Shown here: in pieces, positions 1-64,000 of the stretch
Position numbering within the stretch: the first letter of the stretch is position 1
Layout of the letters: the number at the start of each line of letters is the position of its first letter
DNA from: a virus
Taxonomy: Duplodnaviria; Caudoviricetes
Strand: one strand, 5' to 3'
IMG/VR virus record: IMGVR_UViG_2974556029_000001
Coordinates: 16,298-80,297 of that record
DNA length: 64,000 bases
Notes under the pieces: generated by a model
The model's database searches: none
What the model was told of the DNA's origin: nothing
The model's input: only the letters and a program-made list of their open reading frames with translations
Translations under genes and position numbers: made by a program

Positions 1-2
1 TC

Positions 3-353
3 CCTGACGAGACTATCGAGGCCCTGCTCCAAGCGAGCGGGGCCTCTGTGCTGTCCGTCGCCGCGGATCTCGCCAGCATGTTGGCGGCCAAGTACGCCAA
101 TTCGGTCGACACCGATCTGGACAACCAGGGTTTCAAGTATTCCCAGCGCGCCAAGCAGTTCTCGGAACTGGCGGCGCGCCTGCGGGCCGAGGATGCGGCC
201 GCTCGAGTCGTGATCCCCCCGAACGAAGATCCGACCGACCGGGTCGCCATGGGCGGCGGGGTCATCGCGCTGGGCACGTCAACCTCGGAGGTGATCGACG
301 CCCTGAACGATCCGGAGAACCTCGACAACTTCCATCGCTGGATGTGCCGCTGA
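3..353 (+). CDS. Head-tail adaptor/head completion protein, 5'-truncated by window edge
   Basis: Frame is open from position 3 (PDETIEALLQASG...), so the true start is upstream. Sits directly before the neck genes; LASMLAAKYA...KYSQRAKQF resembles phage head-tail connectors. Confidence 0.55.
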   Translation, partial: PDETIEALLQASGASVLSVAADLASMLAAKYANSVDTDLDNQGFKYSQRAKQFSELAARLRAEDAAARVVIPPNEDPTDRVAMGGGVIALGTSTSEVIDALNDPENLDNFHRWMCR

Positions 354-691
354 TGGACGACCCGATCGACACGATGATCCGCGGCGCGCCGACGCCGGCC
401 GAACTGCAGACGCCCGCAGATCCGAACAAGAAGTACGACCCGGACGAGCGCTTCGTGCCTGGCCAGATGCAGAAGACGCCCGTGATCTGCTTCTTCAGCA
501 GCACGGCGATCGACAGCGGCGCGAACTATGACGCCACGGTGATCGTCCGTGCGGCGGACATGCCGGCCCACGTGAAGGCCAAGCAGAGCCGGGTCGACGT
601 CGCCGGCGGGAACTACTCCATCGACCGTATCAAGGTCCGCCGCTGGCTTGGCCAGGTGAACGGCTACCAGCTGAACCTGGTGACATCATGA
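344..691 (+). CDS. Putative head closure/head-tail joining protein
   Basis: 115 aa, beta-rich, in the canonical position after the adaptor, overlapping both neighbours. Confidence 0.45.
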   Translation: MPLMDDPIDTMIRGAPTPAELQTPADPNKKYDPDERFVPGQMQKTPVICFFSSTAIDSGANYDATVIVRAADMPAHVKAKQSRVDVAGGNYSIDRIKVRRWLGQVNGYQLNLVTS

Positions 692-1164
692 GCGATCGGC
701 CCGCCGACTACATCCGCAAGGTCAACGCGATGTTCGACCGGGCCGACCGCTTCATCTACACGGTGGCGCGGGAATGGATCATCGAGTGCGTCCAGGACCT
801 GGCCTACAACACCCCTGGGCCAGGCCTGCAGTACGACCAGACCCAGTACATCGCGACCGGGCGCCTGCGCGGCGGCTGGAACTACGCCACTTTCCCGCCA
901 CCCGCCACGGCCAGCCGGTTCGATGGCGGCCCCTATGACGAGACGGGCGACGAGACCGTGGCGCGGGTGCGTGCGGCGGTCTATGCCCTGGACCTTCCTG
1001 CCAGCCCTAGCCTATGGAACGATGTGGCCTACGGGTTCGACGTCCACTTCGGCCTGGGGAACCACGAACATATCGGCCCGCGCCCCTGGGTCGACGAGGT
1101 CGCCAAGCGCGCCCAGTCGAACTTCAACCGGGCGCGCAGCAGGGTGATGGCGAGCTATGTCTGA
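688..1164 (+). CDS. Neck/tail completion protein (HK97 gp10-like)
   Basis: ATGRLRGGW, WNDVAYG..VHFG and GPRPWV motifs resemble the gp10-like pattern (TG.LR.S...Y...VE.G...RP); synteny fits. Confidence 0.6.
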   Translation: MSDRPADYIRKVNAMFDRADRFIYTVAREWIIECVQDLAYNTPGPGLQYDQTQYIATGRLRGGWNYATFPPPATASRFDGGPYDETGDETVARVRAAVYALDLPASPSLWNDVAYGFDVHFGLGNHEHIGPRPWVDEVAKRAQSNFNRARSRVMASYV

Positions 1165-1636
1165 CGACGACCTGGTCAGGAAGGCCCTGGAGAAGCGCCT
1201 CAAGGCGCAGCACGCCGCTCTCCTGGCGGTAATCCCGGACGACTGGAAGGATGAACTGGTCGGCGCTGGCTGGCCGGTCGACGAGTTCCCGATCAAGTGG
1301 CCGAACATCGCGTTCAACGCCAGCAAGGCCATCACCTACCTGCAATTCACCTTCCACCCGAGCTCTGTGAAGTACCCGGAATTGGGGCGTCGGAGCCGCA
1401 AGGAGAGCGAAGGTTTCGCCCTGATCGGGGTTCGAACGCCAGAGGGTGCTGGCGACGATATCTCCGGCGATCTCGTCAAGGTCATTGAAACGGCATATCC
1501 ATACGCCGACGACCTTGAAGAAGGCGGCCTGACGGTTCGGATTGAGGGTGTCGAAGGACGCCCTGGGTACGGGTCGGACGGCAAGTGGTATCGTCCCGTC
1601 AACGTCAATTGGCTCATCTCGAGGAGGCCCTCATGA
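1157..1636 (+). CDS. Tail terminator-like protein
   Basis: IKWPN..F....YLQF...GF.LIGVR.PEG.G pattern; located between neck and tail tube genes. Confidence 0.6.
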   Translation: MSDDDLVRKALEKRLKAQHAALLAVIPDDWKDELVGAGWPVDEFPIKWPNIAFNASKAITYLQFTFHPSSVKYPELGRRSRKESEGFALIGVRTPEGAGDDISGDLVKVIETAYPYADDLEEGGLTVRIEGVEGRPGYGSDGKWYRPVNVNWLISRRPS

Positions 1637-2232
1637 AGAAGACCACCGCCGCGGGCGACACGCCCGCCACCGAAGAAGTTCAGGTTTCGGCCGAAGAGGC
1701 CGCGCGCCTGGCCGACGAGCAAGACCGCGAGGGCGCGGTTCTGGTGCCGGCCGACAATCTGGCCAGCCCGATCGTCGCCGAAACCCTGGTCGACGACGAG
1801 GCCGTGAAAAACGAATGGGCCAAGGCCCTCGTCCTGGCCGGCGGCGGCGAACGCATGCCGAACCGTGACGGCCGCAAGGTCATCGTGGTGCAGGTCACCG
1901 GCGTCGACGCCGACAAGGCCACCTATCCCAAGTCCGGCGATGCCTACCTGGGCTACGCGGGCGGCGAGGAGCCCTTCTCGTCCGAGATCACGGCTCCCGT
2001 CTTCCTGCTGGGCGGCAACGTCCGTCAGAAGGGCTTCCGCGGCCTTTCCAAGATCTCGGGCTATCTCTGCGTCGGCCCGTCTCACCCGGCTTTCGCCGCG
2101 GTGAACCTGGCCTGGCAGAAGGGCGCCCGCGACGTGAAGGTGGTCGGACTGACCGATGCCGAGGCGGCCCACCTCCGCCCCTGGTTCGAAGAGATCCGCC
2201 CGTTCTTCGACGTGCTCGAGTACGGCGGCTAA
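1633..2232 (+). CDS. Hypothetical protein with DUF115/MptE-like (GT29-like) motifs
   Basis: Start re-called at ATG 1633 (GAGGAGG SD, ATGA overlap). Motifs LVLAGGG and SHPAFAAVNLAWQKGARDVKVVGL. Confidence 0.45.
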   Translation: MKKTTAAGDTPATEEVQVSAEEAARLADEQDREGAVLVPADNLASPIVAETLVDDEAVKNEWAKALVLAGGGERMPNRDGRKVIVVQVTGVDADKATYPKSGDAYLGYAGGEEPFSSEITAPVFLLGGNVRQKGFRGLSKISGYLCVGPSHPAFAAVNLAWQKGARDVKVVGLTDAEAAHLRPWFEEIRPFFDVLEYGG

Positions 2233-2286
2233 CCCCGCGTTCCCCCAACCAACGCCCGCGCGACGGGCCTGATCAAGAGGTATGAC

Positions 2287-3210
2287 ATGCCCGTCAAACG
2301 CGGCTCCCAACACCGCCTTCTGGCCATCAAGGAGACGGTCTACGGCACCACCCCGGCCACGCCGACCATGCTGGAGATCCTGCTGACCCGCCTGCGGGTC
2401 AACAAGCAGATGGGCGTGACCCGCTCCGGCACGATCCGCCAGCATCCCTTCGTCGACCGCATGCTCCCGGGTCGCAAGACCCAGGACCTGGAAATCGGCA
2501 TGGAGCTGCAGACCAACAACATGGATCTGCTGTTCGAGATGCTCGCGGCCAAGACCTTCTCGACCGACGTCCTGAAGATGGGCGACGGCCTGACCAGCAT
2601 GACCCTCGAGTCCCAGGCTCAGGTCGGCGCGGGCCTGTTCGACCACTTCCTGGGCGCCTTCGTGAACCGGATGGAGATCTCCTTCTCGGCCAACGAAGAC
2701 GCCGCGATCGCCGTGACCATTGGCTTCGGGGCGCTGAGCTCCGAGCTCGACGCCACCGCGACCCTGGCCACCGCCGTCACCGAAGCCGTGGACGTCGATC
2801 CGCTCGTCTTCTTCGACTCGGTGGTCAACATCGCCGGCGTTGCGCGCCCGGTGACCGCCCTGACGATCCGGGCCGAACGCACCGTCGAGCCCCTGTGGGT
2901 CGGCGGCTCGTACCTGCCCCGCGAGAACGTCCCGGGCGACTTCACCCTGAGCGGCTCCCTGACCATCCCCTACGAGGACGCTGTCGAGTCGGCTCGTCTC
3001 GAGGGCTTCGTCGATGCCGACCTCGAGGTCGTCTGCCTGTCGGCCTCGGGCGACACCGGCATCACGTTCGCCGTGCCGAAGCTCAAGTACATGAGCATGG
3101 GCAAGGAAGTGGCGGGCCGCGGCGCGCGCTACCAGGAAATCGACTACGAAGCGTACTATGACCGGACCGAGCAGACGGTTCTGGTCATCACGCGCGACAA
3201 CACCGTCTAA
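2287..3210 (+). CDS. Major tail (tube) protein
   Basis: 307 aa; E..YG.TP start, G..V....I.F, SG.L...Y.D and Y.A.YD motifs typical of siphophage tube proteins; followed by chaperone and tape measure. Confidence 0.8.
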   Translation: MPVKRGSQHRLLAIKETVYGTTPATPTMLEILLTRLRVNKQMGVTRSGTIRQHPFVDRMLPGRKTQDLEIGMELQTNNMDLLFEMLAAKTFSTDVLKMGDGLTSMTLESQAQVGAGLFDHFLGAFVNRMEISFSANEDAAIAVTIGFGALSSELDATATLATAVTEAVDVDPLVFFDSVVNIAGVARPVTALTIRAERTVEPLWVGGSYLPRENVPGDFTLSGSLTIPYEDAVESARLEGFVDADLEVVCLSASGDTGITFAVPKLKYMSMGKEVAGRGARYQEIDYEAYYDRTEQTVLVITRDNTV

Positions 3211-3216
3211 GAGGTT

Positions 3217-3359
3217 CGCCCCGGCGCAGCGGATGATCTCCGCTGGACTGCTGGGGCGTTCTGCCCGAAAGGGTAGAGACGGGCGGCCGGTCTACTGTGG
3301 GGTGCCGGTCGCCCGTCGTTCTTAACCCCGCAGAAAGCCCCACACGAGGATCCCCACAT
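3217..3359 (+). ncRNA. Structured intergenic RNA element (three hairpins, possible pseudoknot)
   Basis: Hairpins at 3217-3258, 3260-3277 (GAAA tetraloop) and 3278-3317; the third loop is complementary to 3325-3333. Confidence 0.5.
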
Positions 3360-3843
3360 GCTGGAATTTGACGCCCTGAAGGTGTTCGACACCGACAAGA
3401 TCAACAACGGCGCCTGGATGCAGTTCATCAACCCGGTCACGGAAGAGCCCATCTTCCTGGACCCGGAAACCCAGAAGCTGCCGTCGGAAGTCCGGGTCCG
3501 CTCGGTCAAGTCCAAGGCCTTCGACGAGCACCTCGACACCGTGCAGCGCCGGGCCGTCGACCGCGCCCGCGCCGGCAAGGGCAAGAAGGCCCGCGAGGAA
3601 ATGCTGGTCCAGCTGAAGAAGGAAGGGCCCGAGTCCTTCGCCGCCCTGGTCGCCGGCTTCCGCAACGTCTCCAAGGCCCAGCCGGGCGAGATCACCCCGC
3701 CCAAGGCCGACCTGGTCCATTTCGCCAAGCAGCTCGAGAACAAAGAGTTCGTCGACCAGGTCCTCGAGTACGCCGCCGACGACCGCAACTACGGTCCGGA
3801 CGGTGAAGAGCCGGGAAAAGCCTCGGCCGACGGCGAAGACTGA
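3358..3843 (+). CDS. Tail assembly chaperone (gpG-like)
   Basis: 161 aa, follows the tail tube gene, ends just after a slippery heptamer. Confidence 0.75.
   Translation: MLEFDALKVFDTDKINNGAWMQFINPVTEEPIFLDPETQKLPSEVRVRSVKSKAFDEHLDTVQRRAVDRARAGKGKKAREEMLVQLKKEGPESFAALVAGFRNVSKAQPGEITPPKADLVHFAKQLENKEFVDQVLEYAADDRNYGPDGEEPGKASADGED
3813..3819 (+). promoter_or_regulatory. -1 programmed ribosomal frameshift site G GGA AAA
   Basis: XXXYYYZ heptamer in frame; the -1 frame is stop-free from 3819 to 4289. Confidence 0.8.
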
Positions 3844-4289
3844 GCCTTGAAGAACAGCGAGCGGCCCTCCTCAAGGAAGCGGAGGGCCGCTTCAAGGACC
3901 AGATCGTCGTCGCCGGCTCCCCGCTGAAGGAGCACGACAAGAAGAAGCTCTTGTTCGCCGAGCGTCAGAAGGCGAAAGCTGAAGGCCGGCCCTGGCCACC
4001 TCCGCCGGCGGTCATGAAGGCCATCCTGCAGACGGCCAAGCGGCGCACCAGTCGACAGAAAGCCCCCGATCTGGAGCTCCTCTATCTGCTGGTCTACTAC
4101 GAGGAGCTGAGGCAGGCGAACCCGATCGGGTTCTCGGTTCAGCCCGTCGCGTTCAGCGAAATCCTCGCCTACATGACGCTCTACAAGATCCCCTACGACG
4201 CTTTCGACATCGAGACTATTCGCCGTCTCGACGTTGTGTGGCTAAACTGTCTGCCGAAGCCCGATCCTCCGGACAAGTCGCGGAAGTGA
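3819..4289 (+). CDS. Tail chaperone frameshift extension (gpT-like part of G-T fusion, about 310 aa total)
   Basis: -1 frame continuous with the ORF listed as 3951..4289; RQ...GFS.QP..FSEI.AY...Y......DIE.I..LD motif typical of gpT-like proteins. Confidence 0.75.
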   Translation, partial: SLGRRRRLSLEEQRAALLKEAEGRFKDQIVVAGSPLKEHDKKKLLFAERQKAKAEGRPWPPPPAVMKAILQTAKRRTSRQKAPDLELLYLLVYYEELRQANPIGFSVQPVAFSEILAYMTLYKIPYDAFDIETIRRLDVVWLNCLPKPDPPDKSRK

Positions 4290-4313
4290 TCAGGCCCATT
4301 TCCCAACAGGCGG

Positions 4314-7300
4314 ATGGTCATGGCCGACTTCCCTACCCTTGGTCTTAACTTCGACCTGAACGAGATCGTGGGCGCCACGCGCGGGCTTGAGAAGGCCAAA
4401 TCGGCCTATCTCGAGCTCGGGGAGGCGTCGGAGGAGGCGGCCAAGGAAGCCGAGGCCGCGGCGAACCGGGTAGTCACGGCGGCCAAGAAGCTGGCGCGCG
4501 CCGCCGGCGACGCTCGCTCCGAGGCGCGCGGCAAGGGCGGCAAGCCGGCCAAGACGGCCGAAGAACTCCAGATGGAGGCGATCCAGAAGGCGATCGGGGA
4601 GAAGTCCCGCTTCTGGAAGCAGAAGAGCGCCGAGCAGATGGCGGCGGCCCGCGCCGCGGCCGCTGAGGAGGCCGCTCAGCTGGAGAAGACCAACCGCCTG
4701 GCCCAGGACATGCTGAACTTCCGGATCCGCCTTACGCGCCAGCGGGCGGCGGAGGCGTCGGCGGCTGAGCGCGCCGTGGCGGAGGCGGCCGACAAGGCGG
4801 AGAACGAGATCCGGCAGAACGCTCGCACGACTCTGGAATTCCGCATGCGCATGGCGCGCCAGCGGGCCGCCGAGGAAGAGCAGATCGAACGCCGAGTGGT
4901 CGCCTCCATGCAGGCCGCTCACGCCGCCGCCGCGGCCGAAGCCAAGATCGACGCCGACGTGCAGAAGGCCCTGGCCGAGCGAAACTCCCAGTTCCGCGTC
5001 GACCAGATCAAGCGCGAGTACGCCGAAGAAGAAGCCGCTCGAGCCAGGCGCCTGGCCGATATCCGTTCCGACGCGGAGATCGAACGCCGCCTGGCCGAGC
5101 GCAACATGGACTTCCGGGCCCAGCAGATCATCACGGCGTCGGCCGGCGGCGGCGGTCGTGGTGGCGGCCTCTTCTCTAACCTCTTCGGCGGCGCGGGTGG
5201 CGCCGGCGGCTTCAACGGCATCCTCGGCAACCTGAACGACACCGTGGGCCGCGTCCGCACCTCCTTCCTGAACGCGCGTTTCGCTGTCGCCGCCTTCCTT
5301 GGCGCGCTGACCGTTCAGCCGATCGTCCACGTCATCGACAGCATGACCGCCCTCCAGGCGCGCGTCTCGCTGTATGCGGCCAAGGCCAGCGACGTGCCAT
5401 ACACGTTCGAGGCCCTCTACAAATCCGCCCAGGACGCCCGCCAGCCCCTGGAAGGCATCGCGACCCTCTACACCCGCCTCGCCCCGCTTGCCGACCAACT
5501 TGGCAAGTCCCAGCGCCAGCTGCTCGGGATCACCAAGACGGTGGCCCAGTCCTTCGCTATCGGCGGTGCGTCGGCGGCCGAGTCCGCCTCCTCCAGCCAG
5601 CAGCTGGCCCAAGCCCTTGCCGCGAACCGACTGGGCGGTGACGAACTGCGCTCGCTGGCCGAGAACGCGCCGGTCCTGCTGCAGATGATCGCCAAGTCGC
5701 TGAACATGAACAGCGCCCAGTTCATCAAGTGGGCCCATGACGGCAAGGCCAGCGCCTCGGTCGTGGTCAACGCGATCGAACAGGCGTCCGGCAAGATCGA
5801 CGAGATGTTCAAGCGTTTCCCTGTCACGATCGGGCAGTCAATCACCCTGGTCTCGAACGCCTTCGCCCACCTGGTCGATCGCGTGAACGTGGCTACAGGC
5901 GCCAGCACCAAGATCGCGACCGAGATCTCCAAGCTCGCCGAGTTCCTTGATCGGCAGTCGACGATCGACGCCTTCTCTGCCGGGGTGACCAACTTCGGCA
6001 AGGCCCTGTCCCTGGTCGGCTCGGTGATCAAGGGAGTCGTCGATTACCTTCCGGCGCTGGGCGCTGGCCTGCTGACCATCGCCGCGGCGTCGGCCGCCCC
6101 GACTGTCATGTCAGCTCTGGCCACCGCCATCACGGCGGTGGGGATCGCCTCCACCGGCGCGGCCGGCAGGGCTCTGGTGTTCAACCAGGCCGTAATGGCC
6201 AGTTCCAGGGGTGTCGCCGCGCTGGTAGCGTCTCTGGGCGGCATGTCCGCGATCATCACGGGCGGCGTGGCGGTCGCCATCGCGCTTCTCGTCGCCGGCC
6301 TGGTGCGCATCAGGAAGGCCCAGGAAGATGCGCAGAACGCGGTCTCCAACTTCGGCGACACGCAGCAAGGCGCCATCTCCGCCCTTCAGCGCGCCGCGTC
6401 CTTCGCCGAGACCTACTCGATCAATACGTCTGGCCTCAGCAAGGCGCTGCTCGACGTCACCGGAGCCAGCAACTCGGCCGCGGGTGCGTCTGACACGGCG
6501 ACGAACGCGAACAAGGCGGCTCTCGAGATGGCAAATGCCCGCGCCGAGGCCGAGCGAGCGCTGACGGTGTCGATCCTGCGCCGCGCCGCCGCCGATGCTG
6601 GCCAGAACGCCCAGAAGGCCGACAATTCGATCAACGGCTTCATGGGTATCCGAGACCAGCTGCAGATCGGCCGGCGCCTTGCATCGCCAGAAGCGATCGC
6701 CAAGGCGGAGAAGCAAATCAAGGATGTTGAGGGCGTGGTCCAGAGGGAGCGCGACCTGCAGCAGAAGCTCGAGGCCCAGGCCAACGCGCTAGAAAAGGCC
6801 AATCTCACTGTCACCGTACCGGAAGGAAGCGGGAAGCCGAGCGGCGGAAACACAGAGGATCCTAACAAGGGCCTGACTGGAGCGATCAACCGCATCGCTC
6901 GCATGCGCGCCGAGGTGCTTGGCCTGCAGAACCAGATCCGGGCCCTGAGCGCAGATCCGCTGTCGGACTTCTCGGCCCGCATCATTGCGGCTGGTGAAGA
7001 AGCGGCGGCGCAGTACACCGCCGGCAAGGCCACCAAGTTCGGTGATCAGGCCCGAACCGTGGCTCAGCAAAAGGAAGAAGCCTCGATCCGACTCCAGTTG
7101 ACGCAGACCATGGTCGAGCAGGCGCGGGCCCAGGCGGACGAGAACGCCCAACTGGCCGTGTCCACGGCGGCGCGCCAACGGGCCAACGCGGTCCTGACGG
7201 CCTACTGGACCAGCGGCAACCGAACGGCCCAAGGCTATGCCGAGGCTCTCAGGCAAGCCTCGCAAGCCGAGGTCACCGGCGCGGTGCGCGCAGAAGAGCT

Positions 7301-9719
7301 GCGGATCGCCCAGCAGTATGGCGTCCGCACCATCGGCGAGATCTCGGCCGCCTATCAAAAGGCGACCGGCGCGACCAAGGAGAACGCCGACGCCCTGCAG
7401 CTGCAGGCCCAGAAGACGCTTGCCGCGACCGAGGCGACGATCAAGAACACCCAGGCCGAACGGGAGGCTGCTCAGGCCGCCAACGCGGCTCTGGATCGCA
7501 CCCAGGCCATTCAGGACCTGCAGGACTACGTTCAGGCTCTGAACAGCGGCACGGAGGCCCTCGCGGCCTACAATCGCCAGCTTCGGCTCCGCGCCGCCCT
7601 GGCCTCCGCTGGCCCAGCGGCCAACGTTGCTGGCGTGACCCGCGACATCAACGACCAGATCTCGGCTGAGGACGCTCAAGCGCGCGCCGAACGGAAAAAG
7701 TCGTTCGAGGAGCAGCTGCGCCTCGCCTCGCTCACGGCGCAGCAGCGTGAGGTGGAAGCCGAGGCCATGCGTCGGGTCGAGGAGGCGCAGAAGCGCGGGT
7801 CTCAGAACGCTCAGGAGCTCAGCATCTCCTGGCAGCGGATCCAGGTGGCCACGGAGCAGTCGCGACTGAACGTCGCCGGCCTGGCCGGACAGACGAAGGA
7901 CGCGGTCAGGAACGCCTTCATCGACACGGGGCGCCTGAACTTCAAGCCGCTGAAGGACAGCCTGACGCAGATGCTGCGCCAGTCTCTGTATGACGCCTGG
8001 CTTGCAAAGCCGATCGAAATCGTGGTCGACGCCATCGTGCGCCGGACCAAGAGCGGCCAGGAGCGCCTGAAGCAGCAGGGCGACCAACTGTGGGACCAGT
8101 TCAAGAACTCCGACTTCGCGAACGGCATCTCGAACACCTTCAAGAACGCCCTCTCCAAGCTTCCGGAGGGGATCAAGAAGCTGTTCGGCAACGGCGGCGC
8201 GAACCTGGGCGAGTTCGCCGGCAACACCATGGCCGGCTATGGCACGGGCGCGGCCGTCGCCGACGCTCTGGGCATCAAGGGGTCCACGTCGCACAAGGGT
8301 TGGCAGCAGGCCATGGACATCGGGGCGGCCGCCATCGGAACCGCGATCGGCGGCCCGATCGGCGGCGCTATCGCCACCTTCCTGTCGCGCTCTCTGGGCA
8401 AAGCCATCCTGGGCAAGGAGTCGAACCACGCGGCGATCGCGAGCTTCGACCAGTTCGGCAACTTCACCGGCTCCCTGACCGGCGACAAGCGAACCGACGA
8501 GACGATCGGCCTGGCCACCGCCGCGGCGACCGGGATCACCAACGGCATGAAGGCCCTGCGCGAGCTCGGCGCGACGCTGACGACGACGGTCAGCAAGCTG
8601 GATATCGGGACGCGGGACAAGACCCACATCAACTTCAGCGGCGGCCAGCAGATCGACACGGCCGTCGGTGACGCCGACGCGGCTGTGCAGGGTAGCCTGC
8701 TGCTGATCGCCAGATCGGCCCGGTTCGCCGACGAAGGCCTTCAGCGCTTCGTCGACAGCGTCGAGAACTCGGTCACGACGATCGACGAGCTGATCAACAA
8801 GATCCAGGCCTATCAGCAGGCGTCGGATTTCCGGACCAGCGTCGAGCGCAGCATCCTGCAGTACACCGACCCTCGCGAGTACGCGCTGTCGAACCTGCGT
8901 GACACCCAGGTCGCGCGGCGCAAGCAGGCGGCCGATTACTATTCGCAGGGGCTCTACACCATGGATCAGTACAGCCAGCTGCAGAGCAATCTTGGTAAGC
9001 TGGAGGGCATGGAGATCAAGGACCTCCTGACCCAACTGGCCACCGGCGTCGATGGCGCTGTCGCATCGCTCGACAAACTGAAAAAGGCGCAGGCGGACCT
9101 GGCCGACTATTTGACCGGCCTGCTGACCAGCAGCCTGTCGCCGCTGTCGCCCCAGGAGCAACTCCAGCTGTCTGGCGACAAGTTCAATTCGCTCCTGGCC
9201 AAGGCCATGGGCGGTGATCTGGACGCCTTCAACAAGATCACCGGCGCCTCTGACGAATATCTCAACGCGGCCCAGAAGTTCTTCGGCTCGACCGAGGCCT
9301 ACGCCGCCATCTTCGATCGCGTCTATGGCCAGTTGGAGCAGCTCAGCAGCAAGGAGTTCGAAGACCCGCTGGTCACGGCGATCGACGAGCAGACCCAGAA
9401 GCTGATCGACGCGATCAACCAGGCGACCGGCACCCTCGTGTCGTCGCTCGGAGCGAGCGCGGCTGCGGCCACGACGCCCACGGCCAACGACGTGGCCGCG
9501 GCCGTGTCTGGTGGCGCGCTGTCGAACACTCAGGTCGATCAGATCGTCACGGCGATCAAGGAGAGCAGCAACGTGATCAGCGACACGATCGCCGGCGCGG
9601 CCGAGGCGCAGGTTTCGGCCACCACCGACGGCTTCGGCGGCCTGACCGACGCCACGGTCGATAGCATGGGCACGGACGTCGCCTTGAACGGCGGCCAGGT
9701 GAGGACGAAAGCCGCATGA
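4314..9719 (+). CDS. Tape measure protein
   Basis: 1801 aa, Ala/Gln-rich helical; tape-measure domain QL.QALA.NRLGGDELRSLAENAP; follows the chaperone. Confidence 0.93.
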   Translation: MVMADFPTLGLNFDLNEIVGATRGLEKAKSAYLELGEASEEAAKEAEAAANRVVTAAKKLARAAGDARSEARGKGGKPAKTAEELQMEAIQKAIGEKSRFWKQKSAEQMAAARAAAAEEAAQLEKTNRLAQDMLNFRIRLTRQRAAEASAAERAVAEAADKAENEIRQNARTTLEFRMRMARQRAAEEEQIERRVVASMQAAHAAAAAEAKIDADVQKALAERNSQFRVDQIKREYAEEEAARARRLADIRSDAEIERRLAERNMDFRAQQIITASAGGGGRGGGLFSNLFGGAGGAGGFNGILGNLNDTVGRVRTSFLNARFAVAAFLGALTVQPIVHVIDSMTALQARVSLYAAKASDVPYTFEALYKSAQDARQPLEGIATLYTRLAPLADQLGKSQRQLLGITKTVAQSFAIGGASAAESASSSQQLAQALAANRLGGDELRSLAENAPVLLQMIAKSLNMNSAQFIKWAHDGKASASVVVNAIEQASGKIDEMFKRFPVTIGQSITLVSNAFAHLVDRVNVATGASTKIATEISKLAEFLDRQSTIDAFSAGVTNFGKALSLVGSVIKGVVDYLPALGAGLLTIAAASAAPTVMSALATAITAVGIASTGAAGRALVFNQAVMASSRGVAALVASLGGMSAIITGGVAVAIALLVAGLVRIRKAQEDAQNAVSNFGDTQQGAISALQRAASFAETYSINTSGLSKALLDVTGASNSAAGASDTATNANKAALEMANARAEAERALTVSILRRAAADAGQNAQKADNSINGFMGIRDQLQIGRRLASPEAIAKAEKQIKDVEGVVQRERDLQQKLEAQANALEKANLTVTVPEGSGKPSGGNTEDPNKGLTGAINRIARMRAEVLGLQNQIRALSADPLSDFSARIIAAGEEAAAQYTAGKATKFGDQARTVAQQKEEASIRLQLTQTMVEQARAQADENAQLAVSTAARQRANAVLTAYWTSGNRTAQGYAEALRQASQAEVTGAVRAEELRIAQQYGVRTIGEISAAYQKATGATKENADALQLQAQKTLAATEATIKNTQAEREAAQAANAALDRTQAIQDLQDYVQALNSGTEALAAYNRQLRLRAALASAGPAANVAGVTRDINDQISAEDAQARAERKKSFEEQLRLASLTAQQREVEAEAMRRVEEAQKRGSQNAQELSISWQRIQVATEQSRLNVAGLAGQTKDAVRNAFIDTGRLNFKPLKDSLTQMLRQSLYDAWLAKPIEIVVDAIVRRTKSGQERLKQQGDQLWDQFKNSDFANGISNTFKNALSKLPEGIKKLFGNGGANLGEFAGNTMAGYGTGAAVADALGIKGSTSHKGWQQAMDIGAAAIGTAIGGPIGGAIATFLSRSLGKAILGKESNHAAIASFDQFGNFTGSLTGDKRTDETIGLATAAATGITNGMKALRELGATLTTTVSKLDIGTRDKTHINFSGGQQIDTAVGDADAAVQGSLLLIARSARFADEGLQRFVDSVENSVTTIDELINKIQAYQQASDFRTSVERSILQYTDPREYALSNLRDTQVARRKQAADYYSQGLYTMDQYSQLQSNLGKLEGMEIKDLLTQLATGVDGAVASLDKLKKAQADLADYLTGLLTSSLSPLSPQEQLQLSGDKFNSLLAKAMGGDLDAFNKITGASDEYLNAAQKFFGSTEAYAAIFDRVYGQLEQLSSKEFEDPLVTAIDEQTQKLIDAINQATGTLVSSLGASAAAATTPTANDVAAAVSGGALSNTQVDQIVTAIKESSNVISDTIAGAAEAQVSATTDGFGGLTDATVDSMGTDVALNGGQVRTKAA

Positions 9720-11347
9720 CGTGGGTTCTTGAGATGACCGGGACCAGGATCTCGGACGGCGTCGCAGAGCGATTCCTGTTCGCTCTCGGCGCCGGCCTGG
9801 CCCTGAAGGACGACGACTACGTCGAGCCCGGCCTTATTGGCTGGGCCAGCCCGTCGCAGAACATCGACGTGGCCAAGACGGGGGGCGTCAGCACCAAGAC
9901 CGACGCCGGCGAGTTCACGATCTCCAACGCGCCGCCGGCGATCGACCAGCCCGGCCCGTGGGATCGCCTCCTGGACGTCGTCTGGAACGGCAAGACCGCC
10001 ACGCTTTTCTGGGTTCCTGGCCAACTCTGGTCCCAGCGCGTCAAGATGGCCTGGGGCACCATGGAGCAGCCGATCGGCAGCATCCTGGGCTCTGGCTCCC
10101 AGCCGAACATCAAGTTTCCGCTGCGAGATCCGCGCGCCGCCCTGGAGGCCCCGCTCCAGCCGAAGAAGTTCCTGGGCGACAACGCCGGCCCCGTCGGCGT
10201 GGAAGGTGGGTCGGACCTTAAGGGGACGCCCAAGCCGATCCTCTACGGGACCGCGTCAAATTGCCCGGTGCCAAAGGTCAACGACGCCCTGCTGATCTAC
10301 CAGGTGGCCGACAAGCCCGTGAGCGTGCTCTGCGTCCGGGACGGCGCGTCCGCCCTCACCGCCGGCGTAGTGCGTGCGAACCTGGCAAGCATGCAGGCCA
10401 CGCCTCCGGGCGGCGGGAAATACGACGTCTACGCCGGCGCGGAAGGCACGTTCGTCCGGGTTGGTACGACCCCGACCTATGGGCTGGCCGTCGATGCGGC
10501 CGAGGGGGCGAACGCCGCGGCGCGCACGCACGCCAAGATCTGGAGCCGCATCCGGACCGAGCGCTGCGGCACGGCAGGCGGCGACATCAACACCTCGAGC
10601 ATCACGGCCGCCGATCTTCTCGACGCCGGCGAAGTTGGCTTCTGGTGGTCTGGCGAGACGACCCAGAGAGAGGCCGTGGACCAGGTCCTCGCCTCATTCA
10701 ATGGGTTCGAGATCAACGAGGTCTCGGGTCAGTGGAAGGTCCAGAAGCTGGTGCTTCCCTCGGGCACGCCAGTGATCGAATTGGCCGTGCTCAGGCCCAA
10801 CTCGGTCAAGACCGCCAAGGCGAGGTCCATGACCGCTCTTCAGCGCCTCCGCCCGGGCTACGCGCCCAACGGCGTGCCACCCTACCGTGTCACGGTCTAC
10901 TGGGGCCGGAACTACAAGGTCATGAACGACGGCGAGTTCGCCGGGTACGCCAACACGCGGCTCAAGGAGAAATTCTCGACCGAGTGGAGACTCGAGCCCG
11001 CCACGAACGCCACGGTCTGGAACCCGGACACCGGCGCCGGTCTGTGGCCAAACGCCCCGGAGCTGACGGTCGAGTCCAGCTATATCCCTGGTCCTGACGG
11101 CCTGACGTGCCCGGCCGCGACCGCTGAGGCCGCCCGACTTCTGGCCATGTACTCGACCCTCCGCGGGCAATATCAGGTCTCCTTCAACCCGCGTGTCGAG
11201 GATAGGGTGCAGCCGGGCGACGTCGTGAAGCTCACGCACGCCAGCATGGGCCTATCGGGCGGCAAGCTCTTCGTCGTCCTGCAGGCGGGTCTTCTGGTAG
11301 GGTCGAAGGGGTCGGAGATGGATCTGGTCGTGGGGCTCGAGGCATGA
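9716..11347 (+). CDS. Tail tip/hub-type minor tail protein
   Basis: 543 aa directly after the TMP; KG.PKP..YG...N motif as recalled from alphaproteobacterial siphophage tail proteins. Confidence 0.6.
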   Translation: MTWVLEMTGTRISDGVAERFLFALGAGLALKDDDYVEPGLIGWASPSQNIDVAKTGGVSTKTDAGEFTISNAPPAIDQPGPWDRLLDVVWNGKTATLFWVPGQLWSQRVKMAWGTMEQPIGSILGSGSQPNIKFPLRDPRAALEAPLQPKKFLGDNAGPVGVEGGSDLKGTPKPILYGTASNCPVPKVNDALLIYQVADKPVSVLCVRDGASALTAGVVRANLASMQATPPGGGKYDVYAGAEGTFVRVGTTPTYGLAVDAAEGANAAARTHAKIWSRIRTERCGTAGGDINTSSITAADLLDAGEVGFWWSGETTQREAVDQVLASFNGFEINEVSGQWKVQKLVLPSGTPVIELAVLRPNSVKTAKARSMTALQRLRPGYAPNGVPPYRVTVYWGRNYKVMNDGEFAGYANTRLKEKFSTEWRLEPATNATVWNPDTGAGLWPNAPELTVESSYIPGPDGLTCPAATAEAARLLAMYSTLRGQYQVSFNPRVEDRVQPGDVVKLTHASMGLSGGKLFVVLQAGLLVGSKGSEMDLVVGLEA

Positions 11348-12138
11348 TCGGTGGCGTCGGCTTTCCCTCATACAGGTCGTTGTTCACGACCTCGTCCAAC
11401 GGCGTGGCTACCCATGTCGATTTTCCGGCCGCCAACATGGCTGATCTGGCCGAGCCGAACCGTCCGGCAGTCGCTGCTGCTCCGGGGTCCTTCACGGCCC
11501 GCATCGACCTCTCCGCCCCGCGCGCGATCGCGTTCCTCGCCCTGGTCAACCACAACGTCCTGGACGGCACGATCCGGGTTCGCGCATGGGCGGGAACGAA
11601 CATCGCCGGTGCGCCGGACTACGACTCAACCGCCATCCCGTTCTGGCCGGCCGGCAGCGGTCCGATCGCGCCATACATCTGGACCAGGCCGATCCTGCTC
11701 TCCGAGCCGGTGACTGCGCAGACCGTGCTGATCGATATCGAACCTGTCACGTCCACCACGGTGTCGATCGGCGCGGTCGAGGCGTCGGCCTGGTGGGAGT
11801 GGCCAGACATCATGGTCGAGGAGGAGCGCGGCTTTGCCCCGACCTCCATCATGTCGCAGCTCCCAGGCGGCATTGACGAAGTGACGCGCCAGTGGGCGCC
11901 GAGGATCCAGTCCGGCACCAGGACCGCCCTGACGGCCGACGAGCTCCAAACGACCGCCCTGGACTTCCAGAGGATCATGGGCCGGTCCAAGCCTTTCGTG
12001 TTCGTCCGCGACCTCGAGGACGCCTCCCGCTGGGCGCGCGAGGTATTTTTGGCTACGAACGCTGATCTGCCCCTGGTCACGATCGACGACACGGAAACCG
12101 GGGCCTTCCCCTATCGCCTGCGCGAGCACATCGGATGA
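11344..12138 (+). CDS. Minor tail protein (paralog A)
   Basis: 264 aa in the tail module; clearly similar to the next gene. Confidence 0.55.
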   Translation: MIGGVGFPSYRSLFTTSSNGVATHVDFPAANMADLAEPNRPAVAAAPGSFTARIDLSAPRAIAFLALVNHNVLDGTIRVRAWAGTNIAGAPDYDSTAIPFWPAGSGPIAPYIWTRPILLSEPVTAQTVLIDIEPVTSTTVSIGAVEASAWWEWPDIMVEEERGFAPTSIMSQLPGGIDEVTRQWAPRIQSGTRTALTADELQTTALDFQRIMGRSKPFVFVRDLEDASRWAREVFLATNADLPLVTIDDTETGAFPYRLREHIG

Positions 12139-12926
12139 AGACGGGCCTCGCCTTTCCCTCCTACATGCCGGACGCCTCCAGCGTTACGAGCAACGGCGTC
12201 TCGACGGCCGCCAGCTACCCGGCAGCGAACATGGCCAGCCTGAAGTCGCCAACCAAGGTTGCGCGCGCGGCGGCGGCCGGCTCCTTCCAGGCCAGGGTAA
12301 ACCTGATCGGCCCCAGGCCAGTGCAGTTCATGGCGGCCGTGAACCACAACCTGATCGACGGCACCATTCGCTTTCAGGGATGGGCCGGCGCGAGTGTTGC
12401 CGGCGCTCCTGACTACGACAGCGGGATCTTGCCCGTCTGGCCTTCCGCTGGTCCGGTCGAAACCTATCCGGCGATCCGCCCCTTGGTCCTGGACGCCCCC
12501 GTCTCCCTTCAAACCGTGATAATCACCCTCACGCCGTCTTCGGCTACGGTGGTTGAGGTCGGCGCGGTGGAAGTCGCGGCCTGGTGGGAATGGATCGGGA
12601 TCTCGAGCCGTGACGCTGGGGTGAACCCGCGCCAGGAGGACATCAATCTGGTCGGCGGCGCGGTCTCGACGGCCGATGCGTGGTCACCTCGAGTCCTCAA
12701 TGGTCGCCTGGACTTCATGAAGGTGGGCCCAAGGACCGAACAGGTCCATGACTTCCAGATCGCCAGCGATCTTAACGTGCCCTTCGTGTTCTGCCTGGAC
12801 GCTGACGATCCTGCCTCCTGGACCAGGACCTCTTACGTGGCCCGCAACCAGGAGCTTCCGCCGCTGGTCGGGGCGCTGTATCGCCACGACGCCTTCAATT
12901 TCCGCTTCGTCGAGCACTGGAGATAG
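12135..12926 (+). CDS. Minor tail protein (paralog B)
   Basis: 263 aa; shares FPSY, SNGV, PAANMA, VNHN..DGTIR, AGAPDYDS and WWEW with paralog A. Confidence 0.55.
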   Translation: MKTGLAFPSYMPDASSVTSNGVSTAASYPAANMASLKSPTKVARAAAAGSFQARVNLIGPRPVQFMAAVNHNLIDGTIRFQGWAGASVAGAPDYDSGILPVWPSAGPVETYPAIRPLVLDAPVSLQTVIITLTPSSATVVEVGAVEVAAWWEWIGISSRDAGVNPRQEDINLVGGAVSTADAWSPRVLNGRLDFMKVGPRTEQVHDFQIASDLNVPFVFCLDADDPASWTRTSYVARNQELPPLVGALYRHDAFNFRFVEHWR

Positions 12927-12928
12927 GC

Positions 12929-14443
12929 GTGCTTGCTGACTGCCTTGCCCCAGAAATCTTCGAACCGTCGGAAGCGAGCCTGACGGTTCCGAACGTCACG
13001 GTCACGGGGAAGACCCTGACCAAGGATGGCGTGAAGGTGCCGGCGCTGCAGGCGGCATGGTCTCCCGTCACCAACCCGTATGTGACCGACGTCGAGTTCC
13101 AGTTCACGCCGTCCGACGGTAGCTCCGGCGCCCTCTCTTCGAAGTCGCGGGCCGACGCCCTGTCGTGGAGCGACCTGCGGGTCGTGGCCGGCCAGGAATA
13201 CAGCATCAGGTGGCGCGCGGTCGGCGCGAACAAGGTCGGCCTCTGGTCGGCGCCTGTCCTGCGCACGCCGCCGGCGACCCTTGTCTCGACCGACACGATT
13301 ACGGTCGGCGGCCGCGACGCCAAGCAGATCCTCAAGGACATGGACATCAATGCCGCGGCGATCATCCGCGAGGCGATGACCCAGGTCGACACGAGGGCCT
13401 ATCTCGACGCCCTGGCCTATATCGACGGCGCGCCGGTCGGCTCGGTCGTGGTGCACGAGATCACGCGGACCGACGACCTGGTCGAGACGATCGACATCAT
13501 CGGCGTCAAGACGCCGGACCGCACCGCCTTCATCCTCAACACGGACCTGGTCTACACCAGCGGCACCAAGACGCTGGCGCAGACCTTCACCGATATCCGC
13601 GTCGAGGCGCAGACCAACCTCGCGGCCGCCGTCACGACCATCAACCAGGCGATTATCGACGGCGACTATCTGCTGGCCCAGCAGATCAACACTGTGGCTG
13701 TGCAGGCGAACAACAACCTTTCAGCCGCGGTCAGCACGCTGAACCAGGCTATCATCAACGGCGACAACGCCGTGGCCAGCCAGGTGACGAGCGTCCAGAC
13801 GACGGTGAACGGCCACACGTCTCAGATCTCGTCCTTGTTCTCGTCGATCAACGGGATCCGGGCCGAGGCCGTGCTCTCGCTGAACGTGGACGGCCACATC
13901 ACTGGCTGGTCCCTGATCAACGACGGGAATTCCGGTTCGTTCGTCGTGGTGGCGGACGAGTTCGGCTTCGTTGACCCGGGCGGCGGGTCGCCTACCTTCC
14001 CGATCAGCTATTCCGGCGGCCTGCTCCGGATGCTGAACGTCGCGATCGATACCTTGGTGGTGGGCTCGGTCACGACGTCGGCTATCGGCTACAACGCCGT
14101 CACCGTGCCATCGATCGCCTCGGCCAGTTGGACGATGAGCGGAAGCGGGTTCTTCCAGAGCATCCTGTCCACGACGGTGTCTCTGACCCAGGCCGGCTGG
14201 GTGCGCGCCACCGCGGCTATCGCCCAGCACTTCCCGTCCGGGGACAGGAACTGGGAGTTCCGCCTCTACATCAACTATTCCATGGCGTTTGATTGCTACG
14301 GCGCGAACGGCCAGGACAGCATCGCGCTGAGCGGCGCAGTCTATTGCGGCGCCGGAGCTATTCCGGTCGAGATCCAATGGAGCGCCCACAGCTCGGTCAC
14401 GATCGACTATCGAACCTGCGAAGCCCTTGGAGTGATGCGATGA
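12929..14443 (+). CDS. Central fibre/host-specificity (gpJ C-terminal-like) protein
   Basis: GTG start with GGAG SD; FN3-like N-part, coiled-coil repeats (AAV.T.NQAII.GD twice), DUF1983-like LNVDGHITGW....S.FVVVADEF. Confidence 0.65.
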   Translation: MLADCLAPEIFEPSEASLTVPNVTVTGKTLTKDGVKVPALQAAWSPVTNPYVTDVEFQFTPSDGSSGALSSKSRADALSWSDLRVVAGQEYSIRWRAVGANKVGLWSAPVLRTPPATLVSTDTITVGGRDAKQILKDMDINAAAIIREAMTQVDTRAYLDALAYIDGAPVGSVVVHEITRTDDLVETIDIIGVKTPDRTAFILNTDLVYTSGTKTLAQTFTDIRVEAQTNLAAAVTTINQAIIDGDYLLAQQINTVAVQANNNLSAAVSTLNQAIINGDNAVASQVTSVQTTVNGHTSQISSLFSSINGIRAEAVLSLNVDGHITGWSLINDGNSGSFVVVADEFGFVDPGGGSPTFPISYSGGLLRMLNVAIDTLVVGSVTTSAIGYNAVTVPSIASASWTMSGSGFFQSILSTTVSLTQAGWVRATAAIAQHFPSGDRNWEFRLYINYSMAFDCYGANGQDSIALSGAVYCGAGAIPVEIQWSAHSSVTIDYRTCEALGVMR

Positions 14444-14631
14444 TCACCGCCCTGATTTATGAACCCAAGCCTGACGATCCGAAATCTGGCAGGATCATCC
14501 AGACGGTGCAGGCCTACGACATGTCGGCCGAACCGCGGCCGTGGGTTCCGGCTCCTGACAACGAGTACCGGATCGACTGGGATCGGACCCACAAGATCGT
14601 CAACGAAGAAGTCCTACCTATCGAGGAATAA
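14440..14631 (+). CDS. Small tail-associated hypothetical protein (63 aa)
   Basis: ATGA overlap with the upstream stop; MITALIYEPK... Confidence 0.5.
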   Translation: MITALIYEPKPDDPKSGRIIQTVQAYDMSAEPRPWVPAPDNEYRIDWDRTHKIVNEEVLPIEE

Positions 14632-14637
14632 CCCCAC

Positions 14638-14928
14638 ATGGCACGAGACGCTAACCAGGTCATCAGCGAGCTGCAGCAGGAAGAGATCGCTCTTCGCGCC
14701 CAGATCCATTTCCAGCAAGAGAACATCACCGCCTGCGAAAAAAGGATCCTCGAGATCCGCAACCAGGTGGCTGGGATCAAGGTCGGCTTGCAACATGAGG
14801 CCGCCGTGGAGCAAGGTCCTGGATCTAAGCCGCCAACGGATGCAGAAACCCCTCCTCCGCCCCCGGCCACCGCGCCGGCCACGAAACCCAAGCCAGCCCC
14901 CGCTGCTGAGCCGCCCAAGGACGCCTAG
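14638..14928 (+). CDS. Hypothetical coiled-coil protein with Pro-rich tail
   Basis: 96 aa, GAGGA SD upstream. Confidence 0.55.
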   Translation: MARDANQVISELQQEEIALRAQIHFQQENITACEKRILEIRNQVAGIKVGLQHEAAVEQGPGSKPPTDAETPPPPPATAPATKPKPAPAAEPPKDA

Positions 14929-14930
14929 CG

Positions 14931-15914
14931 ATGAGCATCTCGAACGAGGCCTTCTTCACTGGAATGGCTGACGTCGTTGTTCGGATTGCCGGCGGCACTA
15001 CTACCCCATCCGACGGCATTATCGAATTGACCGACCTGGCCACTGAATGGACTGGCCTCGTTCCAGAGGACGGTATCGGACCTGCGGTCGCCGCCAAGGT
15101 CACACGCTTCACCGATCTGGCCGCTACTCGAGATGGAGATATCTCGGCCTGGGCTCAGGGGACGGCAGATGCTGTCATCACCTCGCCAGCCGGCCAGCCA
15201 GCACCTGGCTATTACCCCATCCGAATCCAAGGTGGTGCAACGGTATGGATCCCATCCCCCCTTCACATCATCGGGGCTACGCTTCGAGGGTACAAGGGAT
15301 GGAGCCCGGTTCTAATCTCTATTCAAGACGGAACAAGGCGAGTCCTTCGGGTCATCGACTGGGTCGGAGGAGAAGGGACGAAGCCCGCCACAGGCTATGT
15401 CGGTTCCGGCGGCCTTGTGGCGAATGTCGCTGACGGTGTCGACTTCTTCTCGTCTATCACAACCCAGATTACAGCTATCAATGCGGCTGCTGCCGCCGCC
15501 GCCGCGAGCGAGGCCGCCGCAGCAGCTTCGGCGGCATCCGCTCTCACATCGAAAAACGCGGCGGCGACGAGTGAAACAGCCGCGTCAGGATCGGCGGCTG
15601 CGGCGGCAGCATCCCAAGCCGACGCATCAGCAAGCAAGACAGCCGCCGCCGCGAGCGCTACGGCGGCGGCTGGGTCGGCGTCGGCGGCGGCGGCGGATAG
15701 AACGGCCGTGGCGGCGGACAAAGCCACTGTCGCAGCGGACAAGACAGCCGCCGCCGCGAGCGCTACGGCCGCCGCCGAGAGCGAAGCCGCCGCCGCCGCG
15801 TCCGCTACCGATGCGGCTGAAACCGTAGCCGAGACACAGTCGGCCTTGGTCCAGTTGGCGACCTCGCTTATTCAGACTCAAACGATCGTCGTCGAGCACC
15901 ACGCTTTCGCATAG
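14931..15914 (+). CDS. Tail fibre/spike adaptor with Ala-rich stalk
   Basis: WSPV...DG.RRVL...DW.GG.G.KP motif recalled from phage fibre proteins; long A/S/T repeats like side-fibre stalks. Confidence 0.6.
   Translation: MSISNEAFFTGMADVVVRIAGGTTTPSDGIIELTDLATEWTGLVPEDGIGPAVAAKVTRFTDLAATRDGDISAWAQGTADAVITSPAGQPAPGYYPIRIQGGATVWIPSPLHIIGATLRGYKGWSPVLISIQDGTRRVLRVIDWVGGEGTKPATGYVGSGGLVANVADGVDFFSSITTQITAINAAAAAAAASEAAAAASAASALTSKNAAATSETAASGSAAAAAASQADASASKTAAAASATAAAGSASAAAADRTAVAADKATVAADKTAAAASATAAAESEAAAAASATDAAETVAETQSALVQLATSLIQTQTIVVEHHAFA
15635..15769 (+). repeat. 30-bp exact direct repeat in the Ala-rich stalk (15635-15664, 15740-15769)
   Basis: CAAGACAGCCGCCGCCGCGAGCGCTACGGC occurs twice. 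Confidence 0.85.
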
Positions 15915-15929
15915 GAAGGATTTCCCGCG

Positions 15930-18095
15930 ATGTCTCTCGAATCCGAAGTCGCCGCCCTGACTACCGCGACAACCGCTCTCCTGGGCGCGGTAAACGTGGC
16001 GAAAGAGACGCTAGACGGATCTGTTGACGAAGCCGCCGCAAGCGCCATGGCGGCGGCCAGTAGCGAAACCATCGCTGGAAATCAGCGCGCGCTCGCAGAG
16101 ACGGCAAGGGCCGGCGCCGAGCTCGCCCAGGACGCGGCCGAGGGATTGGTCGCGACGGCGCTCGCCGGGGCCCAGGATTTGGGCCATCGTAACGCCTGGG
16201 CCGCTACGAATATCCCGTCGATATACAACGCCGTTCGGACGACAGGATTCTATGCTCACGGCGACGGCGGCGGGGCGCTCTACAAGAAGGTTGTCGCCGA
16301 ACCATCTCATCCGCTTAAATTCCAAAGTGCTGACGGGGCATGGTGGGAACATGCGGAGTTCATCGTCAACGTCCGCGCCGCTGGCGCGAAGATCGACGAT
16401 CTAACGGACGACACGCAAGCTTGGAAAGACGCCCTTTCTGTTGGCCGTCCCGTCTACCATCCGGGCGGGGTTTCGCGGGTTTCGGCGCAACTCGTCTATG
16501 GCCCGTTCTCTATCTTTGGCCCCCCTTCCAATGGCCGCGACACGTCGAGCGATCGCGCTATCATTAAGATGATGAAGGGAGGCGTTACTCCCTTTGCAAG
16601 CAACTATCAAATTAATGTGCTCGACGTCGGGATTTCATTCGGCGACACCGGGACGACGCCGATCGACAATCTCGTCTATGGTAAGGCCTATAAAGTAACC
16701 GGATCTATAGCCGTGTCTGGGGCTGATATCGTCCTGACAGTTCCGGCTGGCGGCCTAATAGCAAATACGAGCGTAGGATCTACGGTTGTTGTTCCGGCCG
16801 ACGTCTCCACTAAGGACTTTGACTATTATGCGAATAACTACACAGACATAAACAGCATTTGCATTATAAAAGAAATTGTGTCTGACACCCAGGCTAAGTT
16901 GTTCGCGCCTGCCGGAATGGCTGTTTCATCGCAATCGATCTACATTCGAGGAAACGGCTATGCGTCTGTTTGGACGGGAAGTTATCAGCCGAGCCGCGTG
17001 ACTATCCGTCGCCCTTTCTTCAGCAAGGTTCCTGGGTTCGGGATCGTTCTCACGGGAGCGCAACAGGTCGACATTGATCAGGTTTGGGGCGGCGGACACT
17101 TGTTCGCCGTCGGCGCGTTCCCGGAGAGTACGCAAGACCGCCTTAATGTTGGCGGCACGTATCACCATGTACGAATTAATTCGGTTATGAACTTCGAATA
17201 CTCCGGAGGGGTTATTCTCTCTTCTGGTCTTACGGACTCATACATCAAACAATGTCAGGCCGATCTAAACGGGCCTGAGGCGAGCGGGGCAAAGAACACA
17301 TATTTCGCTTCTCCGAAAGCTCAATATGTGACTTACGCGGCGAAGGATTTGGAGTTTAAAGGCAATACCGCCGAAGACATGAACTCACCGTTCGGGTTCT
17401 TTTTCTATTCGTGCGGATATCTCGACGTTGATGATCTTCACGGTCACGACGTCGTTAACACGCTCGTCATGTACCAAGCGTGTTACAACACCAAAGAGGG
17501 CTTCATTCGTGCGACGGGGACTAGCGCAGGACTCCGCACGTTCACAGGTGCAAACAACACCTCGTCGTTCGAGCTTCTGAGCCTCGCAGGCGGTCGAGAT
17601 CTCGCGGGCCAATACCTATATCGCAACGGGACGCACGGGAACTTCTCCAGGTTCCTCAACACGCGGGATTTCGAGATCATCAAGAAAACGCTTCCAGCGG
17701 CGACTCTGAAAGCTCACACCGGGAGCCAGTACGACTGGAACCTAAACCTCGCAGATTACGGCGGATATGCCGACACGACGGTCAATATAATCGAGAACAT
17801 TCTCTTCGATCATACGTCGCCCTGGTCTTCGTCTGGTGGAACGCCTGTCCTGAGGATCGGCAATTCGACAGACACGACTGCGGTAAGCGGCGACCTAAAT
17901 CTTACGCAAGCCGCTGGCTATTATATGAACGGGAAGAACACTGCGATAAGACCGATCGCCATGGTCGCGGGCGCCGGTGGTACGGGATCTCTACTAATTA
18001 GGATCTTCTCCGGCGGCGGGATCGCCATGAATAATGCTGGGTTCGTCCCGCAAGATCTGAACGTCTATTATTTTGTTCGTAGAGCGCGTGTCTAG
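15930..18095 (+). CDS. Tailspike/depolymerase (pectate-lyase-like beta-helix)
   Basis: TTGFYAHGDGGGALY tailspike N-domain, then VNVRAAGAKID..TDDTQAWKDAL (pectate_lyase_3-like start); visibly lower GC. Confidence 0.75.
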   Translation: MSLESEVAALTTATTALLGAVNVAKETLDGSVDEAAASAMAAASSETIAGNQRALAETARAGAELAQDAAEGLVATALAGAQDLGHRNAWAATNIPSIYNAVRTTGFYAHGDGGGALYKKVVAEPSHPLKFQSADGAWWEHAEFIVNVRAAGAKIDDLTDDTQAWKDALSVGRPVYHPGGVSRVSAQLVYGPFSIFGPPSNGRDTSSDRAIIKMMKGGVTPFASNYQINVLDVGISFGDTGTTPIDNLVYGKAYKVTGSIAVSGADIVLTVPAGGLIANTSVGSTVVVPADVSTKDFDYYANNYTDINSICIIKEIVSDTQAKLFAPAGMAVSSQSIYIRGNGYASVWTGSYQPSRVTIRRPFFSKVPGFGIVLTGAQQVDIDQVWGGGHLFAVGAFPESTQDRLNVGGTYHHVRINSVMNFEYSGGVILSSGLTDSYIKQCQADLNGPEASGAKNTYFASPKAQYVTYAAKDLEFKGNTAEDMNSPFGFFFYSCGYLDVDDLHGHDVVNTLVMYQACYNTKEGFIRATGTSAGLRTFTGANNTSSFELLSLAGGRDLAGQYLYRNGTHGNFSRFLNTRDFEIIKKTLPAATLKAHTGSQYDWNLNLADYGGYADTTVNIIENILFDHTSPWSSSGGTPVLRIGNSTDTTAVSGDLNLTQAAGYYMNGKNTAIRPIAMVAGAGGTGSLLIRIFSGGGIAMNNAGFVPQDLNVYYFVRRARV

Positions 18096-18442
18096 CGCGG
18101 CCATTCGGTATCGGGCGGGAGCCAAATATAGGGCCCCGCCTGATCGGCCCTATAGGTCCATGGCGTGAGGTTGTCGAAGGCAAGACCGTTCGCCTCGGCG
18201 ATGCGGTGAGGCTGGCCTGATCTCTTAATGATCACCACTCGCGTGCGGACCGAATAGCCATAGGAAGCCAGGCGCGATGCCTTGCGCTCGGCGTAGCAAT
18301 CGCAATCGGCAGTAGGATTTTCCGGGACTTCCGGACAAGGAAGACCGGCGATCCTCAGTTTGTCTATTTCCCGGTTTATGGAGACGTTGAGGGCGTCTAG
18401 ACAGCGAACTTCGGCGGCTGGTGCTAGGTCGAAACAAGTCAT
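18092..18442 (-). CDS. Transglutaminase-like cysteine proteinase (BTLCP-like), 116 aa
   Basis: Start at ATG 18442 with AAGGA SD; LN..IN.EI, DCDCYA..K...L, H in GQPH and FDNL reproduce the BTLCP Cys-His-Asp pattern. Confidence 0.6.
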   Translation of the reverse strand: MTCFDLAPAAEVRCLDALNVSINREIDKLRIAGLPCPEVPENPTADCDCYAERKASRLASYGYSVRTRVVIIKRSGQPHRIAEANGLAFDNLTPWTYRADQAGPYIWLPPDTEWPR

Positions 18443-18566
18443 GGGTGGGTTCCTTGGCGAAGGTTTCTTATTTGCCCAGCTATGTAAGCAGCCGTCAAAG
18501 CTGATAGGTTTCTTATGGCGAGCCGCCAATATCAGGTAGCCGCCCTTCTTTTTAGGGGATGCGCCG

Positions 18567-18893
18567 ATGCTTTGGATGTGGGGGATAGCCGGCGCCTTCG
18601 TGTATGCCGTCAACGCCCTGATCCTGGCGTTGTGGAATGATGGGAGCAGCTCTCTAGCCAGGCATAGGGCGATCGCCGAATTCGCCGCAGCGCTGATCAC
18701 CGGCGCCATCTTCGCCGAGGGTTTCGCGTCGGGATTGCAGGCGTGGGTCGTAAAATTGGTCGCCGTCGACCATAGGGCAGTTGCTTTGACCATCGGATGG
18801 GCGTCGAACTACATCTGGCCCAAGTTGCTGCGCAAGCTAGGTGAAGGCGTGGACAAGATCCCGGCCGACAAGATGAAGGGTCCATTCCAATGA
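18567..18893 (+). CDS. Holin-like membrane protein 1
   Basis: 108 aa, about three hydrophobic segments, basic C-tail, upstream of the endolysin. Confidence 0.5.
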   Translation: MLWMWGIAGAFVYAVNALILALWNDGSSSLARHRAIAEFAAALITGAIFAEGFASGLQAWVVKLVAVDHRAVALTIGWASNYIWPKLLRKLGEGVDKIPADKMKGPFQ

Positions 18894-19348
18894 TCGTCTC
18901 GGTTCTCGCCGGCGTCCTGATCCTGCTGTCCGCTACATTCCTAGGCGTCGCCGAGAAGGCGTTGGGGCCGGACATCAGTCGATTCCCCTGCATCAACGAG
19001 CCGATGCGCTGGGTGCTTCGGGTCTACACCCTGGCGCTATTCATCAGGTCGGTCGTGATCCTGACCAGCCTGACCGGGCCAAATCCGCGCCTGGTGCCCT
19101 GGGACCTGGTCTTCTGCGCAGCGATGATGTGCGCGGCCCACGGCGTCCTCCTGAAGGCAATCTTGGAGCAGCGCCTACCGTCTGGCCTCTGGATGCGCCT
19201 CCAGGCCCGCCAGGACCGCGTGAGGCGTCTGGCGCAGGGGTATGGTTCCCAAGGGCAGGCTTTGGCCGCTCTGGCCGCTGAGGGTGTGCGTGTAATAGCG
19301 CCCGGCGAGGGCCCCGAGGCCGTCCAAGAGGCGGTCGTCTTGCACTAG
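18890..19348 (+). CDS. Membrane protein (holin/antiholin-like) 2
   Basis: About three hydrophobic segments; ATGA overlap with the previous gene. Confidence 0.45.
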   Translation: MIVSVLAGVLILLSATFLGVAEKALGPDISRFPCINEPMRWVLRVYTLALFIRSVVILTSLTGPNPRLVPWDLVFCAAMMCAAHGVLLKAILEQRLPSGLWMRLQARQDRVRRLAQGYGSQGQALAALAAEGVRVIAPGEGPEAVQEAVVLH

Positions 19349-19360
19349 AGCTCCTTTGAG

Positions 19361-19714
19361 ATGACTATCGCCCCAGCAACAAAGGGGGCGATCATGGCTT
19401 CAGCCGCAAAATTCATGATGTCGATGCTGACCGGGCCGGACGGCGAGAGCGTTGCGCCTGGTCGCGTCATGGCCTGCATCCTGTTCATCGTCGGCCAGTT
19501 CGTCACGATCTACGTCGTCTTCAAGCTCGGTCCGAAGGCGATCGTCTCCGACTGGGCCCTGGCGCTGCAGTCGCTCGCTCTCTGGGAGGGCGCTATCTGC
19601 GGCGGCGCGACGGGACTGATCCTGGGCACCGCGCCCACCGACGCCGGCGGCAAGTGGTGGGGCAAGGACGCCAGCCCTCCTCCGCCGCCCGTACCCCCGG
19701 TGAAGGAGGTCTGA
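19361..19714 (+). CDS. Holin-like membrane protein 3
   Basis: Two hydrophobic segments; immediately before the endolysin; exact start uncertain. Confidence 0.45.
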   Translation: MTIAPATKGAIMASAAKFMMSMLTGPDGESVAPGRVMACILFIVGQFVTIYVVFKLGPKAIVSDWALALQSLALWEGAICGGATGLILGTAPTDAGGKWWGKDASPPPPPVPPVKEV

Positions 19715-19740
19715 TCCTTCACCTCTTCTAGGAGCCCCAC

Positions 19741-20457
19741 ATGAGCGAAAGACAGATGCAGCAGAACCTCAAGGACAGGGGTCTGTATACCGGCGTGATC
19801 GACGGCGACGTCGGACCCGCATCCCTCCAGGGCCTGGCCGAGTACGTGACCGACGGCGCTGCGCCAGACGACATTGGCCGTCAGTTGGCCAAGTGGTTAC
19901 CGATCGGGAACATCGAAGGCCGAACCCTGGTCACCGCCTTCCTGGCGCACGCCGCCACCGAGAGCAAGCTCAGACCTATCGCCGAGAACCTGAACTACTC
20001 GGTCGACGGCCTGATCGAAAGCTTCGGCCGGCACCGGATCTCCATCGCCGAGGCCCAGAAGTATGGCCGCGCCCCCGGCCGCCCGGCGAACCAGGAGATG
20101 ATCGCCAACATCGTCTACGGCGGCGAGTGGGGCCGGAAGAACCTGGGGAACACGCAGCCGGGCGACGGCTGGGAGCGCCGCGGCATGGGCATCATCCAGA
20201 ACACTGGTCGCGCCGCCCAGCGCGAGGCCGGCAAGCGGGTCGGGATGGACTTCGAAGCCAGGCCCGAGTTGCTGCTCACCTTGGAAGGCGCTGTCGCCGG
20301 CGCGGTGGGCTTCTGGATCTGGAAGGGCCTGAACGCCATCTGCATGCAGCCCGGCGACACGACAGAGGCCGAGACGCGCGCCATCAACGGCGGCTTCAAT
20401 GGGCTGGAGGAGCGGCGTCGCAACAAGACCCGTCTCCGCCAGATCTGGCCGTACTGA
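19741..20457 (+). CDS. Endolysin, glycoside hydrolase family 19 with N-terminal PG-binding domain
   Basis: L...G.Y.G.IDG..G..S PG-binding motif; FLAHAATES, ENLNYS, GDGW..RG.G.IQ.TGR GH19 motifs. Confidence 0.88.
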   Translation: MSERQMQQNLKDRGLYTGVIDGDVGPASLQGLAEYVTDGAAPDDIGRQLAKWLPIGNIEGRTLVTAFLAHAATESKLRPIAENLNYSVDGLIESFGRHRISIAEAQKYGRAPGRPANQEMIANIVYGGEWGRKNLGNTQPGDGWERRGMGIIQNTGRAAQREAGKRVGMDFEARPELLLTLEGAVAGAVGFWIWKGLNAICMQPGDTTEAETRAINGGFNGLEERRRNKTRLRQIWPY

Positions 20458-20936
20458 TGTTCGGGATCAAGACCATCGCCACCGGCCTGGCCGTTGGCGC
20501 TCTGCTGGGGGGCGGCGGGACGCTGGCCCTGGGCGGAGGAGCTCTCGCGATCTGGAACAAGACGCCTTTCTCGGCGACCCAGAAGCTCAAGAGCACCCGT
20601 GAGGACCTGGTGAAGGTCAAGGCAGATCTGGAGATCGCCCTGCAGGTTGCGGAGGATCGTCGGATCGCTATCGAGGCCAGAGACAAGCAGGCCCTCGAGG
20701 TTGCCAAGGCAGACGCCGGCGACGCATCAACAACCGCGGCTGCATGGGGCGCTCAGTGCTCCGCCGCTTTCAACGCCGGCGTCTCTGCCGGCCGGAGGAT
20801 CTGCAATGCCTCGAGTCCTAATTCTGGCTCTGGCCAGCCTGCTGCTGGTGGGGTGCTCCCATCTTTCCGTTCCGAGTTTGAGGCTGAGCGCTACACCCCC
20901 GCCGCCAGTCGTGTGCCCGGCGCTGGTCAACGCTGA
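20457..20936 (+). CDS. Inner-membrane spanin (Rz-like)
   Basis: Start at ATG 20457; N-terminal TM segment then coiled coil; after the endolysin. Confidence 0.7.
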   Translation: MFGIKTIATGLAVGALLGGGGTLALGGGALAIWNKTPFSATQKLKSTREDLVKVKADLEIALQVAEDRRIAIEARDKQALEVAKADAGDASTTAAAWGAQCSAAFNAGVSAGRRICNASSPNSGSGQPAAGGVLPSFRSEFEAERYTPAASRVPGAGQR

Positions 20937-21153
20937 GCCCCAGGCCGAGCCTCCTCCTCCGGACGGCTTCAACCAGGATCAGCTCGCTAAGGCGTTCTTC
21001 GACGCCTTCGGTCAGGACCTGGGCCTGGCCGTCTGGAAGTGGTTCCGCGCCGACTGGCCTGCCTGGGCTCGCATGGAGGCGCGCGCCCACGAGTCGGCCT
21101 ATGAGTTCTGCAAGGATCCGACGCGGGTTGGAAAGACGGCCAAGAAGCAGTAG
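20806..21153 (+). CDS. Outer-membrane lipoprotein spanin (Rz1-like)
   Basis: MPRVLILALASLLLVGC lipobox, Pro-rich, overlaps the Rz 3' end in another frame. Confidence 0.75.
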   Translation: MPRVLILALASLLLVGCSHLSVPSLRLSATPPPPVVCPALVNAEPQAEPPPPDGFNQDQLAKAFFDAFGQDLGLAVWKWFRADWPAWARMEARAHESAYEFCKDPTRVGKTAKKQ

Positions 21154-21202
21154 TATCGCTTCAACGCCACGTTCCCCACCAGGTGATGCGGCAAACTGCG
21201 CA

Positions 21203-21241
21203 GCCCTCGGACCTTAGCTGGTCCGGGGGCGTTTCTTTTTT
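21203..21241 (+). terminator. Intrinsic terminator after lysis genes
   Basis: GCCCTCGGACC/GGTCCGGGGGC stem followed by GTTTCTTTTTT. Confidence 0.75.
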
Positions 21242-21305
21242 CAGCGCAACAGGGCAATCTGCGCACGCCGCGGCCAGCAGGCCGTTACATCAAGAGGAGG
21301 CCAAG

Positions 21306-21680
21306 ATGGCCAAGGTGCAACTCTCCCTGGCGGCCGCCGCGCTGGCCAGCCTGAAATGCTTCGCCTACGACAAGGCTTCCGGCCGCGAAGAGGAAGACGT
21401 CCTCACGATCGATCCCGGCGCCACCGAAGGCTTCGATCTCGAAAGCGACAAGTTCAACTATTCGGCCGCGCCGATCGGCGACGAGAACCCCAAGAAGGAA
21501 GGCAACGAGGCGGTCGTGACCGTCGAGGCCGACGAAGACAACGAGAAGGCCGTCGTCCTGAAGATCCGCGGCCCGGCCGGCGTGGCCCAGGAGTTCACCC
21601 TGAAGGGCGGCGACAAGCGCATCTTCAGCCTGTACGAGGGCCAGGTCCTCGACATGTCGGAAGGCGCGAGCATCGTCTGA
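21306..21680 (+). CDS. Acidic hypothetical protein (124 aa)
   Basis: GAGGAGG SD; codon style matches highly expressed genes; flanked by two terminators. Confidence 0.7.
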   Translation: MAKVQLSLAAAALASLKCFAYDKASGREEEDVLTIDPGATEGFDLESDKFNYSAAPIGDENPKKEGNEAVVTVEADEDNEKAVVLKIRGPAGVAQEFTLKGGDKRIFSLYEGQVLDMSEGASIV

Positions 21681-21705
21681 TCTGGCCTAGGTCGCAGAAA
21701 CAGGA

Positions 21706-21740
21706 AGGCCCCGGGGATTTCTCCTCGGGGCCTTTTTTTT
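21706..21740. terminator. Intrinsic terminator at the convergence of late and recombination arms
   Basis: AGGCCCCG...CGGGGCCT stem followed by a long T tract. Confidence 0.85.
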
Positions 21741-21793
21741 GTGATCCCGCTCGGCGCGGGCAGTTGCCTGCGTGAGGCGGGGGCCGGCGGCCC

Positions 21794-21946
21794 CTAGAGT
21801 TTTATGAGGTTCCGGCGACTGGGCGGCCTGTTGGCCAGGTCGATCGGCGGACGTTTCTTCCGCAAGCGCTCGGACAAGGCCAGCCCGCCGGCGACGAAGA
21901 GCGCCAAGCCTATGAGCCAAAGCAATGCCGTGGTCGGGACGTCCAT
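21794..21946 (-). CDS. Small single-TM protein (50 aa)
   Basis: [24 protein letters not shown].. followed by a basic tail; AAGGAG SD. Confidence 0.55.
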   Translation of the reverse strand: MDVPTTALLWLIGLALFVAGGLALSERLRKKRPPIDLANRPPSRRNLIKL

Positions 21947-21977
21947 GGTTCGTCTCCTTCTGGTACCTGGTCGAAGT

Positions 21978-22580
21978 CTAGTCCGGATAGGCGACGTCGC
22001 CCAGCCGTCTGATCCGCGGGTCGAAATGCAGGAAGGGCGCGTCGTCGGGGATGCGGTGGACGCCGCGCGCCATCGGATGCTTCGGGGTGCCGCCGGACGT
22101 GACGCCCAGGACATAGAAGGGCCGCGCGCCGCCGCGGAGGGCGTCCAGCATCCAATTCACGTGGATCCCGAACGTCAGGGCCACCTCGCCATAGGCCAGG
22201 ACCCAGGCGTCGACCTTGGGCGCCAGGGCGATCATCATGTCGACGTTCGCCTTCAGCATCTCCTTGGCGCTCGAGTCCTTTATCAGGCCGACGTTCTTGC
22301 ACCATTCTCGGCACTCGGCGGCGTCGGCGGCGACGTAGGGCACCGAGTTGACGATGACGAAGCCGCCCCAGCGTCCGCTGCGCGCCGTGAACCACCAGAC
22401 CCGGTTGAAGGTCATGTCGTTGCTGTCCTCGCCGGCCCAGGACGGATTGGCCATGGCCCAGCCCAAGATCGGCTTGTTCACGTCCCAGATGACGCTGAGG
22501 GTCAGGCGCCCCTTGCGGTCGTTGGTGAAGACCGCCTTGCGGACCGCGTCGCGCTTCGACGCTTCGAAAGCCGCGGTCAA
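21978..22580 (-). CDS. DUF1643 family protein
   Basis: W...P......ANPS.A....ND.T..R....W.G....N and V.AWG-like and G.PKHP motifs. Confidence 0.75.
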   Translation of the reverse strand: MTAAFEASKRDAVRKAVFTNDRKGRLTLSVIWDVNKPILGWAMANPSWAGEDSNDMTFNRVWWFTARSGRWGGFVIVNSVPYVAADAAECREWCKNVGLIKDSSAKEMLKANVDMMIALAPKVDAWVLAYGEVALTFGIHVNWMLDALRGGARPFYVLGVTSGGTPKHPMARGVHRIPDDAPFLHFDPRIRRLGDVAYPD

Positions 22581-23089
22581 TCCTCGTCCTCCTCACCGTC
22601 GGCCGCTTCGGAGGTCCACGCCTTCTGCAGGGCTTCCGCCTCGGTCAAGACGCGCAGGATCTCCTCAGGCGGCATGAGGTCGGTGGCCTCGCTGACGATC
22701 AGCGCGGGCCCGCCCTCGGGCATTTCTTCGCCTTCCTCGAGGGTGACGGCCTCTGGGTCGACTGGGATGCGACCGCCGGGTTTCAGGTGTTCCGGGTTGT
22801 CCGTCACGCAGGCGGCATGAACCTCGCCCACGTCTTCGTATCGGACCACCAGCTGGCCGACTTTCACATGCTGGCCGCAAGGTTCGCAGCGGCCCAGGAA
22901 GACGTCGCCGTCGATGGCGTCGCGCAGGCTACCCACCAGCGGGTTGAGGCGGGCGACCATAAGCGCGGCGATATCGTCCGGCGTCTTGGAGTTGCCGATC
23001 TCGCGCATGACGCCCTGGATCATCAGCGCGGCCGTGCTGCGCCAGTAGTGGATCTCGGCCTCAAGGGCCTCGTGGTCTCTGTCATCCAT
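22577..23089 (-). CDS. Hypothetical protein
   Basis: Fits the operon with overlaps; contains CEPC..H. Confidence 0.6.
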   Translation of the reverse strand: MDDRDHEALEAEIHYWRSTAALMIQGVMREIGNSKTPDDIAALMVARLNPLVGSLRDAIDGDVFLGRCEPCGQHVKVGQLVVRYEDVGEVHAACVTDNPEHLKPGGRIPVDPEAVTLEEGEEMPEGGPALIVSEATDLMPPEEILRVLTEAEALQKAWTSEAADGEEDED

Positions 23090-23432
23090 GGGCTTCTCCT
23101 TTCGGGTTTGCGAGGCGCAGGAGCACCTCGACGTGGCAGTCTGGGTCGTCTTCGCGGCAGAAGCATCCCAGGTCCTTGCCTGGCAACTCCTCGCAGATCC
23201 GACGGTACAGGGTGGGGTTGTCGCGCAGCACGTGCGTCTCGAACGAGCGCACGACGTCGGCCTTGACCTGAGGGCGGCTGGACCACTTGCCGGCGACCAG
23301 GTTGGTCACCGTGATGCCGGCCTTGGGGTCGTAGACGAAGGGGTTTCCGAACGGTCCTGGTCGGGTGCAGCGAACAGAGTTGGGCGGCATGCGCCAGCCC
23401 TTCACCCGCTTTATCTGAAATCGTTTCGGCAT
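23082..23432 (-). CDS. DUF4326-like protein
   Basis: RP..FGNPF and L.GKDLGCFC....CH..VL motifs. Confidence 0.7.
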   Translation of the reverse strand: MPKRFQIKRVKGWRMPPNSVRCTRPGPFGNPFVYDPKAGITVTNLVAGKWSSRPQVKADVVRSFETHVLRDNPTLYRRICEELPGKDLGCFCREDDPDCHVEVLLRLANPKGEAHG

Positions 23433-23668
23433 AGGTCACCTGTGAAAATCAGAGGGCGGCCGTTCACCAGGGCGACGTCCATGTGCTGGAAGTCCAGGAC
23501 CCGGTGCACGTGGTTGAAGGCCTGCTCGTCGGTGCGCAGGATGACGGCCCACCAGATCTCCTGGACGACCTGGCGCGGCAGGCGGGCGAAATAGCTGCGG
23601 ATCCTGGTGAAGGAGAAGCCCTGTTCCTTCATGCGGCGCACGGTGCGGATGTTGTCCATCGTGATCAT
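23411..23668 (-). CDS. Hypothetical protein (85 aa)
   Basis: Start re-called at MITMDNI; fits operon spacing. Confidence 0.45.
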   Translation of the reverse strand: MITMDNIRTVRRMKEQGFSFTRIRSYFARLPRQVVQEIWWAVILRTDEQAFNHVHRVLDFQHMDVALVNGRPLIFTGDLCRNDFR

Positions 23669-23670
23669 GG

Positions 23671-23937
23671 CTAGATCCCTGCGGCTCGATGCGTGGCCTG
23701 CTCGACGATCATGCGCCAAAGCAGATCTTCGAAGATCCAGCGCGATGGCGATTGCCCGGCGCCGGACTTGATGAAGGCGCGCCGGATCTCGCGACGTAGC
23801 CGCTTGAGAGACTTGTCGACCAGGCGGTAGTGCTTCGGGCAGATGATCTCGACGCCCGGCGGATAGCAGGTCGCGCCGCACTTGCAGCCGAACACGACGC
23901 AGGGGATGCGCGGATAGCGCCCGCTGACCCGGGTCAC
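23671..23937 (-). CDS. Cys-rich hypothetical protein
   Basis: PC...GC....IC.KH..LV zinc-binding-like motif. Confidence 0.55.
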   Translation of the reverse strand: MTRVSGRYPRIPCVVFGCKCGATCYPPGVEIICPKHYRLVDKSLKRLRREIRRAFIKSGAGQSPSRWIFEDLLWRMIVEQATHRAAGI

Positions 23938-24737
23938 GCCGCTTCTCCGGCGCGCATCTCCTTCATGCGTTCGCGCGCCGCCGCGTCGCAGATCCTGTTG
24001 ACGTAGCTGCGCGGGTCGCTCTTGCCCGTGTGGGCCTTCACGTGGCGCAGCAGGAGGACCAGGTTCATCTCGAGCACCAGGCTGCAGACTGAGTCCAGGA
24101 CGCCCTTGTACTGCTCGACGACGGGCTGTTGTCGCCGGCGCGCGGCCGCGTTGGACTTGTGCGGAAAGCTGGAATAGCCGACCGGGAGACCGCCGGGCGC
24201 GGGGCTGCTCTTCGACCCCGGGACATGCGTCCGGATCTTGGCCAAGGCATTGATGCAGTCGCTCTGCACCATGACCTTCGCGCCCTTCTTGATGATGCCC
24301 TTGCGCCGGGCCTGAAACAGGGCATTGGCGATCGCCATGGCCTCGGCGATCTCAGCGCTGAGCGGACCGCTCTTGATCTGCCCCGAGATCAGCTCGCCCG
24401 CGCCGCCGCCAGTCTTGCACCATGCCGCATATCCAGCGGACCGATCCCGGTGGTCGTAGGAGGCGTCAGTGAAGATCGTCACCATGTCGGCCGTCTCTTC
24501 GGCGTGCTCCTCGCGCAGGGCCTTGAGCAGGCCCTCCATGCCCGTGCCGCCGATACGCGAGCCTTGGCGCATCCAGCGCCCCGTGGTGGGCCAGACATCG
24601 ACCACCAAGCCATGGACGCCCACCATGCGATAGTGAACGCCATTCGGGTTCAGCTTCTGCGCCCCGATATTCTCGTTGCGCCATGCGGCCAGGCTCGCCT
24701 CGAACTCGGCCAGACGTCTGATCTGCGCCGGCCTCAC
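23934..24737 (-). CDS. Ribonuclease H domain protein
   Basis: IFTDAS, AE..A, QSDC..A, RHVKAH.G...R..VN..CD.AA: RNase HI catalytic pattern. Confidence 0.8.
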   Translation of the reverse strand: MRPAQIRRLAEFEASLAAWRNENIGAQKLNPNGVHYRMVGVHGLVVDVWPTTGRWMRQGSRIGGTGMEGLLKALREEHAEETADMVTIFTDASYDHRDRSAGYAAWCKTGGGAGELISGQIKSGPLSAEIAEAMAIANALFQARRKGIIKKGAKVMVQSDCINALAKIRTHVPGSKSSPAPGGLPVGYSSFPHKSNAAARRRQQPVVEQYKGVLDSVCSLVLEMNLVLLLRHVKAHTGKSDPRSYVNRICDAAARERMKEMRAGEAA

Positions 24738-25006
24738 GCTTCACCCTCCCAGAGAGCCTGAGTCCAGCGCTGGCTGTAACGGTCTAGAGCCACGACCTGG
24801 CTCTTTGGACCCTTGACCACCAGGATGCCCTTGTGGGCCCGCCCGGCGCCAGAAAGCTTCGGATCGAAGACGACGATCCCCTCAGCCGCCCATGCGTCCC
24901 AGGCCGCCAGATCGTCTTCATCGAGCTCGATGGTGCTCGTTTGCAGGCCGGTCTTCAGAGCCAGGGCACGGGCCGCCAGATCTATGGCGCGTTCTATATC
25001 GCTCAT
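24734..25006 (-). CDS. Hypothetical protein
   Basis: Operon overlaps, GGAG SD. Confidence 0.5.
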   Translation of the reverse strand: MSDIERAIDLAARALALKTGLQTSTIELDEDDLAAWDAWAAEGIVVFDPKLSGAGRAHKGILVVKGPKSQVVALDRYSQRWTQALWEGEA

Positions 25007-25347
25007 GAGCGTATGCTCCTGTGAAGCACCAGGCCGGCATCGGCGACCATCGACATCGCGCCGATAGTTCGCCTGTGGATCGGCGTCACCGCGACGGTGA
25101 TCCCCAAGAGCCAGACGCCGGCGATCGTGCGAACCAGGTCGATGATGCCCATCTTGGGCAGGCGGCTCGTGTCGGCGCGCTGACCGGCCTCCAGGGCGAG
25201 AAGGCGCTCGAGCATCTCCAACTCGGCGATCAGGCCGGTGGCCTCGAGTCGGAGCTCGCGTTCGTCGTCGGCGTCCAGGGCGGCCGCCAGCGACTTGCGC
25301 ATGCCCGGAACCAGGTTCAGGGCGGAGGTGAGATAGGGCGTGTTCAT
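25003..25347 (-). CDS. Hypothetical protein with C-terminal hydrophobic segment
   Basis: Start re-called at MNTPYL (ATGA overlap). Confidence 0.5.
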   Translation of the reverse strand: MNTPYLTSALNLVPGMRKSLAAALDADDERELRLEATGLIAELEMLERLLALEAGQRADTSRLPKMGIIDLVRTIAGVWLLGITVAVTPIHRRTIGAMSMVADAGLVLHRSIRS

Positions 25348-26075
25348 CTGCGACCGGCTCCTCTGCGATCCATCTCCTGGCGACAGTTCCATTTCGTGTC
25401 GTCGTCCAGGTCCGACTTGAAGACGATCCAGGATAGGTAGTCGTAGGGGACCTCGGCCAGCTTCTGGCCCTTGTGCTTGCCGAAGTTGAAGACGGACAGC
25501 AGCGGAGGCTCGGTGGTCCACTGGAGCATCTCGGCGACCGTGGCGTGTTGCAGAAGCGCCGACAGGATGTGGGCGGTCACGTAGGCGTCCGGCGCCGCGC
25601 GGTGCGGTGGCATGCCCTCCTCGCCGAGCGGATCGAAGAAGCCGTCAGCCTCGAACAGGTAGCGCAGGAAGCTGTTGTTGTGCTTCCGCAGCGTCGGGTG
25701 CGTCCGGCGCGCCACCTTGAAGGTGCAGATCCATGGGATCTCGCGACAGATATCGGGCGTGAGCCATTGCTGCTCGAACTGCGCGTGGTGCGCCACCAGG
25801 TAGTTCGGCGGCCGCCCGTCGATCATCAAGAAGTCGCGGATATGGTGAGTATCGCACACCGGCTTGCCGGAGAGTTCGGCGTCCGTGATGTGGTGGACGG
25901 CGCGCGCTTCGATCTTGTTGCCGCGCGGCGGGGAGAAAAGGGCGGAGCGCTTGGGCGTGATGAAGACGTCTCCGTCGTCGGCCAGCTGCAGGTCGCACCA
26001 GCCGATCTCGATGATGTCGCCGTCCGCCGGCGTCTCGTCGGTCGTTTCAAGATCGACGACGCGGAAAACTCTCAT
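25344..26075 (-). CDS. DEDDh 3'-5' exonuclease (exodeoxyribonuclease X-like)
   Basis: VVDLETT, VAHHAQFE, PHRAAPDA, C-terminal FGKHKG...EVP.DYL.W. Confidence 0.85.
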   Translation of the reverse strand: MRVFRVVDLETTDETPADGDIIEIGWCDLQLADDGDVFITPKRSALFSPPRGNKIEARAVHHITDAELSGKPVCDTHHIRDFLMIDGRPPNYLVAHHAQFEQQWLTPDICREIPWICTFKVARRTHPTLRKHNNSFLRYLFEADGFFDPLGEEGMPPHRAAPDAYVTAHILSALLQHATVAEMLQWTTEPPLLSVFNFGKHKGQKLAEVPYDYLSWIVFKSDLDDDTKWNCRQEMDRRGAGRR

Positions 26076-26470
26076 GAGCAGATCCTCTTCCTGACGGCCT
26101 CGGCGGAGATCTTCATGATCACCGGGAGGCCAGATTGTCCCGCCAGGTAGGCGGCGTTCAGCTCGCGACACAGGCGGGCCGGGTTGATGGTCAGGGCGCC
26201 CCAGAACTCCCACTCGCCGACCTTGTGCTGCGAGGTCTTGGAGTAGAGGTGGTGGTCCGGGCAGAGCGGCGTGGTGCGCCAGTCGTGCGGCTTCTCGGAC
26301 TTCCCCGTGATCGACAGGCCCTCCTCGGCCCAGGCCATGCGTAGGTGGGCGACGTGGACGCGCCGGTTGATCACGCCGTTTATCGCGCAGGCGATGCACG
26401 GAAGGCCGGCGATCCAGCCCTTGTAATCGCCGTCGACCTCGCGCGGCTGGCGCTGTCGCAGATCAGCCAT
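26072..26470 (-). CDS. DUF968/Ref-like HNH-type nuclease
   Basis: LPC.AC......AH........K..D..T.PLC..HH. Confidence 0.65.
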   Translation of the reverse strand: MADLRQRQPREVDGDYKGWIAGLPCIACAINGVINRRVHVAHLRMAWAEEGLSITGKSEKPHDWRTTPLCPDHHLYSKTSQHKVGEWEFWGALTINPARLCRELNAAYLAGQSGLPVIMKISAEAVRKRICS

Positions 26471-27851
26471 CGCTCGGCCTGAAGTCGGCGAGCATGGAAG
26501 TCGCGCCGCGGAGCTGAAGGTTGTGGGCCGCGTTCAGAACCGCCTGGACTCCGGGAAGGCGCATCTGGACGGCCTGCTCCACCATGGGCAGGTTCTCCTT
26601 CCAGAAGTTCAGGACGTCGACCCGCTTGGGGTTGTCGAGGTGGTTCAGCATGATGCTCGACCACTGGTCAGGCGCGCAGCTGTCCTCCTTGCGCTTGACC
26701 ATGATCGTCATGGTCCTGGACTTCCAGCCGGCGGACAGATCTTCGTAGAGCATCTCCATGCGCGCCTTGTCCTCCGGCGCCAGATCCGACCAGCCGTAAT
26801 CGACCCCGCGCAGGACCTGGTAGGCGGCGTCGAGCTCTTGCTGGTTGGGAGCGCTGCGCATCAGGCGCTCCATGGCTTCGGTCGGGTGAGGATCTTCATG
26901 GGCCTCGACGTCGACAGCCGTGCCCACGATGTGGTCGACCAGATGGTCGTCCTGGTGGTGCTCCAAGGCCTGCGCCGGCGTGTAGTCGTCGTCGCCGAAC
27001 AGGGCGCTGTCCGGAATGGCTTTCGCGCCGCTCTCCTCCTCAGGGTGAGGAAGGTAGGACTTGTCGTCGATCTCCAGGAGCGTTTCCAGTTCGACCGACT
27101 GGGGCAAGAACTTGATCAGGCGGCGCAGGGGGGCCTTGCGCGCCATTTCCCCGGGCCAGTCCTTCCCCGGCCCGTTGGTGGCCTTGTTGACCGCCGCGAC
27201 CTTCTTCAGCTCCTTCGCGCCCATCATCTCGACCCAGGGCGTACCGCCGCCTGTCGGGTGGGCGTGGGCGAAGGCGCCGACGATCTTTCGGCCATCGTCA
27301 CGGTCGAGCGGCGGGCGGAAACGAACGAAGGGGTTCGAACCCAGGTCGTAGTCCAGATATTCGATCGTGTCCTCGCCCTCGTAGATCACCTGCGAGTGGA
27401 CGTTTTCGACCTGGCCGGCTCGATAGATCACGTCCAGGAAGCCCTGGTACATGATGATCAGGGTGGCGACCTTCGTGTTGTTGTTGCGGTCCTTGAACGG
27501 CACGATCGCGGCACGCTTTCCGTCGGGGAGCAGGCCGACCCTGGCGCAGTCCATCACCGCTTCCAGGAACGATGCGCCGGTGCAGTTCACCAGGTCCGGA
27601 CAGCGGATGAAGGCGCGCCTGCAGCCGGCCAGGAACAGGTCCTCGGGGACGCGCGACTGCTGGAGGAACGGGCGGATGTCGGCCATGCGGGCCTCGATCG
27701 CCTGCAGCATGGCGTCGATACGATCGCGCTGCTGCTGCGCTGGGCTCTTCCTCTCCAGGCCCGTGTTGGGAATGTTCGCCGGCAACTGGGCGGCCGACGG
27801 GTCTTTCATGGGGGCGGGCCGCGCCTTGGTCTTCGTCTTAGTCGTGGTCAT
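26463..27851 (-). CDS. recT: RecT-family single-strand annealing recombinase with C-terminal extension
   Basis: GLLPDG...IVPF, YQG....YRAG, EMARKAPLRRLIKFLPQS. Confidence 0.88.
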   Translation of the reverse strand: MTTTKTKTKARPAPMKDPSAAQLPANIPNTGLERKSPAQQQRDRIDAMLQAIEARMADIRPFLQQSRVPEDLFLAGCRRAFIRCPDLVNCTGASFLEAVMDCARVGLLPDGKRAAIVPFKDRNNNTKVATLIIMYQGFLDVIYRAGQVENVHSQVIYEGEDTIEYLDYDLGSNPFVRFRPPLDRDDGRKIVGAFAHAHPTGGGTPWVEMMGAKELKKVAAVNKATNGPGKDWPGEMARKAPLRRLIKFLPQSVELETLLEIDDKSYLPHPEEESGAKAIPDSALFGDDDYTPAQALEHHQDDHLVDHIVGTAVDVEAHEDPHPTEAMERLMRSAPNQQELDAAYQVLRGVDYGWSDLAPEDKARMEMLYEDLSAGWKSRTMTIMVKRKEDSCAPDQWSSIMLNHLDNPKRVDVLNFWKENLPMVEQAVQMRLPGVQAVLNAAHNLQLRGATSMLADFRPSDG

Positions 27852-27896
27852 GGTGGTCTCTCGATTGAAGGAAGGGAAAGGCGCGGCCGCGGCGTC

Positions 27897-29240
27897 TTAG
27901 GCGTCGTCGGGGCCCATGAAGAACGGCCAGTCAGACTCGTCCGGCGTGAACATCGGGTCCATCCGGATCCACATCTGCTCCAGGCCGAAGATCTCCCGGT
28001 AGTGCAGGTAGTGGCCCAGAGCGGTCTCGCGCCGCTCCACGCCGCGCGCGAACGCCTTCGAGTCTCGGGTCAGGCGCACCGGCTGCGCGGTGGGCGCGCC
28101 GTCGGTCTTGTAGAAGATCCAGACCCATTCCCAGGACTCGGGGCTGAAGACCTTCGAGACCAGTTCCATCTCGGCTTCGGTCGGCGGGCGGATGGACGTG
28201 ATCGACGCCTGGGCCTCGTTGGCCAGATGGCGGCCGCGCCCATGGATCTCGCCCTTCTCGTCGGCCTCGAAGGTGAACCAGGCGCGCTGCGTGCCGGCCG
28301 GGCGCTGATCGTTGAGAAGCAGCTGGCCGCCGCTCACCGGAGCATCCGGATCCCAGGCATATTGGCCGTCCTCGCCGATGCCGACGAGCTGCTCCGAGCA
28401 GACGTAGACCTTACCCTCGCTGACCAGGCGACGCGCCTGGCGCCTGCCCTCGTCATAGTGGGCGGCCTGGACGTCGTAGAAGCGAAGGGCGGCCTCGCGC
28501 AGCAGCGCCTTCTTGAAGTCGCGGCCTTGCCAATTGGAGAAGGACTTCAGGTCGATCGACGCCACCGGCTTCAGACGGTCGAACCTGGCCCGCTGACGCA
28601 CGCCGTTCTCGTCGGTCCAGAAGACCGAGACTTCGGACAGGCCGACGCCGGTGAAGGCCTTGACCAGATCCGGGTGCTTGGTGGCCAGAGCGACCATCAG
28701 CTTGATCTTGTCGAAGTCTCCGGCGGAGAGCTCGACCTTCCCCTGCGATCGCCACTTGGCCAGGATGTCGTCGAAGATCTGGACATCCGGATCCAGTTCG
28801 CGAAGGCGCGCCATCAGCTCAGGCTTCAGACCCGAGGTCTTGCCGCCGATCTCGCGCAGCCTGGCCTTGGCCTGATCGGCCGTGCGGACCGCGTTCGGAT
28901 AGTCGTCGATCACCGGCGCGACGCCGAAGCGCTTCTCCAAGGTGCCGGGCGGCTCCAGCAGGGCGCAGTGCAGGGCCGAGCCGAACCGGAGGGCGGGCGT
29001 GTCCTTCTCGTCCTTCACGCTGATCAGGTTGAAGGGCGAGTCCCAGTGCCAATCCGGCGGCGAGCTGTTGATCAGCTTGAAGGCCGAATAGCTGAGGGCC
29101 CAGTCGGTCAGGTAGTCGATTTCGGGCAGGCCGATATAGACCCCGTCCGGGTGCTCCATGACCGGCAGGGAGGCGCCGGCGATCGTGTAGACGCGGTGCC
29201 GAGCAAACTCGTCGGCCTGGCGGATGGCTTCAAGGTTCAT
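27897..29240 (-). CDS. RecE/exonuclease VIII-like PD-(D/E)XK nuclease (DUF3799-like)
   Basis: FGSALHCALLEP, RARFDRL, DLKS, Y.VQAAHY; adjacent to RecT. Confidence 0.8.
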   Translation of the reverse strand: MNLEAIRQADEFARHRVYTIAGASLPVMEHPDGVYIGLPEIDYLTDWALSYSAFKLINSSPPDWHWDSPFNLISVKDEKDTPALRFGSALHCALLEPPGTLEKRFGVAPVIDDYPNAVRTADQAKARLREIGGKTSGLKPELMARLRELDPDVQIFDDILAKWRSQGKVELSAGDFDKIKLMVALATKHPDLVKAFTGVGLSEVSVFWTDENGVRQRARFDRLKPVASIDLKSFSNWQGRDFKKALLREAALRFYDVQAAHYDEGRRQARRLVSEGKVYVCSEQLVGIGEDGQYAWDPDAPVSGGQLLLNDQRPAGTQRAWFTFEADEKGEIHGRGRHLANEAQASITSIRPPTEAEMELVSKVFSPESWEWVWIFYKTDGAPTAQPVRLTRDSKAFARGVERRETALGHYLHYREIFGLEQMWIRMDPMFTPDESDWPFFMGPDDA

Positions 29241-29251
29241 GTCAGGGTCTC

Positions 29252-29485
29252 CTAGCGCTTCTTCTTCACGGCGACGGCCGCCGCGAGGTTCTTCTTGCCG
29301 CGGTGCACGGCGATGGCGACGGCGGCCTTGCCGAACTGCCGCTCAGACAGGGCGATCAGCAGGGCGATGCTGCTCCCCAGGATCGTCAGCTGATCGGGGG
29401 CCGCGTCGATCTTCAGAGCCGTGCTCAGGATCTTGTCGCAGGCGTCGCCGATGTCCCGGCTGACGATGGGGTCGTTCATGTTCAT
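29252..29485 (-). CDS. Hypothetical protein
   Basis: 77 aa with SD. Confidence 0.5.
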   Translation of the reverse strand: MNMNDPIVSRDIGDACDKILSTALKIDAAPDQLTILGSSIALLIALSERQFGKAAVAIAVHRGKKNLAAAVAVKKKR

Positions 29486-29578
29486 CGGATTGTCCTATCC
29501 GGGGGGCGCGTCAGGTTCGGTCGTGGGGGCCGCCGCGTGGTGGGGGCGCGCGGCGGCCGGCGTTCTCCGCCCAGGCGC

Positions 29579-30949
29579 CTACTCGGCCGCCTGCCCGTCC
29601 TTGTCCGCCTTGCCCTTCTTCTCGGGCTTCAGCAGGGTCTCGAACGGCTCCTGGCCTTTGACTTCGCCGTCTTCCATGACGAAGCCCACCTTGCCGCTGT
29701 TGTCGACGCGCTCCATCCAGATCTGGAGATTGATCTCCTCGGCCGTCTTGGCCAGCAGGCGGAGCGCGTCTTCGTCCAACTTCTCGCCGCCGCGCACGGT
29801 GGCGACGCGCAGCTTCGGGTTCATGGCGGCCGCGATCTTCAGGGAGGCGACCAGCTGCTGGGCATCGCTGGCCTGCTTGAGCGGCAAGCCGTCCAGAAGG
29901 ACGCGGTCTTCGTCCAGGCTCAGGCCGGCGACCGGCAACTTCGCCTCCAGGATCGCCTTCTTGATCTGCTCCTTGCGGCCGTCGATCGCCTTGGTCAGGG
30001 CGGCCGCCTTCTCCTCCTCGGCCTGCGCCTGCTTCTGCAGGTCCTGCTTGCGCTGGGCGGCTTGGTAGGCGGCGTTGGCGGTCTTGGCTTTCAGGATCTC
30101 GGCCTGGACCTCGCCGATGTCGGTCAGCTCGGGCAGGGGCGGAGCTTCGTCCAGGCGCTTCTGCTCTTCGGCCGCCGCAGCATCCAGCTTTTCCGCTTCG
30201 GCGTCGGCCGCCGCGGCTTTCTCGCGCAGATCAGTGGCGAGCTGACGCATCTCCTCGGCCTCGGCCTTCATGCTGGCCACGTCCTCAGCGACCTTGGCCC
30301 GCCGCGCCCGACGTTGCTCGATCTCGGTGTTGTGGCTGCTGGCGTTGGTCAGCTTGGAGATCAGCGCCTCTTCGTCCACAGGCGCGTCCGGCGCGTCCGG
30401 CGGCACCACGATGCCGTTGGCCTGAGCTGCCAGATCCTTGGCGCGCCGGTTGACGTCGGTGCGCTCGTTGAAGTCCACCTTGTTGAGGCGGTCGATCTCG
30501 TCAAAGTCGACGTCCTTGACCAGGGCCCGGACCATCTTCAGCTGCGTCGCGGCATCAGCCTCGGCGAACTCCAGCGGGTCCAGGGTGAGCGTGCCCAGCA
30601 GGTCTTTCATCATGGTCTGCGGGTTGCTGTACCGGGCGCCGTCGCCGTTCTCGACGGTCAGGGTGTGCGTATAGCGGCCCTCATCCTGCATCGTGATGCG
30701 CAGGGTGGCGCGATACTTCACGCCGCTGTCGTCGCCGATGTCGAGCTGACCGACGGCGCGCGTCTCGCCCAGGCGCACGGGCACCTCGGCGAACTCGTCC
30801 TTGCCGCCCAGGATGCACCAGATGGTGCGCAGGACGCTGGTCTTGCCGTTGGCGTTCTTGCCGGTGATCTCGACCAGCTTGCCGTTCGGCTCGATGCGGA
30901 CGGCTTTGATCTTGGCCATGTTCTCGGCCTGGAGAGCGAGGATGTGCAT
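29579..30949 (-). CDS. SMC/Rad50-like AAA ATPase
   Basis: GKNANGKTS Walker A, central coiled coil, ASDAQQ signature-like, EKLD D-loop. Confidence 0.8.
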   Translation of the reverse strand: MHILALQAENMAKIKAVRIEPNGKLVEITGKNANGKTSVLRTIWCILGGKDEFAEVPVRLGETRAVGQLDIGDDSGVKYRATLRITMQDEGRYTHTLTVENGDGARYSNPQTMMKDLLGTLTLDPLEFAEADAATQLKMVRALVKDVDFDEIDRLNKVDFNERTDVNRRAKDLAAQANGIVVPPDAPDAPVDEEALISKLTNASSHNTEIEQRRARRAKVAEDVASMKAEAEEMRQLATDLREKAAAADAEAEKLDAAAAEEQKRLDEAPPLPELTDIGEVQAEILKAKTANAAYQAAQRKQDLQKQAQAEEEKAAALTKAIDGRKEQIKKAILEAKLPVAGLSLDEDRVLLDGLPLKQASDAQQLVASLKIAAAMNPKLRVATVRGGEKLDEDALRLLAKTAEEINLQIWMERVDNSGKVGFVMEDGEVKGQEPFETLLKPEKKGKADKDGQAAE

Positions 30950-30962
30950 GCGTGTGCTCCTG

Positions 30963-31154
30963 TCAGGGATGCTGGGTTTGGTGGAGGTCCTGCTGGATCT
31001 GAGCCAGCCGGATCATTGCGGTGTCGGTCAGCGCCGCGGTGCCGAGTTCGGCGAACAGGCGATCGGTGCTGAGGAGCCCAAGCGGGCTGTCGGGCGGGAA
31101 GCCGTAAAGGGCCTGCGTAACGATGCGCTCGGCCTCCGTCCTAGTCATGGTCAT
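30963..31154 (-). CDS. Hypothetical protein
   Basis: 63 aa, fits the operon. Confidence 0.45.
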   Translation of the reverse strand: MTMTRTEAERIVTQALYGFPPDSPLGLLSTDRLFAELGTAALTDTAMIRLAQIQQDLHQTQHP

Positions 31155-31480
31155 CAGCGGCCCTCGAGTCGCATTTCTTCGCGGCGCGCGTCAGCGGCCT
31201 GGTCTTCGGCGTAGGCGGCATCGTCGAACACGGACGTCAGCATCTCGGCCTTGAACTCGTCCGACTTTTCCAGGAGCGCGAAGATCCAGCCGTCGGCCTC
31301 GCGCGCCTGGCCATCGTGGACCAGCTGCAGGGTGAGAAGGTCGCAGCTCGGGTCTTCGCCGGGCGACGTGTGCGTCTGCCTGCAACCGGGATAGAAATCG
31401 AAGGTGGCGACGACATCGAACTCGAAGTAGGCGTCCCCCAGACTGATCGACCCGGTCGTCTTGATGGTATGCTTGGACAT
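31154..31480 (-). CDS. Hypothetical acidic protein
   Basis: 108 aa, GGAGG SD. Confidence 0.55.
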   Translation of the reverse strand: MSKHTIKTTGSISLGDAYFEFDVVATFDFYPGCRQTHTSPGEDPSCDLLTLQLVHDGQAREADGWIFALLEKSDEFKAEMLTSVFDDAAYAEDQAADARREEMRLEGR

Positions 31481-31987
31481 TCAGCCCTCCTCGGAGCGTG
31501 CCTGGCGCACGGCCTGGACCAGGTCATACTGGGCATCGGCCATGGCGGTGATGTCTTTCCCGAGCTGAGCGGCCAGGGCCTCGATACGGTCGATCTCGTT
31601 GGCGAAGGATCGCCGCTGAGCGCTCTGAGCGGCCTGGGCGCGCAGCAGGGCCTCGGATGCAACCTGCGTCAAGACGTGCAGGGCGCGGCCGGCCTGGCCG
31701 ACCGGCTGGCGCAGATGCTCGTCCCGGCGGCGCTTCACGGCCACCGCCTCGGCCCACAGGTCATCGTCCGTCTTGTCGACGTAGATCCCGCGCGGCGGCG
31801 GCTTGGCGATAGCCGACCACAGCGACCCGCTCTCGTAGGTGACGATCTCGTGGATCTGGGCGGCGCGCTGAGCGAGGAGGCCTTCGTAGATCGTGAAGGT
31901 CTCGGGATCCTGATCCTGCCGGCGCGGCGCAATGTCCGCGATCAGCGCTATGTCGGCCGCCCCAGGCGGCGGGGGATTGTCGGTCAC
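31481..31987 (-). CDS. First gene of the leftward arm, hypothetical (no HTH or peptidase motif seen)
   Basis: GTG start 7 nt after CCCTGACAGGAG. Confidence 0.55.
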   Translation of the reverse strand: MTDNPPPPGAADIALIADIAPRRQDQDPETFTIYEGLLAQRAAQIHEIVTYESGSLWSAIAKPPPRGIYVDKTDDDLWAEAVAVKRRRDEHLRQPVGQAGRALHVLTQVASEALLRAQAAQSAQRRSFANEIDRIEALAAQLGKDITAMADAQYDLVQAVRQARSEEG

Positions 31988-32061
31988 ATCTCGGCTCCTG
32001 TCAGGGAAAGTCGTCTCGTGCTGAAAACGATACATACACGACAGTTCTGGCCGATCAACAC

Positions 32062-32101
32062 CAAAAATGGCGTTGACCGAACAAAAATGGCGTCATAGGG
32101 T
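32062..32101 (+). promoter_or_regulatory. Divergent control region: rightward sigma70-like promoter plus two CAAAAATGGCGT direct repeats
   Basis: TTGACC (32073-78)-N17-TAGGGT (32096-101); 12-bp repeats at 32062 and 32082. Confidence 0.6.
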
Positions 32102-32131
32102 CTGCGTCGTTCCATCCCCACGAGGTGCTGT

Positions 32132-32326
32132 ATGTCGCATATCGAGAAGGCGCGCGCCGCCATTAAGGCCGCCGCGTTCGATCTCGGCGTTCCGGAGCTC
32201 GCAAGACGAGCCGGCGTGCCCGAGAATACGGCGCGGCGGCTGATCAAGAAGCCGCCGGCCGCCGTCACCAACCTGATCAGCTTGGAGCGTGAAGCTCTGA
32301 AGCATGAGGCGGAAACGAAGAAGTGA
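32132..32326 (+). CDS. Cro-like HTH protein
   Basis: 64 aa; LGVPELARRAGVPENTARRLI helix-turn-helix; first rightward gene. Confidence 0.7.
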   Translation: MSHIEKARAAIKAAAFDLGVPELARRAGVPENTARRLIKKPPAAVTNLISLEREALKHEAETKK

Positions 32327-32658
32327 CCCGCCTGCAAGAAGCCCTGACGCAGCTCCGCGAACACCAAGATCAGCTCGATGCTGATGGGTGCCGGGTGGGC
32401 GTCTCCCGTGAGGCCTTGGACATTGTCCTGTCCTCGTTCAACGAAAACCCGGCGCCCCAGATCACCGAAGAAGGTGTAGCGCGCCGTGTTGCCGGCATGA
32501 TCGGCGATGCGGTCGGCTACTTCTGGAACGCTGCCCTGATCCCGACCCATGAGCACGGTGACGCGACGGCCAACGCTGTTATGTCCGGCATGGTGAGCGG
32601 CATGGCGGCGATCGCGTCGAACCTGGAGCGCCACTCCAAGGAGCAGCCCCATGTCTGA
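32323..32658 (+). CDS. Hypothetical protein
   Basis: GTGA overlap with the Cro-like gene. Confidence 0.55.
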   Translation: MTRLQEALTQLREHQDQLDADGCRVGVSREALDIVLSSFNENPAPQITEEGVARRVAGMIGDAVGYFWNAALIPTHEHGDATANAVMSGMVSGMAAIASNLERHSKEQPHV

Positions 32659-33271
32659 AGCCCCGCAGCGTTTTCCGCTGGCCTGGCCGACGCACAAGCC
32701 GCGCACCAAGAACCGCCAGGCCGGCAAGTTCCGCTACAAGGACGGCCGTGGCTGGATGGTCGATCTGACCACGGCCATGGCGATGGAGCGCCTCGATAGG
32801 GAGATCAACCTGCTCGGCGCCCAGCTGCCCATCCTCTCGTCGAACATCGAGCTGAAGATGGACGGACGTCCCCGATCGGGAACAGATCCTGCTGACCCCG
32901 GCGTGGCGCTGTACTTCCAGCTGAAGGGCAAGCCCCACACCATGGCGTGCGACACCTACAACAACGTGGCGCAGAACATCGCCGCGCTGGCGGCGCACAT
33001 CGAAAGCACTCGAGCCATCGAACGCTACGGTGTTGCGACGGCGGCGGAAGTGCTGCAGGCCTTCACCGCCTTGCCGCCGCCGATCAACATGCCCGCGCCG
33101 TCCCGCCCATGGTGGGAGGTGTTCGGCGTGATCCGGACCCAGGTCGGCCCGGACGACATCCAGGCCCTCTACCGAGCCAAGGCCAAGCAGGCCGCCGGCG
33201 ACGAAGAGCGCCTGAAAGAACTCAACCTGGCCAAGGACGATGCCCTGGCCCAACTCAAGACGGAGGCCTGA
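32651..33271 (+). CDS. Phage protein with C-terminal J-domain-like region
   Basis: FPL.WP...PRT N-domain; WWEVFGV...I...YR..AK....LN.A.D.AL J-like fold without HPD. Confidence 0.65.
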
Positions 33272-33768
33272 TGGCCGGCTCCCTGAACAAAGTCATGCTG
33301 ATCGGCAACCTCGGCGCCGATCCCGAGATCCGCTCCCTCAACAGCGGCGACCGTGTCGCGAACTTGCGCATCGCCACCTCGGAAAGCTGGCGAGACCGCC
33401 AGTCTGGCGAGCGCAAGGAAAAGACCGAGTGGCACCGCGTCGTCATCTTCAACGAGCACCTGGTCAAGGTGGCCGACGAGTACCTGCGCAAGGGGGCGAC
33501 GGTCTATGTCGAAGGCCAGCTGCAGACCCGCAAGTGGCAGGACAACCAGGGCCGCGACTGCTACTCGACCGAGATCGTCCTACAGAAGTTCGGCGGCGTC
33601 CTGACGATGCTGGGCGGCAAGCGCGACGGCGATGACCGTGGCGGCGGCGGGCGCGATAGCTACGACCGCGGCTACGGCGGCGGTGGCGGCGACTTCCGCC
33701 AGGACTCGAGAGGCAACCAGCAGCGCGAAAGCTTCTCGGCGGACCTCGACGACGAGATACCGTTCTGA
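33271..33768 (+). CDS. ssb: Single-stranded DNA-binding protein
   Basis: [19 protein letters not shown]...TEWHRVV...LQTRKW; C-tip [11 protein letters not shown] as in alphaproteobacterial SSB. Confidence 0.97.
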
Positions 33769-33859
33769 TCTTCTCCGCGTCCCCCGAACCAGTTCCCTAT
33801 CCAGGGTAGCCGACCGCGCCGACCGGCCCCACAGCGGCGCAACATGAAAGGAGAGGCTT

Positions 33860-34849
33860 ATGAGCCTGCCCAATAGCCAGTCGCCCGATGGCGACTCTTA
33901 CCTGAAGCATCTGGCGATCGCCCTGCGCGACAACGCCGAACTCGATCGCGTGAAGGCCAAGCGAAAGGCCAATCGTGAGCGGGCCAAGAAGGCCGGCGTC
34001 GACCTGAAGGACATGGATCAGGACATCAAGATGTCCAGCTGGTCGCCGTCCGAGGTCGCCCAATACTTCGCCCGCAAGATCACCTACCTGGCCTACCGAG
34101 GCGTCCAGATCGGCAAGCAGTTCGACCTGTTCTCGGGCATCAATCCGACGGTCAACTCGAGCACCGACTTCTACCCGTCGGGCATGTTCGCCGCCATGAA
34201 CAACCTGCCCCCGCGCCCGCCGTCCAACCTGTCTCAGAACGACAGCCAGCGCTGGATGGAAGGCTGGAACGCCGGCAACGTCTTCGCGTCTCAGGCCGCT
34301 GAAGAAGAAGAGCTCGCTGCGGCGGCCGTGCGCGCCATGCAGAATGACGGCGAGGGCGGCGACGACGATGAAGATCGCGACGACACCGATGGCGGCAATG
34401 AAGGCGCCGGCGGCCAACTCGCGGCTGACGAAGAAGCCGAGACCCTGTTCCTGGTCCTGGGCGATTTCGCCAACGCCGAGTCGCTGGACGACTGCACGAT
34501 CGAAAACTACTCGGGCCCGCCGGCGGATCTCGACGCGGCCGACAAGATCATCGTCGAGCACGATGGCGAGTCGAAGGTCCTGAAGGGCGGCGACGAAGCC
34601 CCGGCCCCGGTCGCCGAAGCCGAGCCGCCGCAAGAAGCCTCGCCTGAGAACCCGGCCGTGCTGTCGAAGGGCGGCGCCGAAGAGTTCGTCGAGACGCCGG
34701 TCGAGGAACTGCGCCAGCAGGCCGGTCGCAAGACCAGCACGGCCCTGAGCCAGTCGGCCAAGGCGGAGAGCATCCGCGCCGAGGTGGAGAAGTCCATCAA
34801 GCCGAAGAAGCCCAGGACGGCCAAGTCGAAGGACACCGGCCCCCTGTAG
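33860..34849 (+). CDS. Hypothetical protein: GapR/DUF2312-like N-helix, RMF-like motif, acidic tail
   Basis: RERAKKAGVDLKDMDQDIK; QRWMEGWNAG; D/E-rich C-half. Confidence 0.55.
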   Translation: MSLPNSQSPDGDSYLKHLAIALRDNAELDRVKAKRKANRERAKKAGVDLKDMDQDIKMSSWSPSEVAQYFARKITYLAYRGVQIGKQFDLFSGINPTVNSSTDFYPSGMFAAMNNLPPRPPSNLSQNDSQRWMEGWNAGNVFASQAAEEEELAAAAVRAMQNDGEGGDDDEDRDDTDGGNEGAGGQLAADEEAETLFLVLGDFANAESLDDCTIENYSGPPADLDAADKIIVEHDGESKVLKGGDEAPAPVAEAEPPQEASPENPAVLSKGGAEEFVETPVEELRQQAGRKTSTALSQSAKAESIRAEVEKSIKPKKPRTAKSKDTGPL

Positions 34850-34906
34850 TGACCTGGTGCGCCGTGGCGGTGTCGCGGCGCACCACATTCCCCTGACGAG
34901 GAAACC

Positions 34907-35458
34907 ATGACCAAGCTGATCACCCTGGACCTGGGCGGAAACCTGGGCGTCACGATCGGGCCGCTGTCAGCCGAGGCGCGCGCGGCCCAAGTCAAGTGCT
35001 TCACCATCAAGCTGAAGGAGACCACGCGCGTCGGGGTCTGGCTGAACTCGGCGACCGAAGAGCTTCATCGGCTGGTCCGGGAGAACCCTGGCGCGACCTG
35101 GGCCTGCGAGAAGCCCGACACGCGCGGCCTCATGTACTTCGGGATCCGCAAGAACATGTGCCTGCTGGGCCACGTCTACAGCGTCCTGGCCGTCTACGGG
35201 ATCTACGAGATGCAGGAGGTGACCGTGCCTCAGGCGAAGTTGCGTCTGGCCGGCCACGGCCGCGCTGACAAGGACCAGATGATCGCCGCTGCCCAGGCCA
35301 AGGGCTACTCGGCCAAGAACGAGCACGAGGCGGACGCCTGCGGGATCCGCGAGGTGGTCATCTTCGGTCCGGAGGAGACCAAGGCGCAGAAGGCCAAGCG
35401 CGCCGCTGCGGCTAAGCGGAAGGTCAAGGAACAGGCGAAGGGCCCCAAGCTGCTGTGA
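34907..35458 (+). CDS. ruvC: RuvC-like Holliday junction resolvase
   Basis: LDLG..LG, CE.P, K..LAGHGRADKDQM, HEADA. Confidence 0.75.
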   Translation: MTKLITLDLGGNLGVTIGPLSAEARAAQVKCFTIKLKETTRVGVWLNSATEELHRLVRENPGATWACEKPDTRGLMYFGIRKNMCLLGHVYSVLAVYGIYEMQEVTVPQAKLRLAGHGRADKDQMIAAAQAKGYSAKNEHEADACGIREVVIFGPEETKAQKAKRAAAAKRKVKEQAKGPKLL

Positions 35459-36087
35459 GCAAGACCAACAACCGGCGCGGCGCGGCCGCCGTCACCTATC
35501 CGATCGATCGTCTCCACTGGTACGTCGAGAGCGGCGACAACACCCGCGGCCTTCTCGACGTCGAGAAATTCGAAGGCGGGATCTGGGATCCATGCTGCGG
35601 CATGGGGAACATCGTCAGGGCGGCGATCGGCGAGGGCTACACCACGTCAATCGGCACCGACCTGAAGCGCCGAGTTCCGCGCCGCACCCCATGGTTCGGC
35701 GGCACCCACGATTTTCTTCGCACTAGGTGGGGCCGAGCCCCGCGCAAGAACATCGTGATGAACCCGCCGTTCTTCGGGGCCAAGGGGACCGAGGAGTTCA
35801 TCCGCGCCGCCCTGGCCCTGGAGGGGGTCGAGAAGGTCTGCGTCTTCGCGAACCTCGGCTTCCTGGCCAGCAACGGTCGGTGGGAGGGTCTCTACATGGA
35901 CCATCTCCCGAACCGGGCCTACGTCATTGCCCCGCGCCCGTCGTGCCCGCCTGGCTACCACATCTGGGCCGGCGGCGACGTAGGCGGCGGCACCGCCGAC
36001 TGGATCTGGCTGGTCTACGATCTGACCGCGCCGCGTCCGACACACATCGACATGGGCCGCGTCAAGCCGCGCGCCCGCCAACCCTGA
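35455..36087 (+). CDS. Small amino-(N6A/N4C) DNA methyltransferase-like protein
   Basis: WDPCCG.G SAM motif, DFL, IVMNPPF catalytic motif IV. Confidence 0.7.
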   Translation: MSKTNNRRGAAAVTYPIDRLHWYVESGDNTRGLLDVEKFEGGIWDPCCGMGNIVRAAIGEGYTTSIGTDLKRRVPRRTPWFGGTHDFLRTRWGRAPRKNIVMNPPFFGAKGTEEFIRAALALEGVEKVCVFANLGFLASNGRWEGLYMDHLPNRAYVIAPRPSCPPGYHIWAGGDVGGGTADWIWLVYDLTAPRPTHIDMGRVKPRARQP

Positions 36088-36099
36088 CAGGAGAACCGC

Positions 36100-38277
36100 A
36101 TGAAGCTTCGTCCCACCAAGGTCGCATCGACGCCCGTCCGCGATCCCAAGATCATCGTCCACCCGACGCGGCGCATCGCTGTCGACCTGTTCGCCGGCGG
36201 GGGCGGCGCGTCCGAAGGCTTCAAGATGGCGACCGGGCGAGACCCGGACGTGGCCGTGAACCACAATCCGATCGCGATCGGGATGCACAAGGCCAACCAC
36301 CCGAATTGCCGCCACTTCATTGAGGACGTGCGCAAGGTCGACCCCATCGACGCCTGCAGCTTCGACGCCATGCTGTGCGCTGTCGACAGCTTGTGGCTCA
36401 GCCCCGACTGCACCCACTTCAGCAAGGCGCGCGGCGGCAAGCCTGTCGAGAAGGGCATCCGCTCTCTGGCCGAGGTGCTGATCGACTGGCTCGACGCCCT
36501 GGCGCCCTACGACTGCCACCCGCGCCTGATCCTTCTGGAGAACGTGGAAGAGTTCAAGGACTGGGGCCCGGTCCTGGAGAACGGCAAGCCCTGCCCTGAG
36601 AACAAGGGCATCGACTTCCGCCGCTTCGTGAAGAACATCGAGCGCCACGGCTACAAGGTCGAATGGCGCGAGCTGATCGCCGCCCAAGCCGGCGCTCCAA
36701 CGACCCGCAAGCGCCTCTACCTGATGGCGCGCCGCGATGGTCAGCGCATCCGCTGGCCGGCCGCTCGCTTCCACTCGGCCAAGGACCTGCGCGAAATGCC
36801 GCTGCTGGACCTGACTCTGTGGCGCTCTGCCGCCAGCATCATCGACTGGGGCGTCGAGATCCCGTCGATCTTCAGCCGCAAGCGGCCGTTGAAGCCCAAG
36901 ACGCTGCGCCGCATCGCCCGGGGCGTGGATCGGTTCGTGGTCAACTCCGGCAATCCCTTCATCGTCCCGGTCACCCACACCAGCGACAAGTCCGGAAACG
37001 CGGCCATGCCGTCCACCGAGCCGCTGCGCACGGCGACCGCTGCCAAGGGCGGAGAGTTCGCCCTGGCCGCGCCGACGATCGTCCCGCTGACCCACGATGG
37101 CGGCGAGAGCAGGGTCTACGATCCGCTCGACCCGATGCGGTCCGTGACCGGCGCGAACCGCGGCGAGATGGGCCTGGCCGTTCCGACCCTCATCCCGCGC
37201 TACGGCGAGCGTGAAGGGCAGGAGCCTCGAGTCCTTTCCGCCGATGGGCCGTACCCGACCCCCGTTCCGGGCGGCAACGGCGGCGACCTGGCCGCGACCT
37301 TCCTGCAGAAGATGGCTGAGAACGGTATCGGCACGCCGATCACTGGGCCGCTGGACACGGCGATGGCCGGCGCGACGAAGCACTACCAGGTCGCCGCGCA
37401 CCTGGCGCGCGAGTTCGGCACCGGCGTTGGAAGCGATCCATCTAACCCGGCGCCGACGGTCATGCCCGATGGCGGCGGCAAGACCAAGGTCGTCGCCAGC
37501 CACCTGACGCGCATGGCGAAGGGCCAGGTCGGAAGCGATGCGACCGAACCGGTGAAGACCGGCACGAGCCATGCCAAGGACGGCATCGTCGCGGCGTCCA
37601 TGCTCCAGCACAACGGCGACCGCGTCGGGCGTCCGGCTGACGAACCGGTCACCGCGCTGACAGAGCGCAGCACCCAGCAGCAGCTGATGGCCGTGAGCCT
37701 GGACAGCTACTATCGCACCAGCGCTCCGGCGAGCCCTACCGACCCGACCAAGACGATCACCGAACGCGATCGGATCTGCGTCCAGGCCGCCTACATGGAG
37801 CAGGCCAACACGGGCATGGTCGGCCACGACATGCGTTCGCCGGTCAGCACCATCATGGGCAAGGGCTGCACCCAGCGCCTGGTCGAGATGGGCCTCATGC
37901 CTGTCGATAGCCCGGAAACCTCGACCCGCGCCCACGTCCTGGACCTGCTCTGGAACGAGTTCGGCGCGCCGACGGAAGAGGAATGGGCTGACCCGACGGC
38001 CACGTCTCAGAGCCGCCTGCGCTTCGGGCTGGTGATCTTGGACGGCGCGGTCTGGATGATCGTCGACATCGGCATGCGTATGCTTACGCCGCGCGAACTG
38101 TTCTCGGCCCAGGGCTTCCGCCGCGACTACATCATCGACCGCACCGACGAGGGCAAACCCATCACTAAGACCGCCCAGACCGCCGCCGCGGGCAACAGCG
38201 TCTGCCCGCCTATGGCGGAGGACCTGTACCGCGAGAACCTGACCTGGCTGGAACTGCCGGCACGGATGGCCGCGTAG
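36100..38277 (+). CDS. C5-cytosine DNA methyltransferase
   Basis: DLFAGGGG, SPDCTHFSKA, ENVEEF, T.RKRL, R.LTPREL..AQGF, GNSVCP; long repetitive variable region. Confidence 0.92.
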   Translation: MKLRPTKVASTPVRDPKIIVHPTRRIAVDLFAGGGGASEGFKMATGRDPDVAVNHNPIAIGMHKANHPNCRHFIEDVRKVDPIDACSFDAMLCAVDSLWLSPDCTHFSKARGGKPVEKGIRSLAEVLIDWLDALAPYDCHPRLILLENVEEFKDWGPVLENGKPCPENKGIDFRRFVKNIERHGYKVEWRELIAAQAGAPTTRKRLYLMARRDGQRIRWPAARFHSAKDLREMPLLDLTLWRSAASIIDWGVEIPSIFSRKRPLKPKTLRRIARGVDRFVVNSGNPFIVPVTHTSDKSGNAAMPSTEPLRTATAAKGGEFALAAPTIVPLTHDGGESRVYDPLDPMRSVTGANRGEMGLAVPTLIPRYGEREGQEPRVLSADGPYPTPVPGGNGGDLAATFLQKMAENGIGTPITGPLDTAMAGATKHYQVAAHLAREFGTGVGSDPSNPAPTVMPDGGGKTKVVASHLTRMAKGQVGSDATEPVKTGTSHAKDGIVAASMLQHNGDRVGRPADEPVTALTERSTQQQLMAVSLDSYYRTSAPASPTDPTKTITERDRICVQAAYMEQANTGMVGHDMRSPVSTIMGKGCTQRLVEMGLMPVDSPETSTRAHVLDLLWNEFGAPTEEEWADPTATSQSRLRFGLVILDGAVWMIVDIGMRMLTPRELFSAQGFRRDYIIDRTDEGKPITKTAQTAAAGNSVCPPMAEDLYRENLTWLELPARMAA

Positions 38278-38290
38278 AACGGAGGAGACG

Positions 38291-39094
38291 ATGGTCGCCA
38301 AGAACAAGGAGGGCCGGAGCACGGTCCTCGACCAGTACCGCCCGGCGCACGCCCTGCTCACCGTCCAGACGGCCAAGACCGTCAAGGGCGAGGATCTGGG
38401 CTACGCCTCGGCGATCATGTACCTGCAGCCGCACACCTTGGTCTCGGAGAAGAGCCTGTGCCCTCATAGCAGTCCGGCCTGCCGGGCGGCCTGTCTCGCC
38501 GGCGCGGGGATGAACGATCTTCCCCGCCAGGTAAACGCCAGGACGGAGCGGACCCGGCTCTTCGTCGAGGACCGCGACGCCTTCATGGGCAAGCTGACGA
38601 CGCAGATCCTGGACCTGATGGCGGTCTCTACCCAGGCCGGAAAGAGCCTGGCCGTCCGCCTCAACGGCACGTCCGACATCCTGTGGGAGCGGATCCAGAC
38701 GCCGATGGGCCTGAACATCTTCGACCTGTTCGGGAACGTCCGCTTCTACGACTACACCAAGATCCCGATCCACAAGCGCGATGTGCCGGCGAACGTGCAC
38801 CTAACCTTCTCGCTTGACGAGGAGAACTTCGATCAGGCCGTGGCCTACCTTCGCGCCGGCCAGAGCGTCGCCGCCGTCGTGCCGGCCGAAGAGAAGCTGG
38901 AAGACGGCGCGTGGTTCGCGCTGGGCGACCAGCAGGTCAACGTGGTCGACGGCGACCTTCACGATCTGCGCTTCCTGGATCCGCCGGGTAGCCTGGTGAT
39001 GCTGAAGCCCAAGGGCAACCACATCGCCGGCACCGAACTGATCCAGCGCGGCCTGGTTCGCCGTCTGATCATGGCGGGGAGGAGCGCGGCATGA
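38291..39094 (+). CDS. Phage gp88-like protein
   Basis: CPHSS.ACRAACL, RLNGTSDI.WE, FYDYTK, V.DGD.HDLRFLD, LK.KG. Confidence 0.7.
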   Translation: MVAKNKEGRSTVLDQYRPAHALLTVQTAKTVKGEDLGYASAIMYLQPHTLVSEKSLCPHSSPACRAACLAGAGMNDLPRQVNARTERTRLFVEDRDAFMGKLTTQILDLMAVSTQAGKSLAVRLNGTSDILWERIQTPMGLNIFDLFGNVRFYDYTKIPIHKRDVPANVHLTFSLDEENFDQAVAYLRAGQSVAAVVPAEEKLEDGAWFALGDQQVNVVDGDLHDLRFLDPPGSLVMLKPKGNHIAGTELIQRGLVRRLIMAGRSAA

Positions 39095-39621
39095 CGCCCT
39101 TCCACCAGTTCCGCCTCGAGGTCGCCCGCATCGTTGATGACCTCGGGCCCAAGAGCAGGTCTATGGTCTACGACGTGGCCACCGACACCCTGCGCGACAT
39201 CTGGCGCGCCAGGTCCGCCGCCGCCTACGACTACAGCCTGTGGGGTGCCTTCTGGTACGAGGCGACGCGAGAGGATTTCGATCAGGCGATCGGGAAGCTT
39301 CGGTCAATGACCCCGCCCCAGATCACGCGCGAGATCGGACGAGCTCAGTTCGACGAGGCGTCGATCATCCTGGTGCCGGGCGAGTGCTGGATCGTGGGGA
39401 AGTCCTACGCTTTTCTGATCGCCATGGTCAGCAGCAGCATGGAGTGGGACTATCGGGCCCACGCCAACGTCGAGAAGTGGAAGGCTTTCATCACGTCCAC
39501 GGGGAAAAAGATGAAGGCCTTCCAGTCCGGAAACGACTCGACCACGGCTTCGAGCCATGATGCCGCCATGCGCTCGCTCCGGCGCATGATCGAAACCAAG
39601 ATGGGCGTGTCCTTCGAATGA
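39091..39621 (+). CDS. Hypothetical protein
   Basis: ATGA overlap. Confidence 0.55.
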   Translation: MTPFHQFRLEVARIVDDLGPKSRSMVYDVATDTLRDIWRARSAAAYDYSLWGAFWYEATREDFDQAIGKLRSMTPPQITREIGRAQFDEASIILVPGECWIVGKSYAFLIAMVSSSMEWDYRAHANVEKWKAFITSTGKKMKAFQSGNDSTTASSHDAAMRSLRRMIETKMGVSFE

Positions 39622-39893
39622 ACGACCTCTTCGGAGATCTGCCCGCCTCGAAGCGGCCGCAGAAGCCCCAGGAGCGTCCGAAGACCGCCGCCGCGCCACA
39701 ACGGCCCGCTGAACGATCTTCCCCCGCTCCTGCGCCCGCTCCAGTGGCCGCGCCGACGCCTTGCGGGCGGGACTTTCTCGGCGCGCACAAATGCCGCGTC
39801 GGCGGCGGCCACGCCTACTACAGCGACGACTTCGGCAGGACCTGGTTCTGCGACCAGCACATGCCGCCCAACTTCTTGCCCAAGAGGCCATGA
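39618..39893 (+). CDS. Pro-rich protein with C-terminal Cys/His motif
   Basis: C......C..........W.C..H. Confidence 0.5.
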   Translation: MNDLFGDLPASKRPQKPQERPKTAAAPQRPAERSSPAPAPAPVAAPTPCGRDFLGAHKCRVGGGHAYYSDDFGRTWFCDQHMPPNFLPKRP

Positions 39894-41416
39894 CAATGCG
39901 TTCTGACCCCAACGACGAGGCCCTGCCCTTCAACCTCCAGGCCGAGACCGGCATCCTGGGCGCCCTGATGTTCGATCGCCAGGCCTATTCCGCGATTGAA
40001 GACATGCTCCAGGGCCAGCATTTCTATCTGCCCGGCCACGCGCTGATCTTCGACGCCATCGTCGGGATCTACAAGAAGGATGGCGAGGTCGATCCCGTCC
40101 TGATCGACCGCGCCCTCAAGGGCCAAGAGGACTACGAGGTCCTGGCCAATGACCGCGGTGCGATCGGCTATCTGACCGACCTGCTGCGAAATGCGCCGCC
40201 CTGGCGCAGCACGCCCCAGTACGCCGAGATCATCGTCGACAACGCCGTGCGCCGAGAGATCATCCGCCTGGCGCGCTATACGATCGACGAGGCTAGGAGC
40301 AATCGCGAGGAGAACGCGCTGGACGTGATCAGCGCGGCCCAGAAGAACATGGACGAGGTGGCGGCGTTCGGCCCCACCAAGGTCGCGTGGGTCGACTTGG
40401 GCGCGGTCTATCTGCGCCAACTCCACAAGGCGCGCGATCGCGGCGGCGACGAGCCCGGCATCCCCACCGGGATCCACGATCTCGACAAGGTCCTGGGCGG
40501 CCTGCGCCCGTCGACCACCAACGTCCTGGGCGCGCGTCCCGGCATGGGCAAGTCGGCCGTGGCGGTGCAGATCGCCCTGAACATGGCCAAGGCCGGCTAT
40601 GGCGTGGCCTTCTTCAGCCTGGAGATGCCCGAGGAGCAGCTGGCCACCCGCTTCGGCTGCGCGCTGGCCTATGACCGCATGGCCCCGGTCTACAGCGGAA
40701 AGTCGACCAACCCGACCTATGAGGACTTCGAGCGCGGCAACCTGACGGAGGCGCAGTGGGCGCGCCTGGAGGACGCCGCCGGAGAACTGGCCGAGTTGCC
40801 GATCTACATGGACTTCCGCTCGAAGATGAAGGTCAGCCAGATGTCGGGCGCGGTCCGGCGCCTGCAACGCGAGTGGAAGAGGCGCGGCCTCAAGGGCGGA
40901 GTGTCGATCGTCGACCACATCCTCCACGTCGCCGGCTCGGATCCCAAGGTGACCGACCCGACCCAGAAGTTCACCGAGATCTCCGGCTCGCTCCTGGATA
41001 TGCACAAGACTCTGGAGATGCCTGGCCTGGTCCTCTGTCAGCTGAACCGGAGCGTGGAGTCGCGCGACGACAAGCGCCCGACCATGTCGGACCTGAAGTT
41101 TACCGGCGCGCTGGAGGAGGACGCCTACAGCGTTTCGTTCCTCTACCGGCCGGAATACTACAACCGGCCGCCCGTGGGCGACGAGGAGAGCCCCAAGGCG
41201 GCCAAGGCCTGGGAGCAGTACCACGCCGACAAGAGGCGCTGGGCCAACCGCCTTCTGTGGCTCCAGGAGAAGAACCGCGGCGGCCGTGGCCAGCAGCAGG
41301 TCGAGATGTTCTGCGACATCGGCTGCAACGCGGTTCAGAACCTGGACATGATGGCGGCCGACAACGGGAGCCTCGTCTTCCCGACGGGCGGCGCCGTCTT
41401 CGGGGATGACGTCTGA
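39890..41416 (+). CDS. dnaB: Replicative DNA helicase
   Basis: P.N..AE..ILG, GIPTG..DLD..LGG, GARPGMGKS, FSLEM, QLNR.VESR.DKRP.MSDL...GALE.DA. Confidence 0.93.
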   Translation: MTMRSDPNDEALPFNLQAETGILGALMFDRQAYSAIEDMLQGQHFYLPGHALIFDAIVGIYKKDGEVDPVLIDRALKGQEDYEVLANDRGAIGYLTDLLRNAPPWRSTPQYAEIIVDNAVRREIIRLARYTIDEARSNREENALDVISAAQKNMDEVAAFGPTKVAWVDLGAVYLRQLHKARDRGGDEPGIPTGIHDLDKVLGGLRPSTTNVLGARPGMGKSAVAVQIALNMAKAGYGVAFFSLEMPEEQLATRFGCALAYDRMAPVYSGKSTNPTYEDFERGNLTEAQWARLEDAAGELAELPIYMDFRSKMKVSQMSGAVRRLQREWKRRGLKGGVSIVDHILHVAGSDPKVTDPTQKFTEISGSLLDMHKTLEMPGLVLCQLNRSVESRDDKRPTMSDLKFTGALEEDAYSVSFLYRPEYYNRPPVGDEESPKAAKAWEQYHADKRRWANRLLWLQEKNRGGRGQQQVEMFCDIGCNAVQNLDMMAADNGSLVFPTGGAVFGDDV

Positions 41417-41424
41417 CGATCTCA

Positions 41425-41483
41425 GGTCTATGAGAGAAGGGCGGGCGGCGGAGTTACCAGCTCACGCCGCCCAGACATAGGCT
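41425..41483 (+). promoter_or_regulatory. Long leader stem-loop upstream of the replication initiator
   Basis: GTCTATG/CATAGGC outer stem; GGGCGGCG-GAG/CTC-A-CGCCGCCC inner stem; TTACCAG loop. Confidence 0.55.
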
Positions 41484-41505
41484 TCAACTAGGAGGGAGCA
41501 AGCCA

Positions 41506-41562
41506 ATGCCAAGCGGCAATCTACGTACTTTCGCGCGCGTCCACAAGGACCGCACCCAATGA
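41506..41562 (+). CDS. Putative 18-aa leader peptide MPSGNLRTFARVHKDRTQ
   Basis: AGGAGGGAG SD; its stop overlaps the initiator ATG (ATGA). Confidence 0.35.
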   Translation: MPSGNLRTFARVHKDRTQ

Positions 41563-42446
41563 GCGCGCTTGCTTTCGGCCTGGCCTGCAAGGTCCAGTGC
41601 CCGACGCCGCCGTCGAAGCTGCTGCTTCTGCTGCTGGCCAACCGCGCCGGCCTTGATGGCCTCATTTTCCCAAGCCAGACAACGCTTGCCGAGGAAAGCG
41701 GCCTGAGCGAGCGCGCTGTCCGGGAACATCTGGCGCGCCTCGAAGACGCGCAGCTGATCAAGAGGACGCGAAGGACTCGAGGGGATGGATCTCGCACGTC
41801 CGACAGTTTCGAGCTGCTTTACCTACCGGCAGATTTCGTCTGGCCCGAGGCCGTCCAACCGGCAAAATCCAGCAAGGCCAACCGGCAGGATAAGGCGTTT
41901 CAACCGGCGAGATCTGCCGGGCTGAACTACGAAGATAATCTCCAAGAGGAATCATCCTCGCTACGCTCGGATATACTCGAGGCGGAATTTGAGGATGTCC
42001 CGCTCACCGACGAAGAGCGGGCGGCGAAGGAAGAGGCTGACCGACTGGCCGCCGAAGCCGCTAAGGAGGCTGCGCGCCTGGAGGCGATCGCCATGTCGTC
42101 GGCCTTCGACAAGTTCTGGCACTTCTACCATCGCAAGGTCGCCAAGCCGAAAGCCATCGCGGCCTACAAGAAGGCCGTGGAGCGCATCCGTAAGGAGCGT
42201 CCCGACGCCGATCCGCACGAGGTCATCCTGGAAGGTCTACGGGCCCACTGGAAGGGCTTCGAGCTGCTGCACAAGACCAAGCAGGACTTCGCCATCCCGC
42301 ACCCCACCACCTGGTTGAACCAGGACCGCTACAACGACCGCCCTGAGAACGGAGGCGCAAATGTCCAAATCCCTCGTGACCACCAACGCCAGCAGCGAAT
42401 TGACAACGCTCTCGACGGCGCTCGCCAGTTCCTTGAGGAGGAATAG
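41559..42446 (+). CDS. Phage replication initiator (lambda O-like, N-terminal HTH_36-type)
   Basis: KLLL..LAN.A.....FPSQ.TLA..SGLSER.VR..L..LE...LI.R; C-terminal FD.FW..Y.RKV.K..A and PHP.TWLNQ.R. Confidence 0.85.
   Translation: MSALAFGLACKVQCPTPPSKLLLLLLANRAGLDGLIFPSQTTLAEESGLSERAVREHLARLEDAQLIKRTRRTRGDGSRTSDSFELLYLPADFVWPEAVQPAKSSKANRQDKAFQPARSAGLNYEDNLQEESSSLRSDILEAEFEDVPLTDEERAAKEEADRLAAEAAKEAARLEAIAMSSAFDKFWHFYHRKVAKPKAIAAYKKAVERIRKERPDADPHEVILEGLRAHWKGFELLHKTKQDFAIPHPTTWLNQDRYNDRPENGGANVQIPRDHQRQQRIDNALDGARQFLEEE
41823..41920. repeat. Four iteron-like repeats, putative replication origin inside the initiator gene
   Basis: CTACCGGCAGAT (41823), CAACCGGCAAAAT (41856), CAACCGGCAGGAT (41879), CAACCGGCGAGATCTGCCGG (41901). 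Confidence 0.7.
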
Positions 42447-42882
42447 CAGCGCCAAGGAGGCGATCCGGGACCTGGTGCGAGATCCTCAGGCCAGGGCGGC
42501 CGCGGCGGCATCTGTCCCTGACCTGCAGGCCATGAACCAGCCCATGACGAGGAAGGACATGGTGGACATCTTGGAGCCCCTGATCGCCGTCTATGGCGAC
42601 ACGAAGACCACAGACGAGTGGCGAGTGGCCTGGCGCGAGTTCTATGAGACCATCGGCCACCTTCCGGCGCTCGCCCTGCTGGCCGCAAAGCAGGCCTACA
42701 AGGCTCAGCCGAACGCCTTCACGTTCCCCAAGCCGGGGCCGCTCCTGGCCCTGGCCGAGGAGAAGAGGGCCGAGTTGGCCCGAAACCTCCGATGGGCCAA
42801 GATCATCGCCACGATCGATCCGATGGCCACCCTCGACGAAATCCAGGCCGCCTACGCCGCGTCCTTCGACCAAGGAGACTGA
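42361..42882 (+). CDS. Putative helicase loader/accessory protein (lambda P position)
   Basis: Follows the initiator; W...F...I..LP..A...A...Y......FP.PG.L pattern. Confidence 0.5.
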   Translation: MSKSLVTTNASSELTTLSTALASSLRRNSSAKEAIRDLVRDPQARAAAAASVPDLQAMNQPMTRKDMVDILEPLIAVYGDTKTTDEWRVAWREFYETIGHLPALALLAAKQAYKAQPNAFTFPKPGPLLALAEEKRAELARNLRWAKIIATIDPMATLDEIQAAYAASFDQGD

Positions 42883-42883
42883 A

Positions 42884-43297
42884 ATGGAAATGCCCCGCCC
42901 CGAGAACACCAAGCGCCTGCGCTTCATGCGCACCATCGAGACCGGCCTCACCGGACGCGAGGCGCTGATCCGCGCCGAAGTGATCATGCTGGTGTCGGCC
43001 GACTACGACGGATCGGCCGCGGCGATCGCGATCGACATTGGCGACATGAAGGCGCCGAAGATCGATCTCGTGCCCATGCCCGACTGGTTCGAGCTTCTCG
43101 GTCACGGCCTGGCGCTCGTCGGCGACGAAGAACTGGCGGCCGAGACCGCCACGCTCTGCGATGACATGGACGAGGTCGAGCGCGGACTGAACGCGCCCAA
43201 GCTGCCCGACGTCATCCAGAACGTCCTCGACGGAAAGGTGAGCCTCAAGCCGAAGGATCGCCTCCTGGGCTCGTCCGGGATGTCGGTTAAGCAATGA
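42884..43297 (+). CDS. Hypothetical protein
   Basis: AAGGAG SD; start MEMPRP. Confidence 0.55.
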   Translation: MEMPRPENTKRLRFMRTIETGLTGREALIRAEVIMLVSADYDGSAAAIAIDIGDMKAPKIDLVPMPDWFELLGHGLALVGDEELAAETATLCDDMDEVERGLNAPKLPDVIQNVLDGKVSLKPKDRLLGSSGMSVKQ

Positions 43298-43707
43298 CGC
43301 CTCAGAAGCAGATCTTCCGGCACCGGCCCGAGAACGGCGTCTACGGCGATTGCTATCGCACCGCCCTGGCCTGCATCCTCGACATGAAGCCGGAAGATCT
43401 CCCCCATGAGCACCGGGTGTTCGGCGACAATGAACAGCGGCAATTCTACGACGCGGCCCTTAAGCCTTTCGGCTTCAAGATCGCCCTGTTCGCCTGGACC
43501 TGCAGCCTGGAGGAGGTTTTCGAGGTCATGAAGATCTCGAACCCCGGCATCCACTACATCCTCTCTGGATGGAGCCGATCCAACTGCAACCATTCTGTCG
43601 TCGCACTCGAGGGCGAGATCGTTCACGACCCCTCGCTGACAAACGCCGGAATCGTCGGCCCTTGCGACAACGGTGCCTACTATGTCGAGTTGCTGGTGAG
43701 GGCCTGA
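43294..43707 (+). CDS. Hypothetical protein with papain/transglutaminase-like Cys-His-Asp pattern
   Basis: GDCYRTALACIL...NHSVVALEGEIVHDP. Confidence 0.5.
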   Translation: MTPQKQIFRHRPENGVYGDCYRTALACILDMKPEDLPHEHRVFGDNEQRQFYDAALKPFGFKIALFAWTCSLEEVFEVMKISNPGIHYILSGWSRSNCNHSVVALEGEIVHDPSLTNAGIVGPCDNGAYYVELLVRA

Positions 43708-44423
43708 TGGCGGGCTCGGAGGCAGAAGAGCGCATCCGGGCCCTAGTCGTGGCGGCCATGCGCCGCCGGTGGCCGGACGCCAGGATCATCCACGAGCTCG
43801 TCCTGGACCAGGGCGTGGTGCGGATCGACCTGGCGGCCGTCACCGAGGACCATATCGCCTTGGCCGAGATCAAGAGCGAGCGCGACGTCCTCACCCGCTT
43901 GCCAAAGCAGCTCTCGCTGGCCACGAAGATCGCTGGCGAGACCTGGCTCTGCACCACGCTGAAGCACGCCGGCGAACTGGATCACATGCGATGGGACCGA
44001 AAGGCGCCGGAGCTCAGCGCGGCTCTGCGACACACGGTTCTGATGTTCGAACAGGACGGGTTGCTGAAGCCGAGACATGCGGGCGGCATGGACGCGCCAG
44101 TCCCGGACGTCCGCTCGGTCCTGATGATGTTGTGGGCCGCCGAGCTGCAGCTGATCGCCAAGCCCTTCGGCGGGTGGTCCAAGCCGCGCTTCTGGTGCAT
44201 GCGCGCGATCGTGGAGAACATGAGCGGCCGCGAGATCCGGCGCGCCGTTTGTCAGGCCCTGCGCCGGCGAACCTTCGCCCGGGCCGATGATCCGATCGGC
44301 GTCTTGCCGCCGGAGGAGAAGGTCAAGGCTCAGAACCTATTCCGAGATCCTGCGCCGGCGCCGGACTTCGATTGGCAGGCCTGGCGAGAACAGGTCGCCC
44401 TCCTGGGCCAGGCTCAATCCTGA
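43707..44423 (+). CDS. PD-(D/E)XK nuclease-like protein (sce7726/MmcB-like)
   Basis: IHEL......RIDLAAV......EIKSERD...RL..Q. Confidence 0.6.
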   Translation: MAGSEAEERIRALVVAAMRRRWPDARIIHELVLDQGVVRIDLAAVTEDHIALAEIKSERDVLTRLPKQLSLATKIAGETWLCTTLKHAGELDHMRWDRKAPELSAALRHTVLMFEQDGLLKPRHAGGMDAPVPDVRSVLMMLWAAELQLIAKPFGGWSKPRFWCMRAIVENMSGREIRRAVCQALRRRTFARADDPIGVLPPEEKVKAQNLFRDPAPAPDFDWQAWREQVALLGQAQS

Positions 44424-46270
44424 TCCCAGAAGGCCAGGTCGCTGATCTGGCCGCGGACCACCTCGAGTCGCCCGCGCAGGACGCGAATAGCGCTCATGGT
44501 CGCCGAGGTGACGGCGTCCTGGTGCAGGGCCTCAAGCGCCCGTTCAGCGTCCGTCACTTCGATCACCGCCTCGTAGCACCGCGACCAGATCTCGCGCGCC
44601 TTATCCGGATCGTAATTCGGATCCAGGAACGGCGGATTGATTGCGCCGGCCGCGCGCTCGGCCGCCTTGACGATGTCGCCGAGCCCGTTCATCCGCGCCA
44701 GGTCCAGGAACGGCGTCTGGTCGTGCATCCCGTCGACCAGCGCCAAGAACAGGGCCATGGCCATGGACTTCAGGTCCGGATCTCCGAAGCCGACGCGCTC
44801 GAGCGCCTCGTCATAGCGGCTCGCCCAGGACGGATTGGCCGCCGCGCCGAGTGCCACGGCCGCATAGAAGGGGTTGAAGGGCCTCATGCCCCTCTGCTGC
44901 GCCGGAGGAAGCTTCGGGGCTTCCTGGCGTCTCCACGGGGCGTCGCCGGCCTTTGTCGGTGAGGACCTGGCGGGAGCTGTCGGTCGCGGGAAGAGCTTCT
45001 CCAGGCGCCCCAGGAGATCATCTCGATAGGCGCGGCCCAGATCCGCGTCCGAAATCTGGTCGGCCGCCGCACGTAGGCGCTTCTTCAAGTCGACCTTCTG
45101 CTCCGGCGTCTGCAAGGGCATGGCGTCGCGCTCTCGCACGAACAGCGCCTCGACGAACGGGACGGTGCGCTGCAGCTGAGCGCGCAGGATCTCCGGCCCC
45201 TTGTCCTTCAGGATGTCATCCGGATCCTTGCCGCCCACCAGGTGGGTGAAGCGGAACGATCGGCCAGACCTGAGCATGGGGAGACTCTTGTCGATCGCAC
45301 GGCTGGCGGCGCGCTGGCCGGCCTTGTCTCCGTCGAAGCATAGGGTCGGCTCTGGATGCAGCCGCCACAGCGTCTCCATCTGCTCCTCGGTCAGGGACGT
45401 GCCCATGGCGGCGACGGCCGGCACGTTGGCGCGCTGACAGGCGATGACGTCCATGTACCCTTCGACCACCACCATCGGCGTCTTGGTCGCGCCGGCGGCC
45501 TGGCCGGCATGCAGAAGCCTCCGGGCGTCGGGAAGGCCGTAGAGCACGCGGCTCTTCTGGAAGATGTCCGTCTCGGGGCCGTTCAGATACTTCGCCTTCG
45601 CGCCCTTCTCCATCGCGCGGCCACCGAACGAGACCAGACGCCCACGGCCGTCGGCAATCGGGAACATGATGCGATCGCGGAATCGATCGTATGGCGGTGA
45701 GCCATCCTCAGGGCGGATCAGCAGGCCGGCGTCGACCAGGGCGTCCGGATGCGCGCCCTTGGCCACGAGGTAGTCCTTCAGGGCCGTGCGGCCGCCTGGC
45801 GCGTACCCGATCCCGAACCGTTTCCATTCCGCCTCAGGAAGGCCGCGCTTCTCCAGGTAGGCGCGCGCCGCCTCGCCGGCCGGGCGTCTTAGCTCCGCCT
45901 CGTACCAGGCGGCCGCGAGGTCGATCCAATCCGAGAGAGTGGCGCGCCGCCGCTCAGTCTCCACGGTCTTCTGGTCCGGCTCAGGCATGGCCATCCCGGC
46001 CTCGCCCGCCAGCCGCTCGACCGCCTCGTGGAAGGTCAGGCGCTCGGTCTCCTGGAGGAAAGAGATCAAGTCCCCGTGCTTCCCGCTGCTGAAGCAGTGA
46101 TAGAAGCCCTTGTCGTCGTTCACGAAGAACGAGGGGCTCTTCTCCTTGGTGAACGGCGACAGGCCGGCGTACTCGCGGCCTTGGCGCCGGAGCTTCACGC
46201 TCTTGCCGATCACGTCGGACGGGCGGAGGCGGCTCTTGAGCTCCTCCAGGAAACTGTCAGGGATGCGCAT
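44414..46270 (-). CDS. dnaG: DNA primase, bacterial type
   Basis: Zn-finger GLSPF..EK.PSF...YHCF, DRFRDRIMFPI, FGGRA, KYLNGPET, VVEGYMDV, CFDGD.AG, GKDPD. Confidence 0.95.
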   Translation of the reverse strand: MRIPDSFLEELKSRLRPSDVIGKSVKLRRQGREYAGLSPFTKEKSPSFFVNDDKGFYHCFSSGKHGDLISFLQETERLTFHEAVERLAGEAGMAMPEPDQKTVETERRRATLSDWIDLAAAWYEAELRRPAGEAARAYLEKRGLPEAEWKRFGIGYAPGGRTALKDYLVAKGAHPDALVDAGLLIRPEDGSPPYDRFRDRIMFPIADGRGRLVSFGGRAMEKGAKAKYLNGPETDIFQKSRVLYGLPDARRLLHAGQAAGATKTPMVVVEGYMDVIACQRANVPAVAAMGTSLTEEQMETLWRLHPEPTLCFDGDKAGQRAASRAIDKSLPMLRSGRSFRFTHLVGGKDPDDILKDKGPEILRAQLQRTVPFVEALFVRERDAMPLQTPEQKVDLKKRLRAAADQISDADLGRAYRDDLLGRLEKLFPRPTAPARSSPTKAGDAPWRRQEAPKLPPAQQRGMRPFNPFYAAVALGAAANPSWASRYDEALERVGFGDPDLKSMAMALFLALVDGMHDQTPFLDLARMNGLGDIVKAAERAAGAINPPFLDPNYDPDKAREIWSRCYEAVIEVTDAERALEALHQDAVTSATMSAIRVLRGRLEVVRGQISDLAFWDQD

Positions 46271-46281
46271 GTCAGGGGTAC

Positions 46282-47130
46282 TCAGGTGTGGGTGAACAGG
46301 TCCTTCTGCGGCATGTTGGCCACAGCGGACGGATTGATCCATAGTACCTCGGTCCGCGGGCGCGCACCGTCGGCCAGGGCCTGGCGCTCGATACGCCGCC
46401 ATCCAGACAGACGCTCGTCATAGAGCGCATGCGGATAGCCCGAGAGCACGACCATGCCCTTCAGAGACAAGAGAAGATCCAGGAGGGCCTGGTGTTGCCC
46501 ATCCGTCAGCTCGTGCTTGTACGAACCGCCGCCGGGGCGCCTGGCGACGCGCGTGCGCGTGGCGTGCAGATAGGGCGGGTCGACGTAGTGCAGGGTCTCC
46601 GGAGTGTCATGCTGGCGCATGACCTCGAGTCCATCCTTGCACTCAATCGTGATGCCCTGCAGGCGCGCCACGGCCTGGCCCAGGGCCGCGCCATAATTGA
46701 CCCAGTCGTGCGCCGGCGTCGTGCCGTTCCGATTGCTGTTGGACCGAAAGCCCGTCCGATAGGGGCTGGTCGGTCCGTCGGACCCGTGGCCCATGAAGGA
46801 TCGCACCACAAGGCGGCGCGCCCGTTCGACGCGACAGTCGCATGGGTCATAGGCCTCGTTGAACTCCTCACGCGCGAACGGTGTCAGCTGCAGCATCCGC
46901 TTCAGCTGGCCGGCCGTGCGGCGGTTTCGCAGAACGCGGAACAGGTTGACGACGTCCTTGTCGAGGTCGTTGTAGACCTCGGAGTAGCAGCGGTCCTTGC
47001 GCATCAGCACCGAGGCCGCGCCGCCGAAGGGCTCGACGTAGATCCGATGGGGCGGGAAGTTCTCGATGATCCAGGGCGCCAGCATCCACTTTCCGCCGTG
47101 CCAACGAAGGACGGGTCGATCAACGCTCAT
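46282..47130 (-). CDS. Dam-like (D12 class) DNA adenine methyltransferase
   Basis: RWHGGKW, YVEPFGGAASV, YND.D, YVDPPY. Confidence 0.9.
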   Translation of the reverse strand: MSVDRPVLRWHGGKWMLAPWIIENFPPHRIYVEPFGGAASVLMRKDRCYSEVYNDLDKDVVNLFRVLRNRRTAGQLKRMLQLTPFAREEFNEAYDPCDCRVERARRLVVRSFMGHGSDGPTSPYRTGFRSNSNRNGTTPAHDWVNYGAALGQAVARLQGITIECKDGLEVMRQHDTPETLHYVDPPYLHATRTRVARRPGGGSYKHELTDGQHQALLDLLLSLKGMVVLSGYPHALYDERLSGWRRIERQALADGARPRTEVLWINPSAVANMPQKDLFTHT

Positions 47131-47411
47131 TCCGGCGGATCTCCTCGCCAACCACAAACCCGGCAGGCCGGAACCTCGGACATGCACGAAGAGCAAGGCG
47201 CGGACCTGAAGCAGCTGCATCCCCCAAGACCAGGGTCTCTTTCCAGCCACAGCATGCCTACGCATCCTGGACGGCCGCAGATGTCACCTTCTTCATCCCC
47301 GAAGGCTTTAGCGGTGTGGCGACCGAGCAGGATGTTGAGCATCCAACTAGCTGAGCGATATTTGCGCGCGGCTCTCTTTCTGCGCCGATTTGTGGATCTC
47401 AGGTTTCGCAT
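47127..47411 (-). CDS. Cys-rich zinc-finger-like protein
   Basis: C....C, CSC....PC..C, C..CGW. Confidence 0.5.
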   Translation of the reverse strand: MRNLRSTNRRRKRAARKYRSASWMLNILLGRHTAKAFGDEEGDICGRPGCVGMLWLERDPGLGGCSCFRSAPCSSCMSEVPACRVCGWRGDPPE

Positions 47412-47734
47412 CGAAACTTCTCCTGCTTGCGCGCCATGATGCCGGCTCGGCGCATGGGCGCGTCATAGGTGTTGTGGCACCGCTGGCACCAGGACTTCAG
47501 GTTCGGCCTGTCGCCGGGGACGCCGTTGTCCTCCGGCTGGTGGTTGAGGTGCGCTGTGGTCAGGACCACGATCGACCCCGTCACCGGGTGGGGCTTGCCG
47601 TTCTCCGCCCGGCAGTCGGGATAGGCCGGCGATCCCTCGCACCGGTTTCCGGCGCGCTCCCGGACCTCGAGAACGATCACCTGCCACTCGGCGCGTGGCG
47701 GGTAGCGCTTCTTGTTCTCCGCGCGGATGGGCAT
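47399..47734 (-). CDS. HNH endonuclease-like protein
   Basis: RCE....C, VLT.AHL.H...DN...NL..WCQ.CH..YD. Confidence 0.75.
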   Translation of the reverse strand: MPIRAENKKRYPPRAEWQVIVLEVRERAGNRCEGSPAYPDCRAENGKPHPVTGSIVVLTTAHLNHQPEDNGVPGDRPNLKSWCQRCHNTYDAPMRRAGIMARKQEKFRCET

Positions 47735-47737
47735 GGT

Positions 47738-48004
47738 TCAGTCGATTGTGATGCCGGCCGGCATGAAGTTGCCGACGCAGACCTTGCCTGTCACGTTTCC
47801 GGCGCGCCACCGGAAGCCGTCTCGGTTCTTGGCGCAGAAGACCATGGCGTGATGGATCTCGTCGACTTGGTAGCCGCGGGCCGCCACGGCGCGCCTGTCC
47901 TGCTCCTCTCGCCCCGGCAAGACGACCAAGCCGTAGAAGGCGATGGCCAGGGCGCCGAACAGGATGATGATGGCCAGGTTGGATATAGAGCTGCTCCGCG
48001 CCAT
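47738..48004 (-). CDS. Small membrane-anchored protein
   Basis: N-terminal TM segment; two Cys in the C-part. Confidence 0.55.
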   Translation of the reverse strand: MARSSSISNLAIIILFGALAIAFYGLVVLPGREEQDRRAVAARGYQVDEIHHAMVFCAKNRDGFRWRAGNVTGKVCVGNFMPAGITID

Positions 48005-48005
48005 A

Positions 48006-48581
48006 TCAGACCGCCTTCTCGATGATGAAGATCTCGCCCGGTTCGTCGACCATGACCATGAAGCGCGCCGCCGGGTGGTAGTAGCCCTTGCTGCGGATCA
48101 TGGCGGCCAGCTGTTCCCGATCGGGGATCTGCATGCCGGCGGGAATGTTGAACCAGTCGACGTTGAGGAAGCTGATCGGATTGCCGCCGCCGAAACAGAA
48201 GCCGGCCGTCAGCTTGGGCGGCAGCTGATAGACGCGGACGGGGATGTCCTTCTCGGCGATCGTGAAGACGGGCGCGGCCGGCGGGATGATCTTCAGCTCC
48301 TGGAGCTTCCTGATCACAGCCTTGGCGGCGATGCGGGACGTCCAGTCCTGATCGATGCTGTCCTGAATGGCCTCGTCGATATCGTCCTCGAAAGGCGACC
48401 AGTCGATAGGCTGGCTCAAGATCTCATCGGCGATCACGCCCAGGTCTAGCTCCTGGATATCGACGTAGAGGTAGACGGTCTTCGGACCATCTTCCCCACC
48501 TTCGAAGGCGGTGGCCCCGATCTTGGATGCGCTTTCGGACTCGATGGCGTCACGGATCGCTTTGATGATGATGTCGCGCAT
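48006..48581 (-). CDS. Hypothetical protein
   Basis: Start re-called at MRDIIIK. Confidence 0.5.
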   Translation of the reverse strand: MRDIIIKAIRDAIESESASKIGATAFEGGEDGPKTVYLYVDIQELDLGVIADEILSQPIDWSPFEDDIDEAIQDSIDQDWTSRIAAKAVIRKLQELKIIPPAAPVFTIAEKDIPVRVYQLPPKLTAGFCFGGGNPISFLNVDWFNIPAGMQIPDREQLAAMIRSKGYYHPAARFMVMVDEPGEIFIIEKAV

Positions 48582-48583
48582 GA

Positions 48584-49129
48584 TCAGTGCACCCCGCGAT
48601 AGTAGGCGGCCGGACGCCGCATCAGCAGTTCGTGCATGGCGGCGAGAAGGGCGTTGGCGCGATCGGCGCGCGCCGTCGTGTCTTCCAGGGTCGTCAGCTC
48701 GCTCATGAGAGAGACGTGGGGCGCCGCGTGGATGATCCTTTGCCGCGCATAGGCGTCGGCCAAGGGTTCGAACCTGGTCTTGCGGCCGCCGGCGAAGTGG
48801 TAATGCCGGACGCGGCATGCCACGCCCGACCTGGCCAGGACAGAGGCCGTCATCTCGGATTGCTCTTCGCCCGCCACCGCGACGAGATCCGCGTCGTACT
48901 CGATCACGGCCTGGCAGATGTGCTGGGCCCAGATCGCCGGGTTCTCGTAGCAGCCGCTCAGATCCGCGAGCACGTAGCCGAGGCCCGTGACCTGGCCGAC
49001 GCCGGCGACAACGATGCCGCACACGTCCTTGGGATAGAACGGCGGGTCGATGCCGATGACGACCCGATCCAGCTTCTCGTGGATCTCCGTCTCCCAGCGG
49101 AAGAAGATGGGATAGCCGAACATGTTCAT
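48584..49129 (-). CDS. Stand-alone degenerate terminase large-subunit nuclease (Terminase_6C-like) domain
   Basis: LDRVVIGIDPP...CGIVVAG...GYVLAD...P..WA.....Y.AD....K..R.EPL...Y....I.H...DR..A matches the recalled GTA-type TerL C-domain; own GAGGAG SD. Confidence 0.65.
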   Translation of the reverse strand: MNMFGYPIFFRWETEIHEKLDRVVIGIDPPFYPKDVCGIVVAGVGQVTGLGYVLADLSGCYENPAIWAQHICQAVIEYDADLVAVAGEEQSEMTASVLARSGVACRVRHYHFAGGRKTRFEPLADAYARQRIIHAAPHVSLMSELTTLEDTTARADRANALLAAMHELLMRRPAAYYRGVH

Positions 49130-49131
49130 GG

Positions 49132-50445
49132 TCAAATCTCCTCGTCGCCGGGGAACGGCATGCGCCCGACGTCGAGGACCTTGCCGCAATCCAGGCAGGT
49201 CTCGACCGGCACTCCGTCTCCGGTGGGGTACTGGCGCACAGACTCGTGGGCGCAGCTGTCCTGCATCTCCTGGATGACCTCGTCCTTGGCGGCGTCGGTC
49301 AGGGTGATGCGGTGCGGCTGCACGTCGATCGGCGAGACGATGTCCAGGCCCCATTCCTGGCGGTAGGCGTCCAGGGCCTTGTGGGCCACGTTGAGCTCGT
49401 CGAACTCACCCCAGTCCGCGACGTCGCCGTTCTTGTGGTAGCCGGCCACGCCCTGGCTGTCAGAGGTGATGGCCACGAAGCCTTCGACGGCCTCGACCAG
49501 CAGCGCCGTGGCGTCCACCTGGTGCATGGGGAGCGCAGAGCCGCTGGGCTTGGTGGCCTGCTTGATGCGGATCTTGTCGATCGCGCCCCAGACGCGGGCG
49601 AGTTCGGCCTCGGCCGCCTGCTGCATGTCGACCATCTGGCCCTTCAGGTAGACGGCCAGAGTCAGCAGCACGCCGCCCGCTTCCTGGGTGATGTGGCCAG
49701 CCGGGCGCGCGGCGACGTATCGGACCAGCGCCGGGATCCGGGCGAAGTCGTAGCCGGCCGCCTGCAGCAGCTCGAGCACCTCCTCGAGGAACCGATCGCC
49801 GCGCTCCACGGGGTCGGTCATGACCTCGGGCGGGAAGCAAGCCGAGCCCCAGTCCCAGACGCGATCCTGGAAGCCTTGCGGCGCGCCCAGACGCTTCAGG
49901 GCGTCCCGAGCAATGCCGGACGCCTCGCCAGGCGGCCAGTCCTCCAGTTCCGTCCAGCTGTGGCCGTCGCCGTGATGGCGCACGACTCGGCCCTCATGAA
50001 TGGACTCGAGGGCCTGGCGCAGACCGACGATCCTGTCGTGCGAAACGCTGTTGGCGCGCAGCAGATCGCCATTCCGCCGACGCAGGCTCGCCACCTCCTC
50101 GCGCAAGGCCTTCACCTCGTCGACCAGCGGGATGATGTTCGCCGGCTGCGCGGCCGCCATGTACTCGGTCAGCTGGCGGCCGTTCTCGTCCCAGTCCAGG
50201 CCATAGCCGCCATCTTCGTCGGCGTGCATCTCGCGTTGCAGCTCGACCAGATCGCCGTTCTCGACGCCGCCGATGACGCGCGGCGTCGTCTTTCCGGGCG
50301 CGGCGTCACAGAGCAGGACGTAGGACAGGAAGTCCGGGCTGCTGTCGACCTTGAGGTGGTCGTTCTCCCAGACGCCGGGCGCGATCGTCTGGGCACGCTG
50401 CGCCTTGGCGCGCAGCTCCACCAGTTCCTTGATGGTCATGGCCAT
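49132..50445 (-). CDS. Multidomain protein with MazG-like/dNTP pyrophosphatase-like domain
   Basis: FQ.RV..W...CF......ERGDRFLEE..EL.Q..G...RP.G...QE.GG...TL..Y; Ead-like N-part. Confidence 0.55.
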   Translation of the reverse strand: MAMTIKELVELRAKAQRAQTIAPGVWENDHLKVDSSPDFLSYVLLCDAAPGKTTPRVIGGVENGDLVELQREMHADEDGGYGLDWDENGRQLTEYMAAAQPANIIPLVDEVKALREEVASLRRRNGDLLRANSVSHDRIVGLRQALESIHEGRVVRHHGDGHSWTELEDWPPGEASGIARDALKRLGAPQGFQDRVWDWGSACFPPEVMTDPVERGDRFLEEVLELLQAAGYDFARIPALVRYVAARPAGHITQEAGGVLLTLAVYLKGQMVDMQQAAEAELARVWGAIDKIRIKQATKPSGSALPMHQVDATALLVEAVEGFVAITSDSQGVAGYHKNGDVADWGEFDELNVAHKALDAYRQEWGLDIVSPIDVQPHRITLTDAAKDEVIQEMQDSCAHESVRQYPTGDGVPVETCLDCGKVLDVGRMPFPGDEEI

Positions 50446-50447
50446 GG

Positions 50448-50906
50448 TTACGCCTCCCCGCGCGGCGGGAGGACGATCACGTCCGCCCCTTTGTTCTGGG
50501 CCGCCTTCGCCTTGACGGTTTCGACCATGGCGGCGATCGCCTCGTCGGCCTCGGTCGCCCAGGTCTCCGGCGAATGGATGGCGAAACCCAGGAGGAAGTG
50601 CAGGGCGGCGGCATACTCGGCCTCCGCCTTCTCCGGCACGATGACCATGCCAGCGTCGCGCAAAAGCCTGCCGATGCCATGGAGCCTCCACGGTTGGGTG
50701 GACAGGCCCAGGACGATGGCGACCGGATCGGGCTTCTGGTCGCCCGGGTCGCGCGGCAAGACGATGCTGTCCGTTGCCGGCCAGAGTTCTTTCTTGGCGT
50801 GCTCGATGGCGCGCTCGGCCATGGCCAGGGACATGGCGTCGGGCGCCTGGTCGGCCGGCAGGGTGGTGAAGATGGCGCGAGCCATGCTTTCGGGGGTCAG
50901 GGGCAT
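50448..50906 (-). CDS. Hypothetical protein
   Basis: AAGGAAG SD. Confidence 0.55.
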   Translation of the reverse strand: MPLTPESMARAIFTTLPADQAPDAMSLAMAERAIEHAKKELWPATDSIVLPRDPGDQKPDPVAIVLGLSTQPWRLHGIGRLLRDAGMVIVPEKAEAEYAAALHFLLGFAIHSPETWATEADEAIAAMVETVKAKAAQNKGADVIVLPPRGEA

Positions 50907-50917
50907 GGTAGCTTCCT

Positions 50918-51286
50918 TCAGGGGTTGACGAGGATCGCGAAGACCTCGACGGGGTTGGGACCGAAGAACTCATGGGTGATCGTCTGGCGCTCATAGCCGC
51001 GCCAGGGCAGTTCCAGGCGCGTCTCGCCCAGCACGCCGCCGCCGGCCGGATAGCCCTTGGTCAGGACGATCCGGTCATATTCGCGGCCCTCAAGCTTCTT
51101 GACGAAGTAGGGCGTGACCAGGCGGTATTCGAACCGCTTGGTGCCGGCCGCGATCTCGTCGAAGTAGCGGTGCTTCATGGGCAGGGTCAGGGTGCGCATG
51201 GGCTTATTCTCCAGGCCCAGATGCTGGACGAAGATGTCCGAAACCATCTGGGCCACCTTGGGGTTGGTCAGGTCAGGAATGGCCAT
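50918..51286 (-). CDS. ASCH domain protein
   Basis: L.L.M...YF..I..G.K..EYR......KKL....YD.I....GY. Confidence 0.7.
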   Translation of the reverse strand: MAIPDLTNPKVAQMVSDIFVQHLGLENKPMRTLTLPMKHRYFDEIAAGTKRFEYRLVTPYFVKKLEGREYDRIVLTKGYPAGGGVLGETRLELPWRGYERQTITHEFFGPNPVEVFAILVNP

Positions 51287-52073
51287 CGGGATCGATGCCG
51301 AGTTCGCCGAAGATCTTCTCCATCTCCACTTCCGCGTCGGTGGGCTGGTTTCCGTGGCCGGAAATGGCTTTCCAAGCCAAGATCAGCGCCTTCTTCATCC
51401 GAGGTGCGGCGGCCATCAGGTCGGCGTGTTGGCGGACCTGCTGTGGGGTCAGGTCGCCGTTGTGCACGGCCACGCCGACGGCCAGGCCATCATGGCGCAG
51501 GATGTTGATGTCCTGGACATGCTCCTCGGCGTCCTGAGGCCCGGTGTGCCAGCCATCCTCGGTCGGCGTCACGTTGCCCTTGAAGAAGGTGACGCCCGGC
51601 GCCGAGATCTCGACGCCGCCGATCTTGGCGCTGAACATGATGTCCCTGATGGCGAAGTCGCGAGGCTCTTCCTTCTCGACGTCGAACGCCCGGAGCATCC
51701 ATTGGTCCTCTGGGTGCCATTCGGTCTTGCCCCACCAGACCGCGATCGGGCGCACCTTTCGGGGCGTGATCTCGCCGCGGTAGTTGCGGTAGACGAACTC
51801 GAACGGTGGCCAGGCGCGCGTCGGCGTGCCGTTGATCTCCGGGTCCACGAGGACGCGGATCGGGTGGATGGTGCCGTCGCCGAGCCATTCGACCGACAGG
51901 CAAGCCCCGTTGAAGAGCATGCCCAGTTCGATGTCTTCCGGCGCCCAGCGAGTATGGGTGCACACGACGTCGGCGGCCATGCCGACCACCGGCCCCTGGG
52001 CGAAGTGGAGCGGGCCGTAGCTCTGGTCCAGGCCAGCGGTGCCGGTCTTGCCCTTGAAGTTGATGGATCGCAT
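51273..52073 (-). CDS. WYL-domain protein
   Basis: F.Y.NYRGE...R.V.P....W....WHP..QW.L.AFD.EK...R.FA..DI. Confidence 0.7.
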   Translation of the reverse strand: MRSINFKGKTGTAGLDQSYGPLHFAQGPVVGMAADVVCTHTRWAPEDIELGMLFNGACLSVEWLGDGTIHPIRVLVDPEINGTPTRAWPPFEFVYRNYRGEITPRKVRPIAVWWGKTEWHPEDQWMLRAFDVEKEEPRDFAIRDIMFSAKIGGVEISAPGVTFFKGNVTPTEDGWHTGPQDAEEHVQDINILRHDGLAVGVAVHNGDLTPQQVRQHADLMAAAPRMKKALILAWKAISGHGNQPTDAEVEMEKIFGELGIDPDGHS

Positions 52074-52084
52074 CGGAGGTCCTT

Positions 52085-52321
52085 TCAGGCGTCCAGGTCG
52101 ATGTTCGACCAGTCCAGGGGGGCGGGCCGCGCGTGGTGGGCGAACGTGCCCTCCAGCGTGGCGCGCGGGTTGATGATCAGGCATGCGACCCAGGCCAGGA
52201 GGCCGACCGCTGCTCGCAGGATCCAGATCGCGAGCTGCAGCAGCAGGATCACGCCCTGGACCAGGTAGGTGAAGAAGAAGACGGCGATCAGCAGAAAGCC
52301 GAGGACGGCGAGCTCACCCAT
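52085..52321 (-). CDS. Small membrane protein
   Basis: Hydrophobic stretch of about 45 aa. Confidence 0.55.
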   Translation of the reverse strand: MGELAVLGFLLIAVFFFTYLVQGVILLLQLAIWILRAAVGLLAWVACLIINPRATLEGTFAHHARPAPLDWSNIDLDA

Positions 52322-52323
52322 GG

Positions 52324-52986
52324 TCAGACTTTCTGGCCAGGGAAGATCGGCGGCGCGGGGCGCGGGCCGTAGGGACAGATGGGGCCCATGCGGTCGATCC
52401 AATCCAGCGCGCGGATCAGCCAGCCCTCCGGCTTGCGCTCGACGCGCTGATCTCGGACCACGTCGTAACCGCGCAGGCGGCTCCCGAGCGTGTCTGCGCC
52501 CATGTTCAGGTAGGGCGCGATCAGGTTGACCGACTTCAGGCGCCTGTCGAACCAGTCAGCGAAACCCTCCACGTCGCCGTTATCGACCGGCTTGGGGAAG
52601 TTCATCAGGTAGTGGGCGCAGGCTAGGGCCTCGCCCTTCTTGATGATCAGGCCCTCGGCCGCCATCAGCTTGGGGTTCTTCAGCTTCTTGACCCGCAAAG
52701 GCGCGATCTGAAGGTCCTGGTAGGGGTGGGTCGTGCCCCGCCCCAGGCGCATGGCCAGCGCCTTCGCCCCCTGGACCCAGTCCGCGAACTCCTCCGGCGT
52801 CATCCAGATGCGGTTCTCGACGTCGCTGGTGGCGGCGACCACGGCGGCGCGGACCGGCCTCCAGGCTGGCGCGCCCCGGCTCTCCAGGACCAGGGAAGCG
52901 ACCAGGGCGTCGGTGCCGGACCATGTGCCGTGGCACAAGGACTCGAGGGCAGGCATCTTGGCGGCGGGGAGAAGTTCGTCGGACAT
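52324..52986 (-). CDS. Hypothetical protein (possible C-terminal HTH)
   Basis: 220 aa, GAGG SD. Confidence 0.5.
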   Translation of the reverse strand: MSDELLPAAKMPALESLCHGTWSGTDALVASLVLESRGAPAWRPVRAAVVAATSDVENRIWMTPEEFADWVQGAKALAMRLGRGTTHPYQDLQIAPLRVKKLKNPKLMAAEGLIIKKGEALACAHYLMNFPKPVDNGDVEGFADWFDRRLKSVNLIAPYLNMGADTLGSRLRGYDVVRDQRVERKPEGWLIRALDWIDRMGPICPYGPRPAPPIFPGQKV

Positions 52987-53033
52987 AGGCAGACCTCAGG
53001 AAGCGGGAGCGATGGTGGTGCGGCGCTGCGCTG

Positions 53034-54419
53034 CTACAGGCGCAGCGGCATCAGGACGGCGGTGCGGCCGGGATGGTCCGGGAAGTCGACGCGCACCGGC
53101 TCGTTCTCGGCGCCGACGATCATTTCGGCGCGCTTGGCCTTCGTCACGGCGTCCAGGAAGTAGGTGACGTTGATGCCGATATCGACGCCGGTTCCAGCAG
53201 CGCCAGCCGCCGGGATGTAGGCCTCAGCCTCGCCGCCTTCATGGCTCTTCACCTTCACCGACACGCGCTCTTGGCTGAGGCTGAAGTGGCCGGCGCGCGA
53301 CTTCTCCTTGTTGACCGAGGCGACGCGGGTGACGACTTCGGCCGCGGCGGCCGTGTCCTCGAGTCGCACGATGATCCGCTTGTCCCGGTCGCCGGGGATG
53401 ACGCGGCCGTAGTCCGGATAGGAACCGTCGATGACCTTGGTGATCATCATGGTCTGGTCGAACTCGAAGGTGATCCGGATGCCGGCCTTCGGATCGTCAT
53501 AGGCCTCGGAGGGCTTGGAGTAGACCATGCTGACGTTGCCGGTCTTGGGCATGTTGCGCAGGAGCCAGTTCACGCCCTTGCGCGGGATAATCACCCCGTC
53601 CTGGACCATGGCGCGATCGCCGGTGATGGGCGGCGCGAGGGTGCAGTCGCGGAACAGGCGGTGGCCGTCGGTCGAGACCATGGTCAGCTGGATGCCGTCC
53701 GCGCCGGTGGTCAGGTGGATCCAGACGCCGTTGAGGTAGAAGCGCGTCTCCTCCGTCGAGATGCCGTCGACCACGAACTTCAGCTTCTCGCGCAGCTCAT
53801 GCACCGGCATGTTGAAGCTGGCCACCGGCTTCAGCTTCGGCGTGGAGGGATAGTCGCCGGCGTCCAGGACCGTGAGATTGTGCTGCACGCCGCCGAAGCT
53901 CAGGTTGAGGCGGTTGACGCCCAGGTCCAGAGCGATCCCACCCCGCGCGCCCTGGAGCGCGCTCAGCAGCAGCTTGCCGGGGACGCAGACGTCCATCTCC
54001 GGCGCGTCGCAGTCGAACAGGACCTCGACGATCTCCATGTCCAGGTCGGTGCCGGAGATCATCATGCGCCCTTCCGCGACACGGATGCGCACGTATTGGA
54101 GGATCGGGATCGACCTGGTCTCCAGCACGCGGGTCACGCGCTGGACCGCCGCGTACATGTTCTGAGCGTTGAAGATCCCGGCCTGGGCTTCGACCGGCTT
54201 CTCAGCCTTCCGCTTGGCCGGCTTGGGAGCGGCCTCGCTGCTGGTCTTCGGCTTCGGCTTATGGCCGCCGCGCCGCACCACGTCGGCCAGCTGGTCGGCG
54301 GCGGCCTGGTAGGCTTCCGGGGCGCCGGTGGTGACGGCGAACTCGTAGGCGGCCAGAGCACCGGCGGCGGTGATCACGGCGGTCGGCGCAATGCGGGCGT
54401 TGGTAGGGGTCAAGGTCAT
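53034..54419 (-). CDS. dnaN: DNA polymerase III beta sliding clamp with N-terminal extension
   Basis: IPIL..V, SGTDLD, ISTEETRFYLNG, VSTDGHRL, IIPRK, KVIDGSYPDY.RVIP, IG.N..Y.LD, AVLMPLR. Confidence 0.9.
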   Translation of the reverse strand: MTLTPTNARIAPTAVITAAGALAAYEFAVTTGAPEAYQAAADQLADVVRRGGHKPKPKTSSEAAPKPAKRKAEKPVEAQAGIFNAQNMYAAVQRVTRVLETRSIPILQYVRIRVAEGRMMISGTDLDMEIVEVLFDCDAPEMDVCVPGKLLLSALQGARGGIALDLGVNRLNLSFGGVQHNLTVLDAGDYPSTPKLKPVASFNMPVHELREKLKFVVDGISTEETRFYLNGVWIHLTTGADGIQLTMVSTDGHRLFRDCTLAPPITGDRAMVQDGVIIPRKGVNWLLRNMPKTGNVSMVYSKPSEAYDDPKAGIRITFEFDQTMMITKVIDGSYPDYGRVIPGDRDKRIIVRLEDTAAAAEVVTRVASVNKEKSRAGHFSLSQERVSVKVKSHEGGEAEAYIPAAGAAGTGVDIGINVTYFLDAVTKAKRAEMIVGAENEPVRVDFPDHPGRTAVLMPLRL

Positions 54420-54448
54420 GTAGTGCTCCTGTCAGGGAAAAGTGGACG

Positions 54449-54496
54449 TAGCGTCCTGGATGGGGTGCGCCGAAGCACACCCCCGACGGGACGCTA
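54449..54496 (-). promoter_or_regulatory. Structured leader of dnaN
   Basis: TAGCGTCC/GGACGCTA outer stem, internal loop, GGGGTGTGC-TTCG-GCGCACCCC cap. Confidence 0.55.
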
Positions 54497-54505
54497 GGCC
54501 GAGGC

Positions 54506-54649
54506 CTAGTCTTCGTCGCCCTCGCCTTCGCCTTCGCCGCCCTCGCCGCCGGCTTCCGCGCCTTCGGTCTGAGCTTCGGTGCCGTCGACTTGGGCTTGGC
54601 CGCCTTCGAGTTCGGTGTTCTCGCCACCGGCTTGGGTTTGATCGGTCAT
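54506..54649 (-). CDS. 47-aa very acidic Gly/Glu-rich peptide
   Basis: GAAGGAG SD; no Lys or Arg. Confidence 0.55.
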   Translation of the reverse strand: MTDQTQAGGENTELEGGQAQVDGTEAQTEGAEAGGEGGEGEGEGDED

Positions 54650-54718
54650 GGTCTTCTCCTTCAAATCAGGCGTTGGTGCCTGGAGCGGCCGCCGGCGCAC
54701 CAGCGGCCTAACCAGGGA

Positions 54719-54964
54719 TCAGCGCCAGGGGATAGCGTCGGCGCCCTTGGCAAACCCCTGGGCCTCGCGGCTCAGGCGGTCGGCGAGTTGTCGGATGCCG
54801 CTGGGCACGCTGTCCAGGGTCTTGAGCGCGGCCAGGTCCTTGGCCAGGTCGGCGGCGCGGGTGATCAGCTCCGCCGCCGCCTCACGGGCTTCAGCGCGGG
54901 CCTGGGCTTCTCGGCGGGCCGCTATCGCAGCCAGGCCGGTGGAAGCTTCGACGGGTTTCAGCAA
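54719..54964 (-). CDS. Small helical hypothetical protein
   Basis: AGGAG SD. Confidence 0.5.
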   Translation of the reverse strand: MLKPVEASTGLAAIAARREAQARAEAREAAAELITRAADLAKDLAALKTLDSVPSGIRQLADRLSREAQGFAKGADAIPWR

Positions 54965-54974
54965 TGGCGTTCTC

Positions 54975-55193
54975 CTACCAGAACCGGGCGATGACGCCGG
55001 CCTTGATCAGGGCCGCGATCACGGCGATCACGGCGGCGACGATGATGCAGGTCTTGACCAGGGAGGCCAGCAGGCTGGCCACCATGACGGACTCGCCGTC
55101 TTCGCGATAGGCCGGGGCCATGATGACGCCGGTCGCGATGAAGGCGATGAACAAGCAGAAAACGAAGATCGTGAGCAGCATGTCAGGGGTCAC
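54975..55193 (-). CDS. Small two-TM membrane protein
   Basis: Two hydrophobic segments. Confidence 0.55.
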   Translation of the reverse strand: MTPDMLLTIFVFCLFIAFIATGVIMAPAYREDGESVMVASLLASLVKTCIIVAAVIAVIAALIKAGVIARFW

Positions 55194-55792
55194 TTTCTGC
55201 GCCTGTTGGCGCGCTTGAACCGCTTCCGGTTCGGGGTTGTCCAGGGACGCTGGTCGTCCCGGTGGGGAAAGGTCTTGGTCTCCTTTAGTTCGACGGTTTC
55301 TTTCATGCCTAGGGCGGCGGCGATCTGCTCCAGCCTTTCCCGTCCGCCTACCCTGGGCTCTTTCGGGCCCCAGTTCCTGAACTCCTCCGCCGGGTCGTCG
55401 ATCAGGCTGAAAGAGAACTGGTGGCCGTGTAGGTTCTCCCGGCTCTTGCCCACCACCATGACCCTGAGCGGGCCGCCCTTGCGTTCGATCGCGCCGCTAT
55501 GGCCGGCGCAATCGGGAGACTCGAACAGCAGCTGGAGGCCGTCTTTGATATCAGGCCAGCGCTCCTCGAACTCGTCAGGCGACATCTCCAGGGGGATGAA
55601 GACCACGTCATTCACGCGGTCATAGAGCTTCTTGAACCAGCCATCGCCGCTCGGAAATGTCGTCGGCGTCGTGGTCATGATGACCTGAGGCCAATGGCTG
55701 AGCGCCACGTCTGGCCAGCGATCGCGCGTGAACATGTCGCTGTCGGACGCCATGTCCAGGATCTTCTCGAAGTCGTCAGGCTGGTCGCCCAA
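55190..55792 (-). CDS. Hypothetical protein with terminase-ATPase-like motifs
   Basis: PQVIMTTTP...GWFKKLYD and ENLHGHQFSFSLIDD. Confidence 0.4.
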   Translation of the reverse strand: MGDQPDDFEKILDMASDSDMFTRDRWPDVALSHWPQVIMTTTPTTFPSGDGWFKKLYDRVNDVVFIPLEMSPDEFEERWPDIKDGLQLLFESPDCAGHSGAIERKGGPLRVMVVGKSRENLHGHQFSFSLIDDPAEEFRNWGPKEPRVGGRERLEQIAAALGMKETVELKETKTFPHRDDQRPWTTPNRKRFKRANRRRK

Positions 55793-55794
55793 GG

Positions 55795-56658
55795 CTAGTC
55801 CTCCTCGAACATGGCGTCGAATTGGTCGTCCTCGGCGTCCAGGATGGGCGGGAGGGCGCGCACCATAGGCGTTTGCTCGACCACGTACACCGGGCGGAAG
55901 TTCTCCTCCTCGCCGTCCGGCGCCGCGTTGACCATGTGGAGCAGGCCGCGCGCCGTGAAGTCGTTGTCATAGTCGAGCGTCACGATCGTCAGGCCCTTCA
56001 GCTCGGTGCTGGCCTCGACGTCCGTCACGCCGCCGTTCTTGATGTGGATGCGCAGCTCAGCGGCCGTCGGAAGGGTGGCCAGGTCGCGCGAGAGCATGGC
56101 GCGCTTCAGGTCCTGGCGCACCTCGCCGATGAAGGTGCAAAGGTCGGCGAGATCGATAGGCGTGTCCTCGTGGAAGGCCTGGGCCTCGTAGGACAGGAAG
56201 CGCGTCAGGACCTCGCCGATGCGCTCCGCCTCAGGGTCTTCCGCCGCCGCGTCTTCAGCCGGGCACATCTCGCCGCGGAGTCCAGCCAGCGAGATGCGGG
56301 CGCAATCGTTGTAGGCGTCCGCAACCGCTCCCGTCCTGGGAACGGTGTCGACCATCTCGAACAGGGCGCGCTGCATCGACAGGATGGTGCGGGCGTCGGC
56401 CGGCCCGACGTCACTCGCCACGGGAAGCCCGTTGCCGTCGCGCAGCTGGCGCGCGTCTGCGTCGTAGTGCCAGGCGTCGGAGTTCTCCAGCGAGCCGTCA
56501 TATTCGTGGACCTCGCCGCCATATTGCTGGGCCCACTCAGCGGCGCAGGCATGGGCGCCGGGGCCGGCGTCCAGGGGCCAGCGGGCGGAGGGGACACCGT
56601 CCTTGTAGACGATGACGGCGGGCTGGCCGGGGACGGCGTAATGCTTGTTGATCGGCAT
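55795..56658 (-). CDS. Hypothetical multidomain early protein
   Basis: ATG 8 nt after CCCTGACAGGA. Confidence 0.55.
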   Translation of the reverse strand: MPINKHYAVPGQPAVIVYKDGVPSARWPLDAGPGAHACAAEWAQQYGGEVHEYDGSLENSDAWHYDADARQLRDGNGLPVASDVGPADARTILSMQRALFEMVDTVPRTGAVADAYNDCARISLAGLRGEMCPAEDAAAEDPEAERIGEVLTRFLSYEAQAFHEDTPIDLADLCTFIGEVRQDLKRAMLSRDLATLPTAAELRIHIKNGGVTDVEASTELKGLTIVTLDYDNDFTARGLLHMVNAAPDGEEENFRPVYVVEQTPMVRALPPILDAEDDQFDAMFEED

Positions 56659-56684
56659 GGGCGTGTTCCTGTCAGGGAAAGGGG

Positions 56685-57455
56685 TTAGGAGAGCGGGGCG
56701 ACAGCGACGTTGATGTCGCCGAGGTGATAATCGCCCTCTTCCATGTAGTCGCAGACGGCGGCGGCGATAATTTCGGCCATGTCGGCCGCTTCCGGGCCGC
56801 CGTCGCGCGTGCTGCGCAGTTCCGACCACTCGTCGTCGCCAAGTTCCGGAGAGGCGCGCCAGCCGGCCTTCATGAGCTGCCAGCGGCTCGTCTGAAGGGT
56901 GAAGGTCACGGCCACCTCGACCCGGTCGTCGGCGAGCTGCTCAGGGACCGACGCCCTCAGCTCCTTGGGCGGGCCGATCTGCTCGCGCACCCAGCTGTCG
57001 GCCGCGTCGCGCAGGTAGATCGCCAGTTCGACGCGATCGCCAGACCGCACGCGCTTGCCGTAGTCGTTCAGGTAGACCTTAGCGGCCGGCCCGTATTCGA
57101 AGCGCTCCGAGGCATCGGACGCCAGCCGCGTGAGCGACAGGTCAGCAAGGCCCTTGTCCCTGGGCTCAAGGCGCGCATACCCGTTGGGCGCCGGATCGCT
57201 CGGGATGGCGTGGTCCATGGCCAGGGTCAGAACCTCTTCGCGAGGGTCGCCCAGGTAACGCTCGAAAACTTCCCGGGGAACGCTGACCGTGTCCAAGTCA
57301 TCGACCAGGATGCGATATTTGCCCTCGGGATTGGGTTTCGTCTTGCGCGCCTCGTCGCGCGCCGCCTCGCCTTCCTTGCGCGTCAGATGCACGCTTTCCA
57401 GGACGGGGACGACCGGGCGCGCGCCGGTCATGATCAGGAAGCACGGTTTCGTCAT
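56685..57455 (-). CDS. Hypothetical early protein
   Basis: 256 aa, fits the operon. Confidence 0.55.
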   Translation of the reverse strand: MTKPCFLIMTGARPVVPVLESVHLTRKEGEAARDEARKTKPNPEGKYRILVDDLDTVSVPREVFERYLGDPREEVLTLAMDHAIPSDPAPNGYARLEPRDKGLADLSLTRLASDASERFEYGPAAKVYLNDYGKRVRSGDRVELAIYLRDAADSWVREQIGPPKELRASVPEQLADDRVEVAVTFTLQTSRWQLMKAGWRASPELGDDEWSELRSTRDGGPEAADMAEIIAAAVCDYMEEGDYHLGDINVAVAPLS

Positions 57456-57458
57456 GGC

Positions 57459-58115
57459 CTAGGCCTCGTTCTGATAGTGGGGATCTTCGACGTCGCAGTC
57501 GCACCGGCCGCCATCGTGCACGGCGCAGGTCAGGGCGTGGCGCTGGCGCTCGTGGTGGCGCTCAGCCGCCGCCCAAGCCTCGGGCGCGCCGGCATAGGTG
57601 ACGCCGGCAAGGTCGCCGAAGTCCTCGTGATCCATGACCCAGCGATTGACCAGGTCCTCCGCCGGCACGACGGTGTAGCCGTCGGCGCCCAGCGGATGCT
57701 CAGGAGCGAGGAGCGCGCCGAACATCCGGTGATTGTCGCATGACGCCCAGGCCTCGCGCTCGGTGGCGAAACCGTCGGCCATCCAGGCTTCGGCCAGGGT
57801 GCGCCCCGTTGCGCCGCCGCCGGGGATATCGTCGGGGGTGTGCGCCGTGTAGCGCCTGGAGTCCGGGTCGAACTCGACCGAGTAGCCGGCCAGGATCGCC
57901 TTGGAGAACTCGCCCGGCTCGATGCGCCCGGTGTTCGGCTCCAGGAGATCGACGCGCACCGCCACGGCGCCGGCGACGTTCTCCAGGACCGAGAAGACCA
58001 GCGCCTCCGTCCCGTCTCGGGTCTGCGAATGGCGCGCCAGTTCGGCCGCCTCGCGCGGGTCCGACGCATCGACGTCGATTTCCCAGGTCACGCGGTAGGG
58101 CTTAAGGCTGGTCAT
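57459..58115 (-). CDS. Hypothetical early protein
   Basis: Y.V.WEID..A..P.EAA..A N-domain; repeated .EAW motifs. Confidence 0.55.
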   Translation of the reverse strand: MTSLKPYRVTWEIDVDASDPREAAELARHSQTRDGTEALVFSVLENVAGAVAVRVDLLEPNTGRIEPGEFSKAILAGYSVEFDPDSRRYTAHTPDDIPGGGATGRTLAEAWMADGFATEREAWASCDNHRMFGALLAPEHPLGADGYTVVPAEDLVNRWVMDHEDFGDLAGVTYAGAPEAWAAAERHHERQRHALTCAVHDGGRCDCDVEDPHYQNEA

Positions 58116-58402
58116 GCGGCCTTCTCCATGGTCGGTTCGATCGGGGCGGCGGCGAGGTAGCGCCGGAGCTGCTGGAGTTCGTGCGCCGTGCGGCCCTCGA
58201 GTCCGATGCGCCGCGTCGCCAAACGGTCAATGCAGTCGCTGACGTACTCCAGCACGGCGGCCCGGTGGTTCTCAGAGGCGATCACGCCGCCGGTCGAGCT
58301 GAAGGCGTAGAGCCAGCGGCCCGGATCGGTCGCCCGGATGTAGGAGGCCCAGCCCGTGGCGATCTGGACGGCGCGGGCGCGGGTGATGGTGCGTTTGGCC
58401 AT
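58112..58402 (-). CDS. Hypothetical early protein
   Basis: GGAGG SD. Confidence 0.55.
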   Translation of the reverse strand: MAKRTITRARAVQIATGWASYIRATDPGRWLYAFSSTGGVIASENHRAAVLEYVSDCIDRLATRRIGLEGRTAHELQQLRRYLAAAPIEPTMEKAA

Positions 58403-58404
58403 GG

Positions 58405-58683
58405 TCAGGCCTCCCTTGCGTGTCGGGCCTCGAACCCCGCCGCCCAGGCTTCCCAGGCCGGCGAGAACTGCCCATACGGGTTATCGATGACGGCGGGCAG
58501 GTCGGCGCTGTCCGCGCCATCCTCGAAGACCTCCAGCCACCGCGACCACCAGCCCGCGCGCCATGCGGCTTCCGCGTGCTCGGTGTCGCAGGCCAGGGCG
58601 ACAAAGCCAGTCACAGACCGGCAATCGTCGAACGCCTCGCGCCCCCGGTTATAGCCCCGGCCGCTCAGTTCTCGTTCAACCAT
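58405..58683 (-). CDS. Protein with two RMF-like motifs
   Basis: GY..G.EA...AW.AGW and NPY......AW.AGF. Confidence 0.45.
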   Translation of the reverse strand: MVERELSGRGYNRGREAFDDCRSVTGFVALACDTEHAEAAWRAGWWSRWLEVFEDGADSADLPAVIDNPYGQFSPAWEAWAAGFEARHAREA

Positions 58684-58694
58684 CGCCGCGCCCC

Positions 58695-59576
58695 TCAGCC
58701 GATGTTGCCGTTAAGGGTGCGGCCGTCTTCCGTCTTGATCTCGTAGGGCCAACGAAATTCGCTGATCACCTCCAGGACGGCCGATACTTCGCCCTCGCTC
58801 AGAGCGCGCCGCCAACCGAACGAGAAGCGGCCGGTGTGCGGGTAATAGAGGACGTTTTCGGTCTTCATGCCGTGGTCCATGAGCCAGAGCATGCCGTCGC
58901 GCTTCTCGGTCGCCGTGCTGATTGCCTTGTCGAACTCAGCGGCCAGGGCGGCGCGCTCCTTCGCAATCCGCACCTTGTCGCGCTCGGTGTTGCCGTGGAC
59001 CTGGGCTTGCGTGTAGAGCGGGACCAGATAGGCCTTTTCCGCTTCGGTGAGCTTGGCGCGCGGGCCTTGCTCTTCGACGGCCCGCATCCGCGTCAGGTGC
59101 AAGTCATCGATTTTCAGGTATTCCGACCCGATGCAGCGAGGGCAGAACACCGCGCCGCGCTGCGCCTCTTCCTTGTGGCCGCAATAGCCGCAAACGTTCG
59201 TGTTCCGGCGCAGCTCCCGCATTTCCGGGGTCTGTTCCAAGTAGTGGCCGCGCCGGATGTTGCGGGGCGCGCTCAGCTCTGGAGCGTGCGGCGCCGAGTC
59301 TGACTGTAGCGTCCAATCGAACACCCGCCGGCCCTCGGTCGTGTTCCACTGGTTGTCAAACAGGTTCTTGTTCCCCTCGCCGGGGTCGAGCGTCACGGTC
59401 TTGCCGTCCAGATCGCGGAAAGCCGCCCAGTGATTGGCGAGGACCGGCCCCATGCAGGGCGGGCCGCTCTTGCGCTCAGCCTTGAAGGCCTCCCAAGCGG
59501 CGCGGCCGTCCTTGGTCGAGACGTCGAAGCTGTAGGTGTGCAGGACGGTTTGAAGCTTCGGGGCTTGCGTGGTCAT
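58695..59576 (-). CDS. Hypothetical protein with zinc ribbon
   Basis: CGYCG...FC..C. Confidence 0.6.
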   Translation of the reverse strand: MTTQAPKLQTVLHTYSFDVSTKDGRAAWEAFKAERKSGPPCMGPVLANHWAAFRDLDGKTVTLDPGEGNKNLFDNQWNTTEGRRVFDWTLQSDSAPHAPELSAPRNIRRGHYLEQTPEMRELRRNTNVCGYCGHKEEAQRGAVFCPRCIGSEYLKIDDLHLTRMRAVEEQGPRAKLTEAEKAYLVPLYTQAQVHGNTERDKVRIAKERAALAAEFDKAISTATEKRDGMLWLMDHGMKTENVLYYPHTGRFSFGWRRALSEGEVSAVLEVISEFRWPYEIKTEDGRTLNGNIG

Positions 59577-59680
59577 GGGGCGGTGTCCTATGTCAGGGGT
59601 GCGCCGTGGCGCGGACTCTTGTCAGGGGTTCTGGAGGGCCGGGGCTCACTCCCCCGGCCTTCCTCTTATCTGACCCGCGC

Positions 59681-59709
59681 ACATTGCGGGACAGCAGACC
59701 GAAAATCAA
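59681..59709 (-). promoter_or_regulatory. Putative leftward sigma70-like early promoter
   Basis: TTGATT-N17-CAATGT; spacer shares a 13-bp core with the element at 63941. Confidence 0.45.
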
Positions 59710-60329
59710 CCGAAAATGTGTTTCGTGTACTCAGGGTGAGTAATGAGCCGCTGAGCGCGCCTAAGCGCGTCCTTGCCGTAGAAGGTCACAAGGTGCTTAT
59801 CGCCCTCGCGCACGTGCACCGCCATCTTGTCCGGGCCCAGGTTGTCCAGGCTGAAGCGGTTCAGCTCGCGCGCCTTCTCCTGGTCGCTGGCGATCAGGTC
59901 CAGAGCGTCGCCCAGGTCCTTGGCGGCCGTGTTCGAGCCGCCGGGCAGGATCTCGCCGCCGTTGTGCAGCACCTCGAACCGTTCGCCCTCCTTGACCATG
60001 CCGGCGCGCCAGTCGTCGGAGTCGAGTAGGTCCATCACGCTGTAACCGTCGGGCGTCTTGTGGACGAGGCGCGCGCCGCATCCGTTGACGCTGTAGAGGT
60101 CGCGCGCGTCCCAGCTGGGCGCCGACGGATAGACCAGCTTGCCGTCGAGGATCGGCGGGATAAGCGGGCAGATAGACCACCCGTCGGGCGAGTCGCTCAG
60201 GTTCAGCGCGTTGCCCCAATCGGCGGCTTCGATCGAGTCCGGGAAAGGGCCGTGGAAGGCATAGCCCGCGGCCGGGTTGCCCACCGCCACGAAAACGGGT
60301 TGCGCGTTGGGGTCGTAGAGCTGCGACAT
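59706..60329 (-). CDS. Hypothetical early protein
   Basis: ACAGGAGAACCG leader. Confidence 0.55.
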   Translation of the reverse strand: MSQLYDPNAQPVFVAVGNPAAGYAFHGPFPDSIEAADWGNALNLSDSPDGWSICPLIPPILDGKLVYPSAPSWDARDLYSVNGCGARLVHKTPDGYSVMDLLDSDDWRAGMVKEGERFEVLHNGGEILPGGSNTAAKDLGDALDLIASDQEKARELNRFSLDNLGPDKMAVHVREGDKHLVTFYGKDALRRAQRLITHPEYTKHIFG

Positions 60330-60355
60330 GTTCGGTTCTCCTGTTGGACCTGGTG

Positions 60356-61036
60356 CTAGGCCGCGCCGGTCAGGGCCTTGGCCCAGGCTTCGACCTCGTC
60401 GGCGTAGTCGTTGAACGTGTCTCCCGTGGGGGCTTGCGGGCCGCCCTCTTGGTCCTCGTCGTTCAGGTCCTCGCTATAGCGCGTCGTCAGCAGGCCCAGG
60501 GCGCGGCCGAGTTCGCGCGCTATCGCCGCCTCCTTGTCGCTCAGCGGGTAGAGCGGAAAAGGCGGCTCGTCATCGCTGTCGAACACGTTGACCACGCCCG
60601 GCGCCCCGGTGATGGCTACAACCGTAATCCGGATGTCATCCGGCGACCGAATATCGACGGCCGTAACGTGCGCCAGTTGTCCAGCGTCGGCGGACAGCTC
60701 GCGTTCGAGACACGATTCGCCATAGCTCACGCCGCCCACCATAGGCACGCCGACGCGCACCAAGTCGCCCGGCTTCAATCGCATGGCGCGGCTCGACTTG
60801 CTCGTCACGTCCGGGCACTCGCCCGGGACGATTTCGCAGACTAGCCCTTGAGCGGCCAGAGCCTTGACGGCTACCTCCGCCGCCTCGCTCGTCTCGTAGC
60901 CGCACCAATCGACGCCAGACGCCCGCGCCACGCCTTGGCCGGCCTGACAGCCCATGAACTCGCAATAGGGCGAGCCGCTGCGCGTGACGAGATGGAAGCC
61001 GGACGGATGCGGCGCGGGGTTCGTGGTCTTGGTCAT
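60356..61036 (-). CDS. Hypothetical early protein
   Basis: Start re-called at MTKTTN (GGAG SD). Confidence 0.5.
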   Translation of the reverse strand: MTKTTNPAPHPSGFHLVTRSGSPYCEFMGCQAGQGVARASGVDWCGYETSEAAEVAVKALAAQGLVCEIVPGECPDVTSKSSRAMRLKPGDLVRVGVPMVGGVSYGESCLERELSADAGQLAHVTAVDIRSPDDIRITVVAITGAPGVVNVFDSDDEPPFPLYPLSDKEAAIARELGRALGLLTTRYSEDLNDEDQEGGPQAPTGDTFNDYADEVEAWAKALTGAA

Positions 61037-61062
61037 TTCGTGTTGCTCCAGCTGGACGCGGA

Positions 61063-61653
61063 TTAGTGGGTCATGCCGTTGAGGCGTTCGAAGGCGCGGG
61101 CGATCCGATAGGCGGCTTCGACCGCCTCGCGCGCCTCGGGCTTGAGATGGTCGGCGACATAGCGACCGCGCGACTTCTCGCCGAGATGGCGCAGAATGAC
61201 GCTCAGCTCCCCGCCGGCGTATTCGTTCACCTCGCACCTGTAGACCTTGCCGGCGTCCTGCACCGTGCCCAGGGCGCGGAAGAGCACGGAACTGCCATCG
61301 CGGATGCGGGCGCGGATAGTCGGGCGGACCTGGTCCCAGACCACGGGGCGCACCTGGACTAGCTCCCCGCCTGGGAAGTCGATCATGAGAAGCTGAACGC
61401 CTCTCGCCTTGGCCTGCGCCTCCGCCTCATGGGAGCTGTAAACGACGCTCAGGCTCTCGACCTTCCGAACGTCCCCGTTCGGGGTCACGTCGACAAGGTA
61501 AGTCGTCCCGCACCCTTGGCGCGCGAAACGGGGCGTCGTGGCCAGCGAATAGCCGACGCACGTAACCGGGATGCAGCCGGGCGCGGGCTTCGCCGAGTCG
61601 CGCTTCGCGGCGCCTTCGGCCGCCTGATCGGGGGTGCTCGCCTTGTCGTTCAT
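61063..61653 (-). CDS. Hypothetical early protein
   Basis: TAAGGAC SD. Confidence 0.5.
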   Translation of the reverse strand: MNDKASTPDQAAEGAAKRDSAKPAPGCIPVTCVGYSLATTPRFARQGCGTTYLVDVTPNGDVRKVESLSVVYSSHEAEAQAKARGVQLLMIDFPGGELVQVRPVVWDQVRPTIRARIRDGSSVLFRALGTVQDAGKVYRCEVNEYAGGELSVILRHLGEKSRGRYVADHLKPEAREAVEAAYRIARAFERLNGMTH

Positions 61654-61957
61654 GGGACTTCGTCCTTATGGGGGATGGCGCGGGGTGCGCCGTGGGGGGA
61701 TTGCTCGGAAACTCAGGTGTGCGGCGCCGTCCCGGAAGATCGGCCCCGATAGCGCGCCCTCCCGCTGCTCCCGCTCCACCCCCAGACCTGAAAGGGAAGG
61801 GAAACACCCCTCAGACCAAGCCCCGCCATCAGCAGAGCCCAGACAGGCCGGGGAATTGGGGAGGAGGAGGGCGGCCCGCTCGCGATCGAAATTCCACGGC
61901 CGCCGGCTTGGCGGGGCGTGGGTTCGAGACGCGCGGGGGTGTCTCTCCTATGGCAGA

Positions 61958-62332
61958 TCAGTCGCCCGGCGCGACACAGTCCCAGTTTCCGACGGTGTTG
62001 CCGTTCTGGTCGCGCACGTTGCCGGCGCGGTTGCCGCTCTCCACGCTTTCGGCGATTTGCCTAAGGATTTCGGCGGCTTGCTGCTCGGGCTCCTGGGCGA
62101 AAGCGTCGTTCCCCATGCCGAACCAGAGCGAGAATTGCGGGCCTTCGGTGTTCATCCGGTCCACGGCCTCTAGGGCCGCGTCCACGTCGCGGGCCTGCTG
62201 GTTGAAGTGGCTCGCGGCTTCGATCGCCTCGGCGATACTGGCGCGGCGATAGGCGGCTTGCGCGGCCTCACGGTAGAACGCGGCCGAGGTATGCAGCGCT
62301 TGAATGATGGTCTTGAGGGTAGCTTGATCCAT
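61958..62332 (-). CDS. Hypothetical early protein
   Basis: CCCTGACAGGAG leader; E.G...G.V.D.NGNTVG.W C-terminal motif. Confidence 0.6.
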   Translation of the reverse strand: MDQATLKTIIQALHTSAAFYREAAQAAYRRASIAEAIEAASHFNQQARDVDAALEAVDRMNTEGPQFSLWFGMGNDAFAQEPEQQAAEILRQIAESVESGNRAGNVRDQNGNTVGNWDCVAPGD

Positions 62333-62476
62333 GGTGCGGCTCCTGTCAGGGGGCGGAATTGTCCCCGATCGGGAACAACCATAAGGCAGAAACGACTAGC
62401 GCGTGCCCCGATCGTCCCCGAATTGGGGACGGTTATTTCAGCGGGTCGCGGGTCGGATAGCGAAAAAGTTGCGTGG

Positions 62477-62860
62477 CTACTGCGAAACCGCCTTTGCGGC
62501 CGTGGTGAAGCGCCAGCCAGCAGCCCAGGCGCGCGCCTTCTCTTCGAAGCCGGGCGGGCGCGGATGGTCACGCCCTGAGACGTCCCGTGTGGCGGTGAGG
62601 TAGGGGTTATGCGCCTCAGTGTAGCCCAGGCGCGCCGCGTCCATCCCGTCCGACATGATCGCAGCGAGGGGGAAGTGGGCGTGATCCCAGGACCTGGGCG
62701 CCGGGGAACGCTCCCAGGACCAACGCGCGATCGGGGACAGCTCAGCCCAGGAAACGCGCGGCGTGCGCCTGCTGTCTCCATTCAGGGGGCGAGCTGCAAC
62801 GTCCGCCTCATAGGCGAGCTGAGCGAGGGAGGGGGCGCGGGCGATGGTGGCGGCTTGCAT
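62477..62860 (-). CDS. Protein with RMF-like C-terminal motif
   Basis: G.DAARLGY...HNPY...AWAAGW. Confidence 0.5.
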   Translation of the reverse strand: MQAATIARAPSLAQLAYEADVAARPLNGDSRRTPRVSWAELSPIARWSWERSPAPRSWDHAHFPLAAIMSDGMDAARLGYTEAHNPYLTATRDVSGRDHPRPPGFEEKARAWAAGWRFTTAAKAVSQ

Positions 62861-62894
62861 GTCAGGTGTTCCCGATCGGGCTCAAATGAGGGGG

Positions 62895-63053
62895 TTACAG
62901 ATAGGCGCGCTTAATGCGCTGGGCTTCAGCCAGCGAGGCGGCGCGGAACCCCTCGCTCTTGGTCTTGTCCTTCGCCTCGCGCATGCACCGGTCATAGCGG
63001 GCCTTGTAGCGGGCGCGTTGTTCACGTTCGGCGGGGGTGAGGGTAGAGCGCAT
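62895..63053 (-). CDS. Small basic protein (52 aa, MRSTLTPAEREQ...)
   Basis: Translated by hand; below the ORF-track cut-off. Confidence 0.5.
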   Translation of the reverse strand: MRSTLTPAEREQRARYKARYDRCMREAKDKTKSEGFRAASLAEAQRIKRAYL

Positions 63054-63075
63054 GTTGATTGTTCCCGATCGGGGC

Positions 63076-63240
63076 TCAAGCGGAGAGCAAGGCGAAGGAA
63101 AAGCCGCAAGCGGCGGATGACAGGACCAGGAGATAGGCGGCCCTCACGGGGCGGCGGCTACCCACGGCCATGGCGTAGAGCCCGACCATGCAACCGACCC
63201 CCATAGCGGCGACCCCGCCCAGGTGCAGGGCGGTTCTCAC
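63076..63240 (-). CDS. Small membrane protein (54 aa)
   Basis: GTG overlaps the upstream stop; two hydrophobic segments. Confidence 0.45.
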   Translation of the reverse strand: MRTALHLGGVAAMGVGCMVGLYAMAVGSRRPVRAAYLLVLSSAACGFSFALLSA

Positions 63241-63419
63241 GCCGCACCCATGCGGCGCAGGTCAAACAGGGCCGATTGGCGCTTGACCTGGGCGACCATG
63301 ACCCGCCGCTCATGACGGGCGCGGGCCGCCTCGCTAGTGGCAAGGGCCAGAGCGGCGAGGGCGTGCGACAGCTCGCGTTCAGCGCGGGCCAGCAGACGGG
63401 AGGCGCTACGGGCTTCCAT
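63237..63419 (-). CDS. Small helical protein
   Basis: 60 aa, GGAG SD. Confidence 0.5.
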   Translation of the reverse strand: MEARSASRLLARAERELSHALAALALATSEAARARHERRVMVAQVKRQSALFDLRRMGAA

Positions 63420-63420
63420 G

Positions 63421-63549
63421 TTAGATCACTCCGAAGAGGCGCAGCAGCAGCGCCCAGAGGAAGGCCGAGGCGAGGAACGCCCAGACCAGGGGAAGGCGAC
63501 GGGAGGCGGGCCGCACGGGCGCGCCGGTGAAGGGGACGGGGAGGGACAT
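63421..63549 (-). CDS. Small single-TM protein (42 aa)
   Basis: Its start overlaps the upstream stop; LVWAFLASAFLWALLLRLFGVI. Confidence 0.5.
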   Translation of the reverse strand: MSLPVPFTGAPVRPASRRLPLVWAFLASAFLWALLLRLFGVI

Positions 63550-63842
63550 CAGGCGCGCGCCAACGTGGGGACCATCGCGCCGCCATGCGACACATTCACG
63601 GGGATAAGCCCAAGGGTCCACTGCACCCGCACGCCATCGGCCTCAGTCCCATAGGTGACATGGGAGCCGGTGGCGCGGACCAGTTGCCCAGCCTCACCAC
63701 GCCCGGCCAGCTCGAAGCGAGCGCCGCCGGTGTGAGGGTCAACGCTGTAGAGGACGCACGCCATGCGGTGGTGCTGAGGGCGCACGATGCGGGCGAGATG
63801 CGCCGGGGTGCGCTGGCGAAGGATGCGGGCGATAAGCGCCAT
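63549..63842 (-). CDS. First early gene, hypothetical (97 aa)
   Basis: ATG 8 nt after CCTGACAGGAG; MALIARILRQ... Confidence 0.55.
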   Translation of the reverse strand: MALIARILRQRTPAHLARIVRPQHHRMACVLYSVDPHTGGARFELAGRGEAGQLVRATGSHVTYGTEADGVRVQWTLGLIPVNVSHGGAMVPTLARA

Positions 63843-63935
63843 GTCACTTGCTCCTGTCAGGTAGGGAAGGCTACCCTTCCCCTTGTGGCCCCGGCTGCTC
63901 CCCGATGGAGCGGCCCCGAACCAAAGCGACAACCA

Positions 63936-63964
63936 ACTATGGGACAGCAGACCCAAAACCACAA
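63936..63964 (-). promoter_or_regulatory. Putative leftward early promoter near the window end
   Basis: TTGTGG-N17-CATAGT; shares GGGACAGCAGACC with the 59688 element. Confidence 0.4.
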
Positions 63965-64000
63965 GAAAATAGAGGGGGGGGGTACCCTGGGAGATCGAGT

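What the first reader, a model, noticed from the sequence alone, without database searches (positions are those of the whole stretch)
48584..49129. Stand-alone, apparently catalytically degenerate terminase nuclease domain in the middle/early arm
Seen: a 181-aa gene with its own SD, far from any packaging gene, among DNA-metabolism genes. It aligns by eye over its whole length with the C-terminal RNase-H-like domain of GTA-type large terminases (IDPP, CGIVVAG, YVLAD, P..WA, K..R.EP, DR..A). Against the consensus as I recall it, the first Asp is kept, but the AEVNQGG Glu position reads Ala and the terminal DRVDA reads DRANA. Established: Avs/STAND defence NTPases recognise large terminases, and alphaproteobacteria carry GTA-type terminases. 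Inference: a dead terminase domain made before packaging could be a decoy against terminase-sensing immunity, or a dominant-negative inhibitor of competing phage or GTA packaging. This is my best candidate for an undescribed system.
Basis: partly seen in the sequence, partly recalled or inferred. Interest (0 to 1): 0.78.

Follow-up and report, generated by a model that had tools for sequence, protein, structure and literature searches.

The report
Dead stand-alone terminase nuclease domain
Caulobacter phage Sansa carries, among its DNA-replication genes, a small separate gene that copies only the DNA-cutting half of a phage packaging enzyme but has lost the residues needed to cut; a few uncultured phages keep similar genes, so it probably works by binding, though its job is unknown.

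Summary
Window 48584-49129 (minus strand) is a real, tightly coupled 181-aa gene. It passes Pfam Terminase_6C (30.6 bits, cut-off 22.6) and folds with high confidence (pLDDT 92) into a large-terminase (TerL) nuclease domain (Z 17-18 to D6E and G20c TerL nucleases, Z 11 to RuvC).

The genome is Caulobacter phage Sansa. The gene was annotated in 2015 as a "DNA packaging protein", so its existence is not new. Sansa has a complete TerL elsewhere that is only 25% identical, so this is neither a split TerL nor a recent duplicate.

Seven positions are at least 85% conserved in 214 TerL sequences, five of them at 99-100%: E86, N88, G90, G91, K116, D159, W163. All seven are changed here (A, E, Q, S, R, N, A). 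In G20c TerL, single substitutions at the residues I equate by fold position with E86 and D159 nearly abolish cutting.

Eight other short, divergent stand-alone relatives occur on uncultured contigs. Several sit in early, methylase or replication-recombination neighbourhoods. One phage has an unrelated Mu-type TerL.

My best reading is a non-catalytic binding module (pseudo-nuclease). The target is unknown. No earlier scan finding covers this gene on other DNA.

The parts
48584..49129 (-). Stand-alone 181-aa TerL-nuclease-fold gene (P0001). It is identical to UniProt A0A0K1LM17, 'DNA-packaging protein', of Caulobacter phage Sansa.
49138..49143 (-). GAGGAG ribosome-binding site, 8 nt upstream of the ATG at 49129. 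It lies inside the 3' end of the upstream gene.
   Evidence: Read directly from the sequence
49132..50445 (-). Upstream gene of unknown function (phrog_14118, E 3e-143). Its stop is 2 nt before the target's ATG. It has no ATPase or terminase similarity. The start is approximate.
48006..48581 (-). Downstream 191-aa gene of unknown function. Its ATG lies 2 nt after the target's stop. No family or fold was found for it.
47399..47734 (-). HNH endonuclease (phrog_1571) on the same strand, two genes further downstream.
53034..54419 (-). Sliding clamp (DNA polymerase processivity factor), near the head of the same minus-strand gene block.
44414..47265 (-). DnaG primase and D12-class adenine methylase at the distal end of the same minus-strand block.

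Best explanation
The gene encodes a complete TerL nuclease (RuvC-like, RNase H fold) domain that stands alone. It runs from the ATPase-nuclease linker to the C-terminal arm. It belongs to a small, old clade derived from GTA-type terminases and is not a copy of Sansa's own TerL.

It has lost the metal-B ligand (E86 to A), the main metal-A ligand (D159 to N) and the invariant N88, G90, G91 and K116 around them. I therefore expect that it cannot carry out canonical two-metal DNA cleavage.

It keeps the fold, the first Asp (D28), D56, W67, R119, Y127, H134, D156/R157 and the C-terminal arm. My reading is that it acts as a binding module made together with the replication and recombination proteins. 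Most likely it occupies DNA that RuvC-like or terminase nucleases would otherwise engage, such as branched or concatemeric replication-recombination intermediates, and does not cut it.

Shown here: the gene, its fold, the loss of invariant residues, the existence of relatives, and its context. Inferred: catalytic death (about 0.75), action by binding, and DNA as the target.
For: - **Fold.** The AF2 model has pLDDT 92 and pTM 0.89. It gives Z 17-18 over 155-164 aligned residues (rmsd 2.5-3.0) to D6E and G20c TerL nucleases, and Z 10-11 to RuvC and poxvirus resolvases. Foldseek agrees.
- **Active site.** In 214 TerL or TerL-fragment sequences, E86, N88 and K116 are 100% conserved, D159 99%, G90 and G91 97%, and W163 85%. 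P0001 has A, E, R, N, Q, S and A at these positions. Twenty-eight further TerL fragments are all canonical apart from a few aromatic replacements of W163.
- **Mutational precedent.** By position in the fold, E86 follows strand 4 and D159 lies in the last helix. These correspond to G20c D347 and D429. The D347N and D429N single mutants have the lowest nuclease activity (PMC5389553).
- **Relatives.** Nine short representatives all lack N88. Six of the nine lack E86. The four nearest (P0001, P0004, P0011, P0151) all lack both E86 and K116. They group at SH-aLRT 90 and 95, and a single clade of all nine is not rejected (AU p 0.89).
- **Independent, intact ORFs.** These relatives sit on different contigs: L003, L004, L005, L006/L007 and L008.
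- **Context.** In Sansa the gene lies between the clamp and HNH/Dam/DnaG, in a genome that also has RecT, a DUF3799 exonuclease, DnaB and RNase H. In L008 the relative lies between a clamp and DUF3799/AAA_24. In L005 and L006 it lies among methylases.
- **Not tied to the resident terminase.** P0001 is 25% identical to Sansa's TerL but 33-41% identical to other TerLs. P0056 has no detectable similarity to the Mu-type TerL 6 kb downstream on its own contig.
Against: - No biochemical or expression data exist. Timing is inferred from gene neighbours only.
- Each of the four nearest relatives has an acidic residue within 1-3 positions of 86 (E88/E89, D89, E85, D85), on what is a flexible loop in G20c. 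Residual or altered catalysis is therefore not excluded.
- Two relatives, P0047 and P0114, keep acidic residues at all four sites (P0114 with Glu for Asp at 156), so the wider group may not be uniformly inactive.
- DNA as the binding target is a guess. The net charge (-4, pI 5.9) is no more basic than that of TerL nuclease domains.
- No conserved neighbouring gene points to a pathway.
- P0011 sits next to a peptidase M15 gene rather than replication genes.
- Residue equivalence with G20c rests on secondary-structure position, not on a residue-level superposition.
Confidence: 0.45

Rival explanations
1. Packaging modulator or dominant-negative. The dead domain keeps the TerL linker and the conserved C-terminal arm. 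It binds in trans to a portal or to the ATPase domain of a GTA-type terminase: the Caulobacter host's GTA, a competing phage, or Sansa's own TerL. This would block or retune DNA cleavage and packaging, for example by turning a double-strand cutter into a nickase while the 2,127-bp terminal repeats are made.
For: - The N-terminus starts at the TerL linker motif, and the C-terminal 'RP....R..' arm is kept (R178 in 7 of 9 stand-alones, 96% of TerLs).
- In D6E TerL the conserved C-terminal arm locks the ATPase domain and may contact the portal (PMC5727402 abstract).
- P0001 is closer to generic GTA-type TerLs than to Sansa's own TerL.
- The host C. crescentus CB15 has a GTA, and Sansa's TerL is among the viral TerLs nearest to RcGTA-like TerLs (PMC7947584).
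- Sansa packages DNA with 2,127-bp direct terminal repeats (verified).
- The same genome holds a small TerL-ATPase-like paralogue.
Against:
- In L005 the resident TerL is of an unrelated subtype, so a role as partner of the phage's own TerL is not general.
- The best identity to any TerL is only 41%, so it is not a recent mimic of a specific competitor.
- The W163 of the last helix, conserved in TerLs, is lost.
Confidence: 0.2
2. Still an enzyme. This would be a TerL-derived stand-alone nuclease, such as a resolvase, debranching enzyme or nickase, with a rearranged active site built from D28, D156 and a relocated carboxylate (E88/E89). It would fill the Holliday-junction resolvase role for which Sansa has no recognisable gene.
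For: - It has a RuvC-like fold and lies in a recombination-proficient genome (RecT plus a DUF3799 exonuclease).
- No RusA, RuvC, endonuclease VII or VRR-NUC family was found among the roughly 50 Sansa ORFs scanned.
- D28 is invariant, and D156 is kept in 6 of the 9 stand-alones.
- Acidic residues lie next to position 86 in all four nearest relatives.
- Relatives P0047 and P0114 keep acidic residues at all four sites.
Against: - The replacement acidic residues are at different positions in each relative, which does not look like a conserved new site.
- K116 and N88 are also lost.
- The equivalent single substitutions inactivate G20c TerL.
- L005 and L008 already carry endonuclease VII or VRR-NUC genes beside their copies.
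Confidence: 0.15
3. Anti-defence decoy or sponge. The protein would be made early, bind terminase-sensing Avs/STAND sensors without allowing them to oligomerise, and so shield the late TerL.
For: - The best Foldseek PDB hit is the TerL chain of the Avs3-TerL complex 8dgc, which reflects shared fold only.
- SeAvs3 binds the TerL nuclease domain in its native fold, and KpAvs2 can be triggered by some nuclease domains.
- Early accessory regions of phage genomes often hold counter-defence genes (general knowledge).
Against: - Isolated TerL domains and T4 vs.8 activate Avs sensors, so an early copy would be expected to fire the alarm sooner.
- EcAvs2 needs the ATPase domain, and SeAvs3 reads active-site residues and bound ATP, all of which are absent here.
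- No PADLOC match and no literature precedent.
Confidence: 0.06
4. Functionless relic of an old terminase gene that is drifting towards loss.
For: - Catalytic residues are gone.
- The group is rare: 9 of the best 150 representatives from 1.84 billion proteins.
- Sansa has no close relatives in the viral, metagenome or cultured-phage collections searched.
Against: - Intact ORFs of matching length persist at dN 0.6-0.9 per site in six separate contexts. pN is below pS in all 15 pairs, though dS is saturated.
- Codon usage is native, and the gene has an RBS and tight coupling to its neighbours.
- The model is confident and compact.
- Thirteen positions are invariant across eight of the stand-alone proteins.
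Confidence: 0.07

Closest known systems
C-terminal nuclease domain of GTA-type (Terminase_6N + Terminase_6C) large terminases, such as Sansa's own TerL and RcGTA-like TerLs
   Same: It has the same Pfam family, the same fold and the same domain boundaries, running from the linker to the C-terminal arm. It shares D28, D56, W67, R119, Y127, H134 and D156/R157.
   Different: It has no ATPase domain and is encoded about 55 kb from the packaging genes. E86, N88, G90, G91, K116, D159 and W163 are all replaced. It is only 25% identical to the resident TerL.
Solved TerL nuclease domains of phages G20c/P74-26 and D6E (PDB 5m1f, 5tge, 5oe8)
   Same: These are the best structural matches: Z 17-18, 153-164 aligned residues, rmsd 2.5-3.0.
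   Different: Those domains are active two-metal nucleases whose D294, D347 and D429 are each needed for activity. Here the counterparts of D347 and D429 are Ala and Asn.
RuvC-type Holliday junction resolvases (Thermus and Deinococcus RuvC, poxvirus resolvases)
   Same: They share the RNase H-like fold (Z 10-11), are of similar size (about 160-180 aa), are stand-alone, and in phages are encoded in recombination modules. From memory (Saito et al. 1995), RuvC mutants in any of the four acidic residues still bind junctions but do not cut them.
   Different: The match is weaker than to TerLs. The acidic tetrad is incomplete, and dimer formation could not be tested.
phi29 gp16 C-terminal 'vestigial nuclease' domain (from memory, Mao et al. 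2016; not checked here)
   Same: It is a terminase nuclease fold that has lost catalysis and serves as a nucleic-acid or partner-binding module.
   Different: That domain is still fused to the packaging ATPase and works in packaging. It did not appear among the 50 best PDB matches listed.
T4 vs.8, a stand-alone paralogue of the TerL ATPase domain (PMC13601566)
   Same: It is a phage-encoded single-domain paralogue of one half of TerL with unknown function. Sansa also has a small TerL-ATPase-like ORF.
   Different: vs.8 copies the other domain, keeps its Walker motifs, and activates Avs2 when co-expressed.

Membership tests
Pfam PF17289 Terminase_6C (TerL RNase H-like nuclease domain) | Profile score above the curated gathering cut-off over the whole domain | tested here: met
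   30.6 bits against a cut-off of 22.6, covering profile positions 1-154 of 155
Pfam PF17289 Terminase_6C (TerL RNase H-like nuclease domain) | TerL nuclease fold | tested here: met
   The model has pLDDT 92. It gives Z 17-18 to D6E and G20c TerL nucleases, with every solved TerL nuclease ranking above RuvC.
Functional large terminase nuclease | Acidic metal ligands after strand 1, after strand 4 and in the last helix (D28, E86, D159), plus invariant N88 and K116 | tested here: not met
   D28 is kept, but positions 86, 88, 116 and 159 read A, E, R and N. These are 99-100% conserved in 214 TerLs.
Functional large terminase nuclease | Fusion to, or adjacency with, a Terminase_6N packaging ATPase | tested here: not met
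   The upstream ORF has no ATPase or terminase similarity. The only complete TerL is at genome 8077-9564.
RuvC-type Holliday junction resolvase | Four acidic catalytic residues (D, E, D/H, D) | tested here: not met
   Only D28 and D156 remain.
RuvC-type Holliday junction resolvase | Homodimer that binds four-way junctions | not testable with these tools
Stand-alone degenerate TerL-nuclease group (defined here: P0001, P0004, P0011, P0151, P0056, P0047, P0108, P0114, P0033) | 158-201 aa, no ATPase domain, start at the linker or strand 1, loss of N88 | tested here: met
   For five members beside P0001 the contigs show flanking ORFs with no ATPase domain. The contigs of P0108, P0114 and P0033 were not examined.
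Anti-Avs decoy or other anti-defence protein | Binds an immune sensor and suppresses its activation | not tested
   Needs co-expression assays. There is no PADLOC match, and published data point the other way.

The most novel reading that the evidence does not exclude
Sansa and a scattered set of uncultured phages make, together with their replication proteins, a catalytically dead copy of the terminase nuclease domain that acts in trans on packaging machinery. It could poison GTA-type terminases or portals of the host's gene transfer agent and of rival phages. Alternatively, it could pair with the phage's own TerL so that double-strand cutting becomes nicking while the long terminal repeats are made. 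Together with the TerL-ATPase-like mini-ORF in the same genome, this would make 'terminase pseudo-domains' a class of trans-acting packaging regulators.
Probability: 0.2. Interest if true: 0.8.

Novelty: new variant of a known kind. Interest (0 to 1): 0.5.

Why it matters
Terminase nuclease domains are known only as the cutting half of the packaging motor. Here the domain persists on its own, without its catalytic residues, in several unrelated phage backbones and away from the packaging genes. That suggests it has been reused for a second job, as happens with pseudo-enzymes. Sansa is a cultured phage of the model bacterium Caulobacter crescentus CB15, which also makes a gene transfer agent with a related terminase. 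Deletion, pull-down and nuclease assays could therefore settle quickly whether the protein acts on DNA intermediates, on packaging or on immunity. It also adds to recent evidence (T4 vs.8, and Sansa's own ATPase-like mini-ORF) that phages carry single-domain terminase paralogues of unknown role.

Tried and rejected
- **Split or frameshifted TerL: rejected.** The upstream ORF is phrog_14118 with no ATPase signal, and a complete 6N+6C TerL lies elsewhere.
- **Recent duplicate of Sansa's TerL, or recent capture from a GTA: rejected.** Identity is 25% to the phage's own TerL and at most 41% to any TerL among 1.84 billion representatives.
- **Closer relatives: none found.**
  - IMG/VR gave none, and the six-sequence alignment was too divergent to seed a scan.
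  - JGI metagenome contigs gave none.
  - In cultured phages, P0001, P0047 and P0151 hit only full TerL genes.
  - The third word-index search returned only canonical TerL fragments.
- **PDB by sequence:** no hit with the nuclease part.
- **PADLOC:** no match for the target or its neighbours, apart from a weak WYL hit on 51273-52184.
- **Conserved neighbour gene across the six contexts:** none. One gene shared between Sansa (43294-43707) and L006 is not adjacent in Sansa. PHROGs found nothing shared among flanking ORFs.
- **dN/dS:** dS is saturated, so the values are only weakly informative.
- **Charge or pI as a clue to DNA binding or mimicry:** no different from TerL domains.
- **Promoter and terminator scan of 44-56 kb:** at chance level.
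- **Similarity between the mini-ATPase ORF and P0056:** BLAST E 6e-7, but not supported by profile comparison (probability 0.2), so I dropped it.
- **Downstream 191-aa protein:** no family, and a poor Atlas model.

Full report
**The gene is real.** Window 48584-49129 on the minus strand translates to 181 aa without a stop. Codon-position GC is 0.66/0.45/0.88, as in the genome's confident genes. A GAGGAG box lies 8 nt before the ATG. The upstream gene stops 2 nt before that ATG, and the downstream gene starts 2 nt after the target's stop. The gene is therefore one cistron in a tightly packed minus-strand block. A simple scan found no terminator-like site on that strand between 47.2 and 54.4 kb, at chance level overall.

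**Identity of the genome.**
- The window is bases 16298-80297 of an 80,297-bp virus record with terminal repeats.
- The best BFVD match of my model is a 181-aa, 100% identical protein, A0A0K1LM17, 'DNA-packaging protein [Caulobacter phage Sansa]'.
- The Sansa genome announcement gives the same length, 80,297 bp including a 2,127-bp terminal repeat. I confirmed that the first and last 2,127 bases are identical.
- The announcement says that besides portal, TerL and TerS, 'a DNA packaging protein' of the Terminase_3 superfamily was annotated (PMC4599082).
- The gene and its terminase kinship have therefore been on record since 2015. Nothing further has been said about it in the papers I could search.

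**Family and fold.**
- Pfam Terminase_6C scores 30.6 bits (cut-off 22.6) over the whole profile. PHROGs 38 and 979, both TerL, also match.
- With an alignment of 144 relatives, AlphaFold2 gives pLDDT 92 and pTM 0.89.
- All solved TerL nuclease domains match at Z 14-18. D6E and G20c score 17-18 with 153-164 aligned residues at rmsd 2.5-3.0. RuvC and poxvirus resolvases follow at Z 10-11, and Foldseek agrees.
- The protein begins at the linker that joins the ATPase and nuclease domains in TerLs and ends with the TerL C-terminal arm. It is a whole domain, not a fragment.

**Not a split TerL and not a recent copy.**
- Sansa has a complete TerL with both Terminase_6N and Terminase_6C at genome 8077-9564, and it carries the canonical motifs.
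- The ORF upstream of the target has no ATPase similarity.
- The target is 25% identical to Sansa's TerL but 33-41% identical to many other GTA-type TerLs.

**Degenerate active site.**
- I aligned 214 TerL or TerL-fragment sequences recovered by an exhaustive search of 1.84 billion representatives and by a word-index search.
- In these, D28, P29, G38, D56, E86, N88, K116, R119 and P122 are 100% conserved. D159 is 99% conserved, G90 and G91 97%, and W163 85%. Twenty-eight further fragments are all canonical apart from a few aromatic replacements of W163.
- The Sansa protein keeps D28, P29, G38, D56, R119 and P122. It reads A86, E88, Q90, S91, R116, N159 and A163.
- In the model, position 28 ends strand 1, position 86 ends strand 4, and positions 156-159 open the last long helix. 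These are the places of D294, D347 and H427/D429 in the G20c TerL nuclease. There, the D347N and D429N single mutants have the lowest activity. D347 holds metal B, and D294 is expected to bridge both metals (PMC5389553).
- The Sansa protein thus carries, naturally, two changes that are each inactivating in a studied TerL, plus the loss of four other invariant positions nearby.
- This residue equivalence rests on fold position. I had no access to coordinates for a superposition.

**Stand-alone relatives.**
- The nearest relative is P0004, 180 aa and 40% identical from the first to the last residue. It is a separate ORF between two other ORFs on a 1-kb metagenome contig.
- Seven other short proteins of 158-201 aa share the loss of N88: P0011, P0151, P0056, P0047, P0108, P0114 and P0033.
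- E86 is replaced in six of the nine proteins (by A, C, A, A, Y and T). K116 is lost in all four of the nearest group.
- A quick maximum-likelihood tree joins P0001, P0004, P0011 and P0151 (SH-aLRT 90) and the other five (SH-aLRT 95).
- A tree holding all nine together is not rejected and scored better than the free quick search (AU p 0.89). Long branches make this soft evidence.
- The replacements differ from member to member. This looks like relaxed constraint on the catalytic positions rather than a new conserved site. However, each of the four nearest members has some acidic residue within three positions of 86.
- P0047 and P0114 keep acidic residues at all four sites (P0114 with Glu for Asp at 156), so the wider group may include active enzymes.

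**Context of the relatives.**
- P0056 lies on a 27-kb contig among small ORFs and two DNA methylases. It is 3 kb upstream of an endonuclease VII gene and 6 kb upstream of that phage's own TerL, Mu-type portal and Mu F. It has no detectable similarity to that TerL.
- P0047 lies on a 63-kb contig between a sliding clamp and a DUF3799 exonuclease/AAA_24 recombination set.
- P0151 lies among small ORFs downstream of an MT-A70 methylase.
- P0011 follows a peptidase M15 gene.
- In Sansa the block holds the clamp, unknowns, the target, an HNH nuclease, a Dam methylase and DnaG. The genome also has RecT, a DUF3799 exonuclease, an ExoX-like exonuclease, RNase H, DnaB and an initiator.
- No recognisable RusA, RuvC, endonuclease VII or VRR-NUC was found among about 50 ORFs scanned.
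- No neighbouring gene is shared across the contexts.
- Intact ORFs of matching length at dN 0.6-0.9 per site argue for selection on the fold. Formal dN/dS is uninformative because dS is saturated.

**How it most likely works.** The data support a pseudo-nuclease: the TerL/RuvC-like scaffold and much of its conserved surface are retained, while the two-metal centre is dismantled. The gene travels with replication, recombination and methylase genes and is independent of the resident terminase type. I therefore favour a binding role on DNA intermediates over a role in the phage's own packaging motor. By analogy, RuvC active-site mutants bind but do not cut junctions (from memory, Saito et al. 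1995). I hold the 'what it is' part at about 0.95, catalytic death at about 0.75, and DNA as the target at about 0.4. The combined statement is scored 0.45.

**Rival readings.**
- *Trans-acting packaging modulator.* This is plausible because the linker and the conserved C-terminal arm are kept. In D6E TerL that arm locks the ATPase domain and may touch the portal (PMC5727402 abstract). In addition, the host has a GTA with a related terminase (PMC7947584).
- *Rearranged active enzyme.* This cannot be excluded.
In PMC13601566, EcAvs2 is triggered by isolated ATPase domains and by the TerL-ATPase-like T4 protein vs.8. KpAvs2 is triggered by some nuclease domains. SeAvs3 reads active-site residues and ATP. 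A TerL-like domain made early would more likely trip such sensors than blind them, and this one lacks the features that SeAvs3 reads.

**Limits.** The stand-alone group is small. The ESM Atlas lists several clusters of 50-98 proteins of 178-201 aa named as terminase family proteins. These may be further stand-alone forms, but I could not retrieve them.

**Verdict.** The gene itself is already annotated. Its dead active site, its conserved stand-alone relatives and their non-packaging context appear to be unreported. Its function is open and directly testable in a model host.

Noticed in passing
Whole window (genome record G000, 80,297 bp): The genome is Caulobacter phage Sansa (GenBank KT001913 according to PMC4599082). 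The first and last 2,127 bases are identical, matching the published terminal repeat. The window's last ~2.1 kb is therefore the right-hand repeat.
   Followed up: yes
Outside the window: genome 3168-3602 (+), L009:3168-3602: A 144-aa ORF resembles the Walker B region of Sansa's own TerL ATPase domain (31% over 77 aa, pairwise E 6e-6). It has no Pfam hit. An earlier agent called it a dead mini-copy of the packaging ATPase. Sansa thus carries degenerate single-domain paralogues of both halves of TerL. A second ORF at 4960-5328 gave only marginal matches to TerLs.
   Followed up: partly
window 43294-43707 (+) and L006:9214-9696: A 137-aa protein with no Pfam family is 37% identical (E 1e-29) to a gene two ORFs upstream of the stand-alone nuclease homologue P0151 on an unrelated metagenome contig. 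It is the only other gene shared between the contexts.
   Followed up: no
window 49132-50445 (-): The gene just upstream matches phrog_14118 at E 3e-143. Its central ~120 aa are 40-53% identical to hypothetical proteins of many phages (Ralstonia phiRSL1, Pseudomonas, Xanthomonas, Burkholderia, Caulobacter, Microcystis). This is a widespread domain of unknown function.
   Followed up: partly
window 47399-47734 (-): An HNH endonuclease (phrog_1571) lies in the same gene block, three genes downstream of the target. HNH proteins assist TerL cutting in HK97-like phages (from memory), so a link to the dead nuclease domain is conceivable. HNH genes are not consistently near the relatives.
   Followed up: no
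window 21978-22592 (-) and L005:1780-2355: DUF1643 proteins occur both in Sansa and on the contig that carries relative P0056. Sansa also has a DUF4326 protein at 23082-23432 and a weak Ref-like RecA-dependent nuclease match at 26072-26470 (19.5 bits, below the cut-off).
   Followed up: no
window 51273-52184 (-): A 303-aa protein of unknown function has a weak PADLOC match to a WYL domain (E 3.6e-4) and matches phrog_3715.
   Followed up: no
Not in the window: ESM Atlas clusters: Several clusters of 50-98 viral or bacterial proteins of 178-201 aa are named 'phage terminase large subunit family protein'. Only 10-48% of their members reach PF22530 or PF17289. Short terminase-nuclease-only proteins may be more common than the nine found here, unless these are gene fragments.
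   Followed up: no
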